Origin: an uncultured Ignavibacteria bacterium
GTDB lineage: Bacteria > Zixibacteria > MSB-5A5 > CAIYYT01
Assembly: GCA_964537215.1 (NCBI GenBank)
Contig: CAZIBI010000018.1
Location: 16,122-80,121, forward strand
Length of the DNA stretch: 64,000 nucleotides
Reading direction: 5' to 3'
Below are positions 1-64,000 of this stretch, piece after piece (position 1 is the first letter of the stretch; each line of letters begins with the position of its first letter). The notes under the pieces are model-generated. The model had not been told where the DNA came from. It did no database searches and saw only the letters and a list, made by a program, of their open reading frames with translations. A program made the translations under genes and the position numbers.

Positions 1-2268
1 GGCTGCGATAACCTCGAAGGTATTGCCTCGATCAATTCGAATCATGGCATGCCTTGGGGTCTCTCGGTTGCTTACAATGTCTCTACCGAAGACTATAGCT
101 TCGATATCATCCCATTCACCGCGCTCAATCAGCAAGGTGGAATCAACAGATATGCTGGTTCCTTCAACTTTGATGCATTGGTCGACGATGGATTCGGTGA
201 AGGCCATGTCTTCTTTGTTGACTACGACGGTCTTACCGCCTGGTCAATCAATAACGACTACCAGACCTTCTGGGTAACTCGCGACTTCGGTACCGGCGGT
301 CCGGTCACGTTCGAGGATGTGACAGTCGACATTCCGGCCGAATTCACGGACAATACTGGACATGATTATAACGCACTGGCAATTTGGAAGTCCAAGCTTG
401 CCCGTGCCAGCGTCTGGCAGGATTGGTTGCTCACCCCAGTTGGTGATAACAATGGTATGATGACCTACCTGACTGACCCGTCTTGTTACGACATTTGCGG
501 TGACGACGATCAGTATGCCATCGTGACCATGCAGTACAACAACAACGTCACTATTTCGCCGGAATCACTTATGGTGGCCTGGTGGGATGGTGAAGGTACT
601 TGGCGTACTGAAAACGTCTACTTCCCGTCGACTGTCCGCGGCTTCTACAGAGAAGGCGGCCAGAACTGGGTGCAGTTTGCTGTCACCTGTTTCGGCGACG
701 ATTATGAAGGTGCAGACGATGCGTGGTATTCAGTCGTAAAGCGTACCCAGTACGACGGCACGACTGCTATCCGCAGACTTGAACTGTATCCGTATTGCGA
801 CATCTACACTGGTGGATGGCCGTACTTCCGCTATCAGGCGGTTGAACCCTTCCAGTCGACAATCGATTGGGGTACGCTTGAAGTCTACCTTGACGGCATC
901 CGTATCGAAGACCGGGATGGATATTCCGCTCCGGGAGATCAGCCTGCTATCAAGCATGGTAAGGCTGACAAGACGGCCCTCGAAGATGCCGATAACGTCG
1001 ACATTTGGTATGACGATGTGTCAGGCCAGATTCACGTCTCATTCTACGAGTACTATTACTACGGTGACGACGATGAGTACTATACTTACTCACCGCTTCC
1101 GTGCGGTGCGCACGAACTCTATATTCGTGTCGAAGATACGCAGCATCGTCCGCAATCAATCCGCGATAACTTCACGGTAGATTGCACGCCAGCGGATGTC
1201 GATTTCGACAACGCTTACGTATCCAAGAATCCGACCCTGACCTTCACGATTGACGACACCGGTTCCGGCGTCGATTGGGAATCTGTCCACGTTGATATCT
1301 TCTTCGTAACGAAGGGTGATACCACGGCGGGCGGTCCTGATAATGGCAATCCGAAGGAAAGAGTCGCATTCATCCAGACCTTCTTCCCGGCCCAAATCCA
1401 GGACTACCTCCAGGAGGACGGCAGAACGGTCGTAATTCCGACTCATTATGACCTCGACGACGAGCGTGGCGTGATCGCAGTCATCTATGACGGCGACTAC
1501 AGAAACGAATATCTCGATGACTACAATTACTGCTACTACGGTGATTGTGGTGATCCGTCGGCGTGGGATAACTTCGATCGTTATTACAGCTTCGGCCACG
1601 GTGTTGAAGACTGCGTCGGTAACCATACCGATCCGCACGTCCAATACTTCACCGTCGATTACGATGGAGCCAACATCTCCATGACTTCCAACCCGAACGC
1701 TTGCCCGTTGACCTTCTCAATTGAAGATGACGGCGCCGGTGTTGAGAGCGTTGAAATTCGTGAGAACAATGTCCTCCTCGGTTCAGCCGAAGAGTCCGCC
1801 AGCGATGTCAACGAGAGCGGCGAATGGTACTTTGCGGAATCCGGTAACGGTGGAACGCTGTACTATTGCCCGAGCCTCGGCGTAACCTTCGAAATCAAGG
1901 TTACCGACGAACTTGGCGGAACCAGCACCTTCACCAGCACAAACCAGGGATCATTGGGCGAAGGCTCTGTCTCTGCTTGGGTTGGTCCGAATCCATACGA
2001 TCCTGAATCTGATGACGACTTCAGCATCAACGTCGGTCTTGCTCAAGCTGCCAACGTCGTAGTCCAAATCTACGACTACGCTGGCGGTCTCGTTAAGACC
2101 CTCAACGCTGGTGCCCTCGGAGCCGGTGAAACCCGGATTCCGTGGAACGGAAGAACTGACGGTGGTACAATGGTCGGTACCGGTGCCTACATGGCCCGTG
2201 TCGAAGCCTCCGGTACTAACGGCAGTGCTGCATCAGCTGTGGTCTGGATCGCAGTTGTTGAGAAGTAA
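1..2268 (+). CDS. Large secreted repeat protein with C-terminal T9SS-type (FlgD Ig-like / Por C-terminal) sorting domain; 5' partial (frame open from nt 1)
   Basis: No stop in frame 1 from nt 1 to 2268. Internal ~170 aa tandem duplication (Tyr/Asp-rich 'YYYYGDDDEYYTY...' and 'YCYYGDCGDPSAWDNFDRYY...' blocks, each followed by Ig-like 'PTLTFTIDDTGSGVDWESV' / 'PLTFSIEDDGAGVESVEI' segments). The last ~85 aa ('NPYDPESDDDFSINVGLAQAANVVVQIYDYAGGLVKTL...GTGAYMARVEA') match the architecture of T9SS/FlgD-Ig-like C-terminal domains. Confidence 0.6.
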   Translation, partial: GCDNLEGIASINSNHGMPWGLSVAYNVSTEDYSFDIIPFTALNQQGGINRYAGSFNFDALVDDGFGEGHVFFVDYDGLTAWSINNDYQTFWVTRDFGTGGPVTFEDVTVDIPAEFTDNTGHDYNALAIWKSKLARASVWQDWLLTPVGDNNGMMTYLTDPSCYDICGDDDQYAIVTMQYNNNVTISPESLMVAWWDGEGTWRTENVYFPSTVRGFYREGGQNWVQFAVTCFGDDYEGADDAWYSVVKRTQYDGTTAIRRLELYPYCDIYTGGWPYFRYQAVEPFQSTIDWGTLEVYLDGIRIEDRDGYSAPGDQPAIKHGKADKTALEDADNVDIWYDDVSGQIHVSFYEYYYYGDDDEYYTYSPLPCGAHELYIRVEDTQHRPQSIRDNFTVDCTPADVDFDNAYVSKNPTLTFTIDDTGSGVDWESVHVDIFFVTKGDTTAGGPDNGNPKERVAFIQTFFPAQIQDYLQEDGRTVVIPTHYDLDDERGVIAVIYDGDYRNEYLDDYNYCYYGDCGDPSAWDNFDRYYSFGHGVEDCVGNHTDPHVQYFTVDYDGANISMTSNPNACPLTFSIEDDGAGVESVEIRENNVLLGSAEESASDVNESGEWYFAESGNGGTLYYCPSLGVTFEIKVTDELGGTSTFTSTNQGSLGEGSVSAWVGPNPYDPESDDDFSINVGLAQAANVVVQIYDYAGGLVKTLNAGALGAGETRIPWNGRTDGGTMVGTGAYMARVEASGTNGSAASAVVWIAVVEK

Positions 2269-2359
2269 GAAGGAAGACACACAGAGGGGTCCCGCTAACT
2301 GCGGGACTCCTTTGAATAACTTGAAACTAATGTTTAGTTATAGGAGGGGAGATCTCGAC

Positions 2360-3262
2360 ATGAGAAATCACCTGAAGAAATTTGTGGTCTTCGCCGGTTT
2401 ACTTTCGACTCTCCTGATAGGAGTGAGCGGATCCGCCATAGCTGACGACAATCATGCCTTCCCGATCTTTCGGACGGGTGTGAGTGCTCGTGCTCTGGCG
2501 ATGGGCAGCGCGTACACCGCGGTTGCCGATGACGCTTCCGCCGGATATTGGAATCCGGCCGGATTGACTGGCGTAGAGAAATTCAGCCTTACAACCATGT
2601 TGTCCGACAACATGCGCTATGATCGGCAGTACATGTACGCCGGCCTTGCGTATAATTTCGGTACTGCTGGTTGGGCGGCCTTCAACTGGGTCAATGCCGG
2701 AGTCGATGAGATTCAGGGCGCGACCGGTAGTGGCCTCGACGGAAGCACCTTTAGCGCCGACGACCATGGCTTCCTCTTTAGCTATGGTAACAAGCTCGAC
2801 AAACTGCAAGTAGGCGCGACCCTTAAGGTGGCCTACCAGAAGATCGACACCTACTCAAGCACCGGTGTTGGCTTCGATGCAGGCGTGAAGTTCCTTTTGA
2901 GCGACAACGTCCATCTCGGCGTAGTCGCCCGTGACCTTGGCACCAAGGTTGGCCGCACGTCAGTGCCGGTCTCCTGGCGCGCTGGCGTCGCTGCAATGGC
3001 GTTTGGTGGATTCACCTTCGCTGCCGATGTCCAGAAGGTCCAGCATGCTGACGACGTTACTCTCTATCTCGGTTCCGAGTACGATTATCAATTCGCTGAT
3101 GACTACTTCGCTGCTATCCGCGGCGGCGTGTCTGACGGCGATTTCTCAATCGGCGCCGGCTTGACCGTGATGAGCAGATACTCGATTGATTACGCATACG
3201 TGACGGAAACCCAGGGATTCCTTGGTGAAAATCATCGTGTGTCGTTGTCACTCGCTTTCTAA
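2360..3262 (+). CDS. Outer-membrane beta-barrel protein, PorV/PorQ/PorP-like (FadL-like clan), likely T9SS-associated
   Basis: SD 'AGGAGGGGA' 7-8 nt before ATG at 2360. The longer 2111 ORF overlaps the upstream gene and was rejected. Signal peptide present. N-terminal motif 'ARALAMGSAYTAVADDASAGYWNPAGL' is typical of PorV/PorQ/FadL-like barrels. Ends in aromatic 'SLAF'. About 300 aa. Located immediately downstream of a CTD-bearing cargo protein. Confidence 0.5.
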   Translation: MRNHLKKFVVFAGLLSTLLIGVSGSAIADDNHAFPIFRTGVSARALAMGSAYTAVADDASAGYWNPAGLTGVEKFSLTTMLSDNMRYDRQYMYAGLAYNFGTAGWAAFNWVNAGVDEIQGATGSGLDGSTFSADDHGFLFSYGNKLDKLQVGATLKVAYQKIDTYSSTGVGFDAGVKFLLSDNVHLGVVARDLGTKVGRTSVPVSWRAGVAAMAFGGFTFAADVQKVQHADDVTLYLGSEYDYQFADDYFAAIRGGVSDGDFSIGAGLTVMSRYSIDYAYVTETQGFLGENHRVSLSLAF

Positions 3263-3288
3263 TCTTCTGATTAGAATAGTATAGAAAA

Positions 3289-3326
3289 GACGCCCCGGCC
3301 CGTTAAACGGCTGGGGCGTTTTGTTT
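3289..3326 (+). terminator. Rho-independent terminator after PorV-like gene
   Basis: GC-rich hairpin 'GACGCCCCGGCC-cgttaaac-GGCTGGGGCGT' followed by TTTTGTTT. Confidence 0.6.
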
Positions 3327-3434
3327 CGCTGTCCGGCGCATTATCCGCCTTGTACAGCCCTCTGCGCTTTCCTCTTGCTTCAGTACCGCCATAATGATAT
3401 GATTCTCCCGTACCCTTCGAAAAGGCAGTAATCG

Positions 3435-5843
3435 ATGAAAGAATACCACGATATCGTTGGAATCGAAATTCCCGAAGAACTTCCGCTGCTTCCGCTCATA
3501 TCCGCCGCCATCTTTCCATCGGCGGTAGTCTCAATACAGGTGCGCATCGCGCGATCTCTCGCGTTGCTTGAACAAGAAGTCGAAGAGAATCAAATCATCG
3601 CGACCGCGATCACCAAGAAGGGCATCACTGTCGCTGAATCGCTCAATGACATCCACGAGATCGGCGTTGCCGTTCGAGTCATTTCAAAAGTCAAGATTCC
3701 TAATAACACATACCAATTAGTCATCCAGGGCTTGCGCCGCATCAAGATCACCAAATTGCTCCAGGTCGAGCCATTTATGCGGGCCCAAGTCGAGTGCCTT
3801 CCGCCCGACGCTCCCGGCATCGACGAAAAGCTGTTAATCAAACAAGAAGAAGCGCTCAATCTCTTTCAGCAATTGACCATGCTCGACAACCGCTATCCGC
3901 GCGAGATGGTTCAAATCATGCGTGCGAACACGGAGGATGCCGGACGCTTCGCCGACCTGCTCTCCAGCTACCTCGCATTCGGACTGGGCGAGAAACAGTA
4001 TCTTGTGTCAGCAATCAAGCTCGAGGATCGCTATGAAAGACTTATCCGTTTGATGACAGCCGAACTCCAGAAGATTCAAGTCTCCACCGAAGTAGAAAAT
4101 CAGGTCAAGGTCGACGTCGACCGCACGCAGCGTGAATATTACCTGCGCCAACAAATGGCAGCCATCAAGAAAGCACTTGGCGAGGACGGCGATACCGACA
4201 CACAGATACTTGAATTGCGCAAGAAAATCGATGCCGCCGGTTTGCCGGAGTATGCGCTTACTGTTGCCGAGCGCGAACTGAAACGTCTTTCGGAAATCTC
4301 GGCGATGTCGCCGGAATACAACGTCATTCATACTTACCTCGACTGGATCGTCGAACTCCCTTGGTCAAAAGCGTCGACCGACAATCTCGGAATCAAAGAA
4401 GCGCGTGCGATCCTGGAGGAAGACCATTACGGATTAGAAAAGGTCAAAGAGCGCATACTCGAATTTCTAGCTGTGAGAAATCGCCGCGAGAATCCGCACG
4501 GACCGATCCTGTGTCTCGCGGGTCCTCCGGGAGTCGGCAAGACATCGCTGGGCAAATCGATTGCCCGCGCACTTGGCCGCTGTTTTGTCCGTATCTCCGT
4601 CGGCGGTATGCGCGACGAGGCTGAAATTCGCGGCCACCGGCGCACTTATATCGGCGCCATGCCCGGAAAAATCATTCAGGAAATGCGCAACTGCGGCTTT
4701 ACGAATCCGCTCTTCATGATCGACGAAATCGACAAGATGGGTTCCGACTTCCGCGGCGACCCGTCATCGGCGATGCTCGAAGTTCTCGACCCCGAGCAGA
4801 ACGACACATTCCGCGATCTCTATCTCGATCTGCCGTTCGACTTGAGCAAAGTGTTCTTCATTACAACCGCAAACTTGCTGGAAACAATTCCGGGGCCTCT
4901 GCGCGACCGCATGGAAGTAATCGAAATCTCCGGATATACTTTGATGGAGAAAGTCCAGATTGCCCGGAAGTATTTGATTAAGCGGCAGATGGAATCTACC
5001 GGCCTGAGAGACAACGAATTCGAAATTAGCGACGAAGCAATCAAAGTGATTATCACCGGCTACACCTACGAAGCCGGCGTCCGCAACCTCGAACGCACCA
5101 TCGGCGGCATCTGCCGCAAGTGTGTCGTGAAGATTCTCGAAGGCGCTGTGGCCAGCGTGAAGATCGACGAAGCCGCAGTCGAGGCACTACTCGGCCCGCC
5201 GCGCATTACGTACGATGTTGCCAACCGCCAGCCCGAGGTCGGCGTTGTTACCGGTCTCGCCTGGACTCCGTTCGGCGGCGACATTCTTTTCATCGAGACT
5301 ATTCGCATGCGCGGAAAGGGCACTGTCATAGTCACGGGACAGCTTGGCAATATCATGCAGGAATCAGTCGAAGCCGCTTATTCCTACGTGCGTTCGCGTG
5401 CCGGCGAATTTGGACTCGATCCGGTCATCTTCGAGCAGACCGATGTGCACATTCATTTCCCCATAGGCGCAATTCCCAAGGATGGTCCATCCGCTGGTGT
5501 GGCCGTCACGGTTGCCTTGATATCGCTTTTCACCGAGCAGCCTGTTTATCACACCGTGGCGATGACCGGCGAGGTCAGCCTTCAGGGCAAGGTCTTGCCG
5601 ATTGGCGGTCTTAAGGAAAAATCCCTCGCGGCTTATCGTGCCGGAATCAAAAAGGTGCTGTTCCCAGCGGGAAATATCAAGGACTTGCCGGAAATCCCCG
5701 AGGAAGTGCGCGGTAGTCTCGAATTCGTACCGATCGAAACGATCGATGATGCTCTCGACCAGGCTTTGGCGCGAATCATTCTCCCTTCATTGGATGCAGT
5801 CAGCGCGATCGAAAACTTCAAGAAGAACGAGCGCGGGCAGTAG
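3435..5843 (+). CDS. lon: ATP-dependent Lon protease (La)
   Basis: 802 aa. Walker A 'GPPGVGKTS'. Lon-specific '[27 protein letters not shown]'. Catalytic serine motif '[10 protein letters not shown]' in the C-terminal protease domain. Confidence 0.95.
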
Positions 5844-5866
5844 GGGGAGACTCGAGGGACGACAAC

Positions 5867-7387
5867 ATGCCGAGTGACAATGGGCAATGCAAGTTCATAG
5901 CCAGTTCGACCGGCAAGCGATGCAAGAAGCACGCGATTGATGGGCAGGACTTTTGCCCACAACACATTACTGTCGCACTTGCTGCTGAAACGCTTTCAAG
6001 TAGCTTTTGGAAGCGACGCGACATCCTTGTCACCACAATATTCTTCATATTGGGAATTCCCTTCATGATCTACTTTTCCTGTGATTCGGTTACGAAAGAA
6101 GAATTCCCGGGGCTGTTGAGAGACGGCCTTACGGATTTACATATAGTGCCGCCAAGGCGGGCAGAAGACCTCAAATCGCTCTTGACGAAAAAATACGGCG
6201 TAGAAGGCCGAAAGCAATCAGGGGCGATCGATTCAGCAGCCGTGCGATACCTTTCCAAACGTTACGCTGAGGCAGTTGATTCCTATGCCCAGCTTGTCAG
6301 CAATTTTCCACAAGTCGTGGAACTCCGCTTCAATCTTGGATTGTCATACCTCCAATTGAGGCAAAGTATTCCCGCTGCGGAACAATTCAACTTTCTTATT
6401 GAGAGATTTCCAGATGAATTTGATTCATACGTGAACCTCTCTGCGGCGTACATTCAATCCGGTGAATTTCGAAAGGCAATCGAGGTACTTGTGAAGGCTA
6501 GGATAATTGAGCCGAGCGATTACGATATTACGACTAATCTCGGCGTAGCGTACTTCAACGTTAACGATATCGACAATGCAGAAGCAGAATTGCTAACTTC
6601 ATTGAAGCGGAACAAGAATGACTTCATTGCGCTTAGCACCCTTGGCTTAATCCGGGAAAAGCAGAACCGCTTGAAGGAGGCGGAAGACTACCACCGTGCC
6701 TCGGTAAAGTGCAATCCAGCCTCTCCGTTACCTAGAATCAACTTAGCAAATTTGTTATCTGCGAAGGGTGCAAATGCTGAGGCAACACAGGAATACGAAA
6801 CGGCAATTGGTATGGATTCGACGTTGAGTATTGGCTATTACAACTATGGAACCTTTCTAAAGGAATTAGGCAGGTTTGACAGCGCGCAAAAAGTCTTGGA
6901 ACATGCGGTTTCAATCGACTCCAGCTATGTGGAAGCGAATTCAAACTTGGCAATCGTGCACGAACGCCTTGGCAATTTTAGCAAGGCTCGAGCTCTATAT
7001 GATCGGTGCATTCGGATTCGCTCCGACTATTCAATTGCCTATTTTAACCGGGGCTGCCTTTCTCTGGACGAACAAGATTTGGCTGCTGCCAAGAGTGACT
7101 TTCAGATGGCAATAGCTGCTGATAGTACTTTGGGGCCAGCTCACTACAATCTCGCACTGGTATACTCGATCGAAGGCGACTCGAGTGCTACGGAGAAGTC
7201 ATACAAAGACTGTATCAGATTCTACTCGGATTATGCGTCTGCTCATTTCAATCTCGGACTCCTTCTTTCAGGTCAAATGAGGTTTGGTGAAGCGATAGAA
7301 TGCTTCAGAAGAGCCTCCTCATTGGATCAAAGCCTATCTCGAACAACAGATTCGCTTATTGCACTTGCACAGAAAGAAATGTTGTGA
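5867..7387 (+). CDS. TPR-repeat protein with N-terminal Cys-rich segment and one TM helix
   Basis: 506 aa. N-terminus 'CKFIASSTGKRCKKHAIDGQDFCPQH' is zinc-ribbon-like. Hydrophobic helix 'ILVTTIFFILGIPFMIYF'. Then multiple 34-aa TPR-like repeats (A..Y..A. patterns). Starts 24 nt after lon, so possibly co-transcribed. GC visibly lower than neighbours. Confidence 0.7.
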   Translation: MPSDNGQCKFIASSTGKRCKKHAIDGQDFCPQHITVALAAETLSSSFWKRRDILVTTIFFILGIPFMIYFSCDSVTKEEFPGLLRDGLTDLHIVPPRRAEDLKSLLTKKYGVEGRKQSGAIDSAAVRYLSKRYAEAVDSYAQLVSNFPQVVELRFNLGLSYLQLRQSIPAAEQFNFLIERFPDEFDSYVNLSAAYIQSGEFRKAIEVLVKARIIEPSDYDITTNLGVAYFNVNDIDNAEAELLTSLKRNKNDFIALSTLGLIREKQNRLKEAEDYHRASVKCNPASPLPRINLANLLSAKGANAEATQEYETAIGMDSTLSIGYYNYGTFLKELGRFDSAQKVLEHAVSIDSSYVEANSNLAIVHERLGNFSKARALYDRCIRIRSDYSIAYFNRGCLSLDEQDLAAAKSDFQMAIAADSTLGPAHYNLALVYSIEGDSSATEKSYKDCIRFYSDYASAHFNLGLLLSGQMRFGEAIECFRRASSLDQSLSRTTDSLIALAQKEML

Positions 7388-7429
7388 AACTGTGGTAAAT
7401 CCCACCAGGGCAATACAGTCCTCGTAAAT

Positions 7430-7468
7430 GAAAAAGGCAGGAGACTTTGTCTCCTGCCTCTTTTCATT
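7430..7468. terminator. Bidirectional rho-independent terminator between convergent genes
   Basis: AAAAA-GGCAGGAGAC-tttg-TCTCCTGCC-TCTTTTCATT: a hairpin flanked by an A-run and a T-run, between the TPR gene (+) and the OMP gene (-). Confidence 0.6.
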
Positions 7469-7487
7469 CTCCCGAATTGCTAGTCAC

Positions 7488-8855
7488 TTAAAACGAAAAA
7501 TGCGCCCTCATGATGATCGACATATAGCTTTCCGCGTCGGGTCCAGCCCAGTCTTCACTCGGCTTGAAGTAGTTCAACTCCCACGACCAGCCGGTGCGCT
7601 GATGCATATCATAACGAAGGAAGAAATCCAACTCCGTGCCGATCGACTTGCTCGTTTCGTCATCAACTCCTGTTGAGTACTCGACACTCGAGCGTAGCAT
7701 GTGCAGATCCAATCCCGTCTTGAGCTTTTTCGAAGGATAATAGGCGATTCGTCCAATGAGATCAGTCATGCCATAGGCGAGCATTCCGCCGAACAAATCG
7801 GCGCGCCCCAGCGGCTCGTGGCTTGAGCCAAATTGATCCGTCCAAAGTTTGTACTTATCTTCATCCTCGCCATCATCGCCCGAGGTCATGTCGATACCCA
7901 CACCAAACGCGAGCGGGCGTTCATACTCGCCCATATAGAAGAATGCATCCGCCTGCAGCAAGTAAGCGCTAATGTCCTGCTTATCATCGTCGTTTGGTCC
8001 GAATCGGAACTTCCCGGTTTGAAGTCCCAAATTTCCCTCAATGAGCAGATTCTTGCCAATATCAAAGCGGCCGTAGGAGCCGAGCGTGTACAGATGCACG
8101 CGGCGATGCCCGCCAATCATGAAGTTGTCGCGGTCATAATATGCGAACGGCATCAGGCCGATCTTGGGGACAAAGATATTTAATCCCATGAAATCATGGT
8201 CATCGTCGCCGGCAATGGCGTTCTCGTCAACCTTTAAGACCAGCAACTCGCCGCCGAGAGCAGTTCCAAACTCCGGTTGAAAGGTGTCTTTCAAAATTTC
8301 GATCCGCTCGATCCAATTCGGGTCATTCGGATTTTGAACTTCGTCGTAGTGGGTGAACATTTTCTTGTCGCCCAGGTAGAATACGCCGCCATCATAGCTC
8401 CGGCTAATATCCCAGCTCTCGTCGCCGATGATACGCTCGTTCGCCACTTGGTAGCGCATATGCCCGATACGGCCGCCGATATTGCGGCCCAGGCAATCGT
8501 CAACCGAAATGTACATCTGCGATATCGCGACGGTCGGATCGAAAGCGCCCGACGACTCGCCGCCGCCCGATCCCAAAACCTTCCAAGCTTGAAGCTCCAC
8601 CACCCCTTGCTCTTTTTCCTTAGGCAGAATGTTCAGCGTCAGCCGCGTGCGGAAATCGTGGTGCGTGTACGCCGGAGTTTCAAAGAAGTCATTCGTGTAA
8701 TTCAAGCCGTAACGCAAATTACCGTGAACCCGCAACAGGTCGTCCAGATTGATCGTTGTCTCGGATGCGCGGAAAATGTTGTCGACGGCCGCCTGGGTCG
8801 GCGCCGTCGCCAAAGCGACAAACAAGGCAAGAACGAATATTCCTCGATAGCTCAT
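7488..8855 (-). CDS. Outer-membrane beta-barrel protein (porin-like), function unknown
   Basis: The ORF track start (8879) is a TTG. SD GGAGGA lies 9 nt upstream of the ATG at 8855, giving 'MSYRGIFVLALFVALATAPTQA' as signal peptide. The C-terminus ends in 'RAHFSF', a typical beta-barrel terminal aromatic. Alternating hydrophobic beta-strand patterns run throughout. Confidence 0.5.
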   Translation of the reverse strand: MSYRGIFVLALFVALATAPTQAAVDNIFRASETTINLDDLLRVHGNLRYGLNYTNDFFETPAYTHHDFRTRLTLNILPKEKEQGVVELQAWKVLGSGGGESSGAFDPTVAISQMYISVDDCLGRNIGGRIGHMRYQVANERIIGDESWDISRSYDGGVFYLGDKKMFTHYDEVQNPNDPNWIERIEILKDTFQPEFGTALGGELLVLKVDENAIAGDDDHDFMGLNIFVPKIGLMPFAYYDRDNFMIGGHRRVHLYTLGSYGRFDIGKNLLIEGNLGLQTGKFRFGPNDDDKQDISAYLLQADAFFYMGEYERPLAFGVGIDMTSGDDGEDEDKYKLWTDQFGSSHEPLGRADLFGGMLAYGMTDLIGRIAYYPSKKLKTGLDLHMLRSSVEYSTGVDDETSKSIGTELDFFLRYDMHQRTGWSWELNYFKPSEDWAGPDAESYMSIIMRAHFSF

Positions 8856-9021
8856 TTGCATGAATCCTCCTGCTTGCAAAGGTTAGCTTCTGTCGGCCGC
8901 GCGATTCCGGCGCCTGGCCATTTTGTTCTGGCATGATAATTTGTTGTCCTAATATGGCGAACATGGATGAGATTCGTCAACAAAAAATTCGAACGGTCGC
9001 AATGACGAGAAATTAGCATGG

Positions 9022-9050
9022 TTGACTTGCAGGGGCCGGCAGGGTATCTT
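9022..9050 (+). promoter_or_regulatory. Candidate sigma70-type promoter (TTGACT-N17-TATCTT) for the aconitase-family gene
   Basis: TTGACT at 9022-9027 and TATCTT at 9045-9050 with a 17 nt spacer, about 40 nt upstream of the ATG at 9091. Confidence 0.35.
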
Positions 9051-9090
9051 TTGAGCTGACTTTGTCTATTAACTCTGGAGTTCTGCAAAT

Positions 9091-11058
9091 ATGGCACAGA
9101 CATTGGTTGAAAAGATAGCCCAGCAATTCGCGGTGGGGCTTGAGCCGGGACAATTAGTCCGCGCCGGCGACTATATCTCGATCCGCCCCGGCTACGTCAT
9201 GACCCACGACAACACCGGCGCTGTGATTCCGAAATTCAAATCGATCGGTGCCAGCAAAGTGTTCAATCAACGTCAGGTCGTGTTTACGCTCGATCACAAC
9301 GTCCAAGATACCGGCGCCGACAATCTGAAGAAATACGGAAAGATCGAGGCCTTCGCAAAAGAGCACGGCATCGATTTCTACCCGGCCGGCCGGGGAATCG
9401 GCCACCAGATCATGTGCGAGGAGGGCTACGCCTGGCCCGGCACAATGGCGGTGGCCTCCGACTCGCATTCCAATATGTACGGCGGACTCGGCTGTCTTGG
9501 CACGCCGATCGTTCGTACCGATGCTGCCGCAATTTGGGCGACCGGTCGCACCTGGTGGCAAGTCCCGCCGGTTGCCAAGGTCGAACTGCGCGGCAAGATG
9601 CGCCCCGGTGTCACCGGCAAGGATGTCATTGTCACGCTGTGCGGACTATTCAACAAGGACGAGGTTCTCAACCACGCAGTCGAGTTTTCCGGCGACGGTG
9701 TCAAGGCGCTCTCCATCGATGAGCGCCTGACGATCGCGAACATGACAACCGAGTGGGGTGCGTTGGTTGGAATCTTCCCGATCGATAACGTCACAATCGC
9801 CTGGCTGCGGGCGCGGGCGGAATTTGTCGCCAAACGCGGAGCGCAGAATGTGCCATCGGATGCCGGCGGCAACGGCACGCATCCGCGGATGAATCAGAAA
9901 CGGATCGATACTTTAGCAGCAAACATCCCGGTTGCCGATGCCGACGCCAGCTACGCGAAGGTGCTCTATCTCGACCTCGATTCAGTGCAGCCGTATGTCT
10001 CGGGTCCGAATACTGTTAAAGTGATGAACTCGGTTGCGGCGATGCGCGATAAAGGTGTCAAGATCGACAAGGCCTATCTCATGTCGTGTGTCAATGGCCG
10101 CATCGAAGACATCGCGCAAGCTGCTGCGATTACGCGCGGCAAAAAATTTTCGCCGAAGGTCAAATTCTATCTCGCGGCGGCTTCATCGGAAGTGCAGCAG
10201 GAATCGGAAAAGCGCGGCGATTGGAAAGTACTCGTCGACGCCGGCGCGATTGTTCTTCCCGCAGGATGCGGCGCATGTATCGGTCTCGGTGCGGGTACGC
10301 TTGAAGATGGTGAAATCGGCATCTCGGCAACCAACCGCAATTTCAAAGGCCGCATGGGCTCGCGCGAGGCGCAGGCGTATCTCGCATCGCCGGCAGTTGT
10401 GGCGGCTTCGGCGATCGCGGGGCATATCGATTTGCCCGGCATCGACGGCGACACCAAGCCGGTCGGCGGCATGGTTTCGCAGAGTGCCGCGGCGGCCAAA
10501 CCGGCGGCAGTTAAAATCATCGCTGGATTTCCGGCGCAAATTGAGGGAGAACTTATCTTCTGTCATCAGGACAATCTCAATACCGACGGCATCTATCCCG
10601 GCAAGTACACCTACAACGACGACTTCACGCCCGAGCAACAAGCCGCCGTCGTGATGGAAAACTATGATGCCGAATTCGGCAAGATCGTAGCGAAAGGGAA
10701 TGTGCTGGTCGGTGGATTCAATTTCGGTACCGGATCTTCGCGCGAGCAAGCGGCGACGGCGCTGAAGTATCGCGGCATCGCACTGGTCGTGGCCGGATCA
10801 TTTTCGGAGACCTACAAACGCAATGCGCTGAACAATGGCTTTCTCGCTATCGAAGCGCCGGAGTTGGTCAACGATCTTAAGAAACAATTCGGTGCGGAAA
10901 AGCTCACAGTCAAAACTGGAATCGTTGCTAACGTAGATTTCGCGCATTCGAGAATCGTCGCTGCCGGCAAAGAATATCCGATCGGTCCGGTCGGCGTCGC
11001 GGCACAAGAGCTGATTCTCTCCGGTGGCCTCGAAGAGTGGGTTAAGGCGAGATTGTAA
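9091..11058 (+). CDS. Aconitase-family hydro-lyase, fused large (LeuC-like) and small (LeuD-like) domains (3-isopropylmalate dehydratase / homoaconitase-like)
   Basis: 655 aa. The N-terminus 'MAQTLVEKI' resembles LeuC starts. 'ASDSHSNMYGGLGCLGTPIV' and later 'SCVNGRIED...CGACIG' provide the aconitase Fe-S ligand cysteine context. The C-terminal 'VGGFNFGTGSSREQAATALKYRGIALVVAGSFSETYKRNALNNG' matches the LeuD/aconitase swivel domain. Confidence 0.8.
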   Translation: MAQTLVEKIAQQFAVGLEPGQLVRAGDYISIRPGYVMTHDNTGAVIPKFKSIGASKVFNQRQVVFTLDHNVQDTGADNLKKYGKIEAFAKEHGIDFYPAGRGIGHQIMCEEGYAWPGTMAVASDSHSNMYGGLGCLGTPIVRTDAAAIWATGRTWWQVPPVAKVELRGKMRPGVTGKDVIVTLCGLFNKDEVLNHAVEFSGDGVKALSIDERLTIANMTTEWGALVGIFPIDNVTIAWLRARAEFVAKRGAQNVPSDAGGNGTHPRMNQKRIDTLAANIPVADADASYAKVLYLDLDSVQPYVSGPNTVKVMNSVAAMRDKGVKIDKAYLMSCVNGRIEDIAQAAAITRGKKFSPKVKFYLAAASSEVQQESEKRGDWKVLVDAGAIVLPAGCGACIGLGAGTLEDGEIGISATNRNFKGRMGSREAQAYLASPAVVAASAIAGHIDLPGIDGDTKPVGGMVSQSAAAAKPAAVKIIAGFPAQIEGELIFCHQDNLNTDGIYPGKYTYNDDFTPEQQAAVVMENYDAEFGKIVAKGNVLVGGFNFGTGSSREQAATALKYRGIALVVAGSFSETYKRNALNNGFLAIEAPELVNDLKKQFGAEKLTVKTGIVANVDFAHSRIVAAGKEYPIGPVGVAAQELILSGGLEEWVKARL

Positions 11059-11096
11059 GGCGATCAAATTCACTGCGATAAGAAAGGTGGTTGAGG

Positions 11097-11870
11097 ATGC
11101 TCGGTGGAATTACCGGAGATATCGTGGGCTCGGTGTACGAGTTCGACAATATCAAGACGACAGAATTCCCGCTATTTCGTGATGACTGCCGATTCACCGA
11201 CGATACAATTCTGACAGTAGCATTGGCAGAGACGATCTTGCGTGATCGTGACTACACCGAGAGATTGAAGCACTATTATCAAAAGTATCCTTTCGGTGGC
11301 TATGGCGGCTTCTTCTCTGCATGGGCGCGCTCGGATGACAGCAAACCCTACAATAGTTGGGGCAATGGCGCGGCAATGCGAATCGGACCAGTTGGATTTG
11401 CTTTTGACTCACTGGACGAGGTCTTGGCAAATGCAAAAAAGTACACCGAAATAACACACAACCATCCGGAGGGTATCTGCGGAGCGCAAGCAACTGCGTC
11501 CGCGATATTCCTGGCGCGAACCGGCAGCTCCAAGGACAAGATTCGCGAATACATCAGCGAAAATTTCGGCTACAATCTCAATCGGACCTGCGATGAAATC
11601 CGGCCCGAGTATGAATTCAACGAATCATGCCGCAAGACAGTGCCGGAAGCAATAATCGCCTTTTTCGATTCTCACGATTTTGAAAGTGCCATCCGAATCG
11701 CCGTCTCGCTGGGAGGAGATAGCGACACATTGGCGTGTATCACCGGTAGTATTGCCGAGGCATATTACGGCGGTGTACCAGAGCCAATCGCTGTTCAGGC
11801 GCTTTCGTTCTTGGATGAACACCTGCGCGGAATTACGAACGAGTTCGCCGGCAAGTTCCGGCGGCAGTAA
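11097..11870 (+). CDS. ADP-ribosylglycohydrolase family protein (DraG/ARH-like)
   Basis: The track start 11091 is a TTG. ATG at 11097 follows SD 'AAAGGTGG' by 6 nt. Hallmark ARH motifs are present: 'TDDT', 'GNGAAMR', 'THNHPEG', 'GGDSDT'. 258 aa. Confidence 0.8.
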   Translation: MLGGITGDIVGSVYEFDNIKTTEFPLFRDDCRFTDDTILTVALAETILRDRDYTERLKHYYQKYPFGGYGGFFSAWARSDDSKPYNSWGNGAAMRIGPVGFAFDSLDEVLANAKKYTEITHNHPEGICGAQATASAIFLARTGSSKDKIREYISENFGYNLNRTCDEIRPEYEFNESCRKTVPEAIIAFFDSHDFESAIRIAVSLGGDSDTLACITGSIAEAYYGGVPEPIAVQALSFLDEHLRGITNEFAGKFRRQ

Positions 11871-12252
11871 GTGTCGCTCTGCATTTGCGGGCGCCGGTAC
11901 TTTTGATTTAGCACTTCATTTCATTTTCTCCATTCAAATTCTTCCTTCCATTCGTTGCTTCGGTTGGGCGAGTCCCGAAAGAAATCGGCATAACCGGTCA
12001 TTCAAGTCGGGTCGCCCACGGCTTGCCGTGGGTTCATGAGTCAAATACGTCATTCTCGCGATCGTATTTCAAGCCCGCGATTGATGGCATTCACAATTCG
12101 GTCTTCTTCAGGGGATTCGGAACGTAAACATCTTTCACATCTTCCAATATCACAGCTCCTTGATCCTCTCTTGAGGCGGAGTGCGTTTTGTCAGCCCCTA
12201 TGCGAGCTCTTGGTCGGGCGAACGCAGTTAGCCCGTACATCACTTTGCTTCT

Positions 12253-12278
12253 CCCCTCTCCCCGTCTGGGGAGAGGGG
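12253..12278. repeat. Perfect G/C-rich hairpin CCCCTCTCCCC-gtct-GGGGAGAGGGG inside an 800 bp gene-free region
   Basis: 11 bp perfect inverted repeat with a 4 nt loop. No T-run on either side, so it is not a canonical terminator. Confidence 0.4.
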
Positions 12279-12664
12279 CAGGGGTGAGGGCAGAATCTTG
12301 TAGCAACTTGCTCGACATTATTCTTCGCCGGGTATAGTAGGGGATGCGATGTGTCTGCCGACCATCAATGGCAGTTGCTACGTCAGCTCTGGCACAACCT
12401 TCGAGTTCGTAACGGCCGTTACGAATCTAAACAATGCTCGACCTCGAAGGCGTCAGTTCACGCAAGCAGTCAGCCGGTGGAGAGCCCCGCGAAACCGTCA
12501 AGAGACTGTTAGTATCGGCGGCAGATACATTTCAAGCGGACCTTCTGTTCGACTTGAGTGACCGGTCATGCACAATTAATTCGGATTTCAACACAATCCG
12601 AAGGAAGAGACGAAGTTGAAGGAGAATACAAAATGAAGAACCAAACCTAGGCCCGAAGCGCCAG

Positions 12665-13354
12665 CTATCCCAAGGCGAAATTAACAGCGGCTTCGGCGTG
12701 AATGTGCGTCGTGTCAAAGAGCGGAGCACTTGTGTCAGTCGGCTTGATCAAAATCGGAATCTCGGTGCAGCCGAGCACAACTGCCTGCGCGCCGCGTTGC
12801 TGCAGCTGCGCAATAATATCGAGAAAGCGCGACTTCGTCTCCGGCTTGAAAATCTCCAGCGCCATTTCATCGAGTATTGCGTCGTGAATATACAGGCGGT
12901 CGCTTTGTTCGGGAATCAAAGTCTCAATTCCGCGCGTCCTTAACTTGTCGTGATAGAACGGCTCCTGCATGGTGAATTTCGTGCCGAGCAGCGCGACCTT
13001 GTTGAGCTGCTTCTTGCTGATCTCCGCTGCAGTAGCTTCGGCGATGTGAATAATCGGGATGCCAATCTTCTCTTGAATGCGGTCGGCAATCTTGTGCAGG
13101 GTGTTCGCACAGAGTACGAGACCCTCCGCGCCGCCCGTCTCCAAATTGCGCGCAATCGCGATCACGCGTTGGGTGACATTCTCCCAACCCTCGGGCGTGT
13201 CCGGCGGCCGGAATTCTTCGAAGTTGACGGAATAGAGCAGAATCTTAGCGGAGTTTAGTCCGCCTAGCCGTTCATTGACAAGTCGATTGAGAATGCGGTA
13301 ATAGTCGACCGTAGATACCCAAGTCGTACCGCCGATGAGCCCGAGTGTTTTCAT
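12665..13354 (-). CDS. Asp/Glu/hydantoin racemase family protein (aspartate racemase-like)
   Basis: 229 aa. 'MKTLGLIGGTTWVSTVDYYRILN' is the N-terminal motif of amino-acid racemases. The paired catalytic Cys contexts 'LVLCANTLH' and 'VVLGCTEIPILI' are present. Confidence 0.8.
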   Translation of the reverse strand: MKTLGLIGGTTWVSTVDYYRILNRLVNERLGGLNSAKILLYSVNFEEFRPPDTPEGWENVTQRVIAIARNLETGGAEGLVLCANTLHKIADRIQEKIGIPIIHIAEATAAEISKKQLNKVALLGTKFTMQEPFYHDKLRTRGIETLIPEQSDRLYIHDAILDEMALEIFKPETKSRFLDIIAQLQQRGAQAVVLGCTEIPILIKPTDTSAPLFDTTHIHAEAAVNFALG

Positions 13355-13515
13355 AACTCATAATACGAGAAGAGATCGACAAAGATAGCGCAAAATTTGC
13401 AACGGTGGACACTTATCAAAGGCATTAAACGCGCGCGGGACTGATGCGTCTTAGAAACATCAGTAAGTTGTTACGATAAATCCCCATTGACTGCACTCGG
13501 GAAAAGGAGTGAAAG

Positions 13516-14976
13516 ATGAATGTTGTGAAAGTGTTGGTTGCAGCAGCGCTAGTTTGCATGTTGAACGCTTGCAGCAGCACGCCGGTCGACGATGGCAAGG
13601 TGCCGATTAGCACGAGTTCCGACAAGGCGCGTGAACTGTTCGTCCAAGCGCGCAATCTCAATGAAGGCTTGCGCGCCAACGACGCCATACCTTTGCTCGA
13701 ACAGGCGCTGGCGCTGGATTCGAATTTTGCGCAGGCACATTTGCTGATGTCGCAGGTCGCGCCGGGCGCCGCCGAATTCTTTGCCAGTTTGGATGCCGCT
13801 CGCAAGTCCGCTACCAATGCCAGCGAAGCCGAACAGTTGATGATCACCTCGTTTGATGCCGGCGTGAACGGCAATACACCGGTGCAGGAACAAACCCTAC
13901 AGAAGCTCGTCGCTGCGCGGCCGCGCGATGAACGCGTGCATACCTTGGTGGGAAATCTCTACTTTGCACAGCAGCGTTATCCGGAGGCAATTGCCGCTTA
14001 TCAGAAAGCACTCGCAATCGATTCGACTTTCTCGCCGGTTTACAATCAGCTGGGATACAGTTATCGCTTTTCCGATAAGGATGCTGATGCCGAAATCGCA
14101 TTCAAGAAATACATCGAGCTGGTTCCGAATGACCCCAACCCGTACGACTCGTATGCGGAGCTTTTGATGAAGCTGGGTCGCTTCGATGAGTCGATAGCGC
14201 AGTACGAGCGGGCGCTGAAAGTTCAGTCGACATTCCAGCCATCGTATTTCGGAATCGCGACGAATCTCAATTTCCTCGGACGCCATGAAGAAGCGCGCGT
14301 CCGGCTCCAGCAAGTCCTGGATGCGGCGGAGAACGACGGTCAGCGTCGTGCGGCGTTCAACGCAATGGCGGCTTCGTACATCGACGAAGGCAAATACGAA
14401 CAGGCGCTTGAGATGCTGACAAAGCAATACGACATTGCTGCGACCAAGAACGATTTTGCTGCTATGTCGGGCGATGTCAACACCATCGGAAACGTTCTGC
14501 TGGAAATGGGACGCTACGATGACGCTCTCAAGAAATTCAATGAGACAGTCGAGTTGCAGGCGAAAGCCGAAAACAACTCGGAGAAACTATCGGAGCAAGC
14601 GCGGCTAAACTTCGAATATGATGCCGGACGCGTCGCTGCCTGGAAGGGAGATCTTGAGACAGCGAAAAAATATCTCGCTTCCTATCAGGCAAAGGCGGAG
14701 GCGAACCAAAATCCGTTCCAACTTTGGCAGGCGCACCAGTTGGCGGGGATAGTCGCGATGCAGGAAAAGAACTGGGATGAGGCAATATCAGGACTAAAAC
14801 AGTCTAATCTTCAGAATCCATACAATTTGTATCTGATTGGGGAAGCTTACAATGCCCTAGGCGACACTGCCCGTGCACCCGAGTATCTGCACAAGGCGGT
14901 TAACTTCAATTTGGTCAACAACATACAACAGTCAATGGCGCGTCGACGTGTTGCCAGGATGACCGGCGAAGCATAG
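13516..14976 (+). CDS. TPR-repeat lipoprotein
   Basis: SD AAAGGAG 5 nt upstream. Signal peptide with lipobox 'LNACSS'. Repeated TPR-like helices (A..Y..AL..D) across about 450 aa. Confidence 0.7.
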   Translation: MNVVKVLVAAALVCMLNACSSTPVDDGKVPISTSSDKARELFVQARNLNEGLRANDAIPLLEQALALDSNFAQAHLLMSQVAPGAAEFFASLDAARKSATNASEAEQLMITSFDAGVNGNTPVQEQTLQKLVAARPRDERVHTLVGNLYFAQQRYPEAIAAYQKALAIDSTFSPVYNQLGYSYRFSDKDADAEIAFKKYIELVPNDPNPYDSYAELLMKLGRFDESIAQYERALKVQSTFQPSYFGIATNLNFLGRHEEARVRLQQVLDAAENDGQRRAAFNAMAASYIDEGKYEQALEMLTKQYDIAATKNDFAAMSGDVNTIGNVLLEMGRYDDALKKFNETVELQAKAENNSEKLSEQARLNFEYDAGRVAAWKGDLETAKKYLASYQAKAEANQNPFQLWQAHQLAGIVAMQEKNWDEAISGLKQSNLQNPYNLYLIGEAYNALGDTARAPEYLHKAVNFNLVNNIQQSMARRRVARMTGEA

Positions 14977-15002
14977 ACGCATCCGAATTTTGAGCCTTTT
15001 GA

Positions 15003-15038
15003 AGGGTCCCGATCCGTGCGATCAGGACCCTTTTTCGC
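15003..15038 (+). terminator. Rho-independent terminator after TPR lipoprotein gene
   Basis: Hairpin 'GGGTCCCGATC...GATCAGGACCC' followed by TTTTTCG. Confidence 0.55.
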
Positions 15039-15116
15039 ATCAAAAGATTGCGAAAAATTTCACAACATTCTGCTAAATCGCTTGACAAAGTAAGACGATT
15101 CTTACATTGTGAGCAC

Positions 15117-15551
15117 ATGATTACACTGACGCCCAAAGATGAGGATTATCTCGAGACGATTTATCGCATTTCGCGCGATTTCGATACGGTCGGTGTTACC
15201 GACATTGCGCGGGCGCGGAATGTGACCGTACCCACAGCACGTACAGCTGTCGGTCGTTTGATCCGTTATGGCCTCGTGCGCCAACAACACTATGGGAAGA
15301 TCATCCTCAACGCCGATGGTGAAAAGCTGGGTGAGCAACTGTACTCGGTGCATCGGACTTTGCGACGCTTTTTATCAGATGTTCTCCTTCTCGAAGCAGA
15401 ACAGGCGGATGCCGAGGCCTGCCGTATGGAGCATGGCCTTTCACGCGCGACGCTCAAGCGGCTGACCTTGTTCCTGGATGCCGTTCATGGTTGCGGTGGC
15501 GGCGCGGCTGGATGTCTAGGTAGGTACCGTCAATCAATTGGATCGAAATAG
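15117..15551 (+). CDS. Metal-dependent transcriptional regulator, DtxR/MntR family (short form, no SH3-like domain)
   Basis: 'EDYLETIYRI...VGVTDIARARNVTVPTARTAVGRLIRYGLV' is the DtxR-family winged HTH. About 144 aa from the ATG at 15117; the track start at 15048 is upstream and less likely. Sits directly upstream of feoAB. Confidence 0.8.
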   Translation: MITLTPKDEDYLETIYRISRDFDTVGVTDIARARNVTVPTARTAVGRLIRYGLVRQQHYGKIILNADGEKLGEQLYSVHRTLRRFLSDVLLLEAEQADAEACRMEHGLSRATLKRLTLFLDAVHGCGGGAAGCLGRYRQSIGSK

Positions 15552-15570
15552 TCATGAATAATGATCAAAG

Positions 15571-15586
15571 TGTGACACCTGTCACA
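15571..15586. promoter_or_regulatory. Perfect 16 bp palindrome TGTGACAC-C-TGTCACA between the DtxR-like gene and feoA: candidate metalloregulator operator
   Basis: 7 bp arms with a 2 bp spacer, located about 30 nt upstream of the feoA start. Related TTTGACAC direct repeats occur upstream of the TonB receptor gene. Confidence 0.35.
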
Positions 15587-15614
15587 ATCAAATATCGAAT
15601 TTTCGGGAGTGGTG

Positions 15615-15857
15615 ATGAATGACAAGAAGCTGACCCTGGCGGATCTCAAGCCAGGCGAAAGTGCGCGTATCGTGGCCGTTCATGCGAGTGGCCTGGCGCG
15701 GCATCGATTGATGGACTTCGGCTTCCGGTGCGGTGAACAAGTGACGATGGTGCGCAAGGCGCCCTTGTCCGACCCGATCGAATACAAACTGCGCGGGGCT
15801 TATGTCAGTCTGCGCAAGACCGAAGCGGGACAAATTGAAGTGGACAGCCGGCAATGA
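15615..15857 (+). CDS. feoA: Ferrous iron transport protein A
   Basis: 80 aa. SD GGGAG 5 nt upstream of the ATG at 15615. SH3-like FeoA pattern 'LADLKPGESARIVAV...RLMDFGFRCGEQVTMVRKAPLSDPIEYKLRGAYVSLRKTEA'. Overlaps the feoB start (ATGA). Confidence 0.85.
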   Translation: MNDKKLTLADLKPGESARIVAVHASGLARHRLMDFGFRCGEQVTMVRKAPLSDPIEYKLRGAYVSLRKTEAGQIEVDSRQ

Positions 15858-18007
15858 TGACCGTTGACGTAGACAAAAAGTCGTTCACTGTCGCGTTGGT
15901 GGGAAATCCCAACTGCGGGAAGACTTCGGTTTTCAACGGACTTGTCGGTGCACGCGCGCACGTCGGGAACTATCCGGGCGTGACAGTGGAAAAACGCAGT
16001 GCGACGCTTACTCGCGGCGGACTGCAGATCGAATTTGTCGATTTGCCGGGAGTGTATTCGCTTTCAGCGGCGACTCTGGATGAACGCATCGCCCGCAAAT
16101 TTATCCTGCACAACAAGCCCGACCTCGTTGTCAATGTCATCGACACCGGCAATCTCGAACGCAATCTCTATCTCACCGCGCAGGTGATGGAGATGGGCGT
16201 GCCGATGCTCTTCGTGCTGAACATGTGGGATGAAGCGCAGAAGCAGGGCATCGTCGTGAACGAGGAGAAACTTTCGCGGATGCTCGGCGGACCTTTGGTC
16301 AAGACTGTCGCTCACAAGGGCGAGGGTGTCAAGGATCTGCTGGATCTGACCGTGAAGTTCTTGCAGGACCGCGAGGCCATGGTCACTTTCGCGCCGCGCG
16401 TCAAATACGGCGGCGAGATCGACCGGCAGATTGCCGCGATAACGCGCACAGTCGGATCGACCAGTTGCAACACATTACCGCCGCGCTGGTACGCAGTCAA
16501 TCTGCTTGAGAATACAGTGAATATCGACGACTTCGCCAAACCGACGGTCGAAGAGCGCGAGTTGATTTTCAGTCAGGTTGCCGATTCCAAGAATCGGATC
16601 AAAAAACAAATGGGGCATGAGTCGGACACGGCGATTACGGATGCGCGCTATCGTTATATCGGCGATGTTCTGGATACGGCTGTTAATCGCGGCCGGGACA
16701 ATCGCATGCAGTTTTCGAACCGGCTCGATTCGATCCTGACGCACAAGTATTTCGGCTATCCGATTTTCCTGTTCTTCATGTGGTTGATATTCCAGGCGAC
16801 ATTCATGATCGGGCAGTATCCGGCGGAGTGGATCGACACCGGTGTCGGAGCACTGCAGGGACTTGTATCAGGATTGCTGCCGGCGGGGGTGTTAAACGAT
16901 TTGATAACTGACGGCATGATCGGCGGCATGGGCGCCGTGCTGGTGTTCCTGCCGAATATCATGATATTATACCTTGGCATCGCCGTGATGGAAGATTCCG
17001 GCTATATGTCGCGGGCAGCGTTTATGATGGATCGCTTCATGCGTGTGCTTGGGCTAAACGGCAAGGCGTTCATTCCGCTGCTAATGGGATTTGGCTGCAA
17101 TGTCCCGGCAATTATGGCGACGCGGACGCTCGAATCGCACCGCGACCGTGTGTTGGCGGTATTGATTATTCCGTTCATGTCTTGCTCGGCGCGGCTTTCC
17201 GTTTACGTGCTGTTTTGCGGAGCGTTTTTTGCCGGTCATGCCGGTAATGTGATTTTCAGCCTGTATTTACTGGGTATCGCGGTGGCGGTCGGGTTTGGGC
17301 GATTGCTCAAGCACAGCTTGTTCAAAGACGACACTGCACCATTCTTCATGGAGTTTCCGCCATATCGCCGGCCCACTTTCAAAGCCGGCCTGCTGATGAT
17401 GTGGGAGCGGGCGAAGATCTACTTAGGCAAGATCGGCGGCGTGATATTGGTAGCGTCGATCGTGATTTGGTTCCTCGGAGCATTTCCGCGCATCGACAGC
17501 TACTCGCAGGATTACGATACGCAGATCGCGCAATTGCAACAGCAACCGACGGAAGCTGCCGGCGAGCAGATCGTCCATTTGCAAAGCCAGATGAAGATTG
17601 AAGAGATCCAGCACTCGTACATTGGCAGACTGGGTAATTTGATTCAGCCGATCATCGAGCCGTTGGGATTCAACTGGCAGATGGGGATCGCGCTGATTAC
17701 GGGATTTGTTGCGAAAGAAATCGTCGTGTCGACACTGGGTGTGCTCTATCAACTCGGTGAGGATGTCGACGAGTCGTCTACTTCGCTAATGACGATTATC
17801 AGCGACCCGTCGGGCGGAATCTCGCCGTTGGTGGCGTACGCCTTCTTAGTGTTCGTCCTGCTCTATACGCCGTGCCTGACTGTGATGGCGGCGATGAAAC
17901 GCGAAATCGGCGCCAAGTGGATGTGGTTTGGGATGTCGGTGCAGTTGGTGATTCCGTGGATCGTGGCGTTCGCTATTTATCGGATCGGGATGCTAATCGG
18001 GATGTAA
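15854..18007 (+). CDS. feoB: Ferrous iron transport protein B
   Basis: 717 aa. N-terminal G-domain 'VALVGNPNCGKTSVFNGL...GNYPGVTVEK'. Followed by a polytopic membrane domain with the conserved FeoB gate region. Confidence 0.95.
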   Translation: MMTVDVDKKSFTVALVGNPNCGKTSVFNGLVGARAHVGNYPGVTVEKRSATLTRGGLQIEFVDLPGVYSLSAATLDERIARKFILHNKPDLVVNVIDTGNLERNLYLTAQVMEMGVPMLFVLNMWDEAQKQGIVVNEEKLSRMLGGPLVKTVAHKGEGVKDLLDLTVKFLQDREAMVTFAPRVKYGGEIDRQIAAITRTVGSTSCNTLPPRWYAVNLLENTVNIDDFAKPTVEERELIFSQVADSKNRIKKQMGHESDTAITDARYRYIGDVLDTAVNRGRDNRMQFSNRLDSILTHKYFGYPIFLFFMWLIFQATFMIGQYPAEWIDTGVGALQGLVSGLLPAGVLNDLITDGMIGGMGAVLVFLPNIMILYLGIAVMEDSGYMSRAAFMMDRFMRVLGLNGKAFIPLLMGFGCNVPAIMATRTLESHRDRVLAVLIIPFMSCSARLSVYVLFCGAFFAGHAGNVIFSLYLLGIAVAVGFGRLLKHSLFKDDTAPFFMEFPPYRRPTFKAGLLMMWERAKIYLGKIGGVILVASIVIWFLGAFPRIDSYSQDYDTQIAQLQQQPTEAAGEQIVHLQSQMKIEEIQHSYIGRLGNLIQPIIEPLGFNWQMGIALITGFVAKEIVVSTLGVLYQLGEDVDESSTSLMTIISDPSGGISPLVAYAFLVFVLLYTPCLTVMAAMKREIGAKWMWFGMSVQLVIPWIVAFAIYRIGMLIGM

Positions 18008-18047
18008 GCGACACCAGACCTCTCTAAATCATCCTTCAGACAATTTT

Positions 18048-18083
18048 AGAGCCGCCTGATTATCGGGCGGCTTTTACTTTTGG
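18048..18083 (+). terminator. Rho-independent terminator after feoB
   Basis: Hairpin 'AGCCGCC-tgattatcg-GGCGGCT' followed by TTTACTTTTGG. Confidence 0.6.
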
Positions 18084-18131
18084 CGCCGCACTTGTAACCC
18101 CAGTGTCACAGATACCAAGCATCTTCACAAA

Positions 18132-18169
18132 TGTCGATAATTATTGTCGATTTGACACGGCTTTGACAC
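18132..18169. promoter_or_regulatory. Short direct-repeat array (TGTCGAT x2, TTTGACAC x2) upstream of the TonB-dependent receptor gene: candidate operator/promoter
   Basis: TGTCGAT at 18132 and 18145. TTTGACAC at 18151 and 18162. The half-site resembles the TGACAC arms of the feoA-upstream palindrome. Confidence 0.3.
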
Positions 18170-18203
18170 AGACGCGAGTGAAATCCCTAATTTTAGCACG
18201 GCT

Positions 18204-20420
18204 ATGAGACGATTAATGGGAAGACGGTTGCTCGCTATGAATAACATGAGAGAATTCCCATTGATGCGTCTAATTACGATTCTCATATTTGTCCTACTCC
18301 AGACAGTCTTCACTGCAAACGGTCTACTCGCAATTCAACTCTCCGGAACAATTGTTTCGGCAGATTCACGCGAGCCGGTGGTCGAAGCAAACGTCCTCGT
18401 TGAAGAGCTTGATCTCAAACTGCGCTCGGAACTTGACGGTCGATACCGAATTAATCTCGACAGACCGGGCACTTACCGCTTGAATATCACCCATGTGAGC
18501 TTCGAGAAGAAAGTCCTCGACATCAGCATCGGCAGCAATGATACAACGATCGTAATCGTGCTGTCGCCGCGGACCTATATCTACGACGAGGTCGTTGTGA
18601 CGGGAACGCGTACGCCGTATTTGCTCAAAGATGTTCCGGTGACGACGGAGGTTATCCGCACCGAGGATGCGATTCAGACCGGCGCTACGACGGTCGACCA
18701 GGCGCTGAACTCGGCGGTTGGAATCAATATCGACAACAACTTTTCCGGAAGCGGCGCTTCGTTGCGGGGTATCGATCCGACGCGTGTGTTAATTCTGGTC
18801 GATGGGGAGAAAATGGTCGGGCGAGTGCGCGGGGCGATTGATCTGGCGCAAATCTCGCTCGCCAATGTCGAGAAGATTGAAGTTGTCAAGGGTGTCGGCT
18901 CGACGCTTTACGGCAGCGACGCGATTGGCGGGGTGATCAACATTATCACGCGCAAGCCCACGCAATTGCGGCTGTACAGTTCCGGCGAGTACGGAACCTA
19001 CAACACTTACGCGCAGAATCTTGATCTCGAAACCAAGCACGGGAATTGGGGACTGCAGATCGGTTCGCGCTTCGACCGCACTGACGGATTCGATCTCGAC
19101 AAATCAACGCCGCACACGAACGGAATGGAGCGGATTAAGCGCTTCAATCTCGACAGCAAGATCACGCGCAAGTTGTCCAAGGCTTTTGATCTGACGCTGA
19201 ACGGCAACTTTTTCCGCGAGCGCAAGAATTGGATTGAGTCGGAATACATCGATCCGTTTACCTACACGTTTGACGATGAAGAAAACAACTATCGGTATTC
19301 AGCGGGAAGCAAACTGAATTTCCAGCCCAGCCCGCGGACGCTGGTGGATTTCAATATTTACGGAACCTATTACGACCACCTGTGGGAGAAATTCACCGCC
19401 AGCGGCAATCTGTCCGACAAGTCGCGCACCGAGGACTATCTCGGCGAGGCTTCGGTCAATGCGACGCACAGTTACGCCGAGGGCCATGTCATTACGATGG
19501 GCGGCGACTACGTGGCGCAGTCGCTCAAATCAGTGGAGATCGACGGCGGCAAGCGGGACGTGTCCAGCGGCGACCTGTACATGCAATACGAGTGGAAGCC
19601 GGTCGAGAACTTCACGGTGTTGCCGGGGATTCGGCTGGAAGAACATTCGACTTTTGGTGAACATGTCAACGCGTCGATCAACCTGATGTACAATCCGCAT
19701 CCACGCTTGCGCATTCGCGGTTTTCATGGCGGTGGATTTCGCGCGCCTTCAATCAAGGAATTGTATTTCCGGTTCGACCACTCGGCGGCTGGATATATCG
19801 TGGTTGGCGGCGGGGTAGATCTGCGGCCGGAAAAGTCGCGCAACAGTTCAGTGTCGCTTGAGTACAGCTACGAGGGGATCGGCCTGCATCGCGTGACGTT
19901 TTTCTACAACGACATCAATGACATGATCGAATTCAACCTGACGGGATTTTCGCCGACTTATTGGCGCGGTATCTACAAATACGAGAATGTTTTCAAGGCC
20001 TACACGCGCGGAATCGAATGGCAGAGCGAGATCAAGGTCAATCATCATATCGACTTCTCGCTGTCTTATACCTGGCTGACCGCGAAAAATCGCGAGACCG
20101 GGCACTGGCTGCTGAATCGTCCCGAGCATTCGCTCAAGCTGCTGCAGTCGCTGCATTTCGACAAGGCGGGGTTGATCATCACTGCGTGGGCGAGCTGGTA
20201 CTCGGGCAAACTCTGGGTGCCGCTGGGCGAGCAAAATAATTTCGAATCGGACATCTGGGCGCCGACGCGTCGCGATGTCAATTTGAGCGTGTCACAACGC
20301 GTGTGGAAGAATGTCGAGGTATTCGCGCGCGGCGAGAACTTGACCGATGACGTCGAGGTCGATTTCGGCTACTGGCCGGGGCGGACCTTCTACGCCGGAG
20401 TTCGTTGGAATGGAAAATAA
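18204..20420 (+). CDS. TonB-dependent outer-membrane receptor with N-terminal carboxypeptidase-regulatory-like domain (HmuR-like by context)
   Basis: 738 aa. Signal peptide probably starts from the internal Met at 18264 ('MRLITILIFVLLQTVFTANG'). A CarbopepD_reg-like segment (LSGTIVSADSREPVVEANVLV...GRYRINL) is followed by a plug ('VVVTGTRTPYLLKDVPVTTEVI') and a 22-strand barrel. Followed by an HmuY-like lipoprotein gene. Confidence 0.85.
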   Translation: MRRLMGRRLLAMNNMREFPLMRLITILIFVLLQTVFTANGLLAIQLSGTIVSADSREPVVEANVLVEELDLKLRSELDGRYRINLDRPGTYRLNITHVSFEKKVLDISIGSNDTTIVIVLSPRTYIYDEVVVTGTRTPYLLKDVPVTTEVIRTEDAIQTGATTVDQALNSAVGINIDNNFSGSGASLRGIDPTRVLILVDGEKMVGRVRGAIDLAQISLANVEKIEVVKGVGSTLYGSDAIGGVINIITRKPTQLRLYSSGEYGTYNTYAQNLDLETKHGNWGLQIGSRFDRTDGFDLDKSTPHTNGMERIKRFNLDSKITRKLSKAFDLTLNGNFFRERKNWIESEYIDPFTYTFDDEENNYRYSAGSKLNFQPSPRTLVDFNIYGTYYDHLWEKFTASGNLSDKSRTEDYLGEASVNATHSYAEGHVITMGGDYVAQSLKSVEIDGGKRDVSSGDLYMQYEWKPVENFTVLPGIRLEEHSTFGEHVNASINLMYNPHPRLRIRGFHGGGFRAPSIKELYFRFDHSAAGYIVVGGGVDLRPEKSRNSSVSLEYSYEGIGLHRVTFFYNDINDMIEFNLTGFSPTYWRGIYKYENVFKAYTRGIEWQSEIKVNHHIDFSLSYTWLTAKNRETGHWLLNRPEHSLKLLQSLHFDKAGLIITAWASWYSGKLWVPLGEQNNFESDIWAPTRRDVNLSVSQRVWKNVEVFARGENLTDDVEVDFGYWPGRTFYAGVRWNGK

Positions 20421-20457
20421 AATTACGAAACAACATAACTATAGAAAGGAAGCACTG

Positions 20458-21546
20458 ATGAGGTACTTCAAATTATTAGCGGGCATTGCGATTTTGGCGG
20501 CGGCGCTGGTTGGCTGCTCAAATGATGACAATGGGACGGGGCCGAACCAACCTGACAATACGGCGTCAACGACGTGGGATGGCGTCGGCAAGTTCTGGGT
20601 TACTAAGTTAAACGCTAGCGCCGTATTGACCAGCGACTACGCGTATTATAGCTTTGCGAAGCGGGACACTGTGTCTTTAACGGATGCAGAAGCCAAGACT
20701 TCCAATAGCTGGGACATCGCCTTCAAGAAGAGTTACATCAAGACCAACGGCGGAAAATCCGGTCCCGGGGATGCGAAGGGTGTGGACTTGGTCACTGCCG
20801 GAATCGTTGCAGAAGACCAGTTTGAAGATGTCGACACGGCAGAACTCAACGCTGTGGAAGCATCGGATTGGATGTCCGATGGCTACGATTTTGCCCTCGA
20901 CAGTCTGTGGAACTACAATCAAGCTACGCACCAGCTTAGTCCGAAGCAGTACGTGTACATACTGTCTGATGCAATGGGTAATATGGTGAAATTCCAGTTG
21001 CTGAATACAATTGGGGGCGGCGCACCGCCACAACAGGGCAAAATGGTCATCAAATATTTCTATCAGCCGATAGTCAGTTCTTCGAGCGTAGCCGGCGACG
21101 CTGAAGTTGATACCATCGATGCTCCGGGTGGATTCTATTTTGATTTCTCAAGCGGTCAAGTCGTAACACCTGCCGATCCGGCGAATTCGACTGACTGGGA
21201 TATCAGAGTTTACTCATACGACATCTATCTGAACGGATCAATTTTTGGTCCCGGTCTCGGCGCTGGGTTCCCGGTTTATGACGGACTCGTCGACAAGACG
21301 GATTTCGATGCCGTCGCGAGCGTCAACCAATTTGGCCCGCCGCGCTGGGTACTCGATGAAAGCCAGTCGGCCTTCACGGTGTCGGATTGGTACAATTACA
21401 ATTTTGCAAATCACCAATTGACGTCGAAGAAACACACCTATCTCGTGCAAGTTGGCGGCAAAAGCTACAAGGTCTTCATTGTGACCTATTACGACCAAGA
21501 CACGCAAGCGAGCGGCCACTATACGATCAACTGGGTTGAACTATAG
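20458..21546 (+). CDS. Lipoprotein with two tandem HmuY-like (heme-binding) domains
   Basis: SD AAAGGAAG upstream of the ATG at 20458; the track start at 20347 overlaps the receptor gene and was rejected. Lipobox 'LVGCSN'. Two repeats, 'SNSWDIAFKKSYIKTNGGKSGPG' and 'STDWDIRVYSYDIYLNGSIFGPG', resemble the core 'WDMALHRYDVRLNCGESGKG' segment of Porphyromonas HmuY. Confidence 0.6.
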   Translation: MRYFKLLAGIAILAAALVGCSNDDNGTGPNQPDNTASTTWDGVGKFWVTKLNASAVLTSDYAYYSFAKRDTVSLTDAEAKTSNSWDIAFKKSYIKTNGGKSGPGDAKGVDLVTAGIVAEDQFEDVDTAELNAVEASDWMSDGYDFALDSLWNYNQATHQLSPKQYVYILSDAMGNMVKFQLLNTIGGGAPPQQGKMVIKYFYQPIVSSSSVAGDAEVDTIDAPGGFYFDFSSGQVVTPADPANSTDWDIRVYSYDIYLNGSIFGPGLGAGFPVYDGLVDKTDFDAVASVNQFGPPRWVLDESQSAFTVSDWYNYNFANHQLTSKKHTYLVQVGGKSYKVFIVTYYDQDTQASGHYTINWVEL

Positions 21547-21564
21547 ACGGCTGGGTATCCATAT

Positions 21565-21610
21565 CAAAAACAAAACGCGGCGGATGCTACCATCTGCCGC
21601 GTTTTCATTT
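21565..21610. terminator. Bidirectional terminator between HmuY-like gene (+) and FKBP gene (-)
   Basis: AAAAACAAAACGCGGCGG-atgctaccatct-GCCGCGTT-TTCATTTG: a hairpin with an A-run on one side and a T-run on the other. Confidence 0.55.
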
Positions 21611-21640
21611 GTGCGAAACTATTCTATTCGTGATGAAGCG

Positions 21641-22075
21641 CTACGCAGCTACGATCTCAACCAACTCAATGTCAAAAACCAAATCTTCGCCAGCCAAAGG
21701 ATGATTGGCGTCAAGCGTAACCAAAGTGCCTTCGACCTTGGTGACCGCGACATTGACCATCGATCCGTCGGGCTGCTCCATGCGCAGATTCAAACCAACC
21801 ACGGGCTCGATCTCGGGTGGAAACTCCGAGCGTTCGACCTCGATGACCAACCCCGGTTTGCGCGGGCCATAGGCGTCCGCCACCGGAACCGTGACGCTGG
21901 TCTTGGCACCGATGACCATTCCCAAAACGGCGCGGTCGAAACCGGCGATGACTTGCTCGGAGCCGACAATAAACTCAAGCGGATCATTGCCGACCGAACT
22001 GTCGAAAACGGTGCCATCGGTGAGCTTGCCGGTGTAGTGAACGCGGACGGTGTCGCCTTTTTGGGCTGCGGCCAT
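21641..22075 (-). CDS. FKBP-type peptidyl-prolyl cis-trans isomerase (SlyD/SlpA-like, no His-rich tail)
   Basis: SD GAGAGGAG upstream of the ATG at 22075. 'GDTVRVHYTGKLTDGTVFDSS...PLEFIVGSEQVIAGFDRAVLGM' is the FKBP domain. An IF (insert-in-flap) domain follows. 144 aa. Confidence 0.8.
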   Translation of the reverse strand: MAAAQKGDTVRVHYTGKLTDGTVFDSSVGNDPLEFIVGSEQVIAGFDRAVLGMVIGAKTSVTVPVADAYGPRKPGLVIEVERSEFPPEIEPVVGLNLRMEQPDGSMVNVAVTKVEGTLVTLDANHPLAGEDLVFDIELVEIVAA

Positions 22076-22290
22076 GTGGGGCTCCTCTCGGGATATTGTT
22101 AGCACGTAGCCGAGAGGTGCCCGAATACGCAGATTAAGTGCAAAAAATTCCGCGTCCATAATATGATTTCAGCGGCATTTGTCAATTATTCTTGCGGGGT
22201 AATTGAGTCGCAGGAAGAACGCGGACAAAAACGTCCAGTCATGCCAGATTGAAGCAACTCCTTGCGGCAGGCATCGTAATGTAATATCAA

Positions 22291-22992
22291 ATGGCTATGA
22301 GTGAATCGTGGATTGTGACCTCCGGGCTGTGCCGATATTACCAGCGCGGACCGCAAGAAATTCGCGCCGTGGACAGTGTTGATCTCAACATCGCCCGCGG
22401 CGAATTTGTCGGGATTGTCGGATCCTCCGGCTCGGGCAAATCGACGCTGCTGAATCTTCTCGCCGGACTGGATACGCCCAGTTCCGGTAAGATCGAAATC
22501 GGCTCCATTGCGTTGAGTTCGTTAAGCCGCCGCGAACTTGCCGGTTACCGTGCGCGTCGCGTGGGGATGATTTTCCAGACCTTTAATTTACTCGCACATC
22601 ACACGGCGCTGCGCAATGTCGAAGTCGCTCTGTATTTCAACGACACGCCGCACAGTGAACGCCGCCCGCGAGCGGTTGAAATCCTCAACCGCTTGGGAAT
22701 GGGCGACAGGCTCGATCATCGTCCGGCCAGCCTCTCCGGCGGCGAGCAGCAGCGTGTGGCAATTGCGCGCGCCTTGGTCAAACGTCCGGAAGTAATCTTC
22801 GCCGACGAGCCGACGGGAAATCTCGATTACGAAAACGCGCGGCAGATCGCCGAACTGCTGACAGATTTCAACAAAGAGGGTCTGACGGTCGTGATGGTGT
22901 CTCATGACTTGGAATTGGCGCGCAGCATCTGTACCCGAATCGTGAAAATGCACTATGGCCGCGTGGTCGAAGATTCCGAGGTTGCCCGGTGA
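22291..22992 (+). CDS. ABC transporter ATP-binding protein (LolD/MacB/FtsE-like)
   Basis: Walker A 'GSSGSGKST', signature '[15 protein letters not shown]', Walker B 'IFADEPT'. 4 nt overlap with the downstream FtsX-type permease gene. Confidence 0.85.
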
Positions 22993-24452
22993 CCAGCTAT
23001 GATCTGATTACCGCCGCGGCGGAGAATCTCTGGCGCATGAAACTGCGCTCGTTCCTGACGATCTCCGGCGTGGTGATTGCGATCGCCGCGTTTGTCTCGA
23101 TGTTATCCTTCGGCGCCGGAAATCAGAAATATGTCAGCAATCAATTCGAAAACTTCGGGCTGCTCTCAACGATGCAGGTCTATCCGCGCGACATCGACGT
23201 CGACAAGGACTCGAGCAGCGCGCCGCTGTTGAACGATTCAGCGTTGGCAATACTATCGAAGATACCGGGCGTGAGGCTGGCGTATCCTTTAGAAGCTTTC
23301 GAGGTCACTGCCCGGCTCGGCGACAGCACAGCGACTTTGAATGCGCAGGCAATATCGGCCGACGTTTCGCAAACGAAGGCGCTGTCGCAGTTCGTTGCGG
23401 GCGGGCGTTTTGAAAGCGACAGCGCGCTGCAGGTGGTTGTCACGCGCGATTTTCTTAAACGCGTCGGGATTGCGGAACCGGATTCGATCATTGGAAAGAA
23501 ACTCGCGGTGACCGCCAAGTTGATTCGCATCGACAGCGCGTTTGTGGCGATCATTAAAGATAAAGACGGCTCGCTGCGCAAGCGCATGAAGGCATTGGAG
23601 CTTGATTCAGTTTTCGAGGGCGACTACGCCAAGCGGGTATTGCGCCGTGAAGCTACCGAAGCGATTCGCCGCTTTCTCGACGGGTTGATGAACGCGCGCG
23701 AAACGGTCACCGAATCGCTGACCGTTACCGGTGTGCTCGCAGGCAGCCGCGAAGGCCCGATGCGCATCGAGCAAGTAATCGTGCCGATGGCGGCAGCGCG
23801 GAGGTTGAACGCGGGCGATTTTACATTTACTCCGTCGACCTTGCTGCGGGCGATGGATGCCGGCGCGCTGCCGGACATTTTCGCGGAGAGTAACGTTAAG
23901 ACATACCCCAAGGTGACGCTTGACCTTGATCCGCATGTGCCGTTTGCGGGCATTCGCGACTCGATCAAGGCATTGGGATTTGAGCCGCGCAGTTTCGCCG
24001 AGCAATTCGAAGAGATTCAAAAGATGTTTATCTACTTCGACATGGCGCTCGGCCTAATCGGATTGATCGCGCTGGTGACGGCTTCGCTGGGCATCGCGAA
24101 CACGATGATCATGTCGATTCTCGAACGCCGCCGCGAAATCGGTGTGCTCAAGGCGCTGGGCGCCGACGATTCCGATATCCGGCGAATATTTCTCTACGAA
24201 GCTGCAGCGATCGGAACTGCCGGAGCAGCGCTCGGAATCGTGTTTGGCTGGCTGATCGCGCGGGCAGCATCGTTTGTGGCGCAGGGATTCATGCGCCGCG
24301 AGGGGATAGAACCTATCGAATTATTTGCGACGCCGTGGTGGTTGATTGGAATTGCGTTGGGATTTGGAATAGTTGTAAGTCTCTTGGCCGGCTATTATCC
24401 GGCACGACGCGCCGCGCGGCTCGACCCGGTCGAGTCGTTGCGAAATGAGTAA
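22989..24452 (+). CDS. ABC transporter permease, FtsX/MacB/LolCE family
   Basis: 487 aa. N-terminal TM helix, a large periplasmic domain, then a C-terminal 3-TM FtsX domain containing 'ILERRREIGVLKALGA'. Confidence 0.8.
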   Translation: MTSYDLITAAAENLWRMKLRSFLTISGVVIAIAAFVSMLSFGAGNQKYVSNQFENFGLLSTMQVYPRDIDVDKDSSSAPLLNDSALAILSKIPGVRLAYPLEAFEVTARLGDSTATLNAQAISADVSQTKALSQFVAGGRFESDSALQVVVTRDFLKRVGIAEPDSIIGKKLAVTAKLIRIDSAFVAIIKDKDGSLRKRMKALELDSVFEGDYAKRVLRREATEAIRRFLDGLMNARETVTESLTVTGVLAGSREGPMRIEQVIVPMAAARRLNAGDFTFTPSTLLRAMDAGALPDIFAESNVKTYPKVTLDLDPHVPFAGIRDSIKALGFEPRSFAEQFEEIQKMFIYFDMALGLIGLIALVTASLGIANTMIMSILERRREIGVLKALGADDSDIRRIFLYEAAAIGTAGAALGIVFGWLIARAASFVAQGFMRREGIEPIELFATPWWLIGIALGFGIVVSLLAGYYPARRAARLDPVESLRNE

Positions 24453-24456
24453 ATAC

Positions 24457-24484
24457 AACCCCCTAACCCCCTTTGCTAAGGGGG
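24457..24484. repeat. 28 nt element AACCCCCTAACCCCCTTTGCTAAGGGGG (copy 1 of 2, identical copy at 51218-51245)
   Basis: Exact 28/28 match to 51218-51245. Contains the hairpin CCCCC-tttgctaa-GGGGG. Lies in the 55 nt gap between convergent genes. Confidence 0.5.
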
Positions 24485-24507
24485 TATCGAGCGGACAGAC
24501 ACAGCGA

Positions 24508-25839
24508 TTATTTCGCTGCTGCGCCGCCGCCCCAGATGCCGATATCGGAGCGGCTGCCGTCCAAGTCGGTCAGCACCGAATCACCGGCATTAATCAATGG
24601 CGATATCTGCAACAGGCGGAAAGTAATCGTATCCATAAACATCGGATTGACCGAGAGGTTGCCGAACTTGCCGGTCAGGTCGGCGATCTCCTGATAGTTT
24701 GCCGCCCACTTGATATCCTTGCCTTTTTCCGTTGTCGGAGCGGCGCGTTCGGCGGCGATGATTTCCGGATCGACATAGATGTTGTTATTCGCGATCACAA
24801 AATCGTTCGGATTGCCAAGCATCCAAACGCCGACGCAGGGACAAACCCACATCGCCCGCCAGCCATTATTGTAAACAATATTATTCATGAACACACCGCG
24901 CGGACCGAGCTTGAGCGTCCGGTCGCCCCAATTCGCAAAACCGCAATTGCCGTTGCGATAGATCAGATTGTTGGTGGCTTCCATAAATGACTCGCCGGTC
25001 GCGATCATGCCCCAGCCGAGGCAATCTTGCACGATGTTGTTGCGCGCGACGACGCGTGAAGTCCCGAACGAGCCGATGCCTTTCCAGAAATCGCTGACAC
25101 GGTTGCGCAGGATGGTGGCTTGCGCGTCCCAGGTGACGCCGATACCGGCGCCGCGGCCCTTGCTGATGACATTGTCGGCGATGAACGCTTTGGCGCCGCG
25201 ATAGAGCGCGATGCCGTCCCAGCCGCCGTTGATGATCCGGTTATTCATGATGAACAATTCGGAGCCTTCACGAACGAATATCCCGCCGACGCCGACGATT
25301 ACGGTCGTGTCGCGGTTGTCGTTGTTGATGATTTCGCAATTGCGCACGGTCAAGCGGGAGAACTTGGCGACGATTGCGGCGTCGGTGGCGTTGCCGTCGC
25401 GGTCGCGAACGGCGCCGGTGATGCGGACATTTTCGATACTCGAACCCCAGCTATTCATGAACAGCACGCCGTAGCCAGCGCCGGTGACCAAAGTCACCGA
25501 GTCGCTGCTGGAGCCCTCGATGGTGAGCGCTTTGTCTTTTATCACATAGCCATAGGAAGCTTCGACCGGAGTTGCGGGCTCGAGGCAATTCCCGCAGAGT
25601 TCTTCCGTGAACTTGGTCCCGGTGGCAGTGTAGGTACCGTTGAGTAGAACGATCTTGTCGCCGGTTTGGGCGGAATCGATGGCAACTTGAAGCCCCGTAA
25701 AGGGCGAGCGGAACGAGCCGTCGCCGCCGGGTTCGGCGTCGGCTTTGACAAAGATTGTGTTACTTGCTGGTTGGTATTGCGGGGCGCAGGCCAATGCCAG
25801 GGCGCCGAAAATCATCAGAATTATTATCAAAAAACGCAC
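24508..25839 (-). CDS. Secreted right-handed parallel beta-helix repeat protein (pectate-lyase/NosD-like fold)
   Basis: Signal peptide with 'LALACAP'. Many 'N.I..N' / 'GI.V' beta-helix repeats: 'NCEIINNDNRDTTVIVGVGGIFV', 'NNRIINGGWDGIALY', 'DNVISKGRGAGIGV', 'RNNIVQDCLGWGMIA', 'NNLIYRNGNCGFA', 'NNIVYNNGWRAMWV'. Confidence 0.7.
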   Translation of the reverse strand: MRFLIIILMIFGALALACAPQYQPASNTIFVKADAEPGGDGSFRSPFTGLQVAIDSAQTGDKIVLLNGTYTATGTKFTEELCGNCLEPATPVEASYGYVIKDKALTIEGSSSDSVTLVTGAGYGVLFMNSWGSSIENVRITGAVRDRDGNATDAAIVAKFSRLTVRNCEIINNDNRDTTVIVGVGGIFVREGSELFIMNNRIINGGWDGIALYRGAKAFIADNVISKGRGAGIGVTWDAQATILRNRVSDFWKGIGSFGTSRVVARNNIVQDCLGWGMIATGESFMEATNNLIYRNGNCGFANWGDRTLKLGPRGVFMNNIVYNNGWRAMWVCPCVGVWMLGNPNDFVIANNNIYVDPEIIAAERAAPTTEKGKDIKWAANYQEIADLTGKFGNLSVNPMFMDTITFRLLQISPLINAGDSVLTDLDGSRSDIGIWGGGAAAK

Positions 25840-25887
25840 GAGTCCTCCACTTGCGAGATTGATTTAAACTATATAAGTTTGCCGCTG

Positions 25888-26445
25888 ATGAACAGGAAAA
25901 AAAGCAGTACGGCCACGTTGCCGACTAACTTAAGCTTGTTCGAACAGTCGTTTCTGGTGCAGCCGGCCAGATCGGAGCAGCCCAGCAACGGGTTACTGCC
26001 AACAGTCGACGAGCTATACGCGCGCTTCCATCATTTTAACGTCAAGTACTTTGCCGGTAAACTGCCGACGCCGCGGATACGCTATTCGTCGCGGATGCTT
26101 TGCGCCGGGCAGTATATCCGCAGCCGCGTCGAAATCGTGCTGTCGAGCAAATATCACGAGTTGTTCCCCGAGGATGTCGACGACACCCTCAAGCACGAAA
26201 TGATTCATATCATCCATTTCAACCACAATGCCGACTTTAAGCGCGAGGCGCAGCGCATTGGGGCTTCCGTCAAGGCGAAAGCGCATTCGCAATTGCGGCT
26301 GCCGGCGCGCTATGTCTATCTCTGCAAAGCCTGCAAGACCGAATATCCGCGCCGCAAGCGGTTAATATCGGCCTCGTGCGGCAAGTGTTCGCCCTCCCGA
26401 TTTGATCCACGATTTAAGTTGTCGTTGAAGAAGAAGCTGAAGTAG
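25888..26445 (+). CDS. SprT-like zinc metallopeptidase-domain protein with C-terminal zinc ribbon
   Basis: ATG at 25888; the track start at 25666 overlaps the upstream gene. HExxH motif 'HEMIHIIH' in a SprT-like context ('YFAGKLPTPRIRYSSRMLCAGQY'). C-terminal 'CKACKTEYPRRKRLISASCGKC' zinc ribbon. Confidence 0.7.
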   Translation: MNRKKSSTATLPTNLSLFEQSFLVQPARSEQPSNGLLPTVDELYARFHHFNVKYFAGKLPTPRIRYSSRMLCAGQYIRSRVEIVLSSKYHELFPEDVDDTLKHEMIHIIHFNHNADFKREAQRIGASVKAKAHSQLRLPARYVYLCKACKTEYPRRKRLISASCGKCSPSRFDPRFKLSLKKKLK

Positions 26446-26653
26446 CAAGCAGACTACGCAGCTTCGATTTGTCGGGGTTCTGTGTTTGCACTAAATTATA
26501 CTTGACAAACATGGACTAAAAGCTGATGTTTATCGTAATCTTAATTTAGTCCGACTATTCAAAGGGCCGCCGAGCAGACCCGAAGGCTAGGAATATTATG
26601 GCAGATTTACTGGAAACAGTAACAAACCCAATTCACTAAAGGAGGAACTCTAT

Positions 26654-27202
26654 GTGAAAAAGCTCATCTTGATTTTCAGTATCTGCACGTTTGCGTGGCT
26701 GGGCATCGCCGGCTGCGGTGATGATGATTGTCCGACGTGTCCGGAGCCGCCGAACAACGGACACTATAGCGGCTTGGCGTATCTGTCGGAGCAATTTGGT
26801 TTCAAGGGATTCTACACATACGACACTGACTCCGGCGCAATCGTAGATAGTACCATGCAGCTCGGCTACGCGGCGGGCACTTCTGTCAATGACTTGACTG
26901 CCGACGGGAAGTACCTGTCTGTCTGGTATGGGGATACGTTGGGAATTGAGACAAGGATCTATGAAACGGCGACGATGCGGGTGGTGCACGTCTTGTCTAA
27001 CATTGCCATAAGCAACTTCACGGAGGACGGTAAGTTTCTTATCGGCAACCGGGGCCGCGCGGTTTCCAAGTTTCTCGTGCCTTCATTCAACAAAGTTTTC
27101 GAGGACACTATCATTGATGATGACGCCCGTTATCGGGTTCATAGTCCGAACCGTTCAATTTTTGCTGTCGCCGGAAACTACAAGATCTATCAGATATCTT
27201 AA
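26654..27202 (+). CDS. Lipoprotein, N-terminal half of a YVTN-type beta-propeller (ends at in-frame TAA 27200-27202)
   Basis: GTG start 6 nt after SD AAAGGAGGAA. Lipobox 'IAGCG'. Beta-propeller blade-like segments 'DGKYLSVWYGDT', 'DGKFLIGNRG'. Same reading frame as 27209-27760. Confidence 0.55.
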   Translation: MKKLILIFSICTFAWLGIAGCGDDDCPTCPEPPNNGHYSGLAYLSEQFGFKGFYTYDTDSGAIVDSTMQLGYAAGTSVNDLTADGKYLSVWYGDTLGIETRIYETATMRVVHVLSNIAISNFTEDGKFLIGNRGRAVSKFLVPSFNKVFEDTIIDDDARYRVHSPNRSIFAVAGNYKIYQIS

Positions 27203-27208
27203 GATTCA

Positions 27209-27760
27209 ATGAAGATCGTCCATCAATGGACTCCAGTCGATGAACAGGGCATTCCGATTTTCATGGTTCATTTCGACGTCCATCCAAACGGAAATCTCCT
27301 CTATTCTGTCGGATCTTCCGGCTCAACGCGCTTCTTTGTTTATGATTTGACCAATAGCCGATTGATCGCGTCGTTTCCGCTGGTGAGTTACTGGGGCGAC
27401 TTGAGGGTCAATCCCGACGGCAGTGAGGTTTGGGTAACTGATCCGGGCCGAGTTGAAATTCCTTTTGCGCCGCCGGATGTGGGGACAGTCTTTATTTTTG
27501 ACGCCTATACGGGCGCACATTCTGGAGGAATTTCGCTCTACGGATACATCGCCGATGATCCGGCCGAGCCGTTGGATGCTAAAAGGGTGGATTTCTCACC
27601 GGATGGAAAAGAGGCCTATATTACTACGGGGGCACTCGGACCGCGGGAGAATCTGGGTACGATTCTTAGATTCGACGCACGTTCGCGAAAATTGATTTCC
27701 AACATATTTCCAAACATTGACCGCTCTCCCCACGGCGTTGTCGTGGGGCCACGGCCGTAA
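27209..27760 (+). CDS. C-terminal half of YVTN-type beta-propeller (continues the frame of 26654-27202 after a single TAA plus two sense codons)
   Basis: Same frame as the upstream ORF, and no SD before its ATG. Blade-like segments 'NGNLLYSVGSSGSTRFFVYDL', 'DGSEVWVTDPG', 'DGKEAYITTG'. The two halves together (~369 aa) are the size of a 7-bladed propeller. Confidence 0.5.
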   Translation: MKIVHQWTPVDEQGIPIFMVHFDVHPNGNLLYSVGSSGSTRFFVYDLTNSRLIASFPLVSYWGDLRVNPDGSEVWVTDPGRVEIPFAPPDVGTVFIFDAYTGAHSGGISLYGYIADDPAEPLDAKRVDFSPDGKEAYITTGALGPRENLGTILRFDARSRKLISNIFPNIDRSPHGVVVGPRP

Positions 27761-27774
27761 AGTGGAGGCAATGT

Positions 27775-28164
27775 ATGCAAAAGAAACAAATTCTGACCGC
27801 CATTATCCTGTTGCTTATTACAACCCAAGCAATGGCGTCTGATTGGTGGTACTTTCACCGCGATGGTTCAAGAGAAATCTTGCAGCCCAGCAGCGAAATC
27901 TTGACGATCAAATTCAATTCACCCGATCCGGGGCAACAATTGATTGAGTCGATCCAAGTTGCAACGGCACTTGCCGATGACTACGCGCCCACAAGAGTCG
28001 GTCCCGGATTCTGGCAATTTGGCATTGATCCGAGGACAGATCTCGACGAACTAATTCAAAGTCTGCTGGCAATTCCACAAGTTCTGTTCGTAAATCCAGT
28101 CTTTGAGCCGGTAGCCCACCCGAAGCGGTCTTGCCACTCCACCTGTCTTTGTCTCATCAACTAA
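27775..28164 (+). CDS. Small secreted protein, function unknown
   Basis: SD GGAGG 6 nt upstream. Signal peptide 'ILTAIILLLITTQAMA'. 129 aa; no recognisable domain. Confidence 0.4.
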   Translation: MQKKQILTAIILLLITTQAMASDWWYFHRDGSREILQPSSEILTIKFNSPDPGQQLIESIQVATALADDYAPTRVGPGFWQFGIDPRTDLDELIQSLLAIPQVLFVNPVFEPVAHPKRSCHSTCLCLIN

Positions 28165-28197
28165 ATATCCCAACCACGAATATCAATCAATGAAATC

Positions 28198-28245
28198 GCG
28201 TAGGGTGGGTGTTTGTGGCGTTATCGAGAAAGTCCCACCCTACGC
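28198..28245. repeat. 12 bp perfect inverted repeat GCGTAGGGTGGG-N24-CCCACCCTACGC; member of a CCCACCCTRCGCTYCG / CGGGTGGGCTACCG element family also seen at 28316-28335 and 51176-51208
   Basis: Exact complementarity of the arms. The same core motifs recur about 23 kb away, next to the 28 nt repeat at 51218. Confidence 0.5.
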
Positions 28246-28344
28246 TCCGTCAACGGAATAACTTTGCTCTGCAACAGACGACGATGGTGTCGCGACATTT
28301 TTCGATGTCGGGGTTCGCTTCGGGTGGGCTACCGGGTCGGTCGA

Positions 28345-28377
28345 CGTCAAATGAATAAGGGCGACTGCAAGTCGCCC
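28345..28377 (-). terminator. Rho-independent terminator for the superoxide dismutase gene (minus strand)
   Basis: Hairpin GGGCGACT-tgca-AGTCGCCC, followed on the minus strand by TTATTCATTT. Confidence 0.5.
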
Positions 28378-28417
28378 CTACGAAAGCCCTACGTTGGCTG
28401 TGTCGAATTCGGGATGG

Positions 28418-29020
28418 TTACTTCGCGGCGGCGAAGACCTTGTTGACCTCATCCCAATTGATCACATTGAAGAATGCCGCGATGTACTCGGGGCGGCGAT
28501 TTTGATACTTGAGATAGTAGGCGTGCTCCCAGACATCGAGGCCGATGATCGGTTTCTTGCCGTTGGTCAAGGGCGAGTCCTGATTGGCGGAGCCGACGAT
28601 TTCGAGCTTGCCTCCGGAGGCAACCAGCCAAGCCCAGCCGGAGCCAAAGACGCCCGCTGCGGCTGCCGTGAATTTTTCCTTGAACTGATCCTGCCCGCCG
28701 AACGCGCTGTTAATAGCATCGGCGACCGGTCCGCCGTACTTGGTGTCCTTCTTGAGAATCTTCCAGAAGAACGAGTGGTTGGCGTGCCCGCCGCCATGGT
28801 TGCGAACCGCAGTGCGGATGGCTTCCGGGACATTGTTGAGATCGGCGACCAAGTCTTCGACCGACTTTTTTTGGAGTTCCGGATGCGCGGCGGTAGCTTC
28901 GTTCAATTTGGTCACGTAAGTCTGATGATGCTTGGTGTGGTGAATCGTCATCGTTTCCTTATCGATGAACGGTTCGAGCGCGTCGTACGCGTAGGGTAGA
29001 TTGGGAAGTTCGTATGCCAT
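28418..29020 (-). CDS. sod: Fe/Mn superoxide dismutase
   Basis: 200 aa. SD AAGGAG 6 nt upstream. '[29 protein letters not shown]', '[19 protein letters not shown]'. The four metal-ligand residues are conserved. Confidence 0.95.
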
Positions 29021-29274
29021 AGTGACTCCTTAGTACAGATTTTACGGTTCCATTCGCGGGTTTCCCAAGCCAAACAAGGGCAACCTGGGTCAATTCTCTC
29101 CCCGCTAAGTTAACTATACGAAGTCAGACTTTGAAATTTTGGAGATATCGGTAGATATCCGGCTTAAATAAATGTTGTCAAATGTCGACCATACCATTAT
29201 CAGCACTATGCAGACCGTTGTGGGAGAGTATCTCGATATAAGAGATAAGTGAATAGGCGATTGCGGGTGAGCCG

Positions 29275-30117
29275 ATGATGAAGCTGATGTTAGCTTTGGA
29301 AAAGCTGCCGCGGGGGGCGAATATCGTACTCGCGACGGTATTTGTAATCGCAATAACCTTGATCTACTTCCTTACTGGCTCACAGATCGCAATCTCAATT
29401 TTCTTTCTCGCACCAATTACAATTGTGACCTGGAGTTCCGGACTACGCACTGGAATAGTCTTTTCAGTCCTCTCCATTGTTGGTTGGGCCGTGGCCGATT
29501 ATTTTAACGGTTTGCATGACGAACGGTTGGCGTGGTTTCTGGTCAATGAAATCCTGCGCCTGCTGCTGTTCGTTGCCGGTGCATCAGTGCTCGCGGCGCT
29601 TAAACGATTAGTCGAGGAGCACAAAATGGCAGCCCGGGTTGATGAACTGACCGGAATTGCGAATCGCCGCGCATTCTATGAAGCCGCACGTTCGGAGATT
29701 GCCCGGGCGAATCGCAACCCCGGACCATTTACGGTCGTATTCACCGACATCGATAATTTCAAGAATGTAAATGACAAGTTCGGACATTCGGTGGGCGATC
29801 GTTTGCTTTCGATGACGGCAAGCATCATGCGTCAGAATGTGCGCGAGATCGATCAGGTTGCGCGTTTGGGCGGCGATGAATTCGTGATCTTGCTGACGGG
29901 AACTGATTCAAACGGCGCCAGTACTGTGATGGAACGCCTACGCAGCGATCTCACCGATATGGCGAAAAAGAACAACTGGCCCATATCGTTCAGCGCCGGC
30001 GCAGTGACATTCACCAGACCGCCGGAGTCAGTGGACGAGATGATAACGAAGGCCGATTCGCTGATGTACGCTGTCAAGCAAAGCGGCAAAGATCACATTC
30101 GCCAGGAGAGCAGTTAG
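29275..30117 (+). CDS. Membrane-anchored diguanylate cyclase (GGDEF domain)
   Basis: N-terminal TM helices. 'LTGIANRRAF...FTVVFTDIDNFKNVNDKFGHSVGD...RLGGDEFVILL' with the intact GGDEF active site and the upstream RxxD I-site context. Confidence 0.85.
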   Translation: MMKLMLALEKLPRGANIVLATVFVIAITLIYFLTGSQIAISIFFLAPITIVTWSSGLRTGIVFSVLSIVGWAVADYFNGLHDERLAWFLVNEILRLLLFVAGASVLAALKRLVEEHKMAARVDELTGIANRRAFYEAARSEIARANRNPGPFTVVFTDIDNFKNVNDKFGHSVGDRLLSMTASIMRQNVREIDQVARLGGDEFVILLTGTDSNGASTVMERLRSDLTDMAKKNNWPISFSAGAVTFTRPPESVDEMITKADSLMYAVKQSGKDHIRQESS

Positions 30118-30158
30118 TCCTGCCTGGAAACTCCCCTTTTTCTCTTCACGAAAGAATC

Positions 30159-30638
30159 TTAGCCGGCAGCCATCATTCCTTCGACATTCTTGATATGTCC
30201 CATTTCGAATTGGCTTAGGTATTCGAAGGTCTTACGAACGTCCTCTTCCTTGGAGACTTTGGCTGCCTTTGAATAGAGCTCATAAGCTTCCTTTTCGAGT
30301 TGCAGGGCGATATCGAGAATTTCGGACTTTGACTTGGCGGCTTTGACCTGCGCAATGCGCTGGACGTGCTTGTCGCCCATCGATTCATCGATAAGCGGCA
30401 GTTCGTCGCGATTCATGATGTCGCGGTAAGTGACCCATTTTTCTGAACGAACGTGCAGATCGTACTGGTGTTCGAGGGTCAGGAAGTGCTTGCGCTCTTC
30501 ACCGGCGAAGTGGAGCATAGTGGTTTTGACGCCTTGGTCGGCTATCTTTTCGGCACCGAGCCGATAGAAGACGTAGGCTGCAATTTCGGCTTGAATTCCT
30601 GCGGTTAGGAACCCAAGGGCTTCGGGGCTAATAGTCAT
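30159..30638 (-). CDS. Ferritin-like / rubrerythrin-like diiron-fold protein
   Basis: 159 aa. SD GAGGT upstream. Paired E..H-type helices ('AGEERKHFLTLEHQY', 'LQLEKEAYELY', 'SQFEMGHIKN') are consistent with a ferritin-like 4-helix bundle. Specific family not resolved. Confidence 0.5.
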   Translation of the reverse strand: MTISPEALGFLTAGIQAEIAAYVFYRLGAEKIADQGVKTTMLHFAGEERKHFLTLEHQYDLHVRSEKWVTYRDIMNRDELPLIDESMGDKHVQRIAQVKAAKSKSEILDIALQLEKEAYELYSKAAKVSKEEDVRKTFEYLSQFEMGHIKNVEGMMAAG

Positions 30639-30735
30639 TTCAATACCTCACTAAAAAGATACCATTTACTCCAAATATAGAAAGGCGGATGGTTAAGTCA
30701 AGGATTTCTGACTTCGAAGAGCACAAATTGAGTAG

Positions 30736-31791
30736 TTACAAGAGGATGCGACTGCCGGTATTGATGTCGAATAGGTGGACATTGTTGGTGTCGTACATGA
30801 GGCGGACACTCTGTCCGACTGCTACCGGGGACTCATAGTTACTAAGCGCAGTCACAGCAGTATTTCCGACATTTCCGATCAAATACGTCGAATTACCGTG
30901 AAATTCGGTGTGCTCGACTACCATCGCGGGACCAGTCGGGTCGGATGTAGCCAGCAACTGGTCAGGTCGGATGCCGAGTCGATACTTGCCATCCGGGGCA
31001 GATGTCGGCAGGAAGGCGACACGCTGGAATGACGTTTGGCACGCACCATCGGAAATCTCGATCTCGATGATGTTCATCGGTGGCGAGCCGATAAAGCGCG
31101 CCACAAAGAGATTGGCGGGTTGATGGAATATCTCTGTCGGCGTGCCGATTTGCATGATCGCACCCTTGTTCAAGACGACGAGGCTGTCGGCCATAGTCAT
31201 GGCTTCGGTCTGGTCGTGGGTGACATAGACAGCGGTCTTGGCCATCTTTTGCTGGAGCGAGCGCAGTTCGCCCCGCATCTGGTTGCGGAGCTGGAAATCA
31301 AGGTTCGAGAGTGGCTCGTCAAAGAGGAAGATCTTCGGATCGCGGATAATTGCCCGGCCGACCGCGGTTCTTTGGCGTTCGCCGCCGGAGAGCGTTTTTG
31401 GATAGCGATCGAGCATGGAAGTCAGTCCGAGCAGCCCAGCGGTCTCGGTGACTTTGACAGCAATTTTGTCTTTGGGTACTTTGGCGACCTTGAGCGGGAA
31501 GGCGAGATTTTCGCGCACCGTCAGATGCGGATAGAGAGCATAGTTTTGAAACACCATCGCGACATTGCGCCGACGGGGTTCCTGTCCGGTGATATCGACG
31601 CCGTCGACCAGGATTGAGCCCTCATCGGGTAGTTCCAGCCCGGCGATCATGCGCAGCAGAGTTGATTTTCCGCAGCCGGAAGGGCCGAGGAAAACGGTCA
31701 AATCACCGCCGGAAATCGACAGATTCAGGCGCGGAATAACTTCATTGGCGCCAAAGCGCTTGACGACGTCGCGAAATTCGATTTTGCTCAC
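30736..31791 (-). CDS. ABC transporter ATP-binding protein, MalK/UgpC/MsiK type with C-terminal TOBE domain; orphan (no adjacent permease or binding protein)
   Basis: GTG start. 'GPSGCGKSTLLRMIAGLE', 'LSGGERQRTAVGRAI', 'LFDEPLSNLD'. C-terminal ~110 aa beta-rich regulatory domain. Confidence 0.85.
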   Translation of the reverse strand: MSKIEFRDVVKRFGANEVIPRLNLSISGGDLTVFLGPSGCGKSTLLRMIAGLELPDEGSILVDGVDITGQEPRRRNVAMVFQNYALYPHLTVRENLAFPLKVAKVPKDKIAVKVTETAGLLGLTSMLDRYPKTLSGGERQRTAVGRAIIRDPKIFLFDEPLSNLDFQLRNQMRGELRSLQQKMAKTAVYVTHDQTEAMTMADSLVVLNKGAIMQIGTPTEIFHQPANLFVARFIGSPPMNIIEIEISDGACQTSFQRVAFLPTSAPDGKYRLGIRPDQLLATSDPTGPAMVVEHTEFHGNSTYLIGNVGNTAVTALSNYESPVAVGQSVRLMYDTNNVHLFDINTGSRILL

Positions 31792-31924
31792 GAAGGGAAT
31801 CTATTTTCCTGGCGCGCCGGCACCAACTAAAATTGAGTAATCGCGAACCAGTGCCGATATAGAAAGTGAGGGATTACACCAAAGCTAACTTGAGCAGTCA
31901 GGCTCCGGCGGAGTGGAAAGCACA

Positions 31925-32665
31925 ATGAGTAGAGAGATGTCGAAAGTATTGGTAGTTGACGACGACCCGAATTTGACGGATTTGCTTGTAGATACGCTTT
32001 CCGCCATTGGCTACGAGCCCTACGAAGCCAGTTCGGCGCATGCTGCGCTGGATGTATTGCGCAAGGTGCGAATTGATTTGGTGATCTCCGATATCAACAT
32101 GCCGGAGATGTCGGGAATCGAACTATTGCAGGAAATCAAGAAGATCAATCGCCGGTTGCCGGTGATGTTGATTACCGGAATCGGCAGCGACGGAATCCGC
32201 GATCAGGCTTACTCAAAGGGCGCCGACGGGTTTTTGGCGAAACCGTTTCGGATTGGAACAATGGAATCGGAGATCGGCAAGATGCTGCAAAGCCTGCGCA
32301 AGCGCCGTATCGTGGTGATTGATGATAACGAAGAATTTCTTAGCAGCCTCTGCCAACGCCTGGCAGAGCAAGACAACGAAGTCAATTCATTTACGACGGT
32401 TAAGAGCGCGTCCGAGTTTCTCGCAAATAATCCAGTGGATCTTATTATTACGGACTTGAAAATGCCGGATGGCGACGGGTTGAGCCTCGTCAACCAATTG
32501 CATACGCGATTCCCCAATTTGCCGGTCGTGATGATTAGCGCTTACGCGACAGACGATTTGCTGGAGAGAATCCGCTTGGCTGGAGTGCAGAAATTCCTGC
32601 CCAAGCCGGTAGACTTCGGCGAACTCGAGACTCTCGTCAAGTCGTGCGCCGTCATCAAAGATTGA
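31925..32665 (+). CDS. Response regulator with two tandem receiver (REC) domains and no output domain
   Basis: REC1 'KVLVVDDDPNL...DLVISDINMPEMSGIELL...GADGFLAKPF'. REC2 'RIVVIDDNEEF...DLIITDLKMPDGDGLSLV...GVQKFLPKPV'. Conserved phospho-acceptor Asp in both (inferred from motif position). Confidence 0.75.
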   Translation: MSREMSKVLVVDDDPNLTDLLVDTLSAIGYEPYEASSAHAALDVLRKVRIDLVISDINMPEMSGIELLQEIKKINRRLPVMLITGIGSDGIRDQAYSKGADGFLAKPFRIGTMESEIGKMLQSLRKRRIVVIDDNEEFLSSLCQRLAEQDNEVNSFTTVKSASEFLANNPVDLIITDLKMPDGDGLSLVNQLHTRFPNLPVVMISAYATDDLLERIRLAGVQKFLPKPVDFGELETLVKSCAVIKD

Positions 32666-32688
32666 GCGTACCCAGCTTTCCCACAAAA

Positions 32689-33480
32689 TCACTTTTTGGA
32701 GCCGTTATTCGCGGCGAGTACGCGGATCATCTCGCTGTGAATGCGCCCGTTGGATCCAAGCAATCGGTCCGAGTAGATTGAAAAGGGATTGCCTTCGAAA
32801 TTGGTGATCTTGCCGCCGGCTTGTCTGACGATCAAGACACCGGCCGCCATGTCCCAAGTGTGCAGTTTCAACTCCCAGTAACCATCGAAGCGACCGCAGG
32901 CGAGATAGCAAAGGTCGAGCGCCGCAGAACCGGCTCGACGAATCGCACGTGCGGTCCGGACGAAATTCGCAAAATTGTCAAGGTTGTTGATACGGCTGGT
33001 GCGGATGTCGTAGGGGAATCCGGTGGCGAGCAGTGATTGTTCGAGACGGCGGCGATCGCTGACCTTGATGGGCTCGCCGTTCAGACGCGACCTGTCGTGC
33101 TTGGTAGCAGTGAAGAGTTCATCGCGGGTCGGATCATACACGCAGCCGACGATGACTTCGCCGCGATATTCCAACGCGATTGACACGCACCAGACCGGGA
33201 AAGTGTGGGCGTAGTTGGTTGTGCCGTCGAGCGGATCGATGATCCATTTGAAATCGGAAGCCAGCTCTTGAACGCTGCCTTCCTCGGTGAGAAAAGACGC
33301 CTCGGGAAGCGCCTTGCGCAGGCGGGCGACGATTAGTTTCTCGGCGGCCAAATCCATTTCGGTGACGAGATCGATGCGCCCCTTGAACTGCACCTTGCGA
33401 TTTTTCTGCACGTTGTCGAGGAGCAACCTGCCGGCAGCCTTTGCGGCGTTCGACGCAGCAGCGAGGTACTTTGTGGTCAT
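32689..33480 (-). CDS. suhB: Inositol monophosphatase family protein (SuhB-like)
   Basis: 'WIIDPLDGTTNYAHTFPVWCVSIAL', 'WDMAAGVLIVRQAGG'. Start taken at the Met at 33480, which avoids a 55 nt overlap with the upstream ABC gene that the longer ORF (33549) would create. Confidence 0.8.
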   Translation of the reverse strand: MTTKYLAAASNAAKAAGRLLLDNVQKNRKVQFKGRIDLVTEMDLAAEKLIVARLRKALPEASFLTEEGSVQELASDFKWIIDPLDGTTNYAHTFPVWCVSIALEYRGEVIVGCVYDPTRDELFTATKHDRSRLNGEPIKVSDRRRLEQSLLATGFPYDIRTSRINNLDNFANFVRTARAIRRAGSAALDLCYLACGRFDGYWELKLHTWDMAAGVLIVRQAGGKITNFEGNPFSIYSDRLLGSNGRIHSEMIRVLAANNGSKK

Positions 33481-33494
33481 TGCAGCGGTAATTC

Positions 33495-35282
33495 TCATGC
33501 GCCGCGCGTCACTTCCTGATCTTGATACTGAAGTTGATAGAGTCGCCAATATATTCCCCGCAGTTTCAGTAGTTCTTCGTGCTTGCCTTGTTCGACAATG
33601 CGGCCTTTGTGATATACCAAAATTTTGTCTGCCTCTTTGATTGTAGAGAGGCGGTGCGCAACGATCAGCGAAGTGCGGCCCTCAAAGAGTTTCTGGATTG
33701 CTTTCTGGATGATCGTCTCGGTTTCGTTGTCGACAGATGACGTCGCCTCATCGAGAATCAACACGCGCGGATTGTAGGCCAGGGCTCGCGCAAAACTGAC
33801 TAGCTGGCGTTGGCCAACCGAAAGCGATCCGCCGCGTTCGCCGACTTTGTGATCGAATCCATTTTCGAGGCGGTTGACAAACGGCAACAGCCCGACACGT
33901 TCGGCAGCCGCGACCAATTGTTCTTCCGTGATATCCTCGTTGCCCAATGTGATGTTCTCGCGAATGGAGCCGGAGAAGAGGAATACATCCTGCAGAACCA
34001 AACCGATTTGTTCGCGGACAAATTGCGGATGCAATTCGCGGATATCGATGTTATCGAATTTGATGGCGCCGCTGTTGATATCGTAGAAGCGGCATATCAA
34101 AGAGACGGATGTCGTTTTGCCGGAACCGGTCGCGCCCACGAGGGCGACCTTTTCGCCGGGACGAATTTGCAGATTTATGTCGTGCAGGACCTGGTGGTCT
34201 TTGTTATAGGCGAAATTGACGTTCTCGTAAGAAATCGCGCCGGAGAAATTCGGAATCGTCTTGGGATCTGCCGGCACAGTAATATCCGACTTGGTATCGA
34301 GAATATTGAATACGCGCTCGGCGGCCGCCATGGCCGACTGGAGAATATTGTATTTTTCCGCAAGGTCACGAATCGGGCGGTAGAACATTTCGACATATTG
34401 AATAAATGCGACTAAAGTTCCGAAACTGATAGCCTCCTGCACAACCTGGCCGCCGCCATACCAGACGATTAGGGCAAGACTTATGGCGCCGATCAGTTCG
34501 ACGATCGGGAAGAAAACGGCATAATACAAAATCGAGCGTTTGTGCTGATCCATCAATTCAGTATTAACCTTCTCAAACCGCGCCATCGTCTTGCGCTCCT
34601 GCACAAAGTTTTGGACTTCGTTGATGCCGGCGAGGTGCTCCTGCGTGAAGGCATTGAGTTTGGCGATCATGATGCGGATTTCGCGATACGAATCGCGCAC
34701 GCGCTTGCGGAACACAAAGGTCGCGCCAATAATTAGCGGCAGGATGATAAACGTGACCAACGATAGCTTGGGCGAGAGAATCATCATCACGACGACGATG
34801 CCGGCCAGTGTGACGATGTTGCCGAGAATGTCGACCACACCGGAGGCGAACATTTCGTTGAGTGCGTTGACATCCGAAGTGACGCGGGTTAGAAGACGGC
34901 CGGAAGGATTCTTGTCGTAAAATCCAAGATGCATCGATTGGATATGCGCGAATAGCTTTTGCCGCAAGTCGTACATCGCGCTTTGGCCGATCCACTCCAT
35001 GATGCGGATTTGACCATAGCCGGTGAGAAATTCGACAAACATGATGACGAGCAATTGAATTGCTATGATGATGAGCCCGTCGGCGTCGCCGATGGCGATG
35101 TGCTCGTCGAATGCGACCTTGATCAGATACGGGGTGGCCAACTGTGCGACCATGGCGACCAAAAGAAGCAACAATGCGAGACCGACGTAAATGCGATACG
35201 GGCGCAAGTACACAAGCAGGCGCCGCATTAGTTGGGCGTCGTAGCCTTTGCCGAGTTTGTCTTCGTCGCGATAGTCTTGCAT
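33495..35282 (-). CDS. ABC exporter, fused permease-ATPase (type I, MsbA-like); half of a heterodimeric pair
   Basis: 595 aa. 6-TM domain plus NBD with 'GATGSGKTT', 'LSVGQRQLVSFARAL', 'LILDEATSSVD'. Its start lies 2 nt after the stop of the upstream paralog. Confidence 0.9.
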   Translation of the reverse strand: MQDYRDEDKLGKGYDAQLMRRLLVYLRPYRIYVGLALLLLLVAMVAQLATPYLIKVAFDEHIAIGDADGLIIIAIQLLVIMFVEFLTGYGQIRIMEWIGQSAMYDLRQKLFAHIQSMHLGFYDKNPSGRLLTRVTSDVNALNEMFASGVVDILGNIVTLAGIVVVMMILSPKLSLVTFIILPLIIGATFVFRKRVRDSYREIRIMIAKLNAFTQEHLAGINEVQNFVQERKTMARFEKVNTELMDQHKRSILYYAVFFPIVELIGAISLALIVWYGGGQVVQEAISFGTLVAFIQYVEMFYRPIRDLAEKYNILQSAMAAAERVFNILDTKSDITVPADPKTIPNFSGAISYENVNFAYNKDHQVLHDINLQIRPGEKVALVGATGSGKTTSVSLICRFYDINSGAIKFDNIDIRELHPQFVREQIGLVLQDVFLFSGSIRENITLGNEDITEEQLVAAAERVGLLPFVNRLENGFDHKVGERGGSLSVGQRQLVSFARALAYNPRVLILDEATSSVDNETETIIQKAIQKLFEGRTSLIVAHRLSTIKEADKILVYHKGRIVEQGKHEELLKLRGIYWRLYQLQYQDQEVTRGA

Positions 35283-35284
35283 GA

Positions 35285-37108
35285 TTAGTCGAGCAGCTCC
35301 AGTTCGCTGGAAAGCAATTCACGGCGGATGATTTCGTAGTAGCGGCCCTGTTTAGCGATTAACTCGTCGTGGGTGCCACGTTCGACAATAGTTCCTTGAT
35401 CGAGAACGATGATGCGATCGGCGCGGCGAATTGTCGATGGGCGATGGCTGATTAACAAAGTGGTGATCTGGCCGCGCGCGGCTTTGAGACGTTCGAGGAT
35501 CAGCTCTTCGGTCTGCGTATCAACGGACGAGAAAGCGTCATCGAGAATGAGAAGACCCGGTTGTTTGAGCAAGGCGCGAGCAATCGCAGCGCGTTGTTTT
35601 TGGCCGCCGGACAATGTGATGCCGCGCTCGCCGAGAATTGTGTCATATTTGTACGGGAACGATTCGATTTCATTTTCGAATGCAGCAACCTCGGCAGCCT
35701 CGCGGACTTTGTCCATGTCGAGAGACGGCTGCGAGAGTGCGATGTTGGCGGCGATGGTATCGGAGAACAAGTACGAATCCTGGCGGACATAACCGATCAT
35801 GCCGCGCAAATCGTCGACGGCCATGCGGTTGATGTCAACATTGTCGATGAAGATCGTACCGTCGGGAATTTGATAGCCGCGCAACAGCAGTGAAATCAGC
35901 GTGGATTTGCCCGAACCGGTTGAGCCGACAATCGCGAGGATCTCGCCGGGTTTGACCTCGAAGTCAATATGATGCAGAACCTGTGTCTTGCTGCCCGGGT
36001 AGGTGAATGACAAATTGTTGATGCGCAATGCGCCAGCCGGATGCGAGATGTGCTCGGGATTCTCCGGTGAGACAATTTCAGGGATTTCGCGCAGAAGATT
36101 CTCGATCCGTTCCAGCGAAGCCGTGCCGCGCTGATAGAGAGAAATTACCCAACCGACAGCAAGCATCGGCCAGACCAGCATGAGCAAGTAAGTCATGAAA
36201 GCGACATACTCGCCTTTGGTGATGGTGCCTTTGATGACATCGGAGCCGCCGATGAGAATGACGATTAATACGACGGCACGGACCAAGAAGATGATAGTCG
36301 GCATCAGGAGCGCGCGGACCTTAACGAGATCGAGATTTAGGCGAACGTACTTGCGATTGACTTCCTCGAAACGCTTCTCCTTATTTTTCTCGCGGCGATA
36401 TGCTTTGATGACGCGAATTCCAGACATCGATTCCTGGACAAATGACGAGAGCGCGGAAAAGTGATCCTGAATGCGCATGAAACGGCGATGTGTTTGTTGC
36501 CCAATCTGCCACATGGCGATAGTCAGAAGCGGCAACGGAATCAGCGAGTAGAGCGTCAGGGTCGGCGAAATCTTGATCATGTAGTAGAAGGCGACGATGC
36601 TGACCATCAAAGTGTTGATGATCTGCATCACGGCGGGGCCAATCATCATGCGCACCGATTCGATGTCATTCGACATGCGCGCAATAATATCCCCGGTCGG
36701 CGTGCGCTGGTAGAAAGATGATGACAATTTCAGAAGATGGTCGAAGATTTCGTTGCGCAACTCGAATTCGATATCGCGCGACGCCCAGATGATGGTGCGG
36801 CGGGCGAAGAAACGAAAGATCCCGGCGATCAACGTTACGCCGACAATAGCGAGTGCAAACCAGGGGAGCACGCCGGTAGCGACCATCGACATGGCATGCT
36901 GAAGGCCGAAGTAGGCGTCGGAAGGCGCCCACGATGTAAGGCTGGGGTTTTCCAGCGAGTCGATAGCTTCGCGTAGCAGCCAGGGCGACATGCCGAGGAA
37001 GATATTCGAGCCAGCAAGAACTACGATTCCGCCCAGGAAATACCACATGTATTTCCGGTAGTACTTTCGGAGTGTGTTTTTGCCGCTTTGCGCCGGGGTA
37101 TGAGTCAA
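35285..37108 (-). CDS. ABC exporter, fused permease-ATPase; second half of heterodimeric pair
   Basis: 607 aa. TTG start as listed in the track. 'GSTGSGKSTL', 'LSGGQKQRAAIARAL', 'LILDDAFSSVD'. Confidence 0.9.
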   Translation of the reverse strand: MTHTPAQSGKNTLRKYYRKYMWYFLGGIVVLAGSNIFLGMSPWLLREAIDSLENPSLTSWAPSDAYFGLQHAMSMVATGVLPWFALAIVGVTLIAGIFRFFARRTIIWASRDIEFELRNEIFDHLLKLSSSFYQRTPTGDIIARMSNDIESVRMMIGPAVMQIINTLMVSIVAFYYMIKISPTLTLYSLIPLPLLTIAMWQIGQQTHRRFMRIQDHFSALSSFVQESMSGIRVIKAYRREKNKEKRFEEVNRKYVRLNLDLVKVRALLMPTIIFLVRAVVLIVILIGGSDVIKGTITKGEYVAFMTYLLMLVWPMLAVGWVISLYQRGTASLERIENLLREIPEIVSPENPEHISHPAGALRINNLSFTYPGSKTQVLHHIDFEVKPGEILAIVGSTGSGKSTLISLLLRGYQIPDGTIFIDNVDINRMAVDDLRGMIGYVRQDSYLFSDTIAANIALSQPSLDMDKVREAAEVAAFENEIESFPYKYDTILGERGITLSGGQKQRAAIARALLKQPGLLILDDAFSSVDTQTEELILERLKAARGQITTLLISHRPSTIRRADRIIVLDQGTIVERGTHDELIAKQGRYYEIIRRELLSSELELLD

Positions 37109-37249
37109 CTATCCAAACCTATAGAATTCTGCTTATAGCCAAGAAACGACGTGTCATCTTATAACGCCAAAAACTGCGATTTGGCACAATGATTTTTTTG
37201 GCAGGTTGAGGCAATCGCTAAATGCAAAACTGGCCGGAGCAACGGCGAA

Positions 37250-39403
37250 TCAGGCCGGTAAATCCGGTTCGTCGACCGCGGATTTGTTCGCCAGGGTCAG
37301 TTGCAATGACCACGATTCACCGGGGCCGAGTTCGAGCTTCCAGTGGGGAAGAACTATCGTGCCTTGCATGACCTTTTCGAATCCGCCCTCGGACAGCGAG
37401 ACGGTCCACAGAGGATGGGTCCAGATTGTCGCAGGCCGGCTGGAATTGATGCTCAACAGGAAGCGATAGAGACGGCTATACATTGCCAGTGAGGAGCGAG
37501 CGGCTAACTCGTGACCGGCGCCAAGAACGAGGCGGCCTTTTTCTGCGTCGATCAGGTAAGCCTCGGTATCCGGGAACGGGTAGCTGCCGATGCCGATTTC
37601 GATTCCGAAAACGACGGATAATTCAAGCGCGCTCTCGTTTTTCATTAGATAATCAGCAGTAAGGGAATCCTTAGACGATTCGAATTGCAGCGACTTGGTC
37701 AGTGCGACCTCGACCGGACCTTGCCACGAATTGACAGTATGACGCCGTGTCAGGACAATTGAAGCCGAGTTCTTTCCGGACGTGACTGCTGCGGAATAAG
37801 GTAGATCGGAGCCGCCGGACTCGGACTTGAGTTTGCCGCTTGCGAAATCGGCGGCGCTTGTGCTGTCGGCAAAGAAATGATCGACGAAGATCCCGCGGCG
37901 GGTTTTGTCTTCAATCAATAATTGCTCGAGGCCTTCTTCCTTGACCAGAACCAGGTCATGGATCGATTTCGTTTCGGCGCCGGTGTTTTCATGACGGTGA
38001 AGAAGCTTTTCGTGGTATCCTTCTTTGCGCCTGCCGACGATATCGACAAGGTTTTTGGCAATGCCGAAGTGGTCGAGTTCAAGAACTACGCCACCGAGTT
38101 GCGGCGCGATGATGGCTTTCAGGTCGGGTGTCGAAACCACGATCTCATCAGTGCCGTCGCAGTCGAAGTCAATCTGCTCGACCTGGACGCCCTTCTTGAG
38201 TGCGGGAGTCGCTGCCCGGATGCACGATTCGGCGGCGACGATTTCCTGATATAGCGCACCGCGCAAGTGGGGCAGATACAAGCCGCCAAACACGCCGTGC
38301 CAGTAAGGGCAGTTGCATTGTCCGGCGTAGAGAAGTTTGCGCGCCTGCTCGTAGACTGCGGGAGTCAATTTCTTCTGGCAGCGCTCGAGCAAATCGCTGA
38401 CATACAGCATGCGTTTATGCAGATTGTTGCTTTCGGTGTATTTGGTCTGGAAGTTGCGCCAAAAACCGCCTTTGACAAAAGGCTCGAACTGTTCGTAGAG
38501 CTTGGCATCTTTGAGACGGTGGACGAAATCGTTGTATTGTTCAATAGCTGAAACCGGCATCGCCCACTCGTTCATTTCGGAGTAGGAAGCGGTCGGCAAA
38601 TAGACGCGGCCGCGTGGGGGCACAGACGCCATCGCCTCGCTGAAAGTTATCATCTCGATCCAATCAAGATTGGAGCAAATCAGCTTGAGGAAACGCTCAA
38701 GCCAGCCATTGGTGAAGCAGTGTTCATAGGTCTTGGGCCAGACGCCGAACTTTTCGCCGTCATCGGCGTAGACGGCGATGCTGTCGCCCGACTCTGTGGA
38801 CATGGACCGCAAATAAGCCACGGTTTCTTCGGGATCGGCAAAGGGAATCGTGTAGCGCAGGCGTTTGGCGATAGGGAACAGCGCGGTCATGTAGCCCTGG
38901 TCTTCGGTGATGAAATAGCCGTCAAGCTGTGATTCCGCGAGCCCGGAATAGCGGAAATGGATGTCATCGAGAATCGTATAGGCGACGCCGGCTGCGGAAA
39001 GATGCTTGGGCAGTGACGGTTCCCAGACGCGCTCGGCCAGCCACATGCCGGTGGGACGGACGCCGAATTCCTTTTCGATGAAATCAGACTGCATGACGAT
39101 TTGGCCGACTTTGTCGCGGTCGGGGATTGCCGGCAAGATGGGTTCGTAGAAACCGCCAGTCAGCAGTTCAAGCTGGCCGCGGTCCAGCATCTTGCGGATC
39201 AAGTCAAAACAGTCGGGGTGATTCTGCTTGATCCAGTCATAGAGAATCCCCGTGAAATGGAGCGAAATGCGGAACTGCGGATATTTGTCCAGCAGTTGCA
39301 AGAACGGGAAATACGATTTGTGATACGCGTCTTCGATAACCCAGCCAAAGTTACCGACCGGCTGGTGATTATGTATCCCGAAGCAAAATTTGATCTTCTT
39401 CAA
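37250..39403 (-). CDS. Glycoside hydrolase family 57 protein (alpha-amylase / 4-alpha-glucanotransferase / branching-enzyme type) with C-terminal beta-sandwich domain
   Basis: GH57 hallmark N-terminus 'KIKFCFGIHNHQPVGNF'. The track start at 39418 is a TTG; an in-frame TTG at 39403 gives the canonical 'MKKIKF...' start. A GH57 catalytic region '...WLAERVW...' is present. About 715 aa. Confidence 0.85.
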   Translation of the reverse strand: MKKIKFCFGIHNHQPVGNFGWVIEDAYHKSYFPFLQLLDKYPQFRISLHFTGILYDWIKQNHPDCFDLIRKMLDRGQLELLTGGFYEPILPAIPDRDKVGQIVMQSDFIEKEFGVRPTGMWLAERVWEPSLPKHLSAAGVAYTILDDIHFRYSGLAESQLDGYFITEDQGYMTALFPIAKRLRYTIPFADPEETVAYLRSMSTESGDSIAVYADDGEKFGVWPKTYEHCFTNGWLERFLKLICSNLDWIEMITFSEAMASVPPRGRVYLPTASYSEMNEWAMPVSAIEQYNDFVHRLKDAKLYEQFEPFVKGGFWRNFQTKYTESNNLHKRMLYVSDLLERCQKKLTPAVYEQARKLLYAGQCNCPYWHGVFGGLYLPHLRGALYQEIVAAESCIRAATPALKKGVQVEQIDFDCDGTDEIVVSTPDLKAIIAPQLGGVVLELDHFGIAKNLVDIVGRRKEGYHEKLLHRHENTGAETKSIHDLVLVKEEGLEQLLIEDKTRRGIFVDHFFADSTSAADFASGKLKSESGGSDLPYSAAVTSGKNSASIVLTRRHTVNSWQGPVEVALTKSLQFESSKDSLTADYLMKNESALELSVVFGIEIGIGSYPFPDTEAYLIDAEKGRLVLGAGHELAARSSLAMYSRLYRFLLSINSSRPATIWTHPLWTVSLSEGGFEKVMQGTIVLPHWKLELGPGESWSLQLTLANKSAVDEPDLPA

Positions 39404-39518
39404 AACGCTGCCTTTCAACTACTGTCCAAGTCTTTGACCGCGAACACACTACGCTAATGATATCGGCTGCGAGCGCAAGGACATTTGCTTTTCGCGCCTG
39501 GCCGATAGAATAAAACTC

Positions 39519-39547
39519 TTGACGGATAATATCGACCACTGTAATCT
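39519..39547 (+). promoter_or_regulatory. Candidate sigma70-type promoter TTGACG-N17-TAATCT upstream of the Cys-rich peptide gene
   Basis: TTGACG at 39519-39524, TAATCT at 39542-39547, 17 nt spacer. About 38 nt upstream of the start at 39585. Confidence 0.4.
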
Positions 39548-39584
39548 TTAATCAACCATTCTTTACGTGGAGGGAGGTGAGACT

Positions 39585-39788
39585 GTGCGTAAAGTCCTTG
39601 GTATTCTCTTAATCGTTTTTGTCGCCGCATTTATTTTTGGCACCACCAGCCCGGCCGCCGATGCAGGTCCCTGTTATTACAAGTGTAGCTGCACGGGCGC
39701 TCCGCTGAAGTGTTGTGTCAACAACGGCGTCGAAACTTGCAAGCCGGCTGGCGGAGTTATTTACTGCCCGGCCATTATTACTTGCTAA
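39585..39788 (+). CDS. Small secreted cysteine-rich peptide precursor (predicted ~40 aa mature peptide with 8 Cys)
   Basis: GTG at 39585 lies 6 nt after a strong SD GGAGGGAGG; the track's GTG at 39567 lies inside the SD. Signal peptide 'MRKVLGILLIVFVAAFIFGTTSPAADA'. Mature 'GPCYYKCSCTGAPLKCCVNNGVETCKPAGGVIYCPAIITC' has Cys at 8 positions, consistent with 4 disulfides (knottin/defensin-like). Promoter-like element upstream. Confidence 0.55.
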   Translation: MRKVLGILLIVFVAAFIFGTTSPAADAGPCYYKCSCTGAPLKCCVNNGVETCKPAGGVIYCPAIITC

Positions 39789-39890
39789 CTGCAAGCCAGT
39801 GATCCCTTGGGATCATCGGATGCAAAACGCCCCACGGGAGCTCTGATGGAATTGGAGCTTCCGTGGGATTAATTTTGATGGAGTGGAATC

Positions 39891-40487
39891 GTGTTATCAG
39901 TTGCGAATGGCGGGAATGAAACCCGGAAGAAAATTCTTAAGAACATCGGTGTCGGTTTCCTAATCCTGCTGGTTGCGGGTGTAGGCGTGTATTTAGGCAT
40001 GTCGTTTCGGAGCATGCAAGTATCACAGAGCGGGGAATTTTTGCAGAGCGAGGGACCGTCATCAAAGCTGCAAGTCGGCAGCGTTTTTCCGGATCTGCAA
40101 TTGATGACGGCGGATTCGGGCCAAGTTCGCACTGGCGATTTTGTCGCGAACGACGGTTCGGTGTTCATATTCATGGAGACCGGTTGTCCGCCCTGCGAAA
40201 CGATGACACAGAAGTGGCAGGATCTGATTAATGAGGGCGAGATTGCGCGCGACCAGGTAGTCGGAATCAGTTTCGAGGCGCCGGCGCATGTTGCGACCTA
40301 TGCGAAGAAACGCGATCTTACTTTTCCAATCTATGCGGATACCGGCATGGTGTTCTTGCGGGATTATGGAGTGACGGATTATCCGTTGGTGGTCGTTGTC
40401 GGCAAGTCTGGAGCGATCAAGATGTATACCTTTGATGCGCGGGTTTCTTTTGTCGCAGATGAGCTCAAAAGGCAGATGGCGAATTAG
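39891..40487 (+). CDS. Membrane-anchored thioredoxin-fold thiol:disulfide oxidoreductase, TlpA/ResA-like (CPPC active site)
   Basis: GTG start after SD GGAGTGG. N-terminal TM anchor 'IGVGFLILLVAGVGVYLGM'. 'GSVFIFMETGCPPCETMTQKW' is a CxxC redoxin motif in a TlpA-like context. 198 aa. Confidence 0.75.
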   Translation: MLSVANGGNETRKKILKNIGVGFLILLVAGVGVYLGMSFRSMQVSQSGEFLQSEGPSSKLQVGSVFPDLQLMTADSGQVRTGDFVANDGSVFIFMETGCPPCETMTQKWQDLINEGEIARDQVVGISFEAPAHVATYAKKRDLTFPIYADTGMVFLRDYGVTDYPLVVVVGKSGAIKMYTFDARVSFVADELKRQMAN

Positions 40488-40696
40488 ACTGAGCTTCAGA
40501 AATTGCACAAATTTCAATGGTTGAACATTAACTAGTCCAAGAATGGCGACGCGACAACTTTGCTACACTCAGTAGTTATTGATGTGGTGGGTCTTAGCGA
40601 AGCGATTTTTCCCGTCCGCCGGGCACGATTTCTGCAAACTTAAATGCGGATAACCACGATTTGCCGATTTCCCCTATTCCTAATTTGGAGCTAAAA

Positions 40697-41026
40697 ATGT
40701 TCACACTGCGAACTCTCTTGCGCCCGCATCATTTGTTGTCGCTGGCATCTTTGACGTTATTTGTCATCGCCATAAGTTTGGATCACGGACAGACCGCGCC
40801 GGACAAAACAGAATATCTTGGCAACGAAACGAATTTCCATCAGCCGTTCGAGTCCAGGTCCACGATTGGCGGTGACGGAGTCGCTGGGAAATTTTCTACT
40901 TCAGCCGGCAAGGATTGGATAAGTCTGCCCTATTCATATCAAGGGCCAAGCCGGCTGTTGCTCGAGCAATCTGAAATCGGTGCTATCCTGCAGTCTTGGG
41001 TCGTACAGCAAGCAGACCCTGTTTGA
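40697..41026 (+). CDS. Hypothetical small exported protein
   Basis: SD GGAG 6 nt before the ATG at 40697. Hydrophobic N-terminus 'LLSLASLTLFVIAISL'. Its 3' end overlaps the convergent lipoprotein gene by 44 nt, so the end or the reality of this ORF is uncertain. Confidence 0.3.
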   Translation: MFTLRTLLRPHHLLSLASLTLFVIAISLDHGQTAPDKTEYLGNETNFHQPFESRSTIGGDGVAGKFSTSAGKDWISLPYSYQGPSRLLLEQSEIGAILQSWVVQQADPV

Positions 41027-41645
41027 CGAGATCTTTGATTACCTCGGAAACGTAGGAGCCGATAGCGGATTCGATGTCGCCGTCGTAAGCCGTCTGGGAC
41101 TGACCTTGCCAGACGAGATGGTCCGTGCTATTGGCGAAGAGATTGGTTTGCGTCGAATAAACAACACCAGCAGTCTGCCAATAGCCTCCCTCGGTAACGC
41201 GGGAGAATTGCTTTTCATTGAACGCGTTTTCATAGACATTGAAATAGGTCGTCTCTGGGACATACTCCTGAACATCGGTCTCGCCGGTTTGGCGAATGAT
41301 CATGATCGCATCAATGCCGAGGCTGTCAAAGCTTGATTCCAGTTGCTCGCGTGAACGCTTGTCGGTCGCGGAAATCACCTGCAGACTGGATATCGCGTCG
41401 ATTCCATTATCCTTGAATCTCGCGACTACCGCTTCCTCCAACTGTTGGCGCAAGGTGAGGTCATCGTGGCGCATGAGGACAAAGACCTTCTTGAAGCCGG
41501 TTGATTGGTATTTTGGATCGCGCCAGCTGCGTAACTGTGATTGAGACGAACAGGACGAAGCCAACGACGCAAGTGCCGCAAGCAAGATGAATGCTGACAC
41601 GATGAGTACTGTGGATCGGGAGAAGTTCCCTATCAACTTAAACAT
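40983..41645 (-). CDS. Lipoprotein, function unknown
   Basis: SD GGAGG 6 nt upstream. Lipobox 'LASSCSS'. 220 aa. Confidence 0.5.
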   Translation of the reverse strand: MFKLIGNFSRSTVLIVSAFILLAALASLASSCSSQSQLRSWRDPKYQSTGFKKVFVLMRHDDLTLRQQLEEAVVARFKDNGIDAISSLQVISATDKRSREQLESSFDSLGIDAIMIIRQTGETDVQEYVPETTYFNVYENAFNEKQFSRVTEGGYWQTAGVVYSTQTNLFANSTDHLVWQGQSQTAYDGDIESAIGSYVSEVIKDLVKQGLLAVRPKTAG

Positions 41646-41817
41646 AGTTTGCCTCCATGGTCATTAGTGTGCCCAAGGAGCAAAATTTGTTACAAATCGT
41701 GCTCCGATAGTTGTACGGCACCGCTCCAATGGCGGGGCAAGCAATTATCGGAAAAATCTGAATTCCTTGAGCGAAATTCGGTAGACGAAAACTCGCAAAC
41801 GACCGTAACTTGTCTGT

Positions 41818-42363
41818 ATGAGACTACCGGACTACAGAAGTATGGTCGAAGCCATGATGGCGAAGGACCCGGATTTTGACGGGAAATTCTACGTCGGCGT
41901 ACACTCGACCGGTATTTATTGCCTGCCGTCATGCAAGGCACGCAAGCCGCTTTTGAAGAACGTCAAGTTTTATCCAACGCGCGAGGAAGCCATTGCAGCT
42001 GGGCTCCGCAGTTGCAAACGCTGTGCGGCGGAGCGGTATCCGGATTATCTGCCGGAGTGGCTGCACCGGGTACTGCGGCATATGCGCGAACACAAACAGG
42101 ATCGGTTGAACGAGATTGCGCTGATCAAATTGAGCGGCGTCGATATCTCGACGATTCGCCGTTACTTCAAATACCACCTTGATGCTACACCGTTGAGTTT
42201 TCATCGCCGTATTCGCCTGAATTTTGCACGCGAGCTAATCGAGCAGGGAGAGGATTATCTCTCGGCTTGTTATGAGTGCGGGTATGAATCGGCCTCCGGT
42301 TTTCGCGAGGCTTTCACCAAACAATTCGGCAAACCGCCGGGAGCATTTTATGAACGAAACTAA
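41818..42363 (+). CDS. adaA: Ada-type regulatory protein: N-terminal methylphosphotriester-DNA methyltransferase zinc domain plus AraC-type HTH (AdaA-like)
   Basis: 'FYVGVHSTGIYCLPSCKARKP...CKRCAAERYP' is the Ada Zn(Cys)4 domain. C-terminal 'ISTIRRYFKYHLDATPLSFHRRIRLNFARELIEQGE...ACYECGYESASGFREAFTKQFG' is an AraC HTH. Confidence 0.8.
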   Translation: MRLPDYRSMVEAMMAKDPDFDGKFYVGVHSTGIYCLPSCKARKPLLKNVKFYPTREEAIAAGLRSCKRCAAERYPDYLPEWLHRVLRHMREHKQDRLNEIALIKLSGVDISTIRRYFKYHLDATPLSFHRRIRLNFARELIEQGEDYLSACYECGYESASGFREAFTKQFGKPPGAFYERN

Positions 42364-42916
42364 GATCACATTTGCGAATTTGGACAGCCCGGTTGGCGAG
42401 ATGATAGCCGGCGCGACCGAGGAAGGCGTGTGCTTTCTCGAGTGGCACGATCGCGGGGGCGTGGAGAGAATCAAGCAGCGCGTAATCAAGCGCTACCGCG
42501 CTACGCTCGAAGAGGGATGGAATAAGCATCTTGAGCTTCTGAAGTCGGAGCTTGCGGACTATTTCAAGGGAACGCTCAAGAAGTTCACGGTGCCGGTTTT
42601 TGTCAAGGGGACGGAATTCGAAATGCGCGACTGGGATGCGCTTCTGAAAATACCCTATGGGAAAACGATTTCGTATGGTGAATTGGCGCGACGGCTCGGC
42701 AATGCGAACGCTTCGCGCGCAGTCGGCCGGGCGAACGGCGCGAATTACTTGTCGATTGTCATTCCCTGTCATCGCGTGATTGAGTCGACGGGAAAACTTC
42801 GCGGCTACGGCGGCGGACTCTGGAGAAAGCAGTACTTGCTGAATCTCGAAGCAGGGACGGCGCCGGAGACATTAGCTGGAATCATGGATTCGGCGCTAGT
42901 GGGAAAGAGCTCCTAA
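42350..42916 (+). CDS. ogt: Methylated-DNA--protein-cysteine S-methyltransferase (O6-alkylguanine-DNA alkyltransferase)
   Basis: Active site 'IPCHRVI'. 'TISYGELARRLGNANASRAVGRANGAN' is the HTH of Ogt. Overlaps the adaA stop by 14 nt. Confidence 0.9.
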   Translation: MNETKITFANLDSPVGEMIAGATEEGVCFLEWHDRGGVERIKQRVIKRYRATLEEGWNKHLELLKSELADYFKGTLKKFTVPVFVKGTEFEMRDWDALLKIPYGKTISYGELARRLGNANASRAVGRANGANYLSIVIPCHRVIESTGKLRGYGGGLWRKQYLLNLEAGTAPETLAGIMDSALVGKSS

Positions 42917-42945
42917 GCGCGACTGATCAAATCAAAGCGAATTGA

Positions 42946-43407
42946 TCAACTTATCGACTTCTTAAGGAGGGCAATCTGCCCGGCGTGGTAGACGCAGTGC
43001 TGAATCATGCCGTGGAGAACGAAGTACAAGTCGTAACCGCGGGCGGGCAATTCGACAAACAGCTCGGATTCGGAGGTAGCATCGATAACCTGCTGGAATT
43101 CGCGGTGGGCTCGTTTCAGGTCGGCGATTGCGGCGGTCCAGCCCTTGGCGGAAGGATCGGCGATTGGCGGCCAATCTAGGCTGCGGGTGAGTTCGGGGTC
43201 TTCGCCCTCGAACCGGGTCTTCATAATGCGGAACCACGATGTGACATGCAGGGTGATTTCCCACGCGCTGTGTGCGGATGGAATTGGTTTTGCCAGCGCG
43301 GTTTTGGCATCGAATCCGTCGAGAGCCTCAAGAACGGCCGGTCCATGCCAGGCGTCGCCATAGAGTGCACGCTTGAGTTGATCGGTGATTCTGGTGATTT
43401 CAGACAT
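42946..43407 (-). CDS. DinB/YfiT-like (DinB_2) family metal-dependent protein
   Basis: 153 aa. Four-helix bundle with His triad context: 'AHSAWEITLHVTSW' and 'LHGMIQHCVYHAGQIALL'. SD GGAGAT upstream. Confidence 0.75.
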   Translation of the reverse strand: MSEITRITDQLKRALYGDAWHGPAVLEALDGFDAKTALAKPIPSAHSAWEITLHVTSWFRIMKTRFEGEDPELTRSLDWPPIADPSAKGWTAAIADLKRAHREFQQVIDATSESELFVELPARGYDLYFVLHGMIQHCVYHAGQIALLKKSIS

Positions 43408-43505
43408 GAAGTATCTCCGGCGAAATCAGTAGGAGGTTGAGCATAACTACAGTTGTACTGGCGGAGAATCACTTTTTGATGGCGGAAAAATTTGCGGCGC
43501 GAAAA

Positions 43506-43772
43506 CTACCCTGCGTGTTTTGCCCAGTAGTCGCTGGAAGTGAGAACGGGGATGACTTCGAAGTCGACAAGATCGCTCCAGCGGCTGATCCAAATGTCCA
43601 ATAGTTCGCGCGAATCGGATTCCATGATCTGATAGCAGGACGCGCCGTTGGATTCCATCCAGCTGGCGACATACACGACGCCCTCGGGCATCATGCGGCC
43701 TTTGGTCTTGAAGCGTTCGCCGACGAGTTTGGTGTTACCGGGGCGAAATTTTTCGATGACCATAAATAGCAT
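43506..43772 (-). CDS. DUF3303 family protein
   Basis: 88 aa. 'MLFMVIEKFRPGNTKLVGERFKTKGRMMPEGVVYVASWMESNGASCYQIMESDSRELLDIWISRWSDLVDFEVIPV' matches the DUF3303 pattern (MLFMVIE...RGRMLPEGL.Y..SW.......CFQLME...........W.DL.DFEIVPV). Confidence 0.65.
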   Translation of the reverse strand: MLFMVIEKFRPGNTKLVGERFKTKGRMMPEGVVYVASWMESNGASCYQIMESDSRELLDIWISRWSDLVDFEVIPVLTSSDYWAKHAG

Positions 43773-43812
43773 TGGTGCGGATAATCCTCAAGATTGAATA
43801 TTGAAAAAGCCA

Positions 43813-45219
43813 CTAGTTCTGAATTTCTGCGGTGCGGATCGAATCTGGCGCGATCAGTTGCTCGACGGCGGTGCCGATCAGCGTGTTCGGCGTGACCTCT
43901 TCGATTTTGACTTGGGCGAAATCGCCGGGTTTGGCGCCGGTGTCGGGGAAGACGACGATCTTGTTGCCGTCGTTGCGGCCAAGGAGTTGCTTGGGTTTCT
44001 TGCCGTATCCTTCGACCATGACGTTGAAGGTCTCGCCGAGATGGCGTTGATTGCGATGATAGGCGATGTGACGTTGCTGGTCGACGAGCCGAACAATGCG
44101 GTCGGTCTTGATTTCTTCGGAGATGTCGTCGGGAATCGTCCTTGAAGCCATCGTCTCTTTGCGCTCGGAATACTTGAACATAAACGCCGAATCGAACTGG
44201 ACCTCCTGCATGACATCCATCGTCTCCTGAAACTCAGCTTCAGTCTCGGTGGGAAATCCGACGATGACATCGGTTGTCAGTACGAGTCCCGGAATCAATT
44301 CACGCATGCGATTGGCGAGGGCGACGAAATACTCGCGGGTGTAGGTGCGGTTCATCGCATCAAGAACGCGGTTGGAGCCGGCTTGCAGCGGCAGATGAAT
44401 ATGCTTGCAGGCTTTCGGATTAGTGGCAACGACCTCGAGTAGCGACTCGGGGAAATCTTTCGGGTGCGGCGAGGTGAAGCGAATACGCTCGATGCCGTCG
44501 ACGCGGCTGATCGCGGTGATCAATTTGGCGAAATCGAAGCCCTTGAATTTGTAGGAATTGACATTCTGGCCAAGCAGGGTGACTTGCTTGAATCCGTGAC
44601 CGGCGAGCTGCTTGACCTCCTCGATGACATTGAACGGGTCGCGGCTGCGTTCGCGGCCGCGCGTCATCGGGACGACACAGAAAGTGCAGTAGTTGTCGCA
44701 GCCGCGCATGACGGCAATCCATGCGTTGGTGCCGTGGCGGTTGGTCGGGAAAACGTCGGCGTAGGTTTCGTACTCGGAAAGCGTGAGTTTGAACTCGCGT
44801 TCGCCGGTGTTATGGACGCGGTCGATCATCACCGGAAGCGCTTTATAGGAATCAGGTCCGGCGATCAGGTCGACGCCGGTATTGTCTTCGAGTAGTTCCT
44901 TCTTGAGGTTTTGCGCCATACAACCGAGCACGCCGAGGATCATGCCCTTGTTGAGCTTCTTGATCTGGCGCAGTTCGCCAATGCGCGAACGGATTTTGTC
45001 GTGGGCGTTTTCGCGAATGGCGCAAGTGTTGAGCAAGACGACGCCGGCGCGCTCGACCGATTCGGCGAGGACGAAATCGTTGCGGCGGAGAATTTCGCGC
45101 ACGATTTCGGAGTCGTACTCGTTCATTTGACAGCCATAAGTTTCGACGAAGACGGTTTTGTGCCGCGTCGAATTATCGGTTGCCGGATTACTGTTGCCGT
45201 TTGTCAGTGGCTTGTCCAT
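43813..45219 (-). CDS. miaB: tRNA-2-methylthio-N6-dimethylallyladenosine synthase (radical SAM methylthiotransferase)
   Basis: MiaB-specific UPF0004 motif 'TYGCQMNEYDSE'. Radical SAM 'CDNYCTFCVVP'. C-terminal TRAM domain. 468 aa. SD GAGGAA upstream. Confidence 0.95.
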   Translation of the reverse strand: MDKPLTNGNSNPATDNSTRHKTVFVETYGCQMNEYDSEIVREILRRNDFVLAESVERAGVVLLNTCAIRENAHDKIRSRIGELRQIKKLNKGMILGVLGCMAQNLKKELLEDNTGVDLIAGPDSYKALPVMIDRVHNTGEREFKLTLSEYETYADVFPTNRHGTNAWIAVMRGCDNYCTFCVVPMTRGRERSRDPFNVIEEVKQLAGHGFKQVTLLGQNVNSYKFKGFDFAKLITAISRVDGIERIRFTSPHPKDFPESLLEVVATNPKACKHIHLPLQAGSNRVLDAMNRTYTREYFVALANRMRELIPGLVLTTDVIVGFPTETEAEFQETMDVMQEVQFDSAFMFKYSERKETMASRTIPDDISEEIKTDRIVRLVDQQRHIAYHRNQRHLGETFNVMVEGYGKKPKQLLGRNDGNKIVVFPDTGAKPGDFAQVKIEEVTPNTLIGTAVEQLIAPDSIRTAEIQN

Positions 45220-45291
45220 CGCGATTCCTCAAATAATCAACACGGGCGCAAGACTATGCGCCCGTGGATCGAATATAGCATTTCTGCCGGA

Positions 45292-45600
45292 TTAGTCAAT
45301 CAGCAGCTTTTTGGCGACGAGATAGGGGATCAGGATATAGATCACGCCGTCGCGGATCAGATAGTAGATGCAGATTGCGACCAGGAGCTTCCAGCCGTAC
45401 CGCTTGAACAGATGGCGGCAGCGGAGCTTGACCTTGCCCCAGCGAGTTAGTCCCTCGCTGCCTTCCAAGGGAGCGCGCAGGTCGTGCTTGAACTGCTTGA
45501 GAAATCCCTTGAGCCGGCGCCAGAGCGAAGGCTTGGGCGCGGCTACGCTATCGGCGACGACATCAGTCGAACTGGTATCATTAAGTCGCGAAGACTTCAT
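45292..45600 (-). CDS. Hypothetical small membrane protein
   Basis: 102 aa. C-terminal hydrophobic helix 'LLVAICIYYLIRDGVIYILIPYLV'. No recognisable domain. Overlaps the upstream gene by 20 nt. Confidence 0.3.
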   Translation of the reverse strand: MKSSRLNDTSSTDVVADSVAAPKPSLWRRLKGFLKQFKHDLRAPLEGSEGLTRWGKVKLRCRHLFKRYGWKLLVAICIYYLIRDGVIYILIPYLVAKKLLID

Positions 45601-45886
45601 ATTTCTCGACTTTGGAAGTCAGGACGATCTTGCCGTCGGGGCCTTTGAATTCGCCGACGCGGCGGTGGCCCTCGATGTACTCGGGGCTCTTGGTCCAGCC
45701 TTCAAAGGCGGATTCGGATTCCCAGTGAGTCATTACGATATATTCATTGCCCTGTGTAGGCTTAAGGATTTCAGCTTTAATAAATCCGGGCCTGCGATCA
45801 ACGGCGCCGGCGCGGGTGGCGAACATGTGCTCGAATTTTTCGCGGTATTCATCCGGTACCGACATCCGGTTCATCATAACAAACAC
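45581..45886 (-). CDS. ABM-domain (antibiotic biosynthesis monooxygenase fold) protein, possibly IsdG/HmoB-type heme-degrading monooxygenase
   Basis: 101 aa. GTG start 8 nt after SD GGAGG. Residues N6, W64 and H74 match the spacing of the IsdG catalytic triad (N7, W67, H77). Confidence 0.6.
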   Translation of the reverse strand: MFVMMNRMSVPDEYREKFEHMFATRAGAVDRRPGFIKAEILKPTQGNEYIVMTHWESESAFEGWTKSPEYIEGHRRVGEFKGPDGKIVLTSKVEKYEVFAT

Positions 45887-46164
45887 TAAATACCTCCGAG
45901 GGAATAACGACTAAGTTCATCCATCAGTTCCACAATCCTGACTGGATTGGTCAAGATAGGAATTTGGGGGTGCGTGTCAACGGAAAAAGGGACCGGTGTG
46001 GCGTCTCTGGTAGAGCTTCAATTGAAAGTCCCGCAGCGCCGCTGGTTTACATTGTCTTGCGGGCATGTTATCGGACCGACTGGCGAAATTTATGGTACCT
46101 CAATTCCGATTGAGTAGTTACTATTAGCTAGGGTAAGATTCAGGAAATCTTCATAGTTGATTAT

Positions 46165-46752
46165 ATGTCGGAACCATTGCACCAAGTTACAGTACTTTTG
46201 GATCGTGTTGCCGGCGGCGATAAGGACGCTGTTGACAGTCTTCTGCCATTAGTTTATCAGGAACTGCGGCGCCTTGCGCAACACCAACTAAAGCAAGAAC
46301 GGAGCGGTCACACAATTAATGCCACTGCGCTAGTGCATGAAGCATATTTGAAGCTGATCGACCAGAAAGATGTCGCTTGGCAAAATCGCGCCCACTTTAT
46401 GGCAATCGCCGCCCAGGCCATGCGCCGAATTCTGATTGATTATGCTCGTCGCCGGTTGGCTGAAAAACGCGGCGGGAGTATCGCTGTTATCACTTACGAC
46501 GAAGAATTGCACGCACGTGAAGCGCGTGCCGAAGAACTAATTGCTATCGACGAAGCGCTTGAGCAACTGCGCAGGCAGAACGAACGGCAGGCTCAAATTG
46601 TTGAATTTCAATTCTTCGGAGGGCTGACTCAGGACGAGATAGCCGAAGTGCTGAAGATTTCTGTTCCGACCGTCCGCCGCGATTGGCGTACGGCCAGGGC
46701 CTGGTTGACTGTTGCACTTGGCGGTTTAGACTCTAATAGTCAATCATCGTAG
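46165..46752 (+). CDS. ECF-type RNA polymerase sigma factor of the Ser/Thr-kinase-associated class
   Basis: 195 aa. Region 2 'ALVHEAYLKLIDQKD'. Region 4 'GGLTQDEIAEVLKISVPTVRRDWRTARAWL'. The N-terminal 'LLDRVAGGDKDAVDSLLPLVYQELRRLAQ' is typical of ECFs paired with STKs. An STK gene follows immediately. Confidence 0.85.
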   Translation: MSEPLHQVTVLLDRVAGGDKDAVDSLLPLVYQELRRLAQHQLKQERSGHTINATALVHEAYLKLIDQKDVAWQNRAHFMAIAAQAMRRILIDYARRRLAEKRGGSIAVITYDEELHAREARAEELIAIDEALEQLRRQNERQAQIVEFQFFGGLTQDEIAEVLKISVPTVRRDWRTARAWLTVALGGLDSNSQSS

Positions 46753-46794
46753 TTTGCCCAAATCTCGTAATCAAAGAAGTTAAGGCTCACGCCT

Positions 46795-49368
46795 ATGGAC
46801 ACTCAGCGCCGTCGACAGATTGAGAATGTTTTTCAAGCTGCGTTGGACTTTCCAGTTGCTGATCGAGAGAATTATCTGCAAAGCGCGTGCGGTGCTGACA
46901 CCGATTTGCTAAAGCAGGTGCGGGCGCTCTTGGCGGCAGATGAAAATCCGCACAGCATTCTCATGGGGCAAGCCGCGGATGCCCTTTCAATATCTAATAC
47001 TGAATCCTTTGAGGGGATGCGAATTGGGGTCTACCGTGTTGCGCGATTGATTGGCGAAGGTGGCATGGGTGTAGTCCTTCTCGCCGAACGTGCAGACGGC
47101 GAGTTTCGACAACAGGTTGCGATAAAGCTGATAAAGCTGGGAATGAATTCGGAAGAAATCATCCAGCGCTTTCAGCGCGAGCGTCAAATTTTGGCCCACT
47201 TGCAACATCCCAACATTGCCAGGCTGCTCGGTGGCGGTGTTGTTGAGGATGGTCGGCCCTACTTTGTTATGGAGTACATCAACGGCAAGCCGATTGATTT
47301 GTACTGCGACGAGCAAAATCTCTCCATCGAACGCCGTCTGCGCCTGTTCCTAAGGGTTTGCGAAACAGTCGCTTTTGCGCAGCGAAATCTGATCGTTCAC
47401 CGTGATCTCAAGCCCAGCAATATTCTGGTGACGGAGGGAGGCGAAGTTAAGCTTCTCGACTTCGGCATTGCTAAAGTGATGAGCGCCGATTCCGGGATCC
47501 ACGAGAATCGCACACTTACACGCGTCGGTATGCGTATTATGACTCCCGAATATGCCTCACCAGAACAGCTTCGCGGCGAACCAGTAACGACTGCGTCGGA
47601 CGTTTATTCGCTCGGCGTAATTCTCTATGAATTGCTGACTGGAGTTTCGCCATTTCGCGGTACCCAACTCCAATCAATGCCGTTCGAAGAGTTGGTCGAG
47701 TCGACCGATCCGGAACAGCCGAGTCATCGCGTACTGCACGATGAGCAAAACCGCGGTTTAGAAACCGATCCGCAGCGGACATGGACGGCGAAAACAAGCA
47801 GCAATAAATCCGATTCGCGGCAGTTGTCGCGGCAATTGAGCGGCGACCTGGATAATATCTGTCTCAAGGCGCTACGACGGGAAATCGAGCGGCGCTATCA
47901 CTCGGCGGAGCACCTTCAAGACGATATCAATCGCTATCTCACGGGCATGCCAATCGTAGCTCGACCGGATACTCTCTCATATCGGGCTTCGAAGTTCTTC
48001 AAGCGGCATCGCCGAACATTGACCGGAGTACTAATGGTCTTTGTCGCGGTTGTGGTTATGATTGGATACTATTCGGTTAAGTTATCGCACGAACGGGACC
48101 GGGCTCGAACAGAAGCCAGCAAGGCGCAGGACGTTTCGCAGTTCTTGTCATCGATCTTTAGTATTTCCGATCCAAACAGTTCCAAAGGAAGATCAATATC
48201 CGCGCGTGAACTGCTGGACTCGGGCGCCGTGCGATTGGAGTCGGAGTTGTCGGATGAACCGGAGATGCGGGCGAACATGCTCCAATTGCTTGGTTCGATT
48301 TATTCCAATCTTGCTCAGTACGACGAAGCTAAGCGTCTGACCCAGAAAGCCCGCGAAATTCGCCGGTCGCTGCATGGGGAAATTGACGGGGATGTTGCGG
48401 CTTCACTCTTCCAGCTTGGTATGATCGAATATGCGAACGGCGAATACGATTCAGCCGAGGCTCACTATCGAGAAGCTTTGGTAGTATCGGAGTCGCTGTA
48501 TGGCGATTTAGATTCCAGCGTCGCCGAAATCAAGAATGACCTTGGTCAGGTCCTTCGCCACCAGGGTAAACTCGGCGAGGCCGAACCGTTTGTCCGCGAT
48601 GCTCTGGCGACTCGCCGCGCCCTTTTCGGCGATGTCCACGCCGATATCGCCCACAGCCTGACACATTTAGGAAGGCTGCTTTGGGAAGAGCACAAATTTT
48701 CGGAGGCCGAGCCACTGCTGCGAGAGGCTGTTGTTATGAGTACCCGGGTACGGGGAAAGTATCACCTTGAAACGATTGCCAGCATGGGAGCACTTGCCGG
48801 TCTATTGTTAAGCATGGACAAACTTGACGAGGCGGAGTTAATGTATACGGATGCGTTAGAGGCGGCCGACCGGTTGGTAGGTAAGAATCACGTATACGGA
48901 GCCGGACTCTCCACGAGCCTCGCTGAGATTGCTTATCGCAAGGGCAACATTGCGCGTTCCGACTCGCTGTATCAACGAGTCTGGAACGTATTCTCGTCGA
49001 ATTTTCCCGAAAATCATCCAAATCTAGCGGCCCCCTTAATCGGTCTCGGCAGAAATTTGCGGGAGGAGAATCGCACCGATTCGGCGCGTGTTTGTTTCGA
49101 AAAAGCTCTGCACGTGCGTCGAACTTCGCTGGGTGAGGATCACTGGCAAACCGGGGTTGCCATGACTAGTCTTGGCGACTGCCTTCGGATACAGGGGCAC
49201 ATGGAAGAGGCCGAGCCGCTATTGAAAAAAGGTTATGCTCTTGTGCTGAATCAATTTGGCGAAACCGACGCCCGGACGAAGAATGCAGCTCGGGCGTTGG
49301 CCGATTTGTACAAGAGCTGGAATAGAAAAGAGGAAGCGGCTAGATTTGAAAAACTGTCCACGAATTGA
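46795..49368 (+). CDS. Ser/Thr protein kinase with transmembrane segment and C-terminal TPR domain
   Basis: 857 aa. Kinase subdomains 'IGEGGMGVVLLA...AIKLIK', 'HRDLKPSNILV', 'DFGIAK', 'PEYASPEQ'. TM helix 'LTGVLMVFVAVVVMIGYY'. About 450 aa of TPR repeats. Confidence 0.9.
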   Translation: MDTQRRRQIENVFQAALDFPVADRENYLQSACGADTDLLKQVRALLAADENPHSILMGQAADALSISNTESFEGMRIGVYRVARLIGEGGMGVVLLAERADGEFRQQVAIKLIKLGMNSEEIIQRFQRERQILAHLQHPNIARLLGGGVVEDGRPYFVMEYINGKPIDLYCDEQNLSIERRLRLFLRVCETVAFAQRNLIVHRDLKPSNILVTEGGEVKLLDFGIAKVMSADSGIHENRTLTRVGMRIMTPEYASPEQLRGEPVTTASDVYSLGVILYELLTGVSPFRGTQLQSMPFEELVESTDPEQPSHRVLHDEQNRGLETDPQRTWTAKTSSNKSDSRQLSRQLSGDLDNICLKALRREIERRYHSAEHLQDDINRYLTGMPIVARPDTLSYRASKFFKRHRRTLTGVLMVFVAVVVMIGYYSVKLSHERDRARTEASKAQDVSQFLSSIFSISDPNSSKGRSISARELLDSGAVRLESELSDEPEMRANMLQLLGSIYSNLAQYDEAKRLTQKAREIRRSLHGEIDGDVAASLFQLGMIEYANGEYDSAEAHYREALVVSESLYGDLDSSVAEIKNDLGQVLRHQGKLGEAEPFVRDALATRRALFGDVHADIAHSLTHLGRLLWEEHKFSEAEPLLREAVVMSTRVRGKYHLETIASMGALAGLLLSMDKLDEAELMYTDALEAADRLVGKNHVYGAGLSTSLAEIAYRKGNIARSDSLYQRVWNVFSSNFPENHPNLAAPLIGLGRNLREENRTDSARVCFEKALHVRRTSLGEDHWQTGVAMTSLGDCLRIQGHMEEAEPLLKKGYALVLNQFGETDARTKNAARALADLYKSWNRKEEAARFEKLSTN

Positions 49369-49463
49369 ACTTTAACAAAGGGAAGCGTCCCCATTGAGCA
49401 AGCAGGCAACAGTTTGTTAACTGTGGCCCGCCTGCATCTTCTACCGTTGTCGTTTTTCGGCGG

Positions 49464-50018
49464 TTAGTACTTCCACTCGCCGCGAACTGTAATCTTTGCC
49501 CCGTTTGCGCCGGTAAGTGATTTGCTGAAAGTTGTCGCTTCATCATTGGCATAAAGGTCCTTGGGATCGAAGGTGATGGTCGACATGATTTCGTTCGAAA
49601 ATACATCGCGGTCATACAGCTTAATCGTCAACTTGTCCACGTACAAGTAGCTCAGCGGCAGATTTTTGCCCAACGGGACTCCGGTCTTGGTGAATGTATA
49701 GTTTGAGCTCGGCGAAGCATCTTGCCGGACATCCGACACAAAGTCTTCACCGCCGCCGGTTCGTGCAAGGGTGACGTAAATATCGGCTTTCTTCCAGGCA
49801 TTAATCAGTTCCGAAGCATCCCAATCCTTATTCTTAAAACCGTTCACCTGAATACTGGAAACGACGATGTGCGCGGGCTTCTTGACGACGGGCGTGGGGT
49901 TTTGGTCCGGACCGGCTGGGTTGCTGTCGGAGCTGCATCCGACAAAGGCAAAGAGGCAGATGGCGAGCGTACAGAGCGAGTACGCTAATTGGCCGGTTAA
50001 CTTTTTGTGTCTGAACAT
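49464..50018 (-). CDS. Lipoprotein, function unknown
   Basis: SD AAGGAG 6 nt upstream. Lipobox 'FVGCSS'. 184 aa. Confidence 0.5.
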   Translation of the reverse strand: MFRHKKLTGQLAYSLCTLAICLFAFVGCSSDSNPAGPDQNPTPVVKKPAHIVVSSIQVNGFKNKDWDASELINAWKKADIYVTLARTGGGEDFVSDVRQDASPSSNYTFTKTGVPLGKNLPLSYLYVDKLTIKLYDRDVFSNEIMSTITFDPKDLYANDEATTFSKSLTGANGAKITVRGEWKY

Positions 50019-50466
50019 GACTTTCTCCTTCGAGTGAGGTATTGATTGTGAATTGTTGTCTCACCCCACTACGCGCAGGAATCGCCCGAAAGGGATCATG
50101 CAGGATTGGAAAATTTTCGACAATTTTGATTCGGGCCGGTAATCGCTTGCAGGTCAAGTGATTTACTGGCAATCGATTGATTGTGTCACTCGGTAGAATC
50201 TGTTGGTTGACGCTGAGTGCCGCTGCACCACAGAGACCGGCCGAGTGGCCACTGTACGCTCCTTCAGCAAAGTGATTCTGATCCGCACCCGGCGACGGTG
50301 GTGCGACAACATTATGCGATGTGAGAGTGTGGGTTACTGGTGCGCATGAATGGAGAAATCAGAACTATTGCATGCCAATAAGAGAATGGCACGTCTCTTA
50401 GTCGATGCTTCTAAGGATCAAAGCTTTGACAAAGAGACGTGCCCTGCGGGATTTTATATGAGTTTC

Positions 50467-51135
50467 TTAATCCGCCAGTGGATTGGTGTGGTAGTTCGGT
50501 TTGTCTTTGCGGATGTCGGTCGAGTAGCCGGGGAAGGTGTCGGACTCGGGATTGACATACTTCTTAGCGTTGTTGACCGCCATGGCAGCTTCGGCAGTCG
50601 CCATCGAGATGAAGTTCAATTCCTTGGCTTTGCTGATGACGTCGCCGCAAGCATAGAGACCGGGAAGGCCGGCATTCATGGTGGCATCGACGGCGATGCC
50701 CTGATCGTTAATTTTGACGCCGTTCTTCTTCAACGATTCGACCAGCAGTTTGGACTTAGTGTTGACTTTTTCCATAGTGCCGAGCGCAAGGACGACAGCT
50801 TTGGATTTGTGCGAACCCTTGTTGGTGGTCACGGTCCAAAGTTTGGCTGCCTTGTCGAATTCGAGCGCGTTGACAGATTCATTTTTGCAGATCGAATGTT
50901 CGTACATGGTCGCTTGCTCGATGAAATTCTCGGCGAGTTTCTTGGCAGTGATGAGGACGAATCCAGCGACGTCGCGGAGGACTTCGTTGGGATACTCATG
51001 GACCAACGCGCCGCCGAGTTCACCGGTAGCTTCGATGATTTTGGTTTTGGCATCGCGTAGACCGGCATAGAACGAGGCAAACAGCCCGGCGGGGCCGCCG
51101 CCGATAATTGTGATGTCGTATACTTCTGTTGGCAT
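50467..51135 (-). CDS. Short FAD-dependent pyridine-nucleotide-disulfide-oxidoreductase-like protein (thioredoxin-reductase-like FAD domain, apparently lacking the NAD(P)H-binding domain)
   Basis: SD GGAGGA 7 nt before the ATG at 51135; the longer track ORF to 51339 has no SD and its extension is non-homologous. 'ITIIGGGPAGLFAS' (dinucleotide-binding motif) sits only ~160 aa from 'GLPGLYACGDV'. 222 aa in total. Confidence 0.6.
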   Translation of the reverse strand: MPTEVYDITIIGGGPAGLFASFYAGLRDAKTKIIEATGELGGALVHEYPNEVLRDVAGFVLITAKKLAENFIEQATMYEHSICKNESVNALEFDKAAKLWTVTTNKGSHKSKAVVLALGTMEKVNTKSKLLVESLKKNGVKINDQGIAVDATMNAGLPGLYACGDVISKAKELNFISMATAEAAMAVNNAKKYVNPESDTFPGYSTDIRKDKPNYHTNPLAD

Positions 51136-51175
51136 AGTGTATTCCTCCAAATAATCTCTATCGAATTCAAGAGTT

Positions 51176-51213
51176 CCCACCCTGCGCTTCGCATCGGGTG
51201 GGCTACCGATCCA
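51176..51213. repeat. Hairpin element CCCACCC-tgcgcttcgcatcg-GGTGGGCTACCG related to motifs at 28198-28335
   Basis: Shares CCCACCCTRCGCTYCG and CGGGTGGGCTACCG cores with the 28.2-28.3 kb intergenic region. Lies in the rubrerythrin / FAD-oxidoreductase intergenic space. Confidence 0.4.
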
Positions 51214-51217
51214 ACAC

Positions 51218-51245
51218 AACCCCCTAACCCCCTTTGCTAAGGGGG
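51218..51245. repeat. 28 nt element AACCCCCTAACCCCCTTTGCTAAGGGGG (copy 2 of 2)
   Basis: Exact 28/28 match to 24457-24484. Confidence 0.5.
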
Positions 51246-51299
51246 AATTGCACCAGCAGCTCGGATCACTTCGATGATCTACTGGCGCCGGGCAACGGG

Positions 51300-51797
51300 C
51301 TAATCTTCCATCATCGACGAGCCCTCGTAGTCGAACCAACTGATATTGCCGCGGAGAGATTCACGCTCGGCGGCAAGCATATCATAGTGGCCGTCTTCTT
51401 CGGCCGTCAACTCGGCAAAGACTTGGCGAATCTGGGCGTCACCGGCTTTGGCTTCGCCGTCTTTGTAATGTTTGGCGGTGAGGCGTTCGGCCTCCATCGC
51501 CAATTCAATCAAGCGAAATTTATCGGCTTCCGCAAGTGGTCCGTCGCCAAAAGCATTCTTAAAAATGGCGAGGCCCTCGGCGGGGAGATCGGTTACGTCC
51601 TTGCCGACGAATTTCTTGTACAGGGTGCGCAACGTGCGCTCGTGATTGACCTCGTCCATTGCCAGCATTTCGATTTTCTTGCGCGCATCGGGATTCTTGA
51701 CCTGTTGTGCAAGCGTGGAATAGAAATGTTGGCCCTCGATTTCGGTTTTGATGCCGATTTTGATGATGGCTTCGAGTTGCTTATTGACGTCCGTCAT
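51300..51797 (-). CDS. Rubrerythrin-family / ferritin-like diiron protein (no rubredoxin domain)
   Basis: SD AAGGAG 7 nt upstream. Diiron ligand helices 'EIEGQHFY', 'AMDEVNHERTL', 'AMEAERLTAKHY', 'TAEEDGHYDML'. Confidence 0.75.
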   Translation of the reverse strand: MTDVNKQLEAIIKIGIKTEIEGQHFYSTLAQQVKNPDARKKIEMLAMDEVNHERTLRTLYKKFVGKDVTDLPAEGLAIFKNAFGDGPLAEADKFRLIELAMEAERLTAKHYKDGEAKAGDAQIRQVFAELTAEEDGHYDMLAAERESLRGNISWFDYEGSSMMED

Positions 51798-51825
51798 ATT
51801 GGATCTCCTTTATAGATAACAAATT

Positions 51826-52206
51826 TCAATCAGCATTGAGTTTCTGCAGCAGTTCGCTCCAGGCGCGACGCACGATATCAAGGCAGTGCGGTTTTTCGTT
51901 GTGCGAGCCGGCTTGCACGGAAGCGATAGCGGCTTCGGCAAGACCACCCGCATCGACAATTTGGTTGCCGGAGACAGCCTCGGTCAGTTTGGAGGCTGCA
52001 GCGATTGCGACGGCGCAGCCTTGCGAGCGGAACTTGATCGACTCGATACGTGTTCCGGCAACGCTAGCAGACAATTCCAACCGATCGCCGCAGATCTCGT
52101 TCTCAATTTCTACGACCGCGGCGGGATTTTCGACTCGACCAACATTGCGCGGGTGGAGGAAATGATCGACCACTTCGGGCGAGAATGACGAATCGGACTG
52201 CGACAC
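51826..52206 (-). CDS. Fe-S cluster assembly scaffold, NifU/IscU N-terminal-domain family
   Basis: GTG at 52206 lies 8 nt after SD GTGAGGTG; the track start at 52212 is a TTG only 2 nt from the SD. 'HFLHPRNVG' (IscU 'HFENPRNVG'-like). Three conserved Cys contexts 'ICGD', 'SQGCAVAIAAAS', 'KPHC'. Confidence 0.8.
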   Translation of the reverse strand: MSQSDSSFSPEVVDHFLHPRNVGRVENPAAVVEIENEICGDRLELSASVAGTRIESIKFRSQGCAVAIAAASKLTEAVSGNQIVDAGGLAEAAIASVQAGSHNEKPHCLDIVRRAWSELLQKLNAD

Positions 52207-52554
52207 GAGCAAGACACCTCACGTTAAAGGCGACATTGTCGCCAGAGATTACGGATTAATTTAAGCAATTTGGGGCGGAAGTGGGGGAATATTCGCGGTG
52301 AGAAGTATCGACAATCGGGACAAAATGGAGGAGAAATGAAGGTTGACGGGGGAGAAACACACCCCGTCTCCGAGCCTTATTCTTCGGCTCGGAACCACCC
52401 CTCTTGAGAAGGGAACTAACGAGACTCACTGGAAGAAACCGGGTAGCTCAATCTCGCCTCTCTCCGAAAGAGAAAAAGGGCAATCCTTTTCGGGCAAATG
52501 AGTCGCCAGTTTCGACTTGTGGCGGCACTTAGGATTGGGTATTAGTTTGGGGTA

Positions 52555-53226
52555 ATGCAGAAGCTACTCAAAGATGCGGTCATTTTCCGGGAGCTTGATT
52601 CGGAAGAATTCAAAGCGATGGAAGAGATCACCCAATTACGACATGTCGACGGCGACGCGATGCTGTTTTTCGAAGGGGATCCAGCGAACGGTTTCTTCGT
52701 GCTGCTGTCGGGACGCGTGCGGATCTACAAGTCTACTGCGGATGGCAAAGAGTTTACCCTTCATCAGATAACGCCCGGCCAGGTGTTTGCAGAAGCGGCG
52801 ATCTTTCGGGGAAACACCTATCCGGCCAATTGTATGGCGATGGAAGACTCCGAAGTCGCGTTCATCCCGAAAGACCAGTTCATCCGGCTGATTACCAAGT
52901 ATCCCAATATCTCGCTGAAAATCATCGGCAGCTTATCGCGATGGCTGCGGGAATTTGCCGCCAAACTGGAAGATCTGTCGTTGAAAGAAGTTCCGGCGCG
53001 GCTTGCGACTTATTTGTTGCGGCAGCGGCAAAGATTGAAGTCGGATAGTTTTGAGCTGGACATCACTAAGGCCGAACTAGCCAGCGAATTAGCCACGATC
53101 AGCGAGACCCTTTCGCGTAGTCTGAAGAAATTGAAGGACTTAGAGGTAATTGCCGTGGATGGCAAGCGCATTACCATTCTCGATTCCGACCACCTTGATT
53201 CTATTGCTGCTGGGGAAAAAATCTAA
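52555..53226 (+). CDS. Crp/Fnr-family transcriptional regulator (cNMP-binding domain plus C-terminal HTH)
   Basis: 223 aa. 'AMLFFEGDPANGFFVLLSGRVRIYK' is a cNMP-binding beta-roll. C-terminal 'TKAELASELATISETLSRSLKKL' is an HTH. No N-terminal Cys cluster, so probably not a classical FNR. Confidence 0.85.
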   Translation: MQKLLKDAVIFRELDSEEFKAMEEITQLRHVDGDAMLFFEGDPANGFFVLLSGRVRIYKSTADGKEFTLHQITPGQVFAEAAIFRGNTYPANCMAMEDSEVAFIPKDQFIRLITKYPNISLKIIGSLSRWLREFAAKLEDLSLKEVPARLATYLLRQRQRLKSDSFELDITKAELASELATISETLSRSLKKLKDLEVIAVDGKRITILDSDHLDSIAAGEKI

Positions 53227-53312
53227 TCGAATTGACTTAAATCAAGGACTCATTGGGCCCACTTTCCGATCCTGACTTTGAAGGAGTTAAGATCCTTCGA
53301 AGGATTGTGAAG

Positions 53313-54446
53313 ATGGTTATGAATAGAGCACGTGATAGCAACAGCGGCGGCGAAAGCACGCCAACCGTTAACTCCAAGCCCAAAGTCACAAAGAACCGTC
53401 AGGCCTCAATCCAGAAATGGCGGCTAGCCGTTCAGGTCGGATTCGCTTTGCTCTGCGTTTGGATCGGGATCGAGATGCACGTTTTCGTGAAGTATCTCGA
53501 ATCGGGCGGATCGACGGCTTTCATTCAACGCCCCCCCGGCGTCGAAGGGTTCCTGCCGATTAGTTCGCTGATGAGCCTGTACTATTTCTTCCTGTCGGGA
53601 GAAATTCATCCGGCGCATCCGGCAGGGATGGTGATTCTCGTCGCGATCATAATGCTGTCGCTGGTCTTTGGGAAGGCGTTCTGCGCGTGGCTCTGCCCGG
53701 TAGGATTAATCTCCGAGGCGCTGGGCGATCTGGGGCAGAAGATATTTCGCCGGCGGATTACGATGCCGCGCTGGCTGGATTATCCGCTGCGGAGTTTGAA
53801 GTATCTGCTGCTGGCATTTTTCGTCTACTCGATTTTCTTCGTGATGGGCAAGTTCGCGCTGCGGGCCTTTCTCGACGGCGACTACAATCTCGTTTCCGAT
53901 ATCAAGATGTACTATTTCTTCGCGCAGATTTCGAAGTTGTCGATGATCGTGATCGGCGCACTAGTGCTGCTTTCGATTCCATTGCGGGGATTCTGGTGCC
54001 GGAATTTGTGTCCGTACGGTGCGCTGCTGGGGCTGCTATCGTTGGCGTCGCCGCACAAGATCAAGCGCAATCCAGTGTCGTGCATTGATTGCGGTAAGTG
54101 TGCGCTGAAGTGCCCGTCGTTTATCAAAGTCGACAAAGTCAAGACGGTCATTTCCGACGAGTGCACTTCGTGCATGGCTTGCGTCGATGTCTGTCCGGTC
54201 GCGGATACACTTGAGGTGAAGTCGCTGGTCACGCGCAAACCGGTGCACAAGCGCTGGGTGGCGATCGCGACGGTGGGGATATTCGTTGCGATTACCGGAC
54301 TCGGAATGCTCACCGGTTACTGGAACAACAAAGTCACGACTGAAGAGTACCTTCAGCATCAGCAGTACATCGAGGGATATGGACACCCGACCGATCCGGA
54401 TGGACTGTCAAGAATGAATCAAAATACACCGGCGCAAAAGCGCTAA
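53313..54446 (+). CDS. Membrane-bound polyferredoxin-like 4Fe-4S protein, NapH/MauN/CcoG family
   Basis: SD GAAGGA 8 nt before the ATG at 53313. TM helices. 'CAWLCPVG' and 'WCRNLCPYG' are NapH-type CxxCP motifs in membrane loops. Two ferredoxin motifs 'CIDCGKCALKCP' and 'CTSCMACVDVCP'. Confidence 0.75.
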   Translation: MVMNRARDSNSGGESTPTVNSKPKVTKNRQASIQKWRLAVQVGFALLCVWIGIEMHVFVKYLESGGSTAFIQRPPGVEGFLPISSLMSLYYFFLSGEIHPAHPAGMVILVAIIMLSLVFGKAFCAWLCPVGLISEALGDLGQKIFRRRITMPRWLDYPLRSLKYLLLAFFVYSIFFVMGKFALRAFLDGDYNLVSDIKMYYFFAQISKLSMIVIGALVLLSIPLRGFWCRNLCPYGALLGLLSLASPHKIKRNPVSCIDCGKCALKCPSFIKVDKVKTVISDECTSCMACVDVCPVADTLEVKSLVTRKPVHKRWVAIATVGIFVAITGLGMLTGYWNNKVTTEEYLQHQQYIEGYGHPTDPDGLSRMNQNTPAQKR

Positions 54447-54467
54447 TCAATAGAAGAGGTTTATCGC

Positions 54468-55706
54468 ATGAGTGAATTAATAAACAACGCCAGCAAACGC
54501 CGAGAATTGCTGAAGCACCTGATATTGCAATTGCACAAGGGCGAGGCCGCCGACCAGGTGCGGACGCAGTTGCAGCGCATTCTTGGCCAGGTACCCTACG
54601 ATGAAGTCATGGCTGTCGAAAAAGAATTGATCGACGAGGGTCTGCCGTTGACGGAAGTGTTGAAGATGTGCGACATCCACAGTGCTGCGCTCAAAGGCGG
54701 AATCGATACTTCGGCGGCCAAATCCGCGCCGGCTGGGCATCCGGTTGATACGTTGCTGAAAGAAAATCGTGCGATCGAATGGGAACTTGAAGGGCTGAAG
54801 AAGGCATACGCGGTGGTGGATTCCGGCGCGACCGGAGATGCGCTCAAGGATGCAGTGGCGCAAGTTCGCTCAAACCTGCACAAGCTATACGATGTCGACA
54901 AACACTACCGGCGCAAAGAGAATCTGATCTTCCCGTTCCTGGAAAAGCACGGAATCACCGGACCGCCAACTGTGATGTGGGGAAAGCATGATCAGATTCG
55001 CGAATTGCTCAAGGCCGCGATTGCGACATTCGAGCAGACGGAGGAGTTCAATGCTGACGAAGCGCGCACATTGGTGGAACTGGTCTATAGACCGGCGTCG
55101 GACGGCATCGAAGATATGATCTTTAAGGAAGAGCAGATTCTCTTCCCGATGTGCATGGACACGCTTTCGGAACAAGAGTGGTGGCAAGTACATAATCAGA
55201 GTCTGGAAATCGGGTTCTGCTTGTTTGATCCGACAGATGATTGGATGCCATCAGGGGAAACTGCTGTTGCGGGCGAAGGCATGAATGATGAAGGGCGGAT
55301 CCAGTTGCCGTCCGGGAGTATGACTCCAACCGAGTTGAATGCAATCTTGAACACGATCCCGTTTGACCTGACCTTTGTGGACAAGGACGATACGGTGCGT
55401 TATTTCACGCAAGGGCGGGAGCGTATCTTCGATCGCAATCGAGCAATCCTGGGACGCAAGGTGCAACTTTGCCATCCGCCGCACAGCGTGCATATCGTCC
55501 AACGGATCATCGAAGACTTCCGTTCGGGCAAGCAATCGCGGGCGCCGTTTTGGATTACGATCAAGGGGCGATTCATTCATATCGAATATTTTGCGCTGCG
55601 CGACAAGCAGGGCGAGTATCTCGGAACGCTTGAAGTCAGCCAGGACTTAACGGACAAGCGCGCGCTCGAAGGTGAACAACGCCTGCTTGAATACATGAAA
55701 GACTAA
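54468..55706 (+). CDS. DUF438 / hemerythrin-like / PAS three-domain protein (putative redox or gas sensor)
   Basis: 412 aa. N-terminal DUF438-like region. Central hemerythrin-like segment ('ENRAIEWELEGL...HYRRKENLIFPFLEKHG...WGKHDQIRELL'). C-terminal PAS-like domain ('LNAILNTIPFDLTFVDKDDTVRYFTQGRERIF...GRKVQLCHPP'). Confidence 0.6.
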   Translation: MSELINNASKRRELLKHLILQLHKGEAADQVRTQLQRILGQVPYDEVMAVEKELIDEGLPLTEVLKMCDIHSAALKGGIDTSAAKSAPAGHPVDTLLKENRAIEWELEGLKKAYAVVDSGATGDALKDAVAQVRSNLHKLYDVDKHYRRKENLIFPFLEKHGITGPPTVMWGKHDQIRELLKAAIATFEQTEEFNADEARTLVELVYRPASDGIEDMIFKEEQILFPMCMDTLSEQEWWQVHNQSLEIGFCLFDPTDDWMPSGETAVAGEGMNDEGRIQLPSGSMTPTELNAILNTIPFDLTFVDKDDTVRYFTQGRERIFDRNRAILGRKVQLCHPPHSVHIVQRIIEDFRSGKQSRAPFWITIKGRFIHIEYFALRDKQGEYLGTLEVSQDLTDKRALEGEQRLLEYMKD

Positions 55707-55720
55707 GGGAAGGGAACAGT

Positions 55721-56263
55721 ATGGCTCAAGTTGAAATTCTCACGATCACACCCGACACAAAGATCGGACCGCTGTTGGACCGGTATCCACAGTTGGAGGC
55801 GCCGCTGATGAGATTGTCGCCGGCGTACGCGAAACTACGCAATCCGCTTTTGCGCAAGACAGTCGCCAAGGTCGCGACGCTGCAGCAAGTAGCCAAGATC
55901 GGCGAAGTGCCGATCGGGGTTTTGATCAACACGCTGCGGAAGGAACTCGGGATCGAGGAGAAGTGGAGCGGCGGAAGCGGCGAGAAGTCGGATCGCGGCG
56001 ATGTTCCAGACTGGTTCGCACAGGCGAAGATCTCGATGTTGCTGGATGCGGCTCCGATACTCGAAGCGGGCGAGCACCCGCTCAATCGCGTCATGAGTGA
56101 TTTGCAAAAACTGGAACCGGGCGCGATCTACGAACTGGTGACGCCATTCGTGCCGGCGCCGCTGTTGGACGCAGTGAGCAAGAAGGGATTCGAGGTCTGG
56201 TCGCAAAAGCAGTCGGACGGGACGGTGCGATCGTATTTTTGCCGAAATTCGTTTGAGGTGTAG
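55721..56263 (+). CDS. DUF1858 plus DUF2249-like two-domain protein
   Basis: Starts 15 nt after the DUF438 gene. N-terminal 'ITPDTKIGPLLDRYPQLEAPLMRLSPAYAKLRNPLLRKTVAKVATLQQVAKIGEVPIGVLINTL' resembles DUF1858 (ScdA-N-like). C-terminal 'EAGEHPLNRVMSDLQKLEPGAIYELVTPFVPAPLLDAVSKKGFEVW' resembles the DUF2249 / TusA-like fold. Confidence 0.5.
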   Translation: MAQVEILTITPDTKIGPLLDRYPQLEAPLMRLSPAYAKLRNPLLRKTVAKVATLQQVAKIGEVPIGVLINTLRKELGIEEKWSGGSGEKSDRGDVPDWFAQAKISMLLDAAPILEAGEHPLNRVMSDLQKLEPGAIYELVTPFVPAPLLDAVSKKGFEVWSQKQSDGTVRSYFCRNSFEV

Positions 56264-56288
56264 ATAACTTAGGACAGAGTTCGGGCAG

Positions 56289-56741
56289 CTACAGCTGCTT
56301 CTCCATCTGCAGTGCGTCGCAGTCGTCTTCGTAGTACTTGGCGACGCGGCCGGTGATTTCGTAGCCGGCCTCTTTGTATAGGGCAATGGCGCGTTTGTTG
56401 TCGGCGCGAACTTCCAAAGTGAAGCGATCACAGCCGCGACGGCGTGCTTCTTTTAGACAGACTTCAAGCAAACGCTTGCCAAGACCGCGACCCTGTAAAG
56501 CTGGATCGACAGCGATTGTGTACAAATGCGCTTTAGTGGAGTTCTTGCGCCAGAGAACGATGGCTGATCCAGAAATGACTTTTCCGACGGTCAGCACGAA
56601 GGCGGTAGAGTTGGCTTTGGCGATCAGGTAGCGGTACTGTTTGCGTGTGAAGAGATCGAATTCGAAGCTGCGGTTTTCCAACTCGACCATGCCGCTTAAG
56701 TCTTCTTTGCGCACTCTGCGGACGCGGATAGTTTGCGACAT
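56289..56741 (-). CDS. GNAT-family N-acetyltransferase
   Basis: ATG at 56741 overlaps the upstream TGA (TGATG). Acetyl-CoA motif 'LYTIAVDPALQGRGLGKRLLEVCLKEARRRG' and motif B 'RAIALYKEAGYEITG'. Confidence 0.8.
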   Translation of the reverse strand: MSQTIRVRRVRKEDLSGMVELENRSFEFDLFTRKQYRYLIAKANSTAFVLTVGKVISGSAIVLWRKNSTKAHLYTIAVDPALQGRGLGKRLLEVCLKEARRRGCDRFTLEVRADNKRAIALYKEAGYEITGRVAKYYEDDCDALQMEKQL

Positions 56742-57625
56742 CAACCCCAATCACCCACAAGATACGTTATCAGTTTTTCATACAGTTCCGGCGCTTCCTG
56801 GTCTTCCTCGTCTTGATTGATGGTCGGGTTGTCGTTGACTTCGATTACGAGGTAGCCGTCGTCGGCTTGCTTGAGATCGACGCCGTAGAGGCCGGTGCCA
56901 ATCGCCGCGGCTGCCTGCACGGCAACGTTGATCAACTCCGGGTCGGCTTCGCTGATCGGGATGCCCTTGACTTCACCATAGATGGCACGACCCGCGTCGG
57001 TATAGGTCATGATCTTCCAACGTTTTTTGGGAATCATATACTGGCAGACGAATAACGGCTCGCCGGCAAGTACGCAAACACGCCAGTCGAATTGAGAGCG
57101 GACGAATTTCTGTGCGACAACGCGATCGGCGCGGCGCAGATAACGGGTGCCGACAGCCACGAATTCCTCCGGAGTAGCGACCTTTTCCACATACATCGAA
57201 AAACTCGAGTTAGGCGCCTTAAGAACAAGGGGCGCACCCATCGCTTCGAGCAGCCTTGCGCCGGTGGCGTGGTTCAGATCGGATTCGATCAGGAACTGTG
57301 TTTCCGGCATCGGCACATTTTTGTCCTGCAGATGGCGGTACATGTTGACCTTGTCGCAGCAGATGTAGATTGACTCGGGGTCGTCGATGACGCGGAGCCC
57401 GTTCATTTGGGCGAGACGGGCGGCGACGTAGGAACTATTGAGCGGGTCGGTCAGTGCGCGAATGAAGATGGCGTCGTAGCCGGGAATCTTGTACATGTCG
57501 GGGCGAAAGAGGAAATCCAGGCGGTGGCCGAGCATGTGCGCGACCTGGCCGAGTTTCATCAAGGCTCCCATTTGCTCCGAGCTGCTCATGGTGTAGCGCT
57601 CGACGAAGACACCTATGTTAGCCAA
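56741..57625 (-). CDS. RimK-type ATP-grasp ligase (alpha-L-glutamate ligase-like amidoligase)
   Basis: 294 aa. Aligns by eye with E. coli RimK: 'YDAIFIR' (FDAVIPR), 'CCDKVNMYRHLQD' (ARDKLRSMQLL), 'GAPLVLKAPNSS' (GAPLVVKLVEGT), 'GVDLKQADDGYLVIEVNDNP' ([20 protein letters not shown]). Coupled to flanking genes by overlapping stop/start codons. Confidence 0.75.
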   Translation of the reverse strand: MANIGVFVERYTMSSSEQMGALMKLGQVAHMLGHRLDFLFRPDMYKIPGYDAIFIRALTDPLNSSYVAARLAQMNGLRVIDDPESIYICCDKVNMYRHLQDKNVPMPETQFLIESDLNHATGARLLEAMGAPLVLKAPNSSFSMYVEKVATPEEFVAVGTRYLRRADRVVAQKFVRSQFDWRVCVLAGEPLFVCQYMIPKKRWKIMTYTDAGRAIYGEVKGIPISEADPELINVAVQAAAAIGTGLYGVDLKQADDGYLVIEVNDNPTINQDEEDQEAPELYEKLITYLVGDWG

Positions 57626-58302
57626 GCATCGACTCGTTTCTGGAGATAGAATCGTTCGCGATCATTGAGCTTTGCGAACGGGAGCGGATTGATATCACTA
57701 AGCAGGATGGATTCGTCGCGCAGCTGAATGATGCGCACAACGGCGAGGGGAATCCGCAGCACCCGCCAGATTGCTTCCGCGAGCGGCCGATGCGCAGGAA
57801 CGACACTCCAGCCAAGTATGGCGCGGAAGGTTCCGATCTTGGCGCCGCTAGGAATTTCCTGACAGCAAATCGCGTATTTGAAATTGCGCGTCATCGATTT
57901 TGCGACGCGGTCGACATGACCGTGTCTTTCGACTATGCTATGCCGCGTCATGAAGGGATTGATGGTATCGATAATGACAGGCGGCTCGAAGTGGCCGTTA
58001 GTTATGTACCACTCGGGGACCGGGACGTCGTTGAGCCTTGCTTTTTCGAGCATAAGCGGCGTGATGTAGGCATCGAGCGCTTCTTTACAAGTCGGGTGGA
58101 TCGTCAAGCCGTCGGCTTCGAGATCCAGTGAGTTATAGTATCCAGTTTCAAGGTAATTGTAGTTGCCGGCGAGATTGACCAGGCAGTTTTCATCGCGCAG
58201 GCGGGCGAGGAATCGCTGCCCCCGGGGTTTTGGAATCGTGGAGTCGAGTCGTGTCAACTCCGCGACGATGTTCGTGCTATTACTGTCCTCGTCCGATTGC
58301 AT
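57613..58302 (-). CDS. Hypothetical protein co-operonic with RimK-type ligase and GNAT (possible RLAN-type accessory domain)
   Basis: 229 aa. No motif I can name with certainty. Its 3' end overlaps the ligase start by 13 nt, implying translational coupling. Confidence 0.35.
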   Translation of the reverse strand: MQSDEDSNSTNIVAELTRLDSTIPKPRGQRFLARLRDENCLVNLAGNYNYLETGYYNSLDLEADGLTIHPTCKEALDAYITPLMLEKARLNDVPVPEWYITNGHFEPPVIIDTINPFMTRHSIVERHGHVDRVAKSMTRNFKYAICCQEIPSGAKIGTFRAILGWSVVPAHRPLAEAIWRVLRIPLAVVRIIQLRDESILLSDINPLPFAKLNDRERFYLQKRVDAWLT

Positions 58303-58417
58303 GAAGGTCTTATGAGTGTTTTACCGATTTCCGCATCATGTTCCGCTATTATACTCCGCTTTATTCAATTGCGAAGCATTTTGTCAAATAAAGATCGACA
58401 ATTTCTTGAAATGAGAA

Positions 58418-59128
58418 TCAGGAAGGAACGATGAGTGTCGGAAGTCCCGGCAATGTAGCGCGGTAGAGAGTCAGGGCGCTCTCTTTGGGCATCTTGAGGA
58501 TGATCGTTTCGTGACCTAGCGGTCCCGAGATTGCCTGCTTGATATCGGCGATGGTATTTTGGAATTTTGATCGCGGTTTACCTTCGATGTCCGTACGAAC
58601 GTCGATTGTCAGACCTCCCGCCCAGAGGAGTTGGAAGCGCGACGGCAACTCGCGCTGCATCAGGTCGCCTTTGACATTGGTCGCTTCGCTAATGATCGCG
58701 AGAACAGAATCGGGAGTCATGTCTTGCGCGCCGAAGAGGTGTTTTTCCAAGATCGGGCGAACCAGCGTTCTCTTTTCGCCTAGGAAGTCGTCGGCGAAGT
58801 CCTTCAACTCCGAAGGGTCAGTTTCGAGGAGTTCCATTGGATACTCCCAAACCAAAACGCCATTCAGATGGAGTTGAATGCGCTGTTCGCGGAAATTCAA
58901 GACGAGATAGGGCTTCTTAGAGTCGGCCAGATTGAGTTCGGCTTTGATTAGGCGGTATTCTGATTCAGCGTCGGATTGATTCCACGGTTTGGTCTGCGAC
59001 GCGGATGCGCCGTCAGTTTTGGAGTCGCCGCCGCCACAGGAGATGCAGACTGACAGCGCCAATGCTGAAAGAGCCATAAGAGGCAGCATATTCCAGTTGC
59101 CGCCGGTCTGCTTAGAAGATGTAAACAT
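58418..59128 (-). CDS. Lipoprotein, function unknown; last gene of the L,D-transpeptidase operon
   Basis: Lipobox 'SVCISCGGG'. Start ambiguous: the track's GTG at 59173 overlaps the upstream gene by 62 nt, and the ATGs at 59128 or 59089 reduce or remove the overlap. Confidence 0.4.
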   Translation of the reverse strand: MFTSSKQTGGNWNMLPLMALSALALSVCISCGGGDSKTDGASASQTKPWNQSDAESEYRLIKAELNLADSKKPYLVLNFREQRIQLHLNGVLVWEYPMELLETDPSELKDFADDFLGEKRTLVRPILEKHLFGAQDMTPDSVLAIISEATNVKGDLMQRELPSRFQLLWAGGLTIDVRTDIEGKPRSKFQNTIADIKQAISGPLGHETIILKMPKESALTLYRATLPGLPTLIVPS

Positions 59129-59759
59129 AGGTTCCGACCGGGGTCTGCTTATAGAGCGAGTCCAGATCTTCACTTCCTAATCTTACACAACCGTGTGTTA
59201 CGTTTACACCAAGGAGTCGTTCGTAGATTGTACCATGGATAAAGAAGCCGTCGCCAAAGTCGAGGGCATAGTCGCCCATGACGTTGGGGTCAAGGCGATC
59301 CGATTCTTTCTTGGGGACTTCTTCGCCCTCTTCAATGAATGCCCAGTCGGGTTTGCGCCACCAGGGCTCAGTTACTTTTCGGCGAATCTTGAAAATGCCG
59401 CGCGGGGTATTGAATATCCACTTCCGTCCGGTGACCGAATCAATCAATTCACCACCCGAACCGGTGGAGCAGCGGGCATCAAGCAGAATCTTATCTTTGG
59501 TACGCATGTAAATGCGATTGGCATGGGTATCGATGACGATATAGGGTTTGGCCGGAGTCAGTTTTTCAAGAGTCTTGCGTGCGGTTGCAAGTTCCTTTTG
59601 CGCCTTCTTTTCGTCCTTGGGCAGTTCAGTCATCAAAGTGTCGACCGAATAGCCTTCGGCGATAACTTCTGGTTGTTCGCGATTGATCGCCAGGACAAAG
59701 AATGCGATGGCGGCAATCGTGAAGACCGGCAGGATAACGAATAAGACTAACTTCTTCAT
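59112..59759 (-). CDS. L,D-transpeptidase (YkuD domain)
   Basis: ATG at 59759 overlaps the upstream TGA (ATGA). Signal/TM 'LVLFVILPVFTIAAIAFFVLAI'. Catalytic 'FFIHGTIYERLLGVNVTHGCVRL' (His...Cys motif). Confidence 0.8.
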   Translation of the reverse strand: MKKLVLFVILPVFTIAAIAFFVLAINREQPEVIAEGYSVDTLMTELPKDEKKAQKELATARKTLEKLTPAKPYIVIDTHANRIYMRTKDKILLDARCSTGSGGELIDSVTGRKWIFNTPRGIFKIRRKVTEPWWRKPDWAFIEEGEEVPKKESDRLDPNVMGDYALDFGDGFFIHGTIYERLLGVNVTHGCVRLGSEDLDSLYKQTPVGTYVYIF

Positions 59760-60832
59760 GGCCACTGATCCGATTTTCTAACGATGGTAACCGGCGTTCC
59801 AACTGATACAAACTTCATGATATGATCCATATCGCTATTCGTCAGTGCTACGCAGCCTTCCGTCCAGTCGCGGTTCTTTCCGCCGTCGCCGTGGATTTCA
59901 ATCCAGCCGCCGATGCGAGCACGTTTGGAAATGACGCCTTTGCGTTTATTGTCGGCGAAGCGTTTTCTGTCATAGTCATTTGGGTAATCCAATAATAGTG
60001 CACGATAGAACTTACTTCTATTGTTTTCTTTGACTACCCGATATTTCCCTTCCGGGGTGGCGGCGTCACCAGAGAAGAGTTTCTGTCTCGATGAATTATA
60101 ACCGAGTTCCGAGTCATAGGTGCGCAGTAATTTGCCGCCTTTGACCAGATAGGTCTTGTGCGCGACCTTATCCACTATCACAGCATAACTGTTGGCGGCG
60201 CGGGAAAGTTCCAAGGTCTCTGTGACCCAGCGGCGCCAGATGCTGATTTGGCGGGATTCGTCTTGTTGATGTTCTTCGAGCGCAGCGCCAACCTGCTTGA
60301 GGAAATTGCGTGCTTTGAGCATGGAGACGCGCGCTTCGTCGTATTCGCCAGTTGCCAAGAGCTTGCGGGCCATATCCAGGTTGAGGCGGGCACGCTGCCA
60401 GTCGTCGCGGGTGTTGAAATTCGCCAGCGATCCGTTGAGGGCTTCGTTCCATTCTTCAAGCTCGGTGTTCAATTCGGCGAGATTGGTTTGGGAGACTGTT
60501 CGGACAGTTTCGATGCTGTCGATTGCCTTGGTGCGGGCTTCGGTAGCCCGGCGATAAGCCATCGCCAGAATCGAATCTGCGTTGTCGAAATCGCGGAATG
60601 GCGCCAGCTTGCCATTTTCGCGTGCCATTGCCATCCAGCCAGTGTTAACGAGTTGTTCGGCATCGCGATAGATGACCTCGGCATAGCGAATAGCGCCGGC
60701 ATCTTCCGCCAAGCGCAAAGCTTGCCGGGCGTTTTCAAGGCTAAGCACCGGCGGGTCTTCGCAGCCGGCAAAGAGGAAGACCAGAGCCGATAGGACTAGG
60801 AGTAGTAGAGAAGCTCGTCTGAAGTAGCGCAC
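59756..60832 (-). CDS. L,D-transpeptidase (YkuD domain) lipoprotein with N-terminal helical domain
   Basis: GTG at 60832 lies 6 nt after GGGGA and gives the signal peptide 'MRYFRRASLLLLVLSALVFLFAGC' (lipobox); the track TTG at 60868 is less likely. Catalytic 'WIEIHGDGGKNRDWTEGCVAL'. Confidence 0.75.
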   Translation of the reverse strand: MRYFRRASLLLLVLSALVFLFAGCEDPPVLSLENARQALRLAEDAGAIRYAEVIYRDAEQLVNTGWMAMARENGKLAPFRDFDNADSILAMAYRRATEARTKAIDSIETVRTVSQTNLAELNTELEEWNEALNGSLANFNTRDDWQRARLNLDMARKLLATGEYDEARVSMLKARNFLKQVGAALEEHQQDESRQISIWRRWVTETLELSRAANSYAVIVDKVAHKTYLVKGGKLLRTYDSELGYNSSRQKLFSGDAATPEGKYRVVKENNRSKFYRALLLDYPNDYDRKRFADNKRKGVISKRARIGGWIEIHGDGGKNRDWTEGCVALTNSDMDHIMKFVSVGTPVTIVRKSDQWP

Positions 60833-60883
60833 TGTTGATCCCCGCAAATCAACGGATGTACCGTTCAAATTAGAAATTAATCG

Positions 60884-60909
60884 GGGGACAGCGTTTCCGT
60901 TGTCCCCCG
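60884..60909 (-). terminator. Strong hairpin (11 bp stem with one G-U) downstream of the DUF4398-like lipoprotein gene
   Basis: GGGGGACAGCG-tttc-CGTTGTCCCCC, followed on the minus strand by GATTAATTTCTAATTT. Confidence 0.5.
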
Positions 60910-60944
60910 GACTTATGCACGTACCTTATAGTATCGGCTAAGTG

Positions 60945-61544
60945 CTACATGCACTTTTTGCCCTTGGCTTCGTACGCTTTGCAAATCTCAGCCGTGATAG
61001 AAGCTATCCGCGACTTGATCGATTCGAATTTCGTGCGAGCTACCAAGTACTTTCCGCCGTTGAAGTCGCCTTCGGCAACTGTCCACTCGGAACCAAGATT
61101 GGTAAGGTCGTTCTTAATCAGTTCCAATTCCGCTTTATTGTCCTTGCCTTTGGGGGCTTTGTCAAGCAGGACCATGGCAGAATCAAGCATTCCCTTGATT
61201 TCGCCCATCATGGTGGTCACTTCAGCTTTGACTCTTTCCTTTTCGGCGTTGGCTTGATTGACGACGTCAGTCGACATCGTGGCGACGCGTTCAAACATAG
61301 CCTTGGACTCGCCGTAGCTACGGAACAGGGCGAACTTGCCATCCTGCTCGGTCTTCTTGGCGTTGGCGGCGTTAAGAGAATCTGACAACATACGGAAAGC
61401 CTGCGGAGCGTACTGCTCGGCTTCAGCGGCCTTAGCGTTGTTGATTGCGCTTTGCGCGGCAGCCATTTCGGCTTCCGGCGGCTTGCTGCAGCCTGCCATT
61501 ACTATCAACGAAATAGCAATAACAGCTAACAATGCCTTTCTCAT
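60945..61544 (-). CDS. Alpha-helical lipoprotein (DUF4398-like)
   Basis: SD AAAGGAAG upstream of the ATG at 61544. Lipobox 'VMAGCSK'. Ala/Lys/Glu-rich, coiled-coil-like. 199 aa. Confidence 0.5.
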   Translation of the reverse strand: MRKALLAVIAISLIVMAGCSKPPEAEMAAAQSAINNAKAAEAEQYAPQAFRMLSDSLNAANAKKTEQDGKFALFRSYGESKAMFERVATMSTDVVNQANAEKERVKAEVTTMMGEIKGMLDSAMVLLDKAPKGKDNKAELELIKNDLTNLGSEWTVAEGDFNGGKYLVARTKFESIKSRIASITAEICKAYEAKGKKCM

Positions 61545-61842
61545 TTTGGTACTTCCTTTCTTTCCTCGATAGGAGCGGTTAAAAAAAAAGGACACGCGAA
61601 AGCTGCCTTAAGCTTACACCCATCCCACAAGGTTGTTTTGTTCAGTTAACTAATTTTTTCATGTCCCCCGGATTTTTCAATCCGGCACTATCCGTCAGAT
61701 TGCTCGGAATTCGCAACATTCCACTCACGCTTGCGCATCCTTTCACAATCCCTCATCAGACAAGGGGCGAATAAATGGTGTGTTATGAACTCTGTCAACA
61801 AGTTTTTAATATAACTTATTAATTCTTAGTAATTTTGTCTTG

Positions 61843-61880
61843 AAACCAAAAAACGGGCGCAAATTGCTTTGCGCCCGTTG
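61843..61880 (-). terminator. Rho-independent terminator (minus strand) after lipoprotein gene 61947-62450
   Basis: Minus-strand hairpin AACGGGCGCAAA-gcaatt-TTTGCGCCCGTT followed by TTTTTGG. Confidence 0.6.
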
Positions 61881-61946
61881 GGGGATCACTGCCGACGTCG
61901 CTGCCGGCTCAAGATTTTGCCGCCGTCAGCAGACAATCACCGGATC

Positions 61947-62450
61947 TTAGAAGTTCTTCATTTGCAAGAAGTTAGTCTCGAATTCGTCATCGTCAATGAT
62001 CTCGCCGCGCACGATTGCCTGACTGCACACGCCGAAGTCGGATAACTGGACTGATTCTCCCTGAAGACCGATTAACTCTGAATTTGCAGTGACGTGCCCG
62101 ATCCAAGTCTTGAAGCTACCCTGCATTTCCATGAGCCTAATTGTCAGGGTTTCAACATCGAAACCGACAATGAGTCCGGTAAACTCAATAGGCACAACGA
62201 AATCATCGGCAACGAACCGGGTGTTGAACTCGGTTGCGGTGCGGGCATCCCGGCCGGTTTGCGGGTTCTGGACGCTGTTCGAGGTGCCGGTAGTCTCGGT
62301 TGTGACTTGTCTGCCGCCGAGTGTCGTGGTAGCAATTTGTTTGTTATCTGACGGCGCCATCGGAGTTTGCGTTGAGCAGCCGACCGCAGCGAGTTGAACT
62401 GCGCCACCGAGTAGAAGCGACAAAGCCGCATTCTTCCAATTTTTGTTCAC
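61947..62450 (-). CDS. Lipoprotein, function unknown
   Basis: GTG at 62450 lies 4 nt after SD GGGAGGG; the track ORF to 62684 has a low-complexity Ser/Arg-rich extension and was judged spurious. Lipobox 'AAVGCST'. Confidence 0.45.
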   Translation of the reverse strand: MNKNWKNAALSLLLGGAVQLAAVGCSTQTPMAPSDNKQIATTTLGGRQVTTETTGTSNSVQNPQTGRDARTATEFNTRFVADDFVVPIEFTGLIVGFDVETLTIRLMEMQGSFKTWIGHVTANSELIGLQGESVQLSDFGVCSQAIVRGEIIDDDEFETNFLQMKNF

Positions 62451-62756
62451 ATTTCCCTCCCGAAGGTATCCAATAAATCCAGTAAGTCCGACAGCATCGA
62501 CAGTGGGTTCAGATGACAGAGGTGGATGCCGGGCGGTTCGTACACTTGCAGAATGAAAAATAGAGAATATGGAGCGATTTTTTGAGTACGACTTAGTTTT
62601 CGGTGAAGACCGGGAATGCAAACTCGCAGAATGTCGTAATCCGCTTGACTTGAGCGGGTTATTTCGATTCATTCGACTGCTCAAGGTTTTGAGTGCCCTG
62701 CTGAAGTCAGCGGGACAGGCATCAATACTAGGAATTAATCACGAAAGTAACAAGGA

Positions 62757-64000
62757 ATGGCTGAACAATACATCTTCACAATGCTGGGCCTGAACAAGTT
62801 TTATGGCCAAAAACAGGTGCTGCGCAACATCAATTTGAGCTTCTTCCCGGGCGCCAAAATCGGAATCGTGGGTGAAAACGGATCGGGCAAATCGACGGTG
62901 CTCAAGATCATGGCAGGCATGGATGACGCTTATCAGGGGACGGCAAAGCTGATCGGCAATTTCCGGTCAGGATTTGTCATGCAGGAACCGCTTTTGGACG
63001 AAAAGGCGACAGTGCGGACTAATGTCGAGCAGGCATTCGGCAAGGTCACCACGATGATGAACGAATACAACGAGATCACCGCCAAAATGGGCGACGAAAT
63101 GCCGGACGACAAGATGCAAAAGCTGATGGACCGGTTGGGTGAATTGCAGGAGCAGCTCGATGCCGCCGATGCCTGGAATCTTGATGTGGCAATCCGGCAA
63201 GCGGCGGACGCACTGTGTCTGCCCGATGACGAGCGCATTGTCGAGACGCTTTCGGGCGGAGAGAAACGGCGGGTGGCTTTGTGCAAGGCGCTATTGGAGC
63301 GGCCAGATTTGTTGCTACTGGATGAACCGACCAACCATCTGGACGCCGAGACGGTCGACTGGCTGGAAGAGCAGCTTAAGGACTATCCGGGGACGGTCAT
63401 TATCGTAACGCACGACCGGTATTTCCTCGACAATATCACCAAGTGGATTTTGGAACTCGAGGGCGGCTACGGAATTCCGTACTCGGGGAATTATACCTCG
63501 TGGCTCGAGCAGAAGCTGGGCAAGATCACCGGCGACGAAAAGAAAGAGACGCCGCGCTCGCGGATGCTTAACCGCGAGCTGGCGTGGATCAAGATGTCAA
63601 ACCGCGACCGGCAGGAGCTGACGCGCTCGCGCATCATCGAGTATGAACAGTTGGTAGCGCGGGAAGAAGCGGCTGCCAAAGAAGGCGGCGCGAATATCGT
63701 GATTGCGCCGGGGCCAGAACTGGGCGAGTCGGTGATCGAATTTAAGAACGTTTCCAAGACGTATGGCGAGCGGGTGATTTTCAAGGATGCCAGTTTCATC
63801 GTGCCACGTTCGGCGATTGTCGGGCTGGTGGGTCCAAATGGCACCGGCAAGACGACGATGTTCCGGATGATCGTTGGACAGGAGACGCCGACTGCGGGCG
63901 AGGTCAAAGTCGGCGCGACAGTGCAGTTGGCGTATGTTGACCAGGAGCGCGATTCGCTGACCGGCGACGTGAGTTTAATCGAGGAGATCGGCGGCGGCGC
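62757..64000 (+). CDS. ettA: Energy-dependent translational throttle protein EttA (ABC-F family ATPase); 3' partial at window end
   Basis: Not in the ORF track because the window ends before a stop. My translation from the ATG at 62757 gives 'MAEQYIFTMLGLNKFYGQKQVLRNINLSFFPGAKIGIVGENGSGKST', which is very close to the E. coli EttA N-terminus. 'LSGGEKRRVALCKALLERPDLLLLDEPTNHLD'. A second NBD begins near 63700. Confidence 0.9.
   Translation, partial: MAEQYIFTMLGLNKFYGQKQVLRNINLSFFPGAKIGIVGENGSGKSTVLKIMAGMDDAYQGTAKLIGNFRSGFVMQEPLLDEKATVRTNVEQAFGKVTTMMNEYNEITAKMGDEMPDDKMQKLMDRLGELQEQLDAADAWNLDVAIRQAADALCLPDDERIVETLSGGEKRRVALCKALLERPDLLLLDEPTNHLDAETVDWLEEQLKDYPGTVIIVTHDRYFLDNITKWILELEGGYGIPYSGNYTSWLEQKLGKITGDEKKETPRSRMLNRELAWIKMSNRDRQELTRSRIIEYEQLVAREEAAAKEGGANIVIAPGPELGESVIEFKNVSKTYGERVIFKDASFIVPRSAIVGLVGPNGTGKTTMFRMIVGQETPTAGEVKVGATVQLAYVDQERDSLTGDVSLIEEIGGG

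Follow-up and report, generated by a model that had tools for sequence, protein, structure and literature searches.

Introduction

The link between yccM and regulators responding to nitric oxide (NO) is already known from the literature. In E. coli, NsrR binds the yccM promoter (ChIP-chip, ChIP-seq), alongside ytfE, hcp and hmp (PMC5320621), and for Desulfuromonas yccM an HcpR site (TGACCcAGGTCAA) was predicted (PMC545781). Respective HcpR1 regulators, which read TTGACnnnnGTCAA, are marked by a Ser180/Glu181 pattern (PMC1274295). YccM shares with NapH, NosR, NirI and CcoG a common core of transmembrane helices, two cytoplasmic CX3CP motifs and a 2x[4Fe-4S] ferredoxin domain; NosR and NirI accompany N-oxide reductases and influence their expression. 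For E. coli YccM itself, we know of no demonstrated function.

Further precedents concern possible partners of such polyferredoxins. The physiological reductant of YtfE is not known and 'likely to be a ferredoxin' (PMC9052748). DrpB from Thermus thermophilus is membrane-associated, and its loss leads to nitrate-independent nar expression (PMC6282519). Furthermore, haloarchaea induce DUF2249 genes during denitrification (PMC11218638). Here, we study a locus that encodes a YccM-family protein next to hemerythrin-like and DUF2249 proteins.

Operon layout and gene content

The window, i.e., the whole 64-kb stretch of DNA analysed, comes from an uncultured Zixibacteria-like bacterium, with metagenome assemblies as the only source. 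Its ORF map shows four genes in one orientation (52555-56263) with spacers of 86, 21 and 14 nt, in this order. Thus, the four co-oriented genes that a preceding sequence-only reading had described are a real operon and act as one unit. Pfam supports every domain named in that reading. Table 1 lists the respective features.

Table 1. Features of the four-gene operon and its upstream region (window coordinates).
Feature	Position	Strand	Remarks
Hairpin 1, GGCGACA-t-TGTCGCC (kept core GGCGAC-N3-GTCGCC)	52229..52243	.	17 nt upstream of iscU start codon
Hairpins 2 and 3, adjacent, perfect	52345..52393	.	variable centre of intergenic region
Crp/Fnr-family regulator, DNR/HcpR-like (gene 1)	52555..53226	+	223 aa; Pfam cNMP_binding + HTH_Crp_2
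Predicted FNR/HcpR-type operator TTGACTTAAATCAA	53232..53245	+	5 nt past crp stop codon, in 86-bp crp-yccM spacer
CCGAT(C/A)(C/T)T block	53266..53273	+	conserved across Crp-type loci, ~20 nt downstream of box
Leader hairpin GAAGGA-N7-TCCTTC, yccM 5' region	53279..53299	+	RNAalifold
YccM-family membrane polyferredoxin (gene 2)	53313..54446	+	377 aa; Pfam Fer4_5 x2 + Fer4
DUF438 - hemerythrin-like - PAS_10 protein (gene 3)	54468..55706	+	412 aa; Pfam
DUF1858 - DUF2249 protein (gene 4)	55721..56263	+	180 aa; constant partner of DUF438 protein; Pfam

The start of gene 2 is set to 53313 (MVMNR...) and not to 53253, because of the homologue lengths and of the promoter located between the two positions. 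The encoded protein had been taken for an orphan NapH-like protein. It aligns with E. coli YccM (b0992) at 45% identity over 331 aa (E 1e-100). Besides a pair of CX3CP (Fer4_5) motifs, the protein has a 2x[4Fe-4S] ferredoxin domain and, at the C-terminus, a fifth helix. None of its Cys motifs varies among 20 homologues; the predicted structure (pLDDT 59.5) is of too low quality for conclusions on the topology. Judged by its sequence, it is a YccM orthologue. Identities as NapH, NosR or CcoG were rejected, with NCBIfam scores far below the respective cut-offs (e.g., 25 bits vs. 316.7 for CcoG).

The gene 3 protein is homologous to PF0695 (PDB 3cax; E 6e-62), and hhalign relates its hemerythrin part to the one in RIC (probability 77%, E 2e-5). 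The position of the YtfE ligand His204 corresponds to an invariant methionine (Met217) in the gene 3 family. That is, the domain is without one canonical His and therefore may not hold a di-iron site of the RIC type. PAS_10 and DUF438 each contain invariant Cys/His residues (C335-H336-P337...H342, and H17, H23, C68 and H71, respectively), which would suit a sensor.

For gene 4, the DUF1858-DUF2249 call of the sequence-only reading stands via homologues, while the protein's own Pfam score is borderline (29.0 bits vs. a cut-off of 29.5). Within its AlphaFold model (pLDDT 82), the C-terminal domain is nearest to SirA/TusA-like folds (3hz7, TM 0.72; 3lvj_C, TM 0.68; weak E-values). No Cys or His is invariant in the gene 4 family.

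A scan of the larger annotated ORFs in the window, which upstream of 46 kb covered all but a few of the shorter ones, shows no member of the nap, nos, cco, hcp or nor families, in agreement with the earlier statement on nap, nos and cco. Since nir and nrf are also missing, the link to N-oxides depends on relatives and on the E. coli and Desulfuromonas precedents.

Regulator, operator and promoter

The regulator lacks the FNR cysteine cluster, with a single Cys in the whole protein, and its nearest solved structure is P. aeruginosa DNR (3dkw, E 1e-23). The recognition helix S-E-T-L-S-R is kept in 28 orthologues and fits, as S-E-x-x-S-R, the HcpR1 rule (Ser180/Glu181). The protein thus resembles DNR/HcpR, and it probably senses via a bound cofactor such as haem.

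A Crp/Fnr site had been suspected in the 340-bp region upstream of the operon, but the palindrome search places the box in the crp-yccM spacer instead. TTGACTTAAATCAA is the sole perfect match to TTGAYNNNNRTCAA within the 64 kb. The same box is found at the equivalent position, directly after crp, in 27/28 Crp-type loci, and just 2 stray matches occur in the ~50 Rrf2-type loci. Downstream, GATCCT (53268-53273) forms a -10-like hexamer. With a predicted start near 53280, the box would be centred (53238.5) at -41.5, which corresponds to the geometry of class II activation.

The yccM leader may fold into a hairpin, with the Shine-Dalgarno AGGA base-paired if an outer stem (53267-53273 / 53301-53307) forms as well. 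For an alignment of 6 close relatives, RNAalifold reports 14 pairs with one compensatory (A-U to C-G) and several one-sided changes, which is weak evidence given that all sequences are closely related.

Intergenic hairpins and the divergent unit

The three perfect hairpins reported earlier for the 340-bp region are all present and exceed chance expectation, although details of loops and arms were off (e.g., the centre of hairpin 1 is 1 nt and not 'tt'). For perfect inverted repeats with arms of 7 nt or longer, a count of three within 342 nt has P ~0.001 (dinucleotide shuffles: mean 0.21), and 1.9% of the 342-nt windows of the 64 kb reach this number. Hairpin 2 is GACGGGG-N10-CCCCGTC (52345-52368), and hairpin 3 is TCCGAGCC-N9-GGCTCGGA (52369-52393, 8-nt arms). 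Neither is terminator-like nor has a counterpart even in relatives of 92% identity, where only the flanks are shared. Hairpin 1, without a second perfect copy in the window, is kept in 6 relatives along with AATTTAAGCAAT. On the other strand, it is located between the iscU ribosome-binding site and a promoter-like element, and is by this position part of the divergent iscU-rubrerythrin-flavoprotein unit. The description of the whole region as a structured leader was not borne out: folding yields modest z-scores (-1.4 for the + strand, -2.1 for the - strand), i.e., the region is not unusually structured, an Rfam scan gives no match and only hairpin 1 is conserved.

The domains of the divergent genes (NifU_N/IscU-like, rubrerythrin-like, short Pyr_redox_2 flavoprotein) agree with Pfam. 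Their adjacency is confined to the closest relatives and gone at 65-82% YccM identity. Therefore, they cannot be counted as part of the module. Near the module, the window also holds an AhpC/TSA gene, besides the rubrerythrin and IscU-like genes; FeoB and TonB-receptor/HmuY are encoded in the same window.

Synteny of YccM loci across genomes

The synteny sample comprises 80 species-level genomes; a relative is encoded by 469. A regulator precedes YccM in 76/80 loci (Rrf2 49, Crp 27). The ligand set of the Rrf2 partner, CX6CX5CX2H, is like that of IscR/NsrR, and its operator is conserved. In 29/80 loci, a RIC/YtfE homologue (ScdA_N + Hemerythrin) follows downstream on the same strand. The co-occurrence proposed earlier, i.e., YccM with the pair of DUF438 and DUF1858-DUF2249 genes, is observed in 22/80 loci. 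RIC and the DUF438 gene are never found together at YccM loci (Fisher p 1e-5, kinship ignored), but nearly all RIC loci are from Ignavibacteria, such that this exclusivity is confounded by phylogeny. About 29/80 loci, some on truncated contigs, have neither di-iron partner within 8 kb of YccM; the pairing is therefore not obligatory.

In Zixibacteria, Ignavibacteria and Anaeromyxobacter, genes of the gene 4 type come as a pair with the DUF438 gene. At YccM loci, the pair is combined with either regulator type and on either side of YccM, and it also occurs without YccM (Anaeromyxobacter, Latescibacteria). The set of parts is thus widely kept in several arrangements, while the four genes in exactly this order are confined to a single clade. 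Further partners of YccM are NirK-cytochrome c / NirV / SenC (14 loci), a truncated globin (11 loci) and an octahaem plus NapC/NirT-like pair (~10 loci, some behind their own box). The redox/nitrosative theme suggested from the sequence alone is hence reinforced: the operons of relatives hold NirK-NirV-SenC, RIC/YtfE, truncated globins and octahaem cytochromes behind regulators of NO-sensor type.

Interpretation

We consider it somewhat probable that the locus is a self-contained operon for nitrite/nitric-oxide stress, in which YccM feeds a di-iron cassette analogous to RIC. Here, the DNR/HcpR-type activator would bind TTGACTTAAATCAA and switch on the class II promoter of genes 2-4. Membrane-bound YccM would exchange electrons with the quinol pool and, through the CX3CP and [4Fe-4S] centres on its cytoplasmic side, deliver them to the cytoplasmic metal centre in the hemerythrin-like protein. 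Together with the DUF1858-DUF2249 adaptor, the latter may fill the role that RIC/YtfE has in other bacteria, i.e., it could turn over nitrite/NO and nitrosylated iron or protect Fe-S proteins. We infer here which signal is involved (NO or nitrite), in which direction and with which partner electrons are transferred, and what chemistry the metal site performs. Relatives point to YccM as the missing electron supplier of di-iron "repair" proteins, which bears on the question of the YtfE reductant.

Alternatively, genes 2-4 could be a signal-input device: PAS/hemerythrin would sense O2, NO or redox state, and DUF1858-DUF2249 and YccM would relay the state of the quinol pool and modulate the Crp regulator. 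Such a role was proposed for NirI/NosR with NNR and, in Thermus, for DrpA/DrpB with DnrS/DnrT. Gene 4 joins DUF1858 to DUF2249 like DrpB (PMC6282519), the haloarchaeal induction of DUF2249 genes (PMC11218638) fits, the invariant Cys/His of PAS_10 and DUF438 are like those of cofactor-binding sensors, and a transcription factor almost always adjoins YccM (76/80). However, the box lies upstream of genes 2-4, which are therefore targets of the regulator, and a bona fide enzyme-type RIC fills the same slot in 29 loci. The DUF438/DUF1858 pair is also found without adjacent regulator, and no kinase, GGDEF or DNA-binding output domain is present. We regard this reading as unlikely.

Quite improbable is a module for oxygen, peroxide or iron stress, in which an O2-switched FNR-box promoter would drive an O2-binding or iron-buffering hemerythrin and a YccM reductase, acting jointly with the neighbouring rubrerythrin, IscU and flavoprotein. 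Campylobacter hemerythrins are reported to shield Fe-S enzymes from O2 (PMC4257069), rubrerythrin, IscU-like and AhpC/TSA genes are close by, and FeoB and TonB-receptor/HmuY genes are present in the window. Yet, the Fe-S cysteines by which FNR senses O2 are absent from the regulator, the rubrerythrin/IscU adjacency is limited to the closest relatives, and the recurrent partners in other genomes are nitrite reductases, RIC and globins.

That YccM, described as a CcoG homologue without Ig-like domain (PMC7558416), is a cupric or other metal reductase for metalloenzyme maturation and merely shares its regulation with DUF438/DUF1858 is the least probable reading: it agrees with YccM directly preceding NirK, a copper enzyme, and the copper chaperone SenC/SCO1 in 13-14 loci and with a Desulfovibrio DUF438 gene adjoining a permease with HMA domain, but copper enzymes and SenC are missing from most YccM loci, among them the window, the CcoG score is far too low, and octahaem cytochrome, RIC-only and window-type loci are without copper protein.

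Comparison with known systems

The favoured N-oxide stress operon shares parts with several described systems. PF0695 from Pyrococcus furiosus matches gene 3 over the hemerythrin-like and PAS_10 domains, including the Met in place of the fourth His ligand; it is a structural-genomics entry without assigned function and has no N-terminal DUF438 segment in the aligned region. DrpB combines DUF1858 and DUF2249 as gene 4 does and is linked to N-oxide respiration and to the control of this process. DrpB, however, has DUF2249 twice, and its gene adjoins the nar operon together with that of periplasmic DrpA; gene 4 encodes a single DUF2249 and has a DUF438-hemerythrin-PAS protein as partner. Among the polyferredoxins, YccM differs from NapH by a locus without NapG/NapAB partner, from NosR/NirI by lacking the periplasmic FMN-binding domain and from CcoG by lacking the Ig-like domain.

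The HcpR1 regulon of Desulfuromonas, Geobacter and Desulfotalea (Rodionov 2004, 2005) is likewise controlled by a Crp/Fnr regulator without FNR cysteines. Both regulators have Ser/Glu at CRP positions 180/181, the HcpR motif is TTGACnnnnGTCAA, and the predicted targets comprise the yccM polyferredoxin as well as ferredoxin-, hemerythrin- and cytochrome c-like genes. Unlike there, the window and the 80 loci examined are all without the defining target hcp, and the right half-site in the window's clade is ATCAA, as in FNR/DNR boxes. The window's regulator is a putative member of the HcpR1 branch.

Finally, the E. coli NsrR regulon (yccM, ytfE) shares the polyferredoxin family, under an NO-responsive regulator. 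It joins yccM and the hemerythrin-type di-iron gene ytfE in one regulon, while Ignavibacteria have both in one operon. The E. coli genes are dispersed and Rrf2-repressed; in the window, the genes stand together in one operon behind a Crp/Fnr-type activator, in which DUF438-hemerythrin-PAS and DUF1858-DUF2249 proteins take the place of RIC.

Gene content of the locus

The sequence-only reading had described four co-oriented genes with, on the other strand, IscU-like, rubrerythrin-like and short flavoprotein genes. Pfam bears out the domains of all four co-oriented genes, and the three others are present as well (see table). For gene 2 (yccM), we take 53313 as the true start, since a start at 53253 would take in the promoter and since homologues are 375-378 aa long. 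The closest homologous proteins belong to metagenome-assembled genomes that carry the label Zixibacteria/GN15 or 'uncultured Ignavibacteria'. Among the ORFs annotated across the 64-kb window, no nap, nos, cco or hcp operon lies near genes 1-4, in agreement with the earlier statement on nap, nos and cco genes. A NosD-like beta-helix protein was rejected as a nos marker: it scores better as a generic Beta_helix protein and has no nosZ nearby.

Coordinates of the features discussed in the window and in related loci (L numbers denote loci from other genomes)
Feature	Position	Strand	Remarks
Gene 1, crp	52555-53226	same as genes 2-4	Pfam cNMP_binding, HTH_Crp_2
Gene 2, yccM	53313-54446 (listed ORF start 53253)	same as gene 1	Pfam 2 Fer4_5 motifs, dicluster ferredoxin domain
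Gene 3	54468-55706	same as gene 1	Pfam DUF438, Hemerythrin, PAS_10
Gene 4	55721-56263	same as gene 1	Pfam DUF1858, DUF2249
NifU_N/IscU-like, rubrerythrin-like and short Pyr_redox_2 flavoprotein genes		opposite to genes 1-4	
Operator box TTGACTTAAATCAA	53232-53245		sole perfect match in 64 kb
Second box (rejected)	51784-51797		one mismatch; overlaps rubrerythrin start codon
-10 block of yccM	53267-53273		
Hairpin in yccM leader	53279-53299		
Shine-Dalgarno AGGATTG of yccM	53301-53307		
Palindrome GGCGAC-N3-GTCGCC	52229-52243		
Block AATTTAAGCAAT	52260-52271		
Hypervariable intergenic centre	52332-52509; L006:6186-7198		~180 nt with two hairpins vs. ~1 kb of unrelated sequence
Iron/haem acquisition cluster	15854-21546		FeoB, TonB-dependent receptor, HmuY-like protein
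NosD-like beta-helix gene	24508-25839		
GNAT acetyltransferase - RimK-like ATP-grasp - RLAN domain trio	56289-58302	minus	directly downstream; kept in close relatives L002, L006-L009, L013
Ignavibacterial Rrf2-YccM-NirK operon (example)	L050:7501-13312		
Octahaem cytochrome c (Multi-haem_cyto) sites	L024:2126-6402; L021:2048-6363; L056:9108-11939; L062:9283-12132; L071:9170-12004; L011:6563-7876		
Class I SAM methyltransferase genes	L003:11101-11850; L015:13052-13801; L025:8561-9310; L047:5135-5914		

Assignment of the polyferredoxin

The gene 2 protein shares 45% identity with E. coli K-12 YccM (b0992) over 331 of 377 aa (E 1e-100). The similarity is full-length, two CX3CP and two CX2CX2CX3CP motifs are present, and all Cys motifs are invariant. 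The family is strongly conserved, i.e., Zixibacteria and Ignavibacteria proteins are ~60% identical. On sequence grounds, we assign the polyferredoxin as a YccM orthologue and not as NapH; its former reading as an 'orphan NapH' is not supported in that form. The NapH/MauN identity fails with 81.3 bits for TIGR02163 (cut-off 213) and 83.6 bits for NF007013 (NapH; cut-off 234). Furthermore, napG, napAB and mau genes are found neither among the annotated ORFs of the 64-kb window nor in the 80 related loci introduced below.

Two further identities were rejected. The model of the cupric reductase CcoG/FixG (TIGR02745) yields 25 bits vs. a cut-off of 316.7, and the protein ends ~40 aa past the fifth helix, without the C-terminal periplasmic Ig-like domain that characterizes CcoG. 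YccM has been viewed as a CcoG homologue without this domain (PMC7558416). The NosR/NirI model (NF046105) yields 34 bits vs. a cut-off of 1000 and matches in the C-terminal polyferredoxin part only, while proteins of this type also carry an N-terminal periplasmic FMN-binding domain.

Within the YccM subfamily, we also observe the invariant His-rich motifs EIHPAHPAG and YGHP (H99, H102, Y346, H358), whose loops have a predicted outward orientation. In E. coli YccM, the first His of this set is not conserved. These motifs could be a metal or quinol site at the outer face. The AlphaFold model of YccM (pLDDT 59.5) was too poor and was left out of the fold search.

Conservation of the module in related genomes

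In a scan limited to a single genome for each species, the YccM-like protein has a relative in 469 genomes; 80 loci were kept. Their ORFs were searched with the window proteins, E. coli YtfE and Hcp as well as locus-derived sequences. A transcription factor is encoded directly 5' of the cluster in 76/80 loci (Rrf2 in 49, Crp in 27). In 29 loci, a true RIC protein (ScdA_N + Hemerythrin, 100-134 bits vs. E. coli YtfE) is encoded downstream in the same orientation, in ~20 of them within 300 nt of YccM. The DUF438 gene is found in 22 loci, and the DUF1858/DUF2249 gene comes almost always after it. RIC and the DUF438 pair occupy the same operon slot beside YccM, and no locus has both (0/80; Fisher p 1e-5, not corrected for phylogeny).

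Other recurrent genes encode a NirK-cytochrome c fusion with NirV (FGE-sulfatase) and SenC (12-14 loci), a 260-aa ferredoxin of AF_0155 type (17 loci), a truncated globin (11 loci) and an octahaem cytochrome with 8 CXXCH motifs (~10 loci), which is paired in several with a pentahaem NapC/NirT-like cytochrome. An Hcp homologue is absent from the window and all 80 loci (phmmer with E. coli Hcp). Five arrangements are observed: (A) Rrf2-YccM-NirK-NirV-SenC-RIC(-globin), (B) Rrf2-DUF438-DUF1858/2249-YccM-NirK-NirV-SenC-methyltransferase, (C) Rrf2-YccM-RIC-globin, (D) Crp-ferredoxin-YccM-octahaem-NapC/NirT-like and (E) Crp-YccM-DUF438-DUF1858/2249, the last being that of the window. Arrangements A and B differ essentially by the exchange of RIC for the DUF438/DUF1858 pair. 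Since none of the loci has both and since A and B run parallel, we count the DUF438 pair as filling the RIC slot. Regulator, YccM and a hemerythrin-type protein form a modular association inside nitrite-reductase, globin or cytochrome operons. This operon context supports the nitrosative/redox theme that had been proposed from the sequence.

Some of these operons show features of their own. In the Ignavibacteria loci L033, L050, L067 and L072, the order is Rrf2-YccM-NirK(cytochrome c fusion)-NirV-SenC-RIC-truncated globin, which is a compact unit of nitrite reduction and NO protection with YccM directly 5' of nirK. The octahaem genes adjoin the Crp-YccM module; most have a pentahaem NapC/NirT-like partner, and some are accompanied by a porin. 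A class I SAM methyltransferase with weak matches to UbiE/UbiG-, CpaM- and ArsM-type models closes several clusters of both the Rrf2 and the Crp type.

Soluble proteins of genes 3 and 4

Homologues of gene 3 are PF0695 (3cax, E 6e-62) and, for the PAS_10 part, 2qkp. The hemerythrin segments of gene 3 and RIC are related (hhalign probability 77%). A RIC/YtfE/ScdA identity was nevertheless rejected, as TIGR03652 yields 22.6 bits vs. a cut-off of 204.7; likewise, an ScdA_N-like nature of the DUF438 N-terminal domain is not supported (hhalign probability 1%). RIC proteins combine ScdA_N with a hemerythrin domain and the ligands H84, H129, E133, H160, H204 and E208. In the alignment, H129, H160 and E208 of YtfE correspond to H146, H174 and E221 of gene 3, while the position of H204 holds Met217, which is invariant among 20 homologues and also found in Pyrococcus PF0695. 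Further invariant residues are H17, H23, C68, D69 and H71 in DUF438 as well as C335, H336 and H342 in PAS_10, the latter within an invariant Cys-His-Pro...His motif. These invariant His and Cys residues suggest extra cofactor sites in both domains, and the metal or cofactor content of the DUF438 family may differ from that of classical hemerythrins.

The gene 4 family shows no invariant Cys or His. In the AlphaFold model of gene 4 (pLDDT 82), the N-domain is helical and the C-domain is of alpha/beta type, the latter being nearest to SirA/TusA-like folds (3hz7, TM 0.72; IscS-bound TusA 3lvj_C, TM 0.68) with weak E-values. A DrpB-like identity was rejected, given one DUF2249 domain instead of two and no nar genes in the window. 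Genes 3 and 4 form a stable cassette also beyond the YccM context, e.g., in the cultured Anaeromyxobacter diazotrophicus, where they adjoin a c-type cytochrome gene. The DUF438 gene is also found alone.

Regulator and operator

The Crp/Fnr protein holds a single Cys (C93) and lacks a cluster motif of the FNR type; in an alignment of 28 Crp orthologues, Cys reaches 90% conservation in no column. An identity as the O2-sensing FNR was rejected, i.e., Cys cluster and central Cys are lacking and NF008365 yields 66 vs. a cut-off of 228. Among relatives of solved structure, the best match is to DNR, an NO-responsive protein of P. aeruginosa (3dkw, E 1e-23). The recognition helix S-E-T-L-S-R is conserved across the 28 orthologues. 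According to Rodionov et al. (PMC1274295), the HcpR1 signature comprises Ser/Pro at CRP position 180, Glu at position 181 and the operator TTGACnnnnGTCAA. Here, Ser/Glu at positions 180/181 are combined with TTGACnnnnGTCAA, and the box is present in 27/28 loci. HcpR is further characterized by control of, or co-location with, hcp, for which the searched loci provide no homologue.

In almost every Crp-type locus, the box TTGAC-N4-(A/G)TCAA begins 3-7 nt past the stop codon of crp; in a few, it is located deeper in the spacer. The Rrf2-type loci (~700 kb in total) contain just two stray matches. One-mismatch matches are at chance level in the window (12 observed vs. 8.7 expected), and a second box, for which 51784-51797 is the sole near match, was rejected. 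The sequence-only reading had proposed to look in the 340-bp region upstream of crp for a Crp/Fnr palindrome. No palindrome common to the Crp-type loci is found there within 300 nt upstream of crp; the box lies 3' of crp instead. Both the operon and its FNR/HcpR-type operator are conserved. Additional boxes precede the porin-octahaem-NapC/NirT operon in L021 and L024 and the octahaem gene between crp and yccM in L011, such that the octahaem unit has its own TTGACnnnnRTCAA box in three loci.

A conserved block TTTCCGAT(C/A)(C/T)T follows ~20 nt 3' of the box and resembles a -10 hexamer, which would place the box centre at about -41.5. From this predicted promoter, we infer a class II FNR-type activation geometry. 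The leader of yccM can also fold, in each of the six closest genomes, into a conserved hairpin with one compensatory pair, and in an outer stem the -10 block would pair with the Shine-Dalgarno sequence. We speculate that this outer stem masks the ribosome-binding site on crp read-through transcripts, where it could silence translation, but not on transcripts from the box promoter.

Within the Rrf2-type loci, the regulator carries an IscR/NsrR-like CX6CX5CX2H motif. An 18-bp palindrome TCAGAY-N6-RTCTGA is found in 46/48 Rrf2-YccM loci (L003, L015-L085), in most 21-28 nt and in a few up to 166 nt upstream of the rrf2 start. It is unlike the E. coli NsrR site and probably is the autoregulatory operator of this regulator.

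The iscU-crp intergenic region

All three hairpins reported for this region exist; two details need correction: the centre of hairpin 1 is 1 nt and the arms of hairpin 3 are 8 nt long. To find three perfect inverted repeats in 342 nt is unusual: the average in shuffles is 0.21 (P ~0.001), and among windows of this length across the 64 kb, 1.9% contain three. Yet the fold z-scores of -1.4 and -2.1 are ordinary, i.e., structure is overall unexceptional. A riboswitch or known RNA was rejected, given these z-scores and no Rfam match apart from a chance miRNA match inside crp. The region yields no match to terminator-like or promoter-like/sigma-70-like consensus sequences.

Relatives share only about the first 120 nt and the last 45 nt. 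The centre with hairpins 2 and 3 is unrelated sequence in relatives, spanning ~1 kb in the 92%-identical L006, and these hairpins were rejected as conserved elements, having no counterpart in relatives and no second copy in the window. Because this hypervariable centre differs between such close relatives, it suggests an insertion/deletion hotspot or a small mobile element. In contrast, the palindrome of hairpin 1 and the block AATTTAAGCAAT are conserved in six relatives and are located 17-60 nt 5' of the minus-strand iscU start. They are part of the iscU promoter/5'-UTR region and not of a crp leader, such that a 'structured leader' of crp is not borne out. Together they may represent the promoter of the iscU-rubrerythrin-flavoprotein unit and an accompanying operator or 5'-UTR hairpin. 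In the palindrome variant of L006, pairing is kept only via G-U on the minus-strand RNA. The unit itself adjoins the module only in the closest relatives and is absent in L010, L011 and L016 (65-82% YccM identity), which speaks against counting it as part of the module.

Proposed function

In our working model, the regulator would answer NO or nitrite and activate a class II promoter, by analogy with DNR, HcpR and NsrR. YccM would couple the quinol pool to a cytoplasmic acceptor via its Fe-S centres. This acceptor would be the metal centre of RIC or, in the window, of the DUF438 protein, with the DUF1858-DUF2249 protein as adaptor. In a wider and less likely reading, YccM-type polyferredoxins would be the long-sought source of electrons, under physiological conditions, for di-iron stress proteins of the hemerythrin type (RIC/YtfE and the RIC-analogous DUF438-hemerythrin-PAS/DUF1858-DUF2249 cassette), linking them to the quinol pool, and would form with a NO-sensing Rrf2 or Crp regulator a modular, widely distributed three-part nitrosative-stress unit. 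We put this wider reading forward as a tentative proposal that may well be wrong.

Three less probable rival readings were considered. A CcoG-like role would make YccM a metal reductase, to which its association with NirK and SenC points; the CcoG model itself scores far below its cut-off. A sensor role would place the module beside DrpAB, NirI or NosR. A role in O2 or iron stress stands beside a regulator that lacks the FNR cluster.

If true, the electron-donor reading gives YccM, DUF438, DUF1858 and DUF2249, all widespread families without established function, a function at once. RIC/YtfE is studied in pathogens. Crack et al. describe its physiological reductant as not known and consider a ferredoxin probable (PMC9052748). 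YccM is the constant membrane partner: it is encoded behind NO-type regulators and beside RIC or the DUF438/DUF1858 pair, within operons for nirK, octahaem cytochromes or globins. From what was a mere list of E. coli genes under common regulation, this synteny yields a concrete hypothesis, testable by E. coli genetics. The locus is of value for this hypothesis, which covers YccM, RIC and three uncharacterised domains. It also suggests how nitrite/NO handling is organized in uncultured Zixibacteria and Ignavibacteria, which are common in sediments and soils.

Comparison with known systems

In E. coli, the NO sensor NsrR binds the promoters of yccM, ytfE, hcp and hmp (PMC5320621), and yccM of Desulfuromonas is a predicted HcpR target (PMC545781). 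Control by an NO-responsive regulator may apply here too: a conserved FNR/HcpR-type box is located upstream of yccM, and Rrf2 and its operator precede YccM in relatives. In the searchable literature, yccM and ytfE occur together only as items of NsrR target lists. The regulator may be an NO-responsive activator of DNR/NnrR type: DNR (3dkw) is its best solved relative, and boxes are found 5' of octahaem/NapC-NirT operons in L021, L024 and L011. The pair of octahaem and NapC/NirT-like cytochromes is tentatively likened to Hao-like nitrite/hydroxylamine reductase modules. Within the electron-donor reading, the DUF438-hemerythrin-PAS and DUF1858-DUF2249 proteins would be a previously unrecognised RIC-analogous two-protein cassette. 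The locus as such is a variant of the known NO-stress regulons of NsrR, HcpR and DNR.

Follow-up and report, generated by a model that had tools for sequence, protein, structure and literature searches.

Three genes lie close together on the minus strand of the window, by which we mean the whole 64-kb stretch of DNA that was analysed. The first, g1 (57613..58302, minus strand), starts with ATG and encodes a 229-residue stand-alone RLAN protein, a predicted ATP-grasp-like pseudo-ligase partner subunit. The second, g2 (56741..57625, minus strand), starts with TTG and encodes a 294-residue amide ligase of the RimK/LysX ATP-grasp superfamily, which is predicted to be competent. The third, g3 (56289..56741, minus strand), encodes a RimI/NAT-like GNAT N-acetyltransferase of 150 residues when read from the ATG at 56741, or of 153 residues if the TTG at 56750 is used (56289..56750, minus strand). 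g1 and g2 overlap by 13 nt (57613..57625, minus strand; TTGGCTAACATAG), and the stop codon of g2 overlaps the start codon of g3 in the sequence TGATG (56739..56743, minus strand). An earlier, sequence-only reading of this DNA had described three chained genes with these two overlaps, and it is borne out to the base.

The TTG of g2 (57625-57623) falls within the last codons of g1, whose TAG stop is at 57615-57613. A conserved tryptophan codon of g1 is overlapped by the g2 start, and the TAG is read through as Ile-Gly in the g2 frame. The same 13-nt geometry recurs in nearly all of the 82 distinct junctions from related loci, with TAG as the g1 stop in 81 of them and ATG (70), GTG (7), TTG (3) or a non-start codon (2) at the position of the g2 start. 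In one of the two non-start junctions (locus L042), the g1 stop is placed differently. The 13-nt junction is also kept in the distant RLAN subfamilies of loci L093, L097, and L099. Given this conserved geometry, we take the unusual TTG start of g2 in the window to be real. At the g2/g3 junction, close relatives have TGATG, TAATG, or TAGTG, in which the last base of the stop doubles as the first base of the start; this pattern favours the ATG at 56741, and thus the 150-residue product, for g3.

The cassette is set off by intergenic gaps of 115 and 25 bp. The 115-bp gap upstream of g1 contains a sigma-70-like match (58348..58375, minus strand; TTCGCA, 16 nt, TATAAT), a weak candidate for the cassette's own promoter; it is a consensus match only, and the region holds two promoter-like sites where shuffled sequence would give 1.8. 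A search for riboswitches and other upstream RNAs gave no Rfam family anywhere within the window. Most likely, the triad is a single operon with coupled translation, and its products form amide bonds at the expense of ATP.

Distribution and neighbourhood of the module

A comparison of about 90 related loci, which represent at least eight phyla, showed that the g1, g2, and g3 families are all that they share, the flanks being otherwise unrelated. Hosts include Zixibacteria, Tectomicrobia, Acetothermia, Gemmatimonadota, Eisenbacteria, Calditrichota, Nitrospinota, and Methanomassiliicoccaceae. The dN/dS ratios of the three genes range from 0.02 to 0.15 overall (g1, 0.03-0.09 and g3, 0.08-0.15, each against three relatives; g2, 0.02-0.04 against two relatives, its synonymous sites being saturated against the third). 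Since these are the sole shared families in some 90 loci and dN/dS is low, the triad is more than a chance arrangement. Among the called ORFs, which were of 50 aa and longer, no additional conserved ORF of at least 70 aa was common to the loci. The module is therefore self-contained, as no other gene family is conserved around the triad, and the small substrate ORF for which the sequence-only reading had proposed a search did not appear among these ORFs. Its statement that the genes lie far from any ribosomal protein S6 gene agrees with our finding of no rpsF-like sequence in the 64-kb window. With the gene identities described below, and with the triad syntenic across many phyla, as that reading had proposed to check, nothing was found that would overturn it.

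The ligase/RLAN pair is the deep core of the module, and the third partner varies. It can be a fusion of a GNAT with a papain-like peptidase or, as in the window, a GNAT alone; in one distant locus (L098), it is a second amide ligase, GCS2, encoded in the same operon. Locus L096 has GCS2 nearby on the opposite strand, and the archaeal loci and two distant loci have no GNAT at all. In three contexts unrelated to one another, the module has acetyl-CoA/acyl-CoA synthetase genes beside it. The GCS2 and CoA-synthetase neighbourhoods together amount to a handful of loci. Additionally, in ten Zixibacteria loci, the module is just downstream of an operon encoding an ATP-grasp protein, a PLP-decarboxylase, and a GNAT-fold protein. 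In the window and about 14 relatives, two YkuD genes and a lipoprotein-like gene precede the triad on the same strand. We also considered anti-phage defence and an association with phages or plasmids, which we rejected, as g1-g3 matched none of the PADLOC defence models and no viral or plasmid relatives of the triad were found.

The ATP-grasp ligase and its RLAN partner

RimK/LysX-type ATP-grasp ligases convert a carboxylate to an acyl-phosphate, which is then joined to the alpha-amine of an amino acid; nearly all members of the superfamily use glutamate, or something closely analogous, as this amino acid. The sequence-only reading had called g2 a RimK-type ligase. This holds at the domain level (Pfam RimK, 37.9 bits; ATP-grasp_3, 33.5 bits) but not against the curated RimK models (TIGR00768, 76.1 against a cut-off of 143.4; NF007764, 26.1 against 331). 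The score against the LysX equivalog TIGR02144 is likewise below the cut-off (70.3 against 275.6). The best solved relatives of g2 are LysX, ArgX, and RimK. Among the orthologues, 40% end in G(D/E)WG, an ending that resembles the tail of LysW, an amino-group carrier protein of about 55 aa with EDWGE at its end. However, there is no LysW-like small ORF in the cassette or elsewhere in the 64-kb window, where the sole ORF ending in [DE]WG is g2 itself.

The catalytic set of ATP-grasp enzymes comprises a linker Lys, a strand-2 Lys, an Asp of the kinase-like domain, and an ExN motif (PMC4431377). Across 18 orthologues of g2, residues K92, K136, Q172, D180, R182, D250, E262, and N264 do not vary, and all four catalytic classes are represented among them (K92, K136, D250, and E262-x-N264). 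Because all four classes are invariant, g2 is predicted from its sequence to be the catalytic subunit, an active RimK/LysX-type ligase. It is also strongly conserved, with 65-70% identity across phyla and a mean column identity of 73%. The R2K.3 model PF14243 matches part of g2 (32.4 against 26.3). Members of the R2K.3 clade lack the linker Lys, carry a second Lys within the RAGNYA loop, and have ExGD replacing ExN (PMC4431377); g2, with K92 as its linker Lys and with the usual motif in the form E-V-N, falls outside this clade.

The sequence-only reading had offered an RLAN-like domain as one possibility for g1, and a profile search supports this, with 43.1 bits against Pfam RLAN PF14401 (gathering cut-off 25; E=4.4e-11). 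The match spans residues 39-221, corresponding to model positions 16-148 of 150, and residues 1-27 are predicted to be disordered. In Pfam, RLAN is an uncharacterised domain of the alpha+beta type, and its name implies N-terminal fusion to RimK-like ligases. We found no fused RLAN-RimK relative in a single-sequence search of 1.84 billion representatives, nor in a profile search of 5.8 billion proteins. All 90 g1 relatives among the 1.84 billion representatives are 60-330 aa long, i.e., stand-alone. The physical association with a RimK-like ATP-grasp ligase that is expected of PF14401 thus takes the form of an overlap, not a fusion. An overlapping g2 orthologue follows g1 in every locus that is long enough, archaea included, down to 24% g1 identity. 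Judged from this linkage, g1 behaves as an obligate partner subunit of g2.

Next, we consider the fold of g1. A sequence search of the PDB gave 0 matches at E<=10. An AlphaFold 2 model of the window protein (pLDDT 83, pTM 0.80) was compared with the PDB using Foldseek, and the top 50 matches were all ATP-grasp enzymes, including RimK, ArgX, LysX, PsnB, and Ddl (E about 5e-8, probability 1.0, TM about 0.5). A second, independent AlphaFold 2 model of a 26%-identical relative likewise had only ATP-grasp enzymes at the top, again with probability 1.0 and TM about 0.5, and the order of secondary-structure elements in g1 is consistent with an ATP-grasp-like fold. Profile-profile comparison of RLAN with g2 gave no match with a narrower, 18-sequence alignment; with a broader, 29-sequence alignment, hhalign gave a weak match (probability 11.6%) that is in register and pairs g1 D112 with g2 K136 and g1 T81 with g2 K92, both catalytic Lys positions. 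Reading the remaining motifs by eye, R190 of g1 stands in place of the catalytic Asp, and ExN is not conserved. By the predicted structure and this weak alignment, all four catalytic positions appear to be lost in g1. It retains many invariant polar residues and could have its own activity or still bind nucleotide.

That RLAN models as an ATP-grasp-like fold is new in the present analysis. The models indicate that RLAN is an ancient, degenerate copy of the ATP-grasp fold of g2, and, with the weak profile alignment, that the operon most likely encodes an active ligase and a pseudo-ligase partner. The sequence-only reading had also raised the possibility that g1 is the substrate or a carrier; its length of 229 aa, the strong purifying selection, and the predicted fold all speak against this. 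An RLAN that is a dead ligase copy would recast the "unknown accessory domain" as one half of an active/inactive ATP-grasp heteromer, an idea for which we found no precedent in the literature.

The acetyltransferase and its variable peptidase domain

The assignment of g3 as a GNAT in the sequence-only reading is confirmed by its Acetyltransf_1 match (E=3e-21). It scores just above the cut-off of the rimI model TIGR01575 (88.1 bits against 86.4) and below that of NF007025 (53.8 against 173), while two of its cassette orthologues fall below the TIGR01575 cut-off (73.6 and 67.9 bits). The top nine solved relatives of g3 are N-alpha-acetyltransferases (6wqb, RimI, Ard1, and Naa30), except for 2ge3, a "probable acetyltransferase"; Naa50 and Naa20 rank further down, among other GNATs. 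These closest solved relatives act on protein or peptide N-termini rather than on free amino acids, an observation that runs against a small-molecule product.

Most g3 orthologues bear a C-terminal papain-like DUF3335 domain, which the g3 of the window is without. Such a GNAT-DUF3335 fusion has been noted before (PMC10318531, which cites Iyer 2009). No separate DUF3335 peptidase is encoded in the 64-kb window, nor within 8 kb of any locus with a short GNAT. We count at least about seven losses of the domain, none of them offset by a separate copy close by. The fusion of a GNAT to a papain-like peptidase is probably the ancestral third partner, repeatedly lost, and the repeated losses show that the peptidase is optional to the module.

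Proposed function and comparison with known systems

Our best explanation, to which we give an even chance, is that an active ligase, a dead RLAN partner, and a GNAT together make a short N-acetylated, glutamate-type di- or oligopeptide. g2 would be the catalytic subunit, forming an amide bond between a carboxylate and the alpha-amine of an amino acid. g1 would have lost its ATP-grasp catalytic residues and be made in fixed proportion to g2; taking the place of a second active protomer, it would have no catalytic role and would instead hold the acceptor or position the product. g3 would then cap the free alpha-amino group using acetyl-CoA. The net product would formally resemble N-acetylglutaminylglutamine or N-acetylaspartylglutamate, and in most relatives, the GNAT-fused papain-like domain, lost in the lineage of the window, would hydrolyse or transfer it. 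We lean towards a small molecule because of the GCS2 partner in L098 and the nearby GCS2 of L096, which follow GshA+GshB logic, the CoA-synthetase flanks, and the ten Zixibacteria contexts described above. An unlikely but more novel reading is that RLAN pairs 1:1 with an active ATP-grasp protein as an asymmetric ligase, in a hitherto unrecognised multi-phylum "writer / capper / eraser" system that either makes a new class of N-acetylated oligo-amino-acid metabolites or attaches such peptides to proteins as tags. Here, the dead subunit would choose the acceptor or keep hold of the chain as it grows, and the papain-like domain, where present, would reverse the reaction.

The main alternative, which we consider rather unlikely, is that the target is a protein. 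In such a module, g2 would add glutamates or another residue to a C-terminus or side chain of a specific protein, as RimK does on ribosomal protein S6, g3 would acetylate a protein N-terminus, as RimI does on S18, RLAN would be the target adaptor, and the papain-like domain of the relatives would be the eraser, the part that RimB plays for RimK. The solved proteins closest to g3, almost all protein N-alpha-acetyltransferases, fit this well, as do its score just above the rimI cut-off, the action of LysX, ArgX, and RimK on protein C-termini, the very high conservation of g2, and the writer/eraser precedent of RimK/RimB (PMC11957051). However, g2 is far below the RimK equivalog and subfamily cut-offs, and two g3 orthologues are under the rimI cut-off. 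Furthermore, there is no conserved target gene near the loci and no rpsF in the window, the GNAT is absent from the archaeal and two distant loci, and the same-operon GCS2 of one distant locus fits metabolite assembly better. It is quite improbable that g2 is a cofactor-tail ligase, attaching glutamate by an alpha linkage to the carboxylate of a cofactor in the manner of MptN (tetrahydromethanopterin) and CofF (F420). Against the MptN and CofF models it gives weak matches of 46 and 30 bits, far under the equivalog cut-offs of 350 and 300, the hosts are mostly bacteria not known for F420 or H4MPT cofactors, and the GNAT and peptidase would be left unexplained, even though the g1/g2 pair is present in Methanomassiliicoccaceae and an F420 ligase gene lies 3.6 kb away in one archaeal locus.

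The YkuD genes upstream of the triad raise a role in the cell wall, in which the ligase and GNAT would modify peptidoglycan stem peptides together with the two L,D-transpeptidases, and some ATP-grasp ligases do use peptidoglycan precursors as substrates. We regard this as highly improbable: the link is found mainly within the sub-clade of the window (the outliers are L043 and L045, the latter with the genes placed differently), the neighbours in about 75 other loci are unrelated, the 115-bp gap with its promoter-like site separates the YkuD block from the triad, and, judged from sequence, the upstream proteins look exported and those of the triad are without signal peptides. Finally, g1 and g2 might be a single fused RLAN-RimK gene split by a frameshift or an assembly error, or expressed by programmed -1 frameshifting, as the Pfam name and the position of g2 in the -1 frame relative to g1 might suggest. 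This is almost certainly wrong, and we rejected it: about 80 independent assemblies show the split, with the 13-nt overlap and with a start codon where g2 has its own, stops in frame directly precede the g2 start in many loci, the junction has no slippery heptamer, and the retrieved RLAN relatives all stand alone.

In 2009, Iyer, Abhiman, Burroughs, and Aravind (Mol Biosyst 5:1636) reportedly predicted, by comparative genomics, systems of RLAN, a RimK-like ATP-grasp ligase, and a GNAT-papain-peptidase, in work that is said to be the source of PF14401. The present module is kin to those systems: the three domain families are the same, most orthologous operons have the GNAT-DUF3335 fusion, and function is predicted only. 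It differs in the window, where RLAN is a separate polypeptide with a 13-nt overlap and the peptidase domain is absent. The sequence-only reading had called such cassettes largely uncharacterised, which agrees with our finding no functional study of triad members in the literature. With RimK, a glutamyl ligase of S6 and a poly-alpha-glutamate synthetase, the cassette shares the ATP-grasp fold, the Pfam RimK domain, the full catalytic set, and, in most relatives, a ligase-plus-peptidase logic; unlike RimK, g2 fails TIGR00768 and NF007764, and a pseudo-ligase partner and a GNAT are added. The peptidase of the relatives is papain-like, whereas RimB is retropepsin-like, and no S6 link was found. 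LysX and ArgX score best among the solved sequence relatives of g2, and g1 has them among its best fold matches, but no lysine or arginine pathway genes are near the cassette.

An enzyme that joins N-acetylation to ATP-grasp peptide bond formation, giving an N-acetyl dipeptide, is Ngg, a bifunctional GNAT and ATP-grasp protein that makes N-acetylglutaminylglutamine in the NAGGN osmolyte pathway (PMC8070244). Its model TIGR03103 matches g3 (35 bits) and g2 (14.5 bits) weakly, under the cut-off of 569. However, the polypeptides of the cassette are separate and include an RLAN subunit, and no AsnO-type amidotransferase is among the conserved neighbours of the module. In mammals, NAAG is made by NAT8L acetylation and the addition of glutamate by RIMKLA/RIMKLB, and is cleaved by the peptidase GCPII (PMC8836185). 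This is a functional analogy only, as these are unlinked animal genes with another peptidase class and no RLAN. CtaD/CtaG of closthioamide and BtrJ/BtrH of butirosin pair an ATP-grasp enzyme with a transferring enzyme of the C39/BtrH/PF11814-related papain fold (PMC7183216), a likeness that bears on the GNAT-DUF3335 orthologues. Both pathways are thiotemplated, with carrier proteins, whereas the cassette has no conserved carrier and the window no papain-like domain. The fimbrial CfmP and RloABC were rejected as relatives, as they belong to other ATP-grasp families.

If the product is a new N-acetyl peptide, as in our best explanation, it would be an added compatible solute or signalling molecule for uncultured phyla of sediment and groundwater; if the target is a protein, the module would be a new peptide-tagging system. 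The strong conservation of g2 would suit a macromolecular substrate and a metabolite equally well.

Gene layout and conservation of the operon

ORF calling placed three genes on the minus strand of the window, exactly where the sequence-only reading had put them. These are g1 (57613-58302, ATG start), encoding a 229 aa stand-alone RLAN protein, g2 (56741-57625, TTG start), encoding a 294 aa RimK/LysX-superfamily ATP-grasp ligase, and g3 (56289-56750 or 56289-56741), encoding a GNAT of 153 or 150 aa. The 57613-57625 overlap and the TGATG at 56741, on which that reading had built its claim of translational coupling, are both present. g1 ends in TAG (57615-57613). The g2 frame has an upstream in-frame stop at 57664-57662, and the sole start codon after it is the TTG at 57625-57623, giving a 13-nt g1/g2 overlap. 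The final A of the g2 TGA (56743-56741) is shared with the ATG at 56741-56739. Close relatives have TGATG, TAATG or TAGTG at this junction, which supports a g3 start at ATG 56741. The 115-bp gap upstream of g1 contains a minus-strand promoter-like consensus match (TTCGCA, 16 nt, TATAAT) of a kind no more frequent than in shuffled sequence, and no terminator-like site was found.

We compared the window with related loci, 80 from a genome scan and more added via protein look-ups; ORF calling and clustering covered 88 loci plus the window. The g1 homologues are stand-alone proteins of ~200-230 aa, chiefly from Zixibacteria, and hosts include Tectomicrobia, Acetothermia, an "Alphaproteobacteria" MAG, Gemmatimonadota, Eisenbacteria, Calditrichota, Nitrospinota, and Methanomassiliicoccaceae archaea. 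Only g1 (89 loci), g2 (84), and g3 (79) are broadly common families; the real family ranking next occurs in 15 loci, and no further conserved component was seen in the clustered loci. Where a triad member is missing, the gene mostly falls at a contig end. Outside the triad, the flanks of these loci are unrelated.

The g1/g2 junction is nearly constant. At the codon 13 nt from the g1 end, 70 of the 82 distinct junctions carry ATG, 7 GTG, and 3 TTG, the last group being the window and two of its close relatives; the other 2 have no start codon there. TAG ends g1 in 81. The reason is that the g2 start overlaps an invariant g1 Trp codon (xTGG), with TAG being read in g2 as part of (A/T)TA-GGx, or Ile/Leu-Gly. 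All three genes are under purifying selection, with dN/dS of 0.03-0.09 for g1, 0.02-0.04 for g2, and 0.08-0.15 for g3. Together, the shared families, the constant junction, and the low dN/dS show that this is a conserved operon with translational coupling, as it had been read from the sequence.

The Pfam name of RLAN, "RimK-like ATPgrasp N-terminal domain," implies fusion to a ligase. Here, g2 lies in the -1 frame relative to g1. Assembly error and programmed frameshifting were rejected because many loci have g2-frame stops directly before the g2 start, and the window sequence has no slippery heptamer at the junction. An exhaustive phmmer search of 1.84 billion representatives returned 90 relatives, all of 60-330 aa, and a profile search found no long, fused RLAN forms either. 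The split arrangement is the norm in this RLAN subfamily.

The RLAN protein and its partner ligase

The suggestion that g1 might be RLAN-like was borne out by Pfam, where g1 covers nearly the entire RLAN model (PF14401) and scores 43.1 bits, above the cut-off of 25; no NCBIfam model matched. An AlphaFold2 model of g1 (pLDDT 83, pTM 0.80) is disordered at residues 1-27. Foldseek comparison with the PDB returned ATP-grasp enzymes as all 50 of the top 50 matches, including RimK, ArgX, LysX, PsnB, and D-Ala-D-Ala ligases (E ~5e-8, probability 1.00, TM ~0.5 over ~200 of 229 residues). A second model, of the distant RLAN relative P0145 (26% identical to g1; pLDDT 82), likewise matched ATP-grasp enzymes, ArgX and LysX first. 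An RLAN sequence search against the PDB gave no match, and a narrow RLAN profile found nothing against the g2 profile. A broader RLAN alignment matched the g2 alignment weakly (probability 11.6%, E 0.0026), setting g1 50-167 opposite g2 61-185, which is the register predicted by the fold.

We located the catalytic positions of ATP-grasp enzymes as defined previously (PMC4431377). In the weak profile alignment, T81 and D112 of g1 align with the two catalytic Lys of g2. By eye, R190 falls at the Asp position by motif order, and no Glu or Asn is conserved on the "LLS-x-x-x-P" strand. The best reading of g1 is therefore an ATP-grasp module that has degenerated and is catalytically dead, and whose pre-ATP-grasp domain is reduced. 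It has an invariant polar set of its own (including Y48, Y50, Y55, D77, K87, N102, E106, R139, N140, C146, C147, and Q148), which argues for a binding role and may be compatible with nucleotide binding. We found no statement of an ATP-grasp fold for RLAN in the literature searched.

In g2, by comparison with 18 orthologues, K92, K136, D250, E262-x-N264, Q172, and D180/R182 are invariant. With all catalytic positions kept, g2 is predicted to be an active RimK/LysX-type ligase, and the full standard set (K92, E262-x-N264) excludes it from the R2K.3 clade. In Pfam it hits the RimK and ATP-grasp_3 domains; among its solved relatives, LysX and ArgX score best, followed by RimK. The earlier label of "RimK-type ATP-grasp amidoligase" holds at the level of the Pfam RimK domain and not for RimK proper, as g2 falls far under the cut-off of the NCBIfam rimK_fam model; it is likewise far under that of LysX. 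g2 ends in ...VGDWG (56741-56760), and a G/R-(D/E)-W-G/N end is seen in 31 of 78 distinct orthologues. This recalls the EDWGE tail of LysW, the carrier modified by LysX/ArgX. We also rejected a LysX/ArgX-LysW system, since g2 itself is the only window ORF with a DWG-type end. The tail may be a self-acceptor or autoinhibitory.

The acetyltransferase and the core of the system

The GNAT call for g3 stands. Its best NCBIfam model is rimI, passed by a narrow margin (88.1 bits against 86.4), and eight of its nine closest solved relatives are N-alpha-acetyltransferases (6wqb, RimI, Ard1, Naa30), with Naa50 and Naa20 lower, amid other GNATs. Cassette orthologues of g3 score 73.6 and 67.9 bits on this rimI model, below its cut-off, and g3 itself reaches 53.8 against 173 on NF007025; the scores point both ways on RimI membership. 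Bacterial-clade loci have a GNAT as their third gene, and in some two thirds of them it is fused to a C-terminal DUF3335/Peptidase_C39_2 papain-like domain; read by eye, that of one locus (L001) has Cys and His at papain-like positions. Fusion of DUF3335 to GNAT domains is common (PMC10318531, citing a 2009 prediction). The GNAT is bare in the window and ~25 other loci, and no DUF3335 lies within 8 kb of the bare-GNAT loci. The bare state is scattered on a neighbor-joining tree of g2, implying that the peptidase domain was lost independently about seven times or more.

In distant RLAN subfamilies (24-43% identity), an overlapping g2 orthologue follows RLAN. The 13-nt overlap recurs in the archaeal L093, the gene after RLAN in L096 is 39% identical to g2, and the two genes are paired likewise in L097, L098, and L099; none of these five loci has a GNAT. 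This pairing, together with the variable GNAT and peptidase, indicates that g1 and g2 form an obligate core, with the acetyltransferase a common partner and the peptidase dispensable. Beyond the pair, the L098 operon (6001-11432) goes on to encode a CxxCxxCC protein, a GCS2 carboxylate-amine ligase, and an ADP-forming acyl-CoA synthetase. In L096 (2783-6699), CxxCxxCC and GCS2 genes adjoin on the opposite strand, and there is a gene for an F420 ligase at a distance of 3.6 kb.

In ten Zixibacteria loci (L019, L026, L035, L046, L050, L052, L064, L068, L072, L076), a second operon lies upstream of the triad on the same strand. It encodes an AdoMetDC-like protein (130-160 aa), a GNAT-fold Acetyltransf_6 protein, a 450-aa ATP-grasp protein, and an Orn/DAP-type PLP decarboxylase, with a TetR regulator at 9 of the 10. 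This putative amide-metabolite operon recalls the ATP-grasp plus decarboxylase logic of closthioamide and butirosin. In Tectomicrobia (L089/L090, 4170-6128), an AMP-forming acetyl-CoA synthetase gene lies directly beside the triad on the same strand, and in the "Alphaproteobacteria" MAG (L092, 4516-5967), a divergent CoA_binding/Succ_CoA_lig acetyl-CoA synthetase gene adjoins it. Such neighbors could reflect acetyl-CoA supply or coincidence.

Possible product and surroundings

Among described systems, the nearest is the RLAN / RimK-like / GNAT-papain-peptidase association, reportedly a computational prediction of 2009. Unlike in that association, RLAN here is a separate, translationally coupled protein and, on our analysis, probably a pseudo-ATP-grasp, and the window cassette lacks the peptidase. 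The cassette is not a member of the Ngg trio by NCBIfam models and matches no PADLOC defense system. We consider it a variant of a computationally predicted kind. An active/dead ATP-grasp pair with a capping acetyltransferase overturns nothing established, and offers a concrete, testable model for an orphan system in many uncultured phyla.

In the characterized members of the superfamily (RimK, LysX/ArgX, MptN, CofF, RIMKLA/B), the amine is glutamate or a close analogue. We propose that g1 and g2 would assemble into a heteromer, with g1 standing in for an active protomer and providing the binding of acceptor or product; g2 would join an amino acid through an acyl-phosphate, and g3 would acetylate the free alpha-amine. 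A small N-acetylated peptide or metabolite is the product we favor, at about an even chance. GCS2 is joined to the pair in one distant locus and nearby in another, mirroring GshA plus GshB; acetyl- or acyl-CoA synthetase genes flank in three unrelated contexts; and in ten Zixibacteria loci the triad comes just after an ATP-grasp/decarboxylase operon. There are also precedents for N-acetyl dipeptides, made by a GNAT and an ATP-grasp enzyme in Ngg (PMC8070244) and by NAT8L plus RIMKLA/B, the latter set accompanied by a peptidase for breakdown (PMC8836185). The papain-like domain of relatives might hydrolyze the product or act as a transacylase, an activity demonstrated for CtaG, which partners the ATP-grasp CtaD (PMC7183216).

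The main rival is a protein-tagging system, to which we would assign about a quarter of the probability. It would fit the resemblance of g3 to RimI and Naa enzymes, the exceptional conservation of g2, and the nearest solved relatives of g2, which all modify protein C-termini. Weak MptN and CofF similarity of g2 raises a cofactor-tail role as a minor rival. Also minor is a cell-wall role, hinted at solely by YkuD genes upstream of the triad, a link mainly limited to the window's own sub-clade of the g2 tree.

That block consists of four same-strand genes directly upstream of the cassette (58418-61595, minus strand), and accompanies the triad in this sub-clade only (~14 loci). It encodes a 216 aa DUF4398-like protein (no Pfam match at 1e-5), a 370 aa protein with a C-terminal YkuD domain (its L005 counterpart has a faint DUF4398 match), a 217 aa YkuD L,D-transpeptidase, and a 251 aa lipoprotein-like protein that matched no family. 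Convergent on the cassette (52555-56263, plus strand), and syntenic with L005, is a cluster that resembles a set for redox or NO/O2 sensing and encodes a Crp/Fnr regulator, a polyferredoxin-like Fer4_5 membrane protein, a DUF438-hemerythrin-PAS protein, and a DUF1858/DUF2249 protein. No Rfam family reached its gathering score across the whole 64 kb. An ORF of 463 aa that matches nothing in Pfam at E<=1e-5 lies between TPR protein and aconitase genes (7488-8879, minus strand). The remainder looks like ordinary chromosome, with Lon, aconitase, FeoB, a TonB receptor with HmuY, ABC exporters, GH57, a MiaB-like radical SAM enzyme, and a Ser/Thr kinase with TPR repeats.
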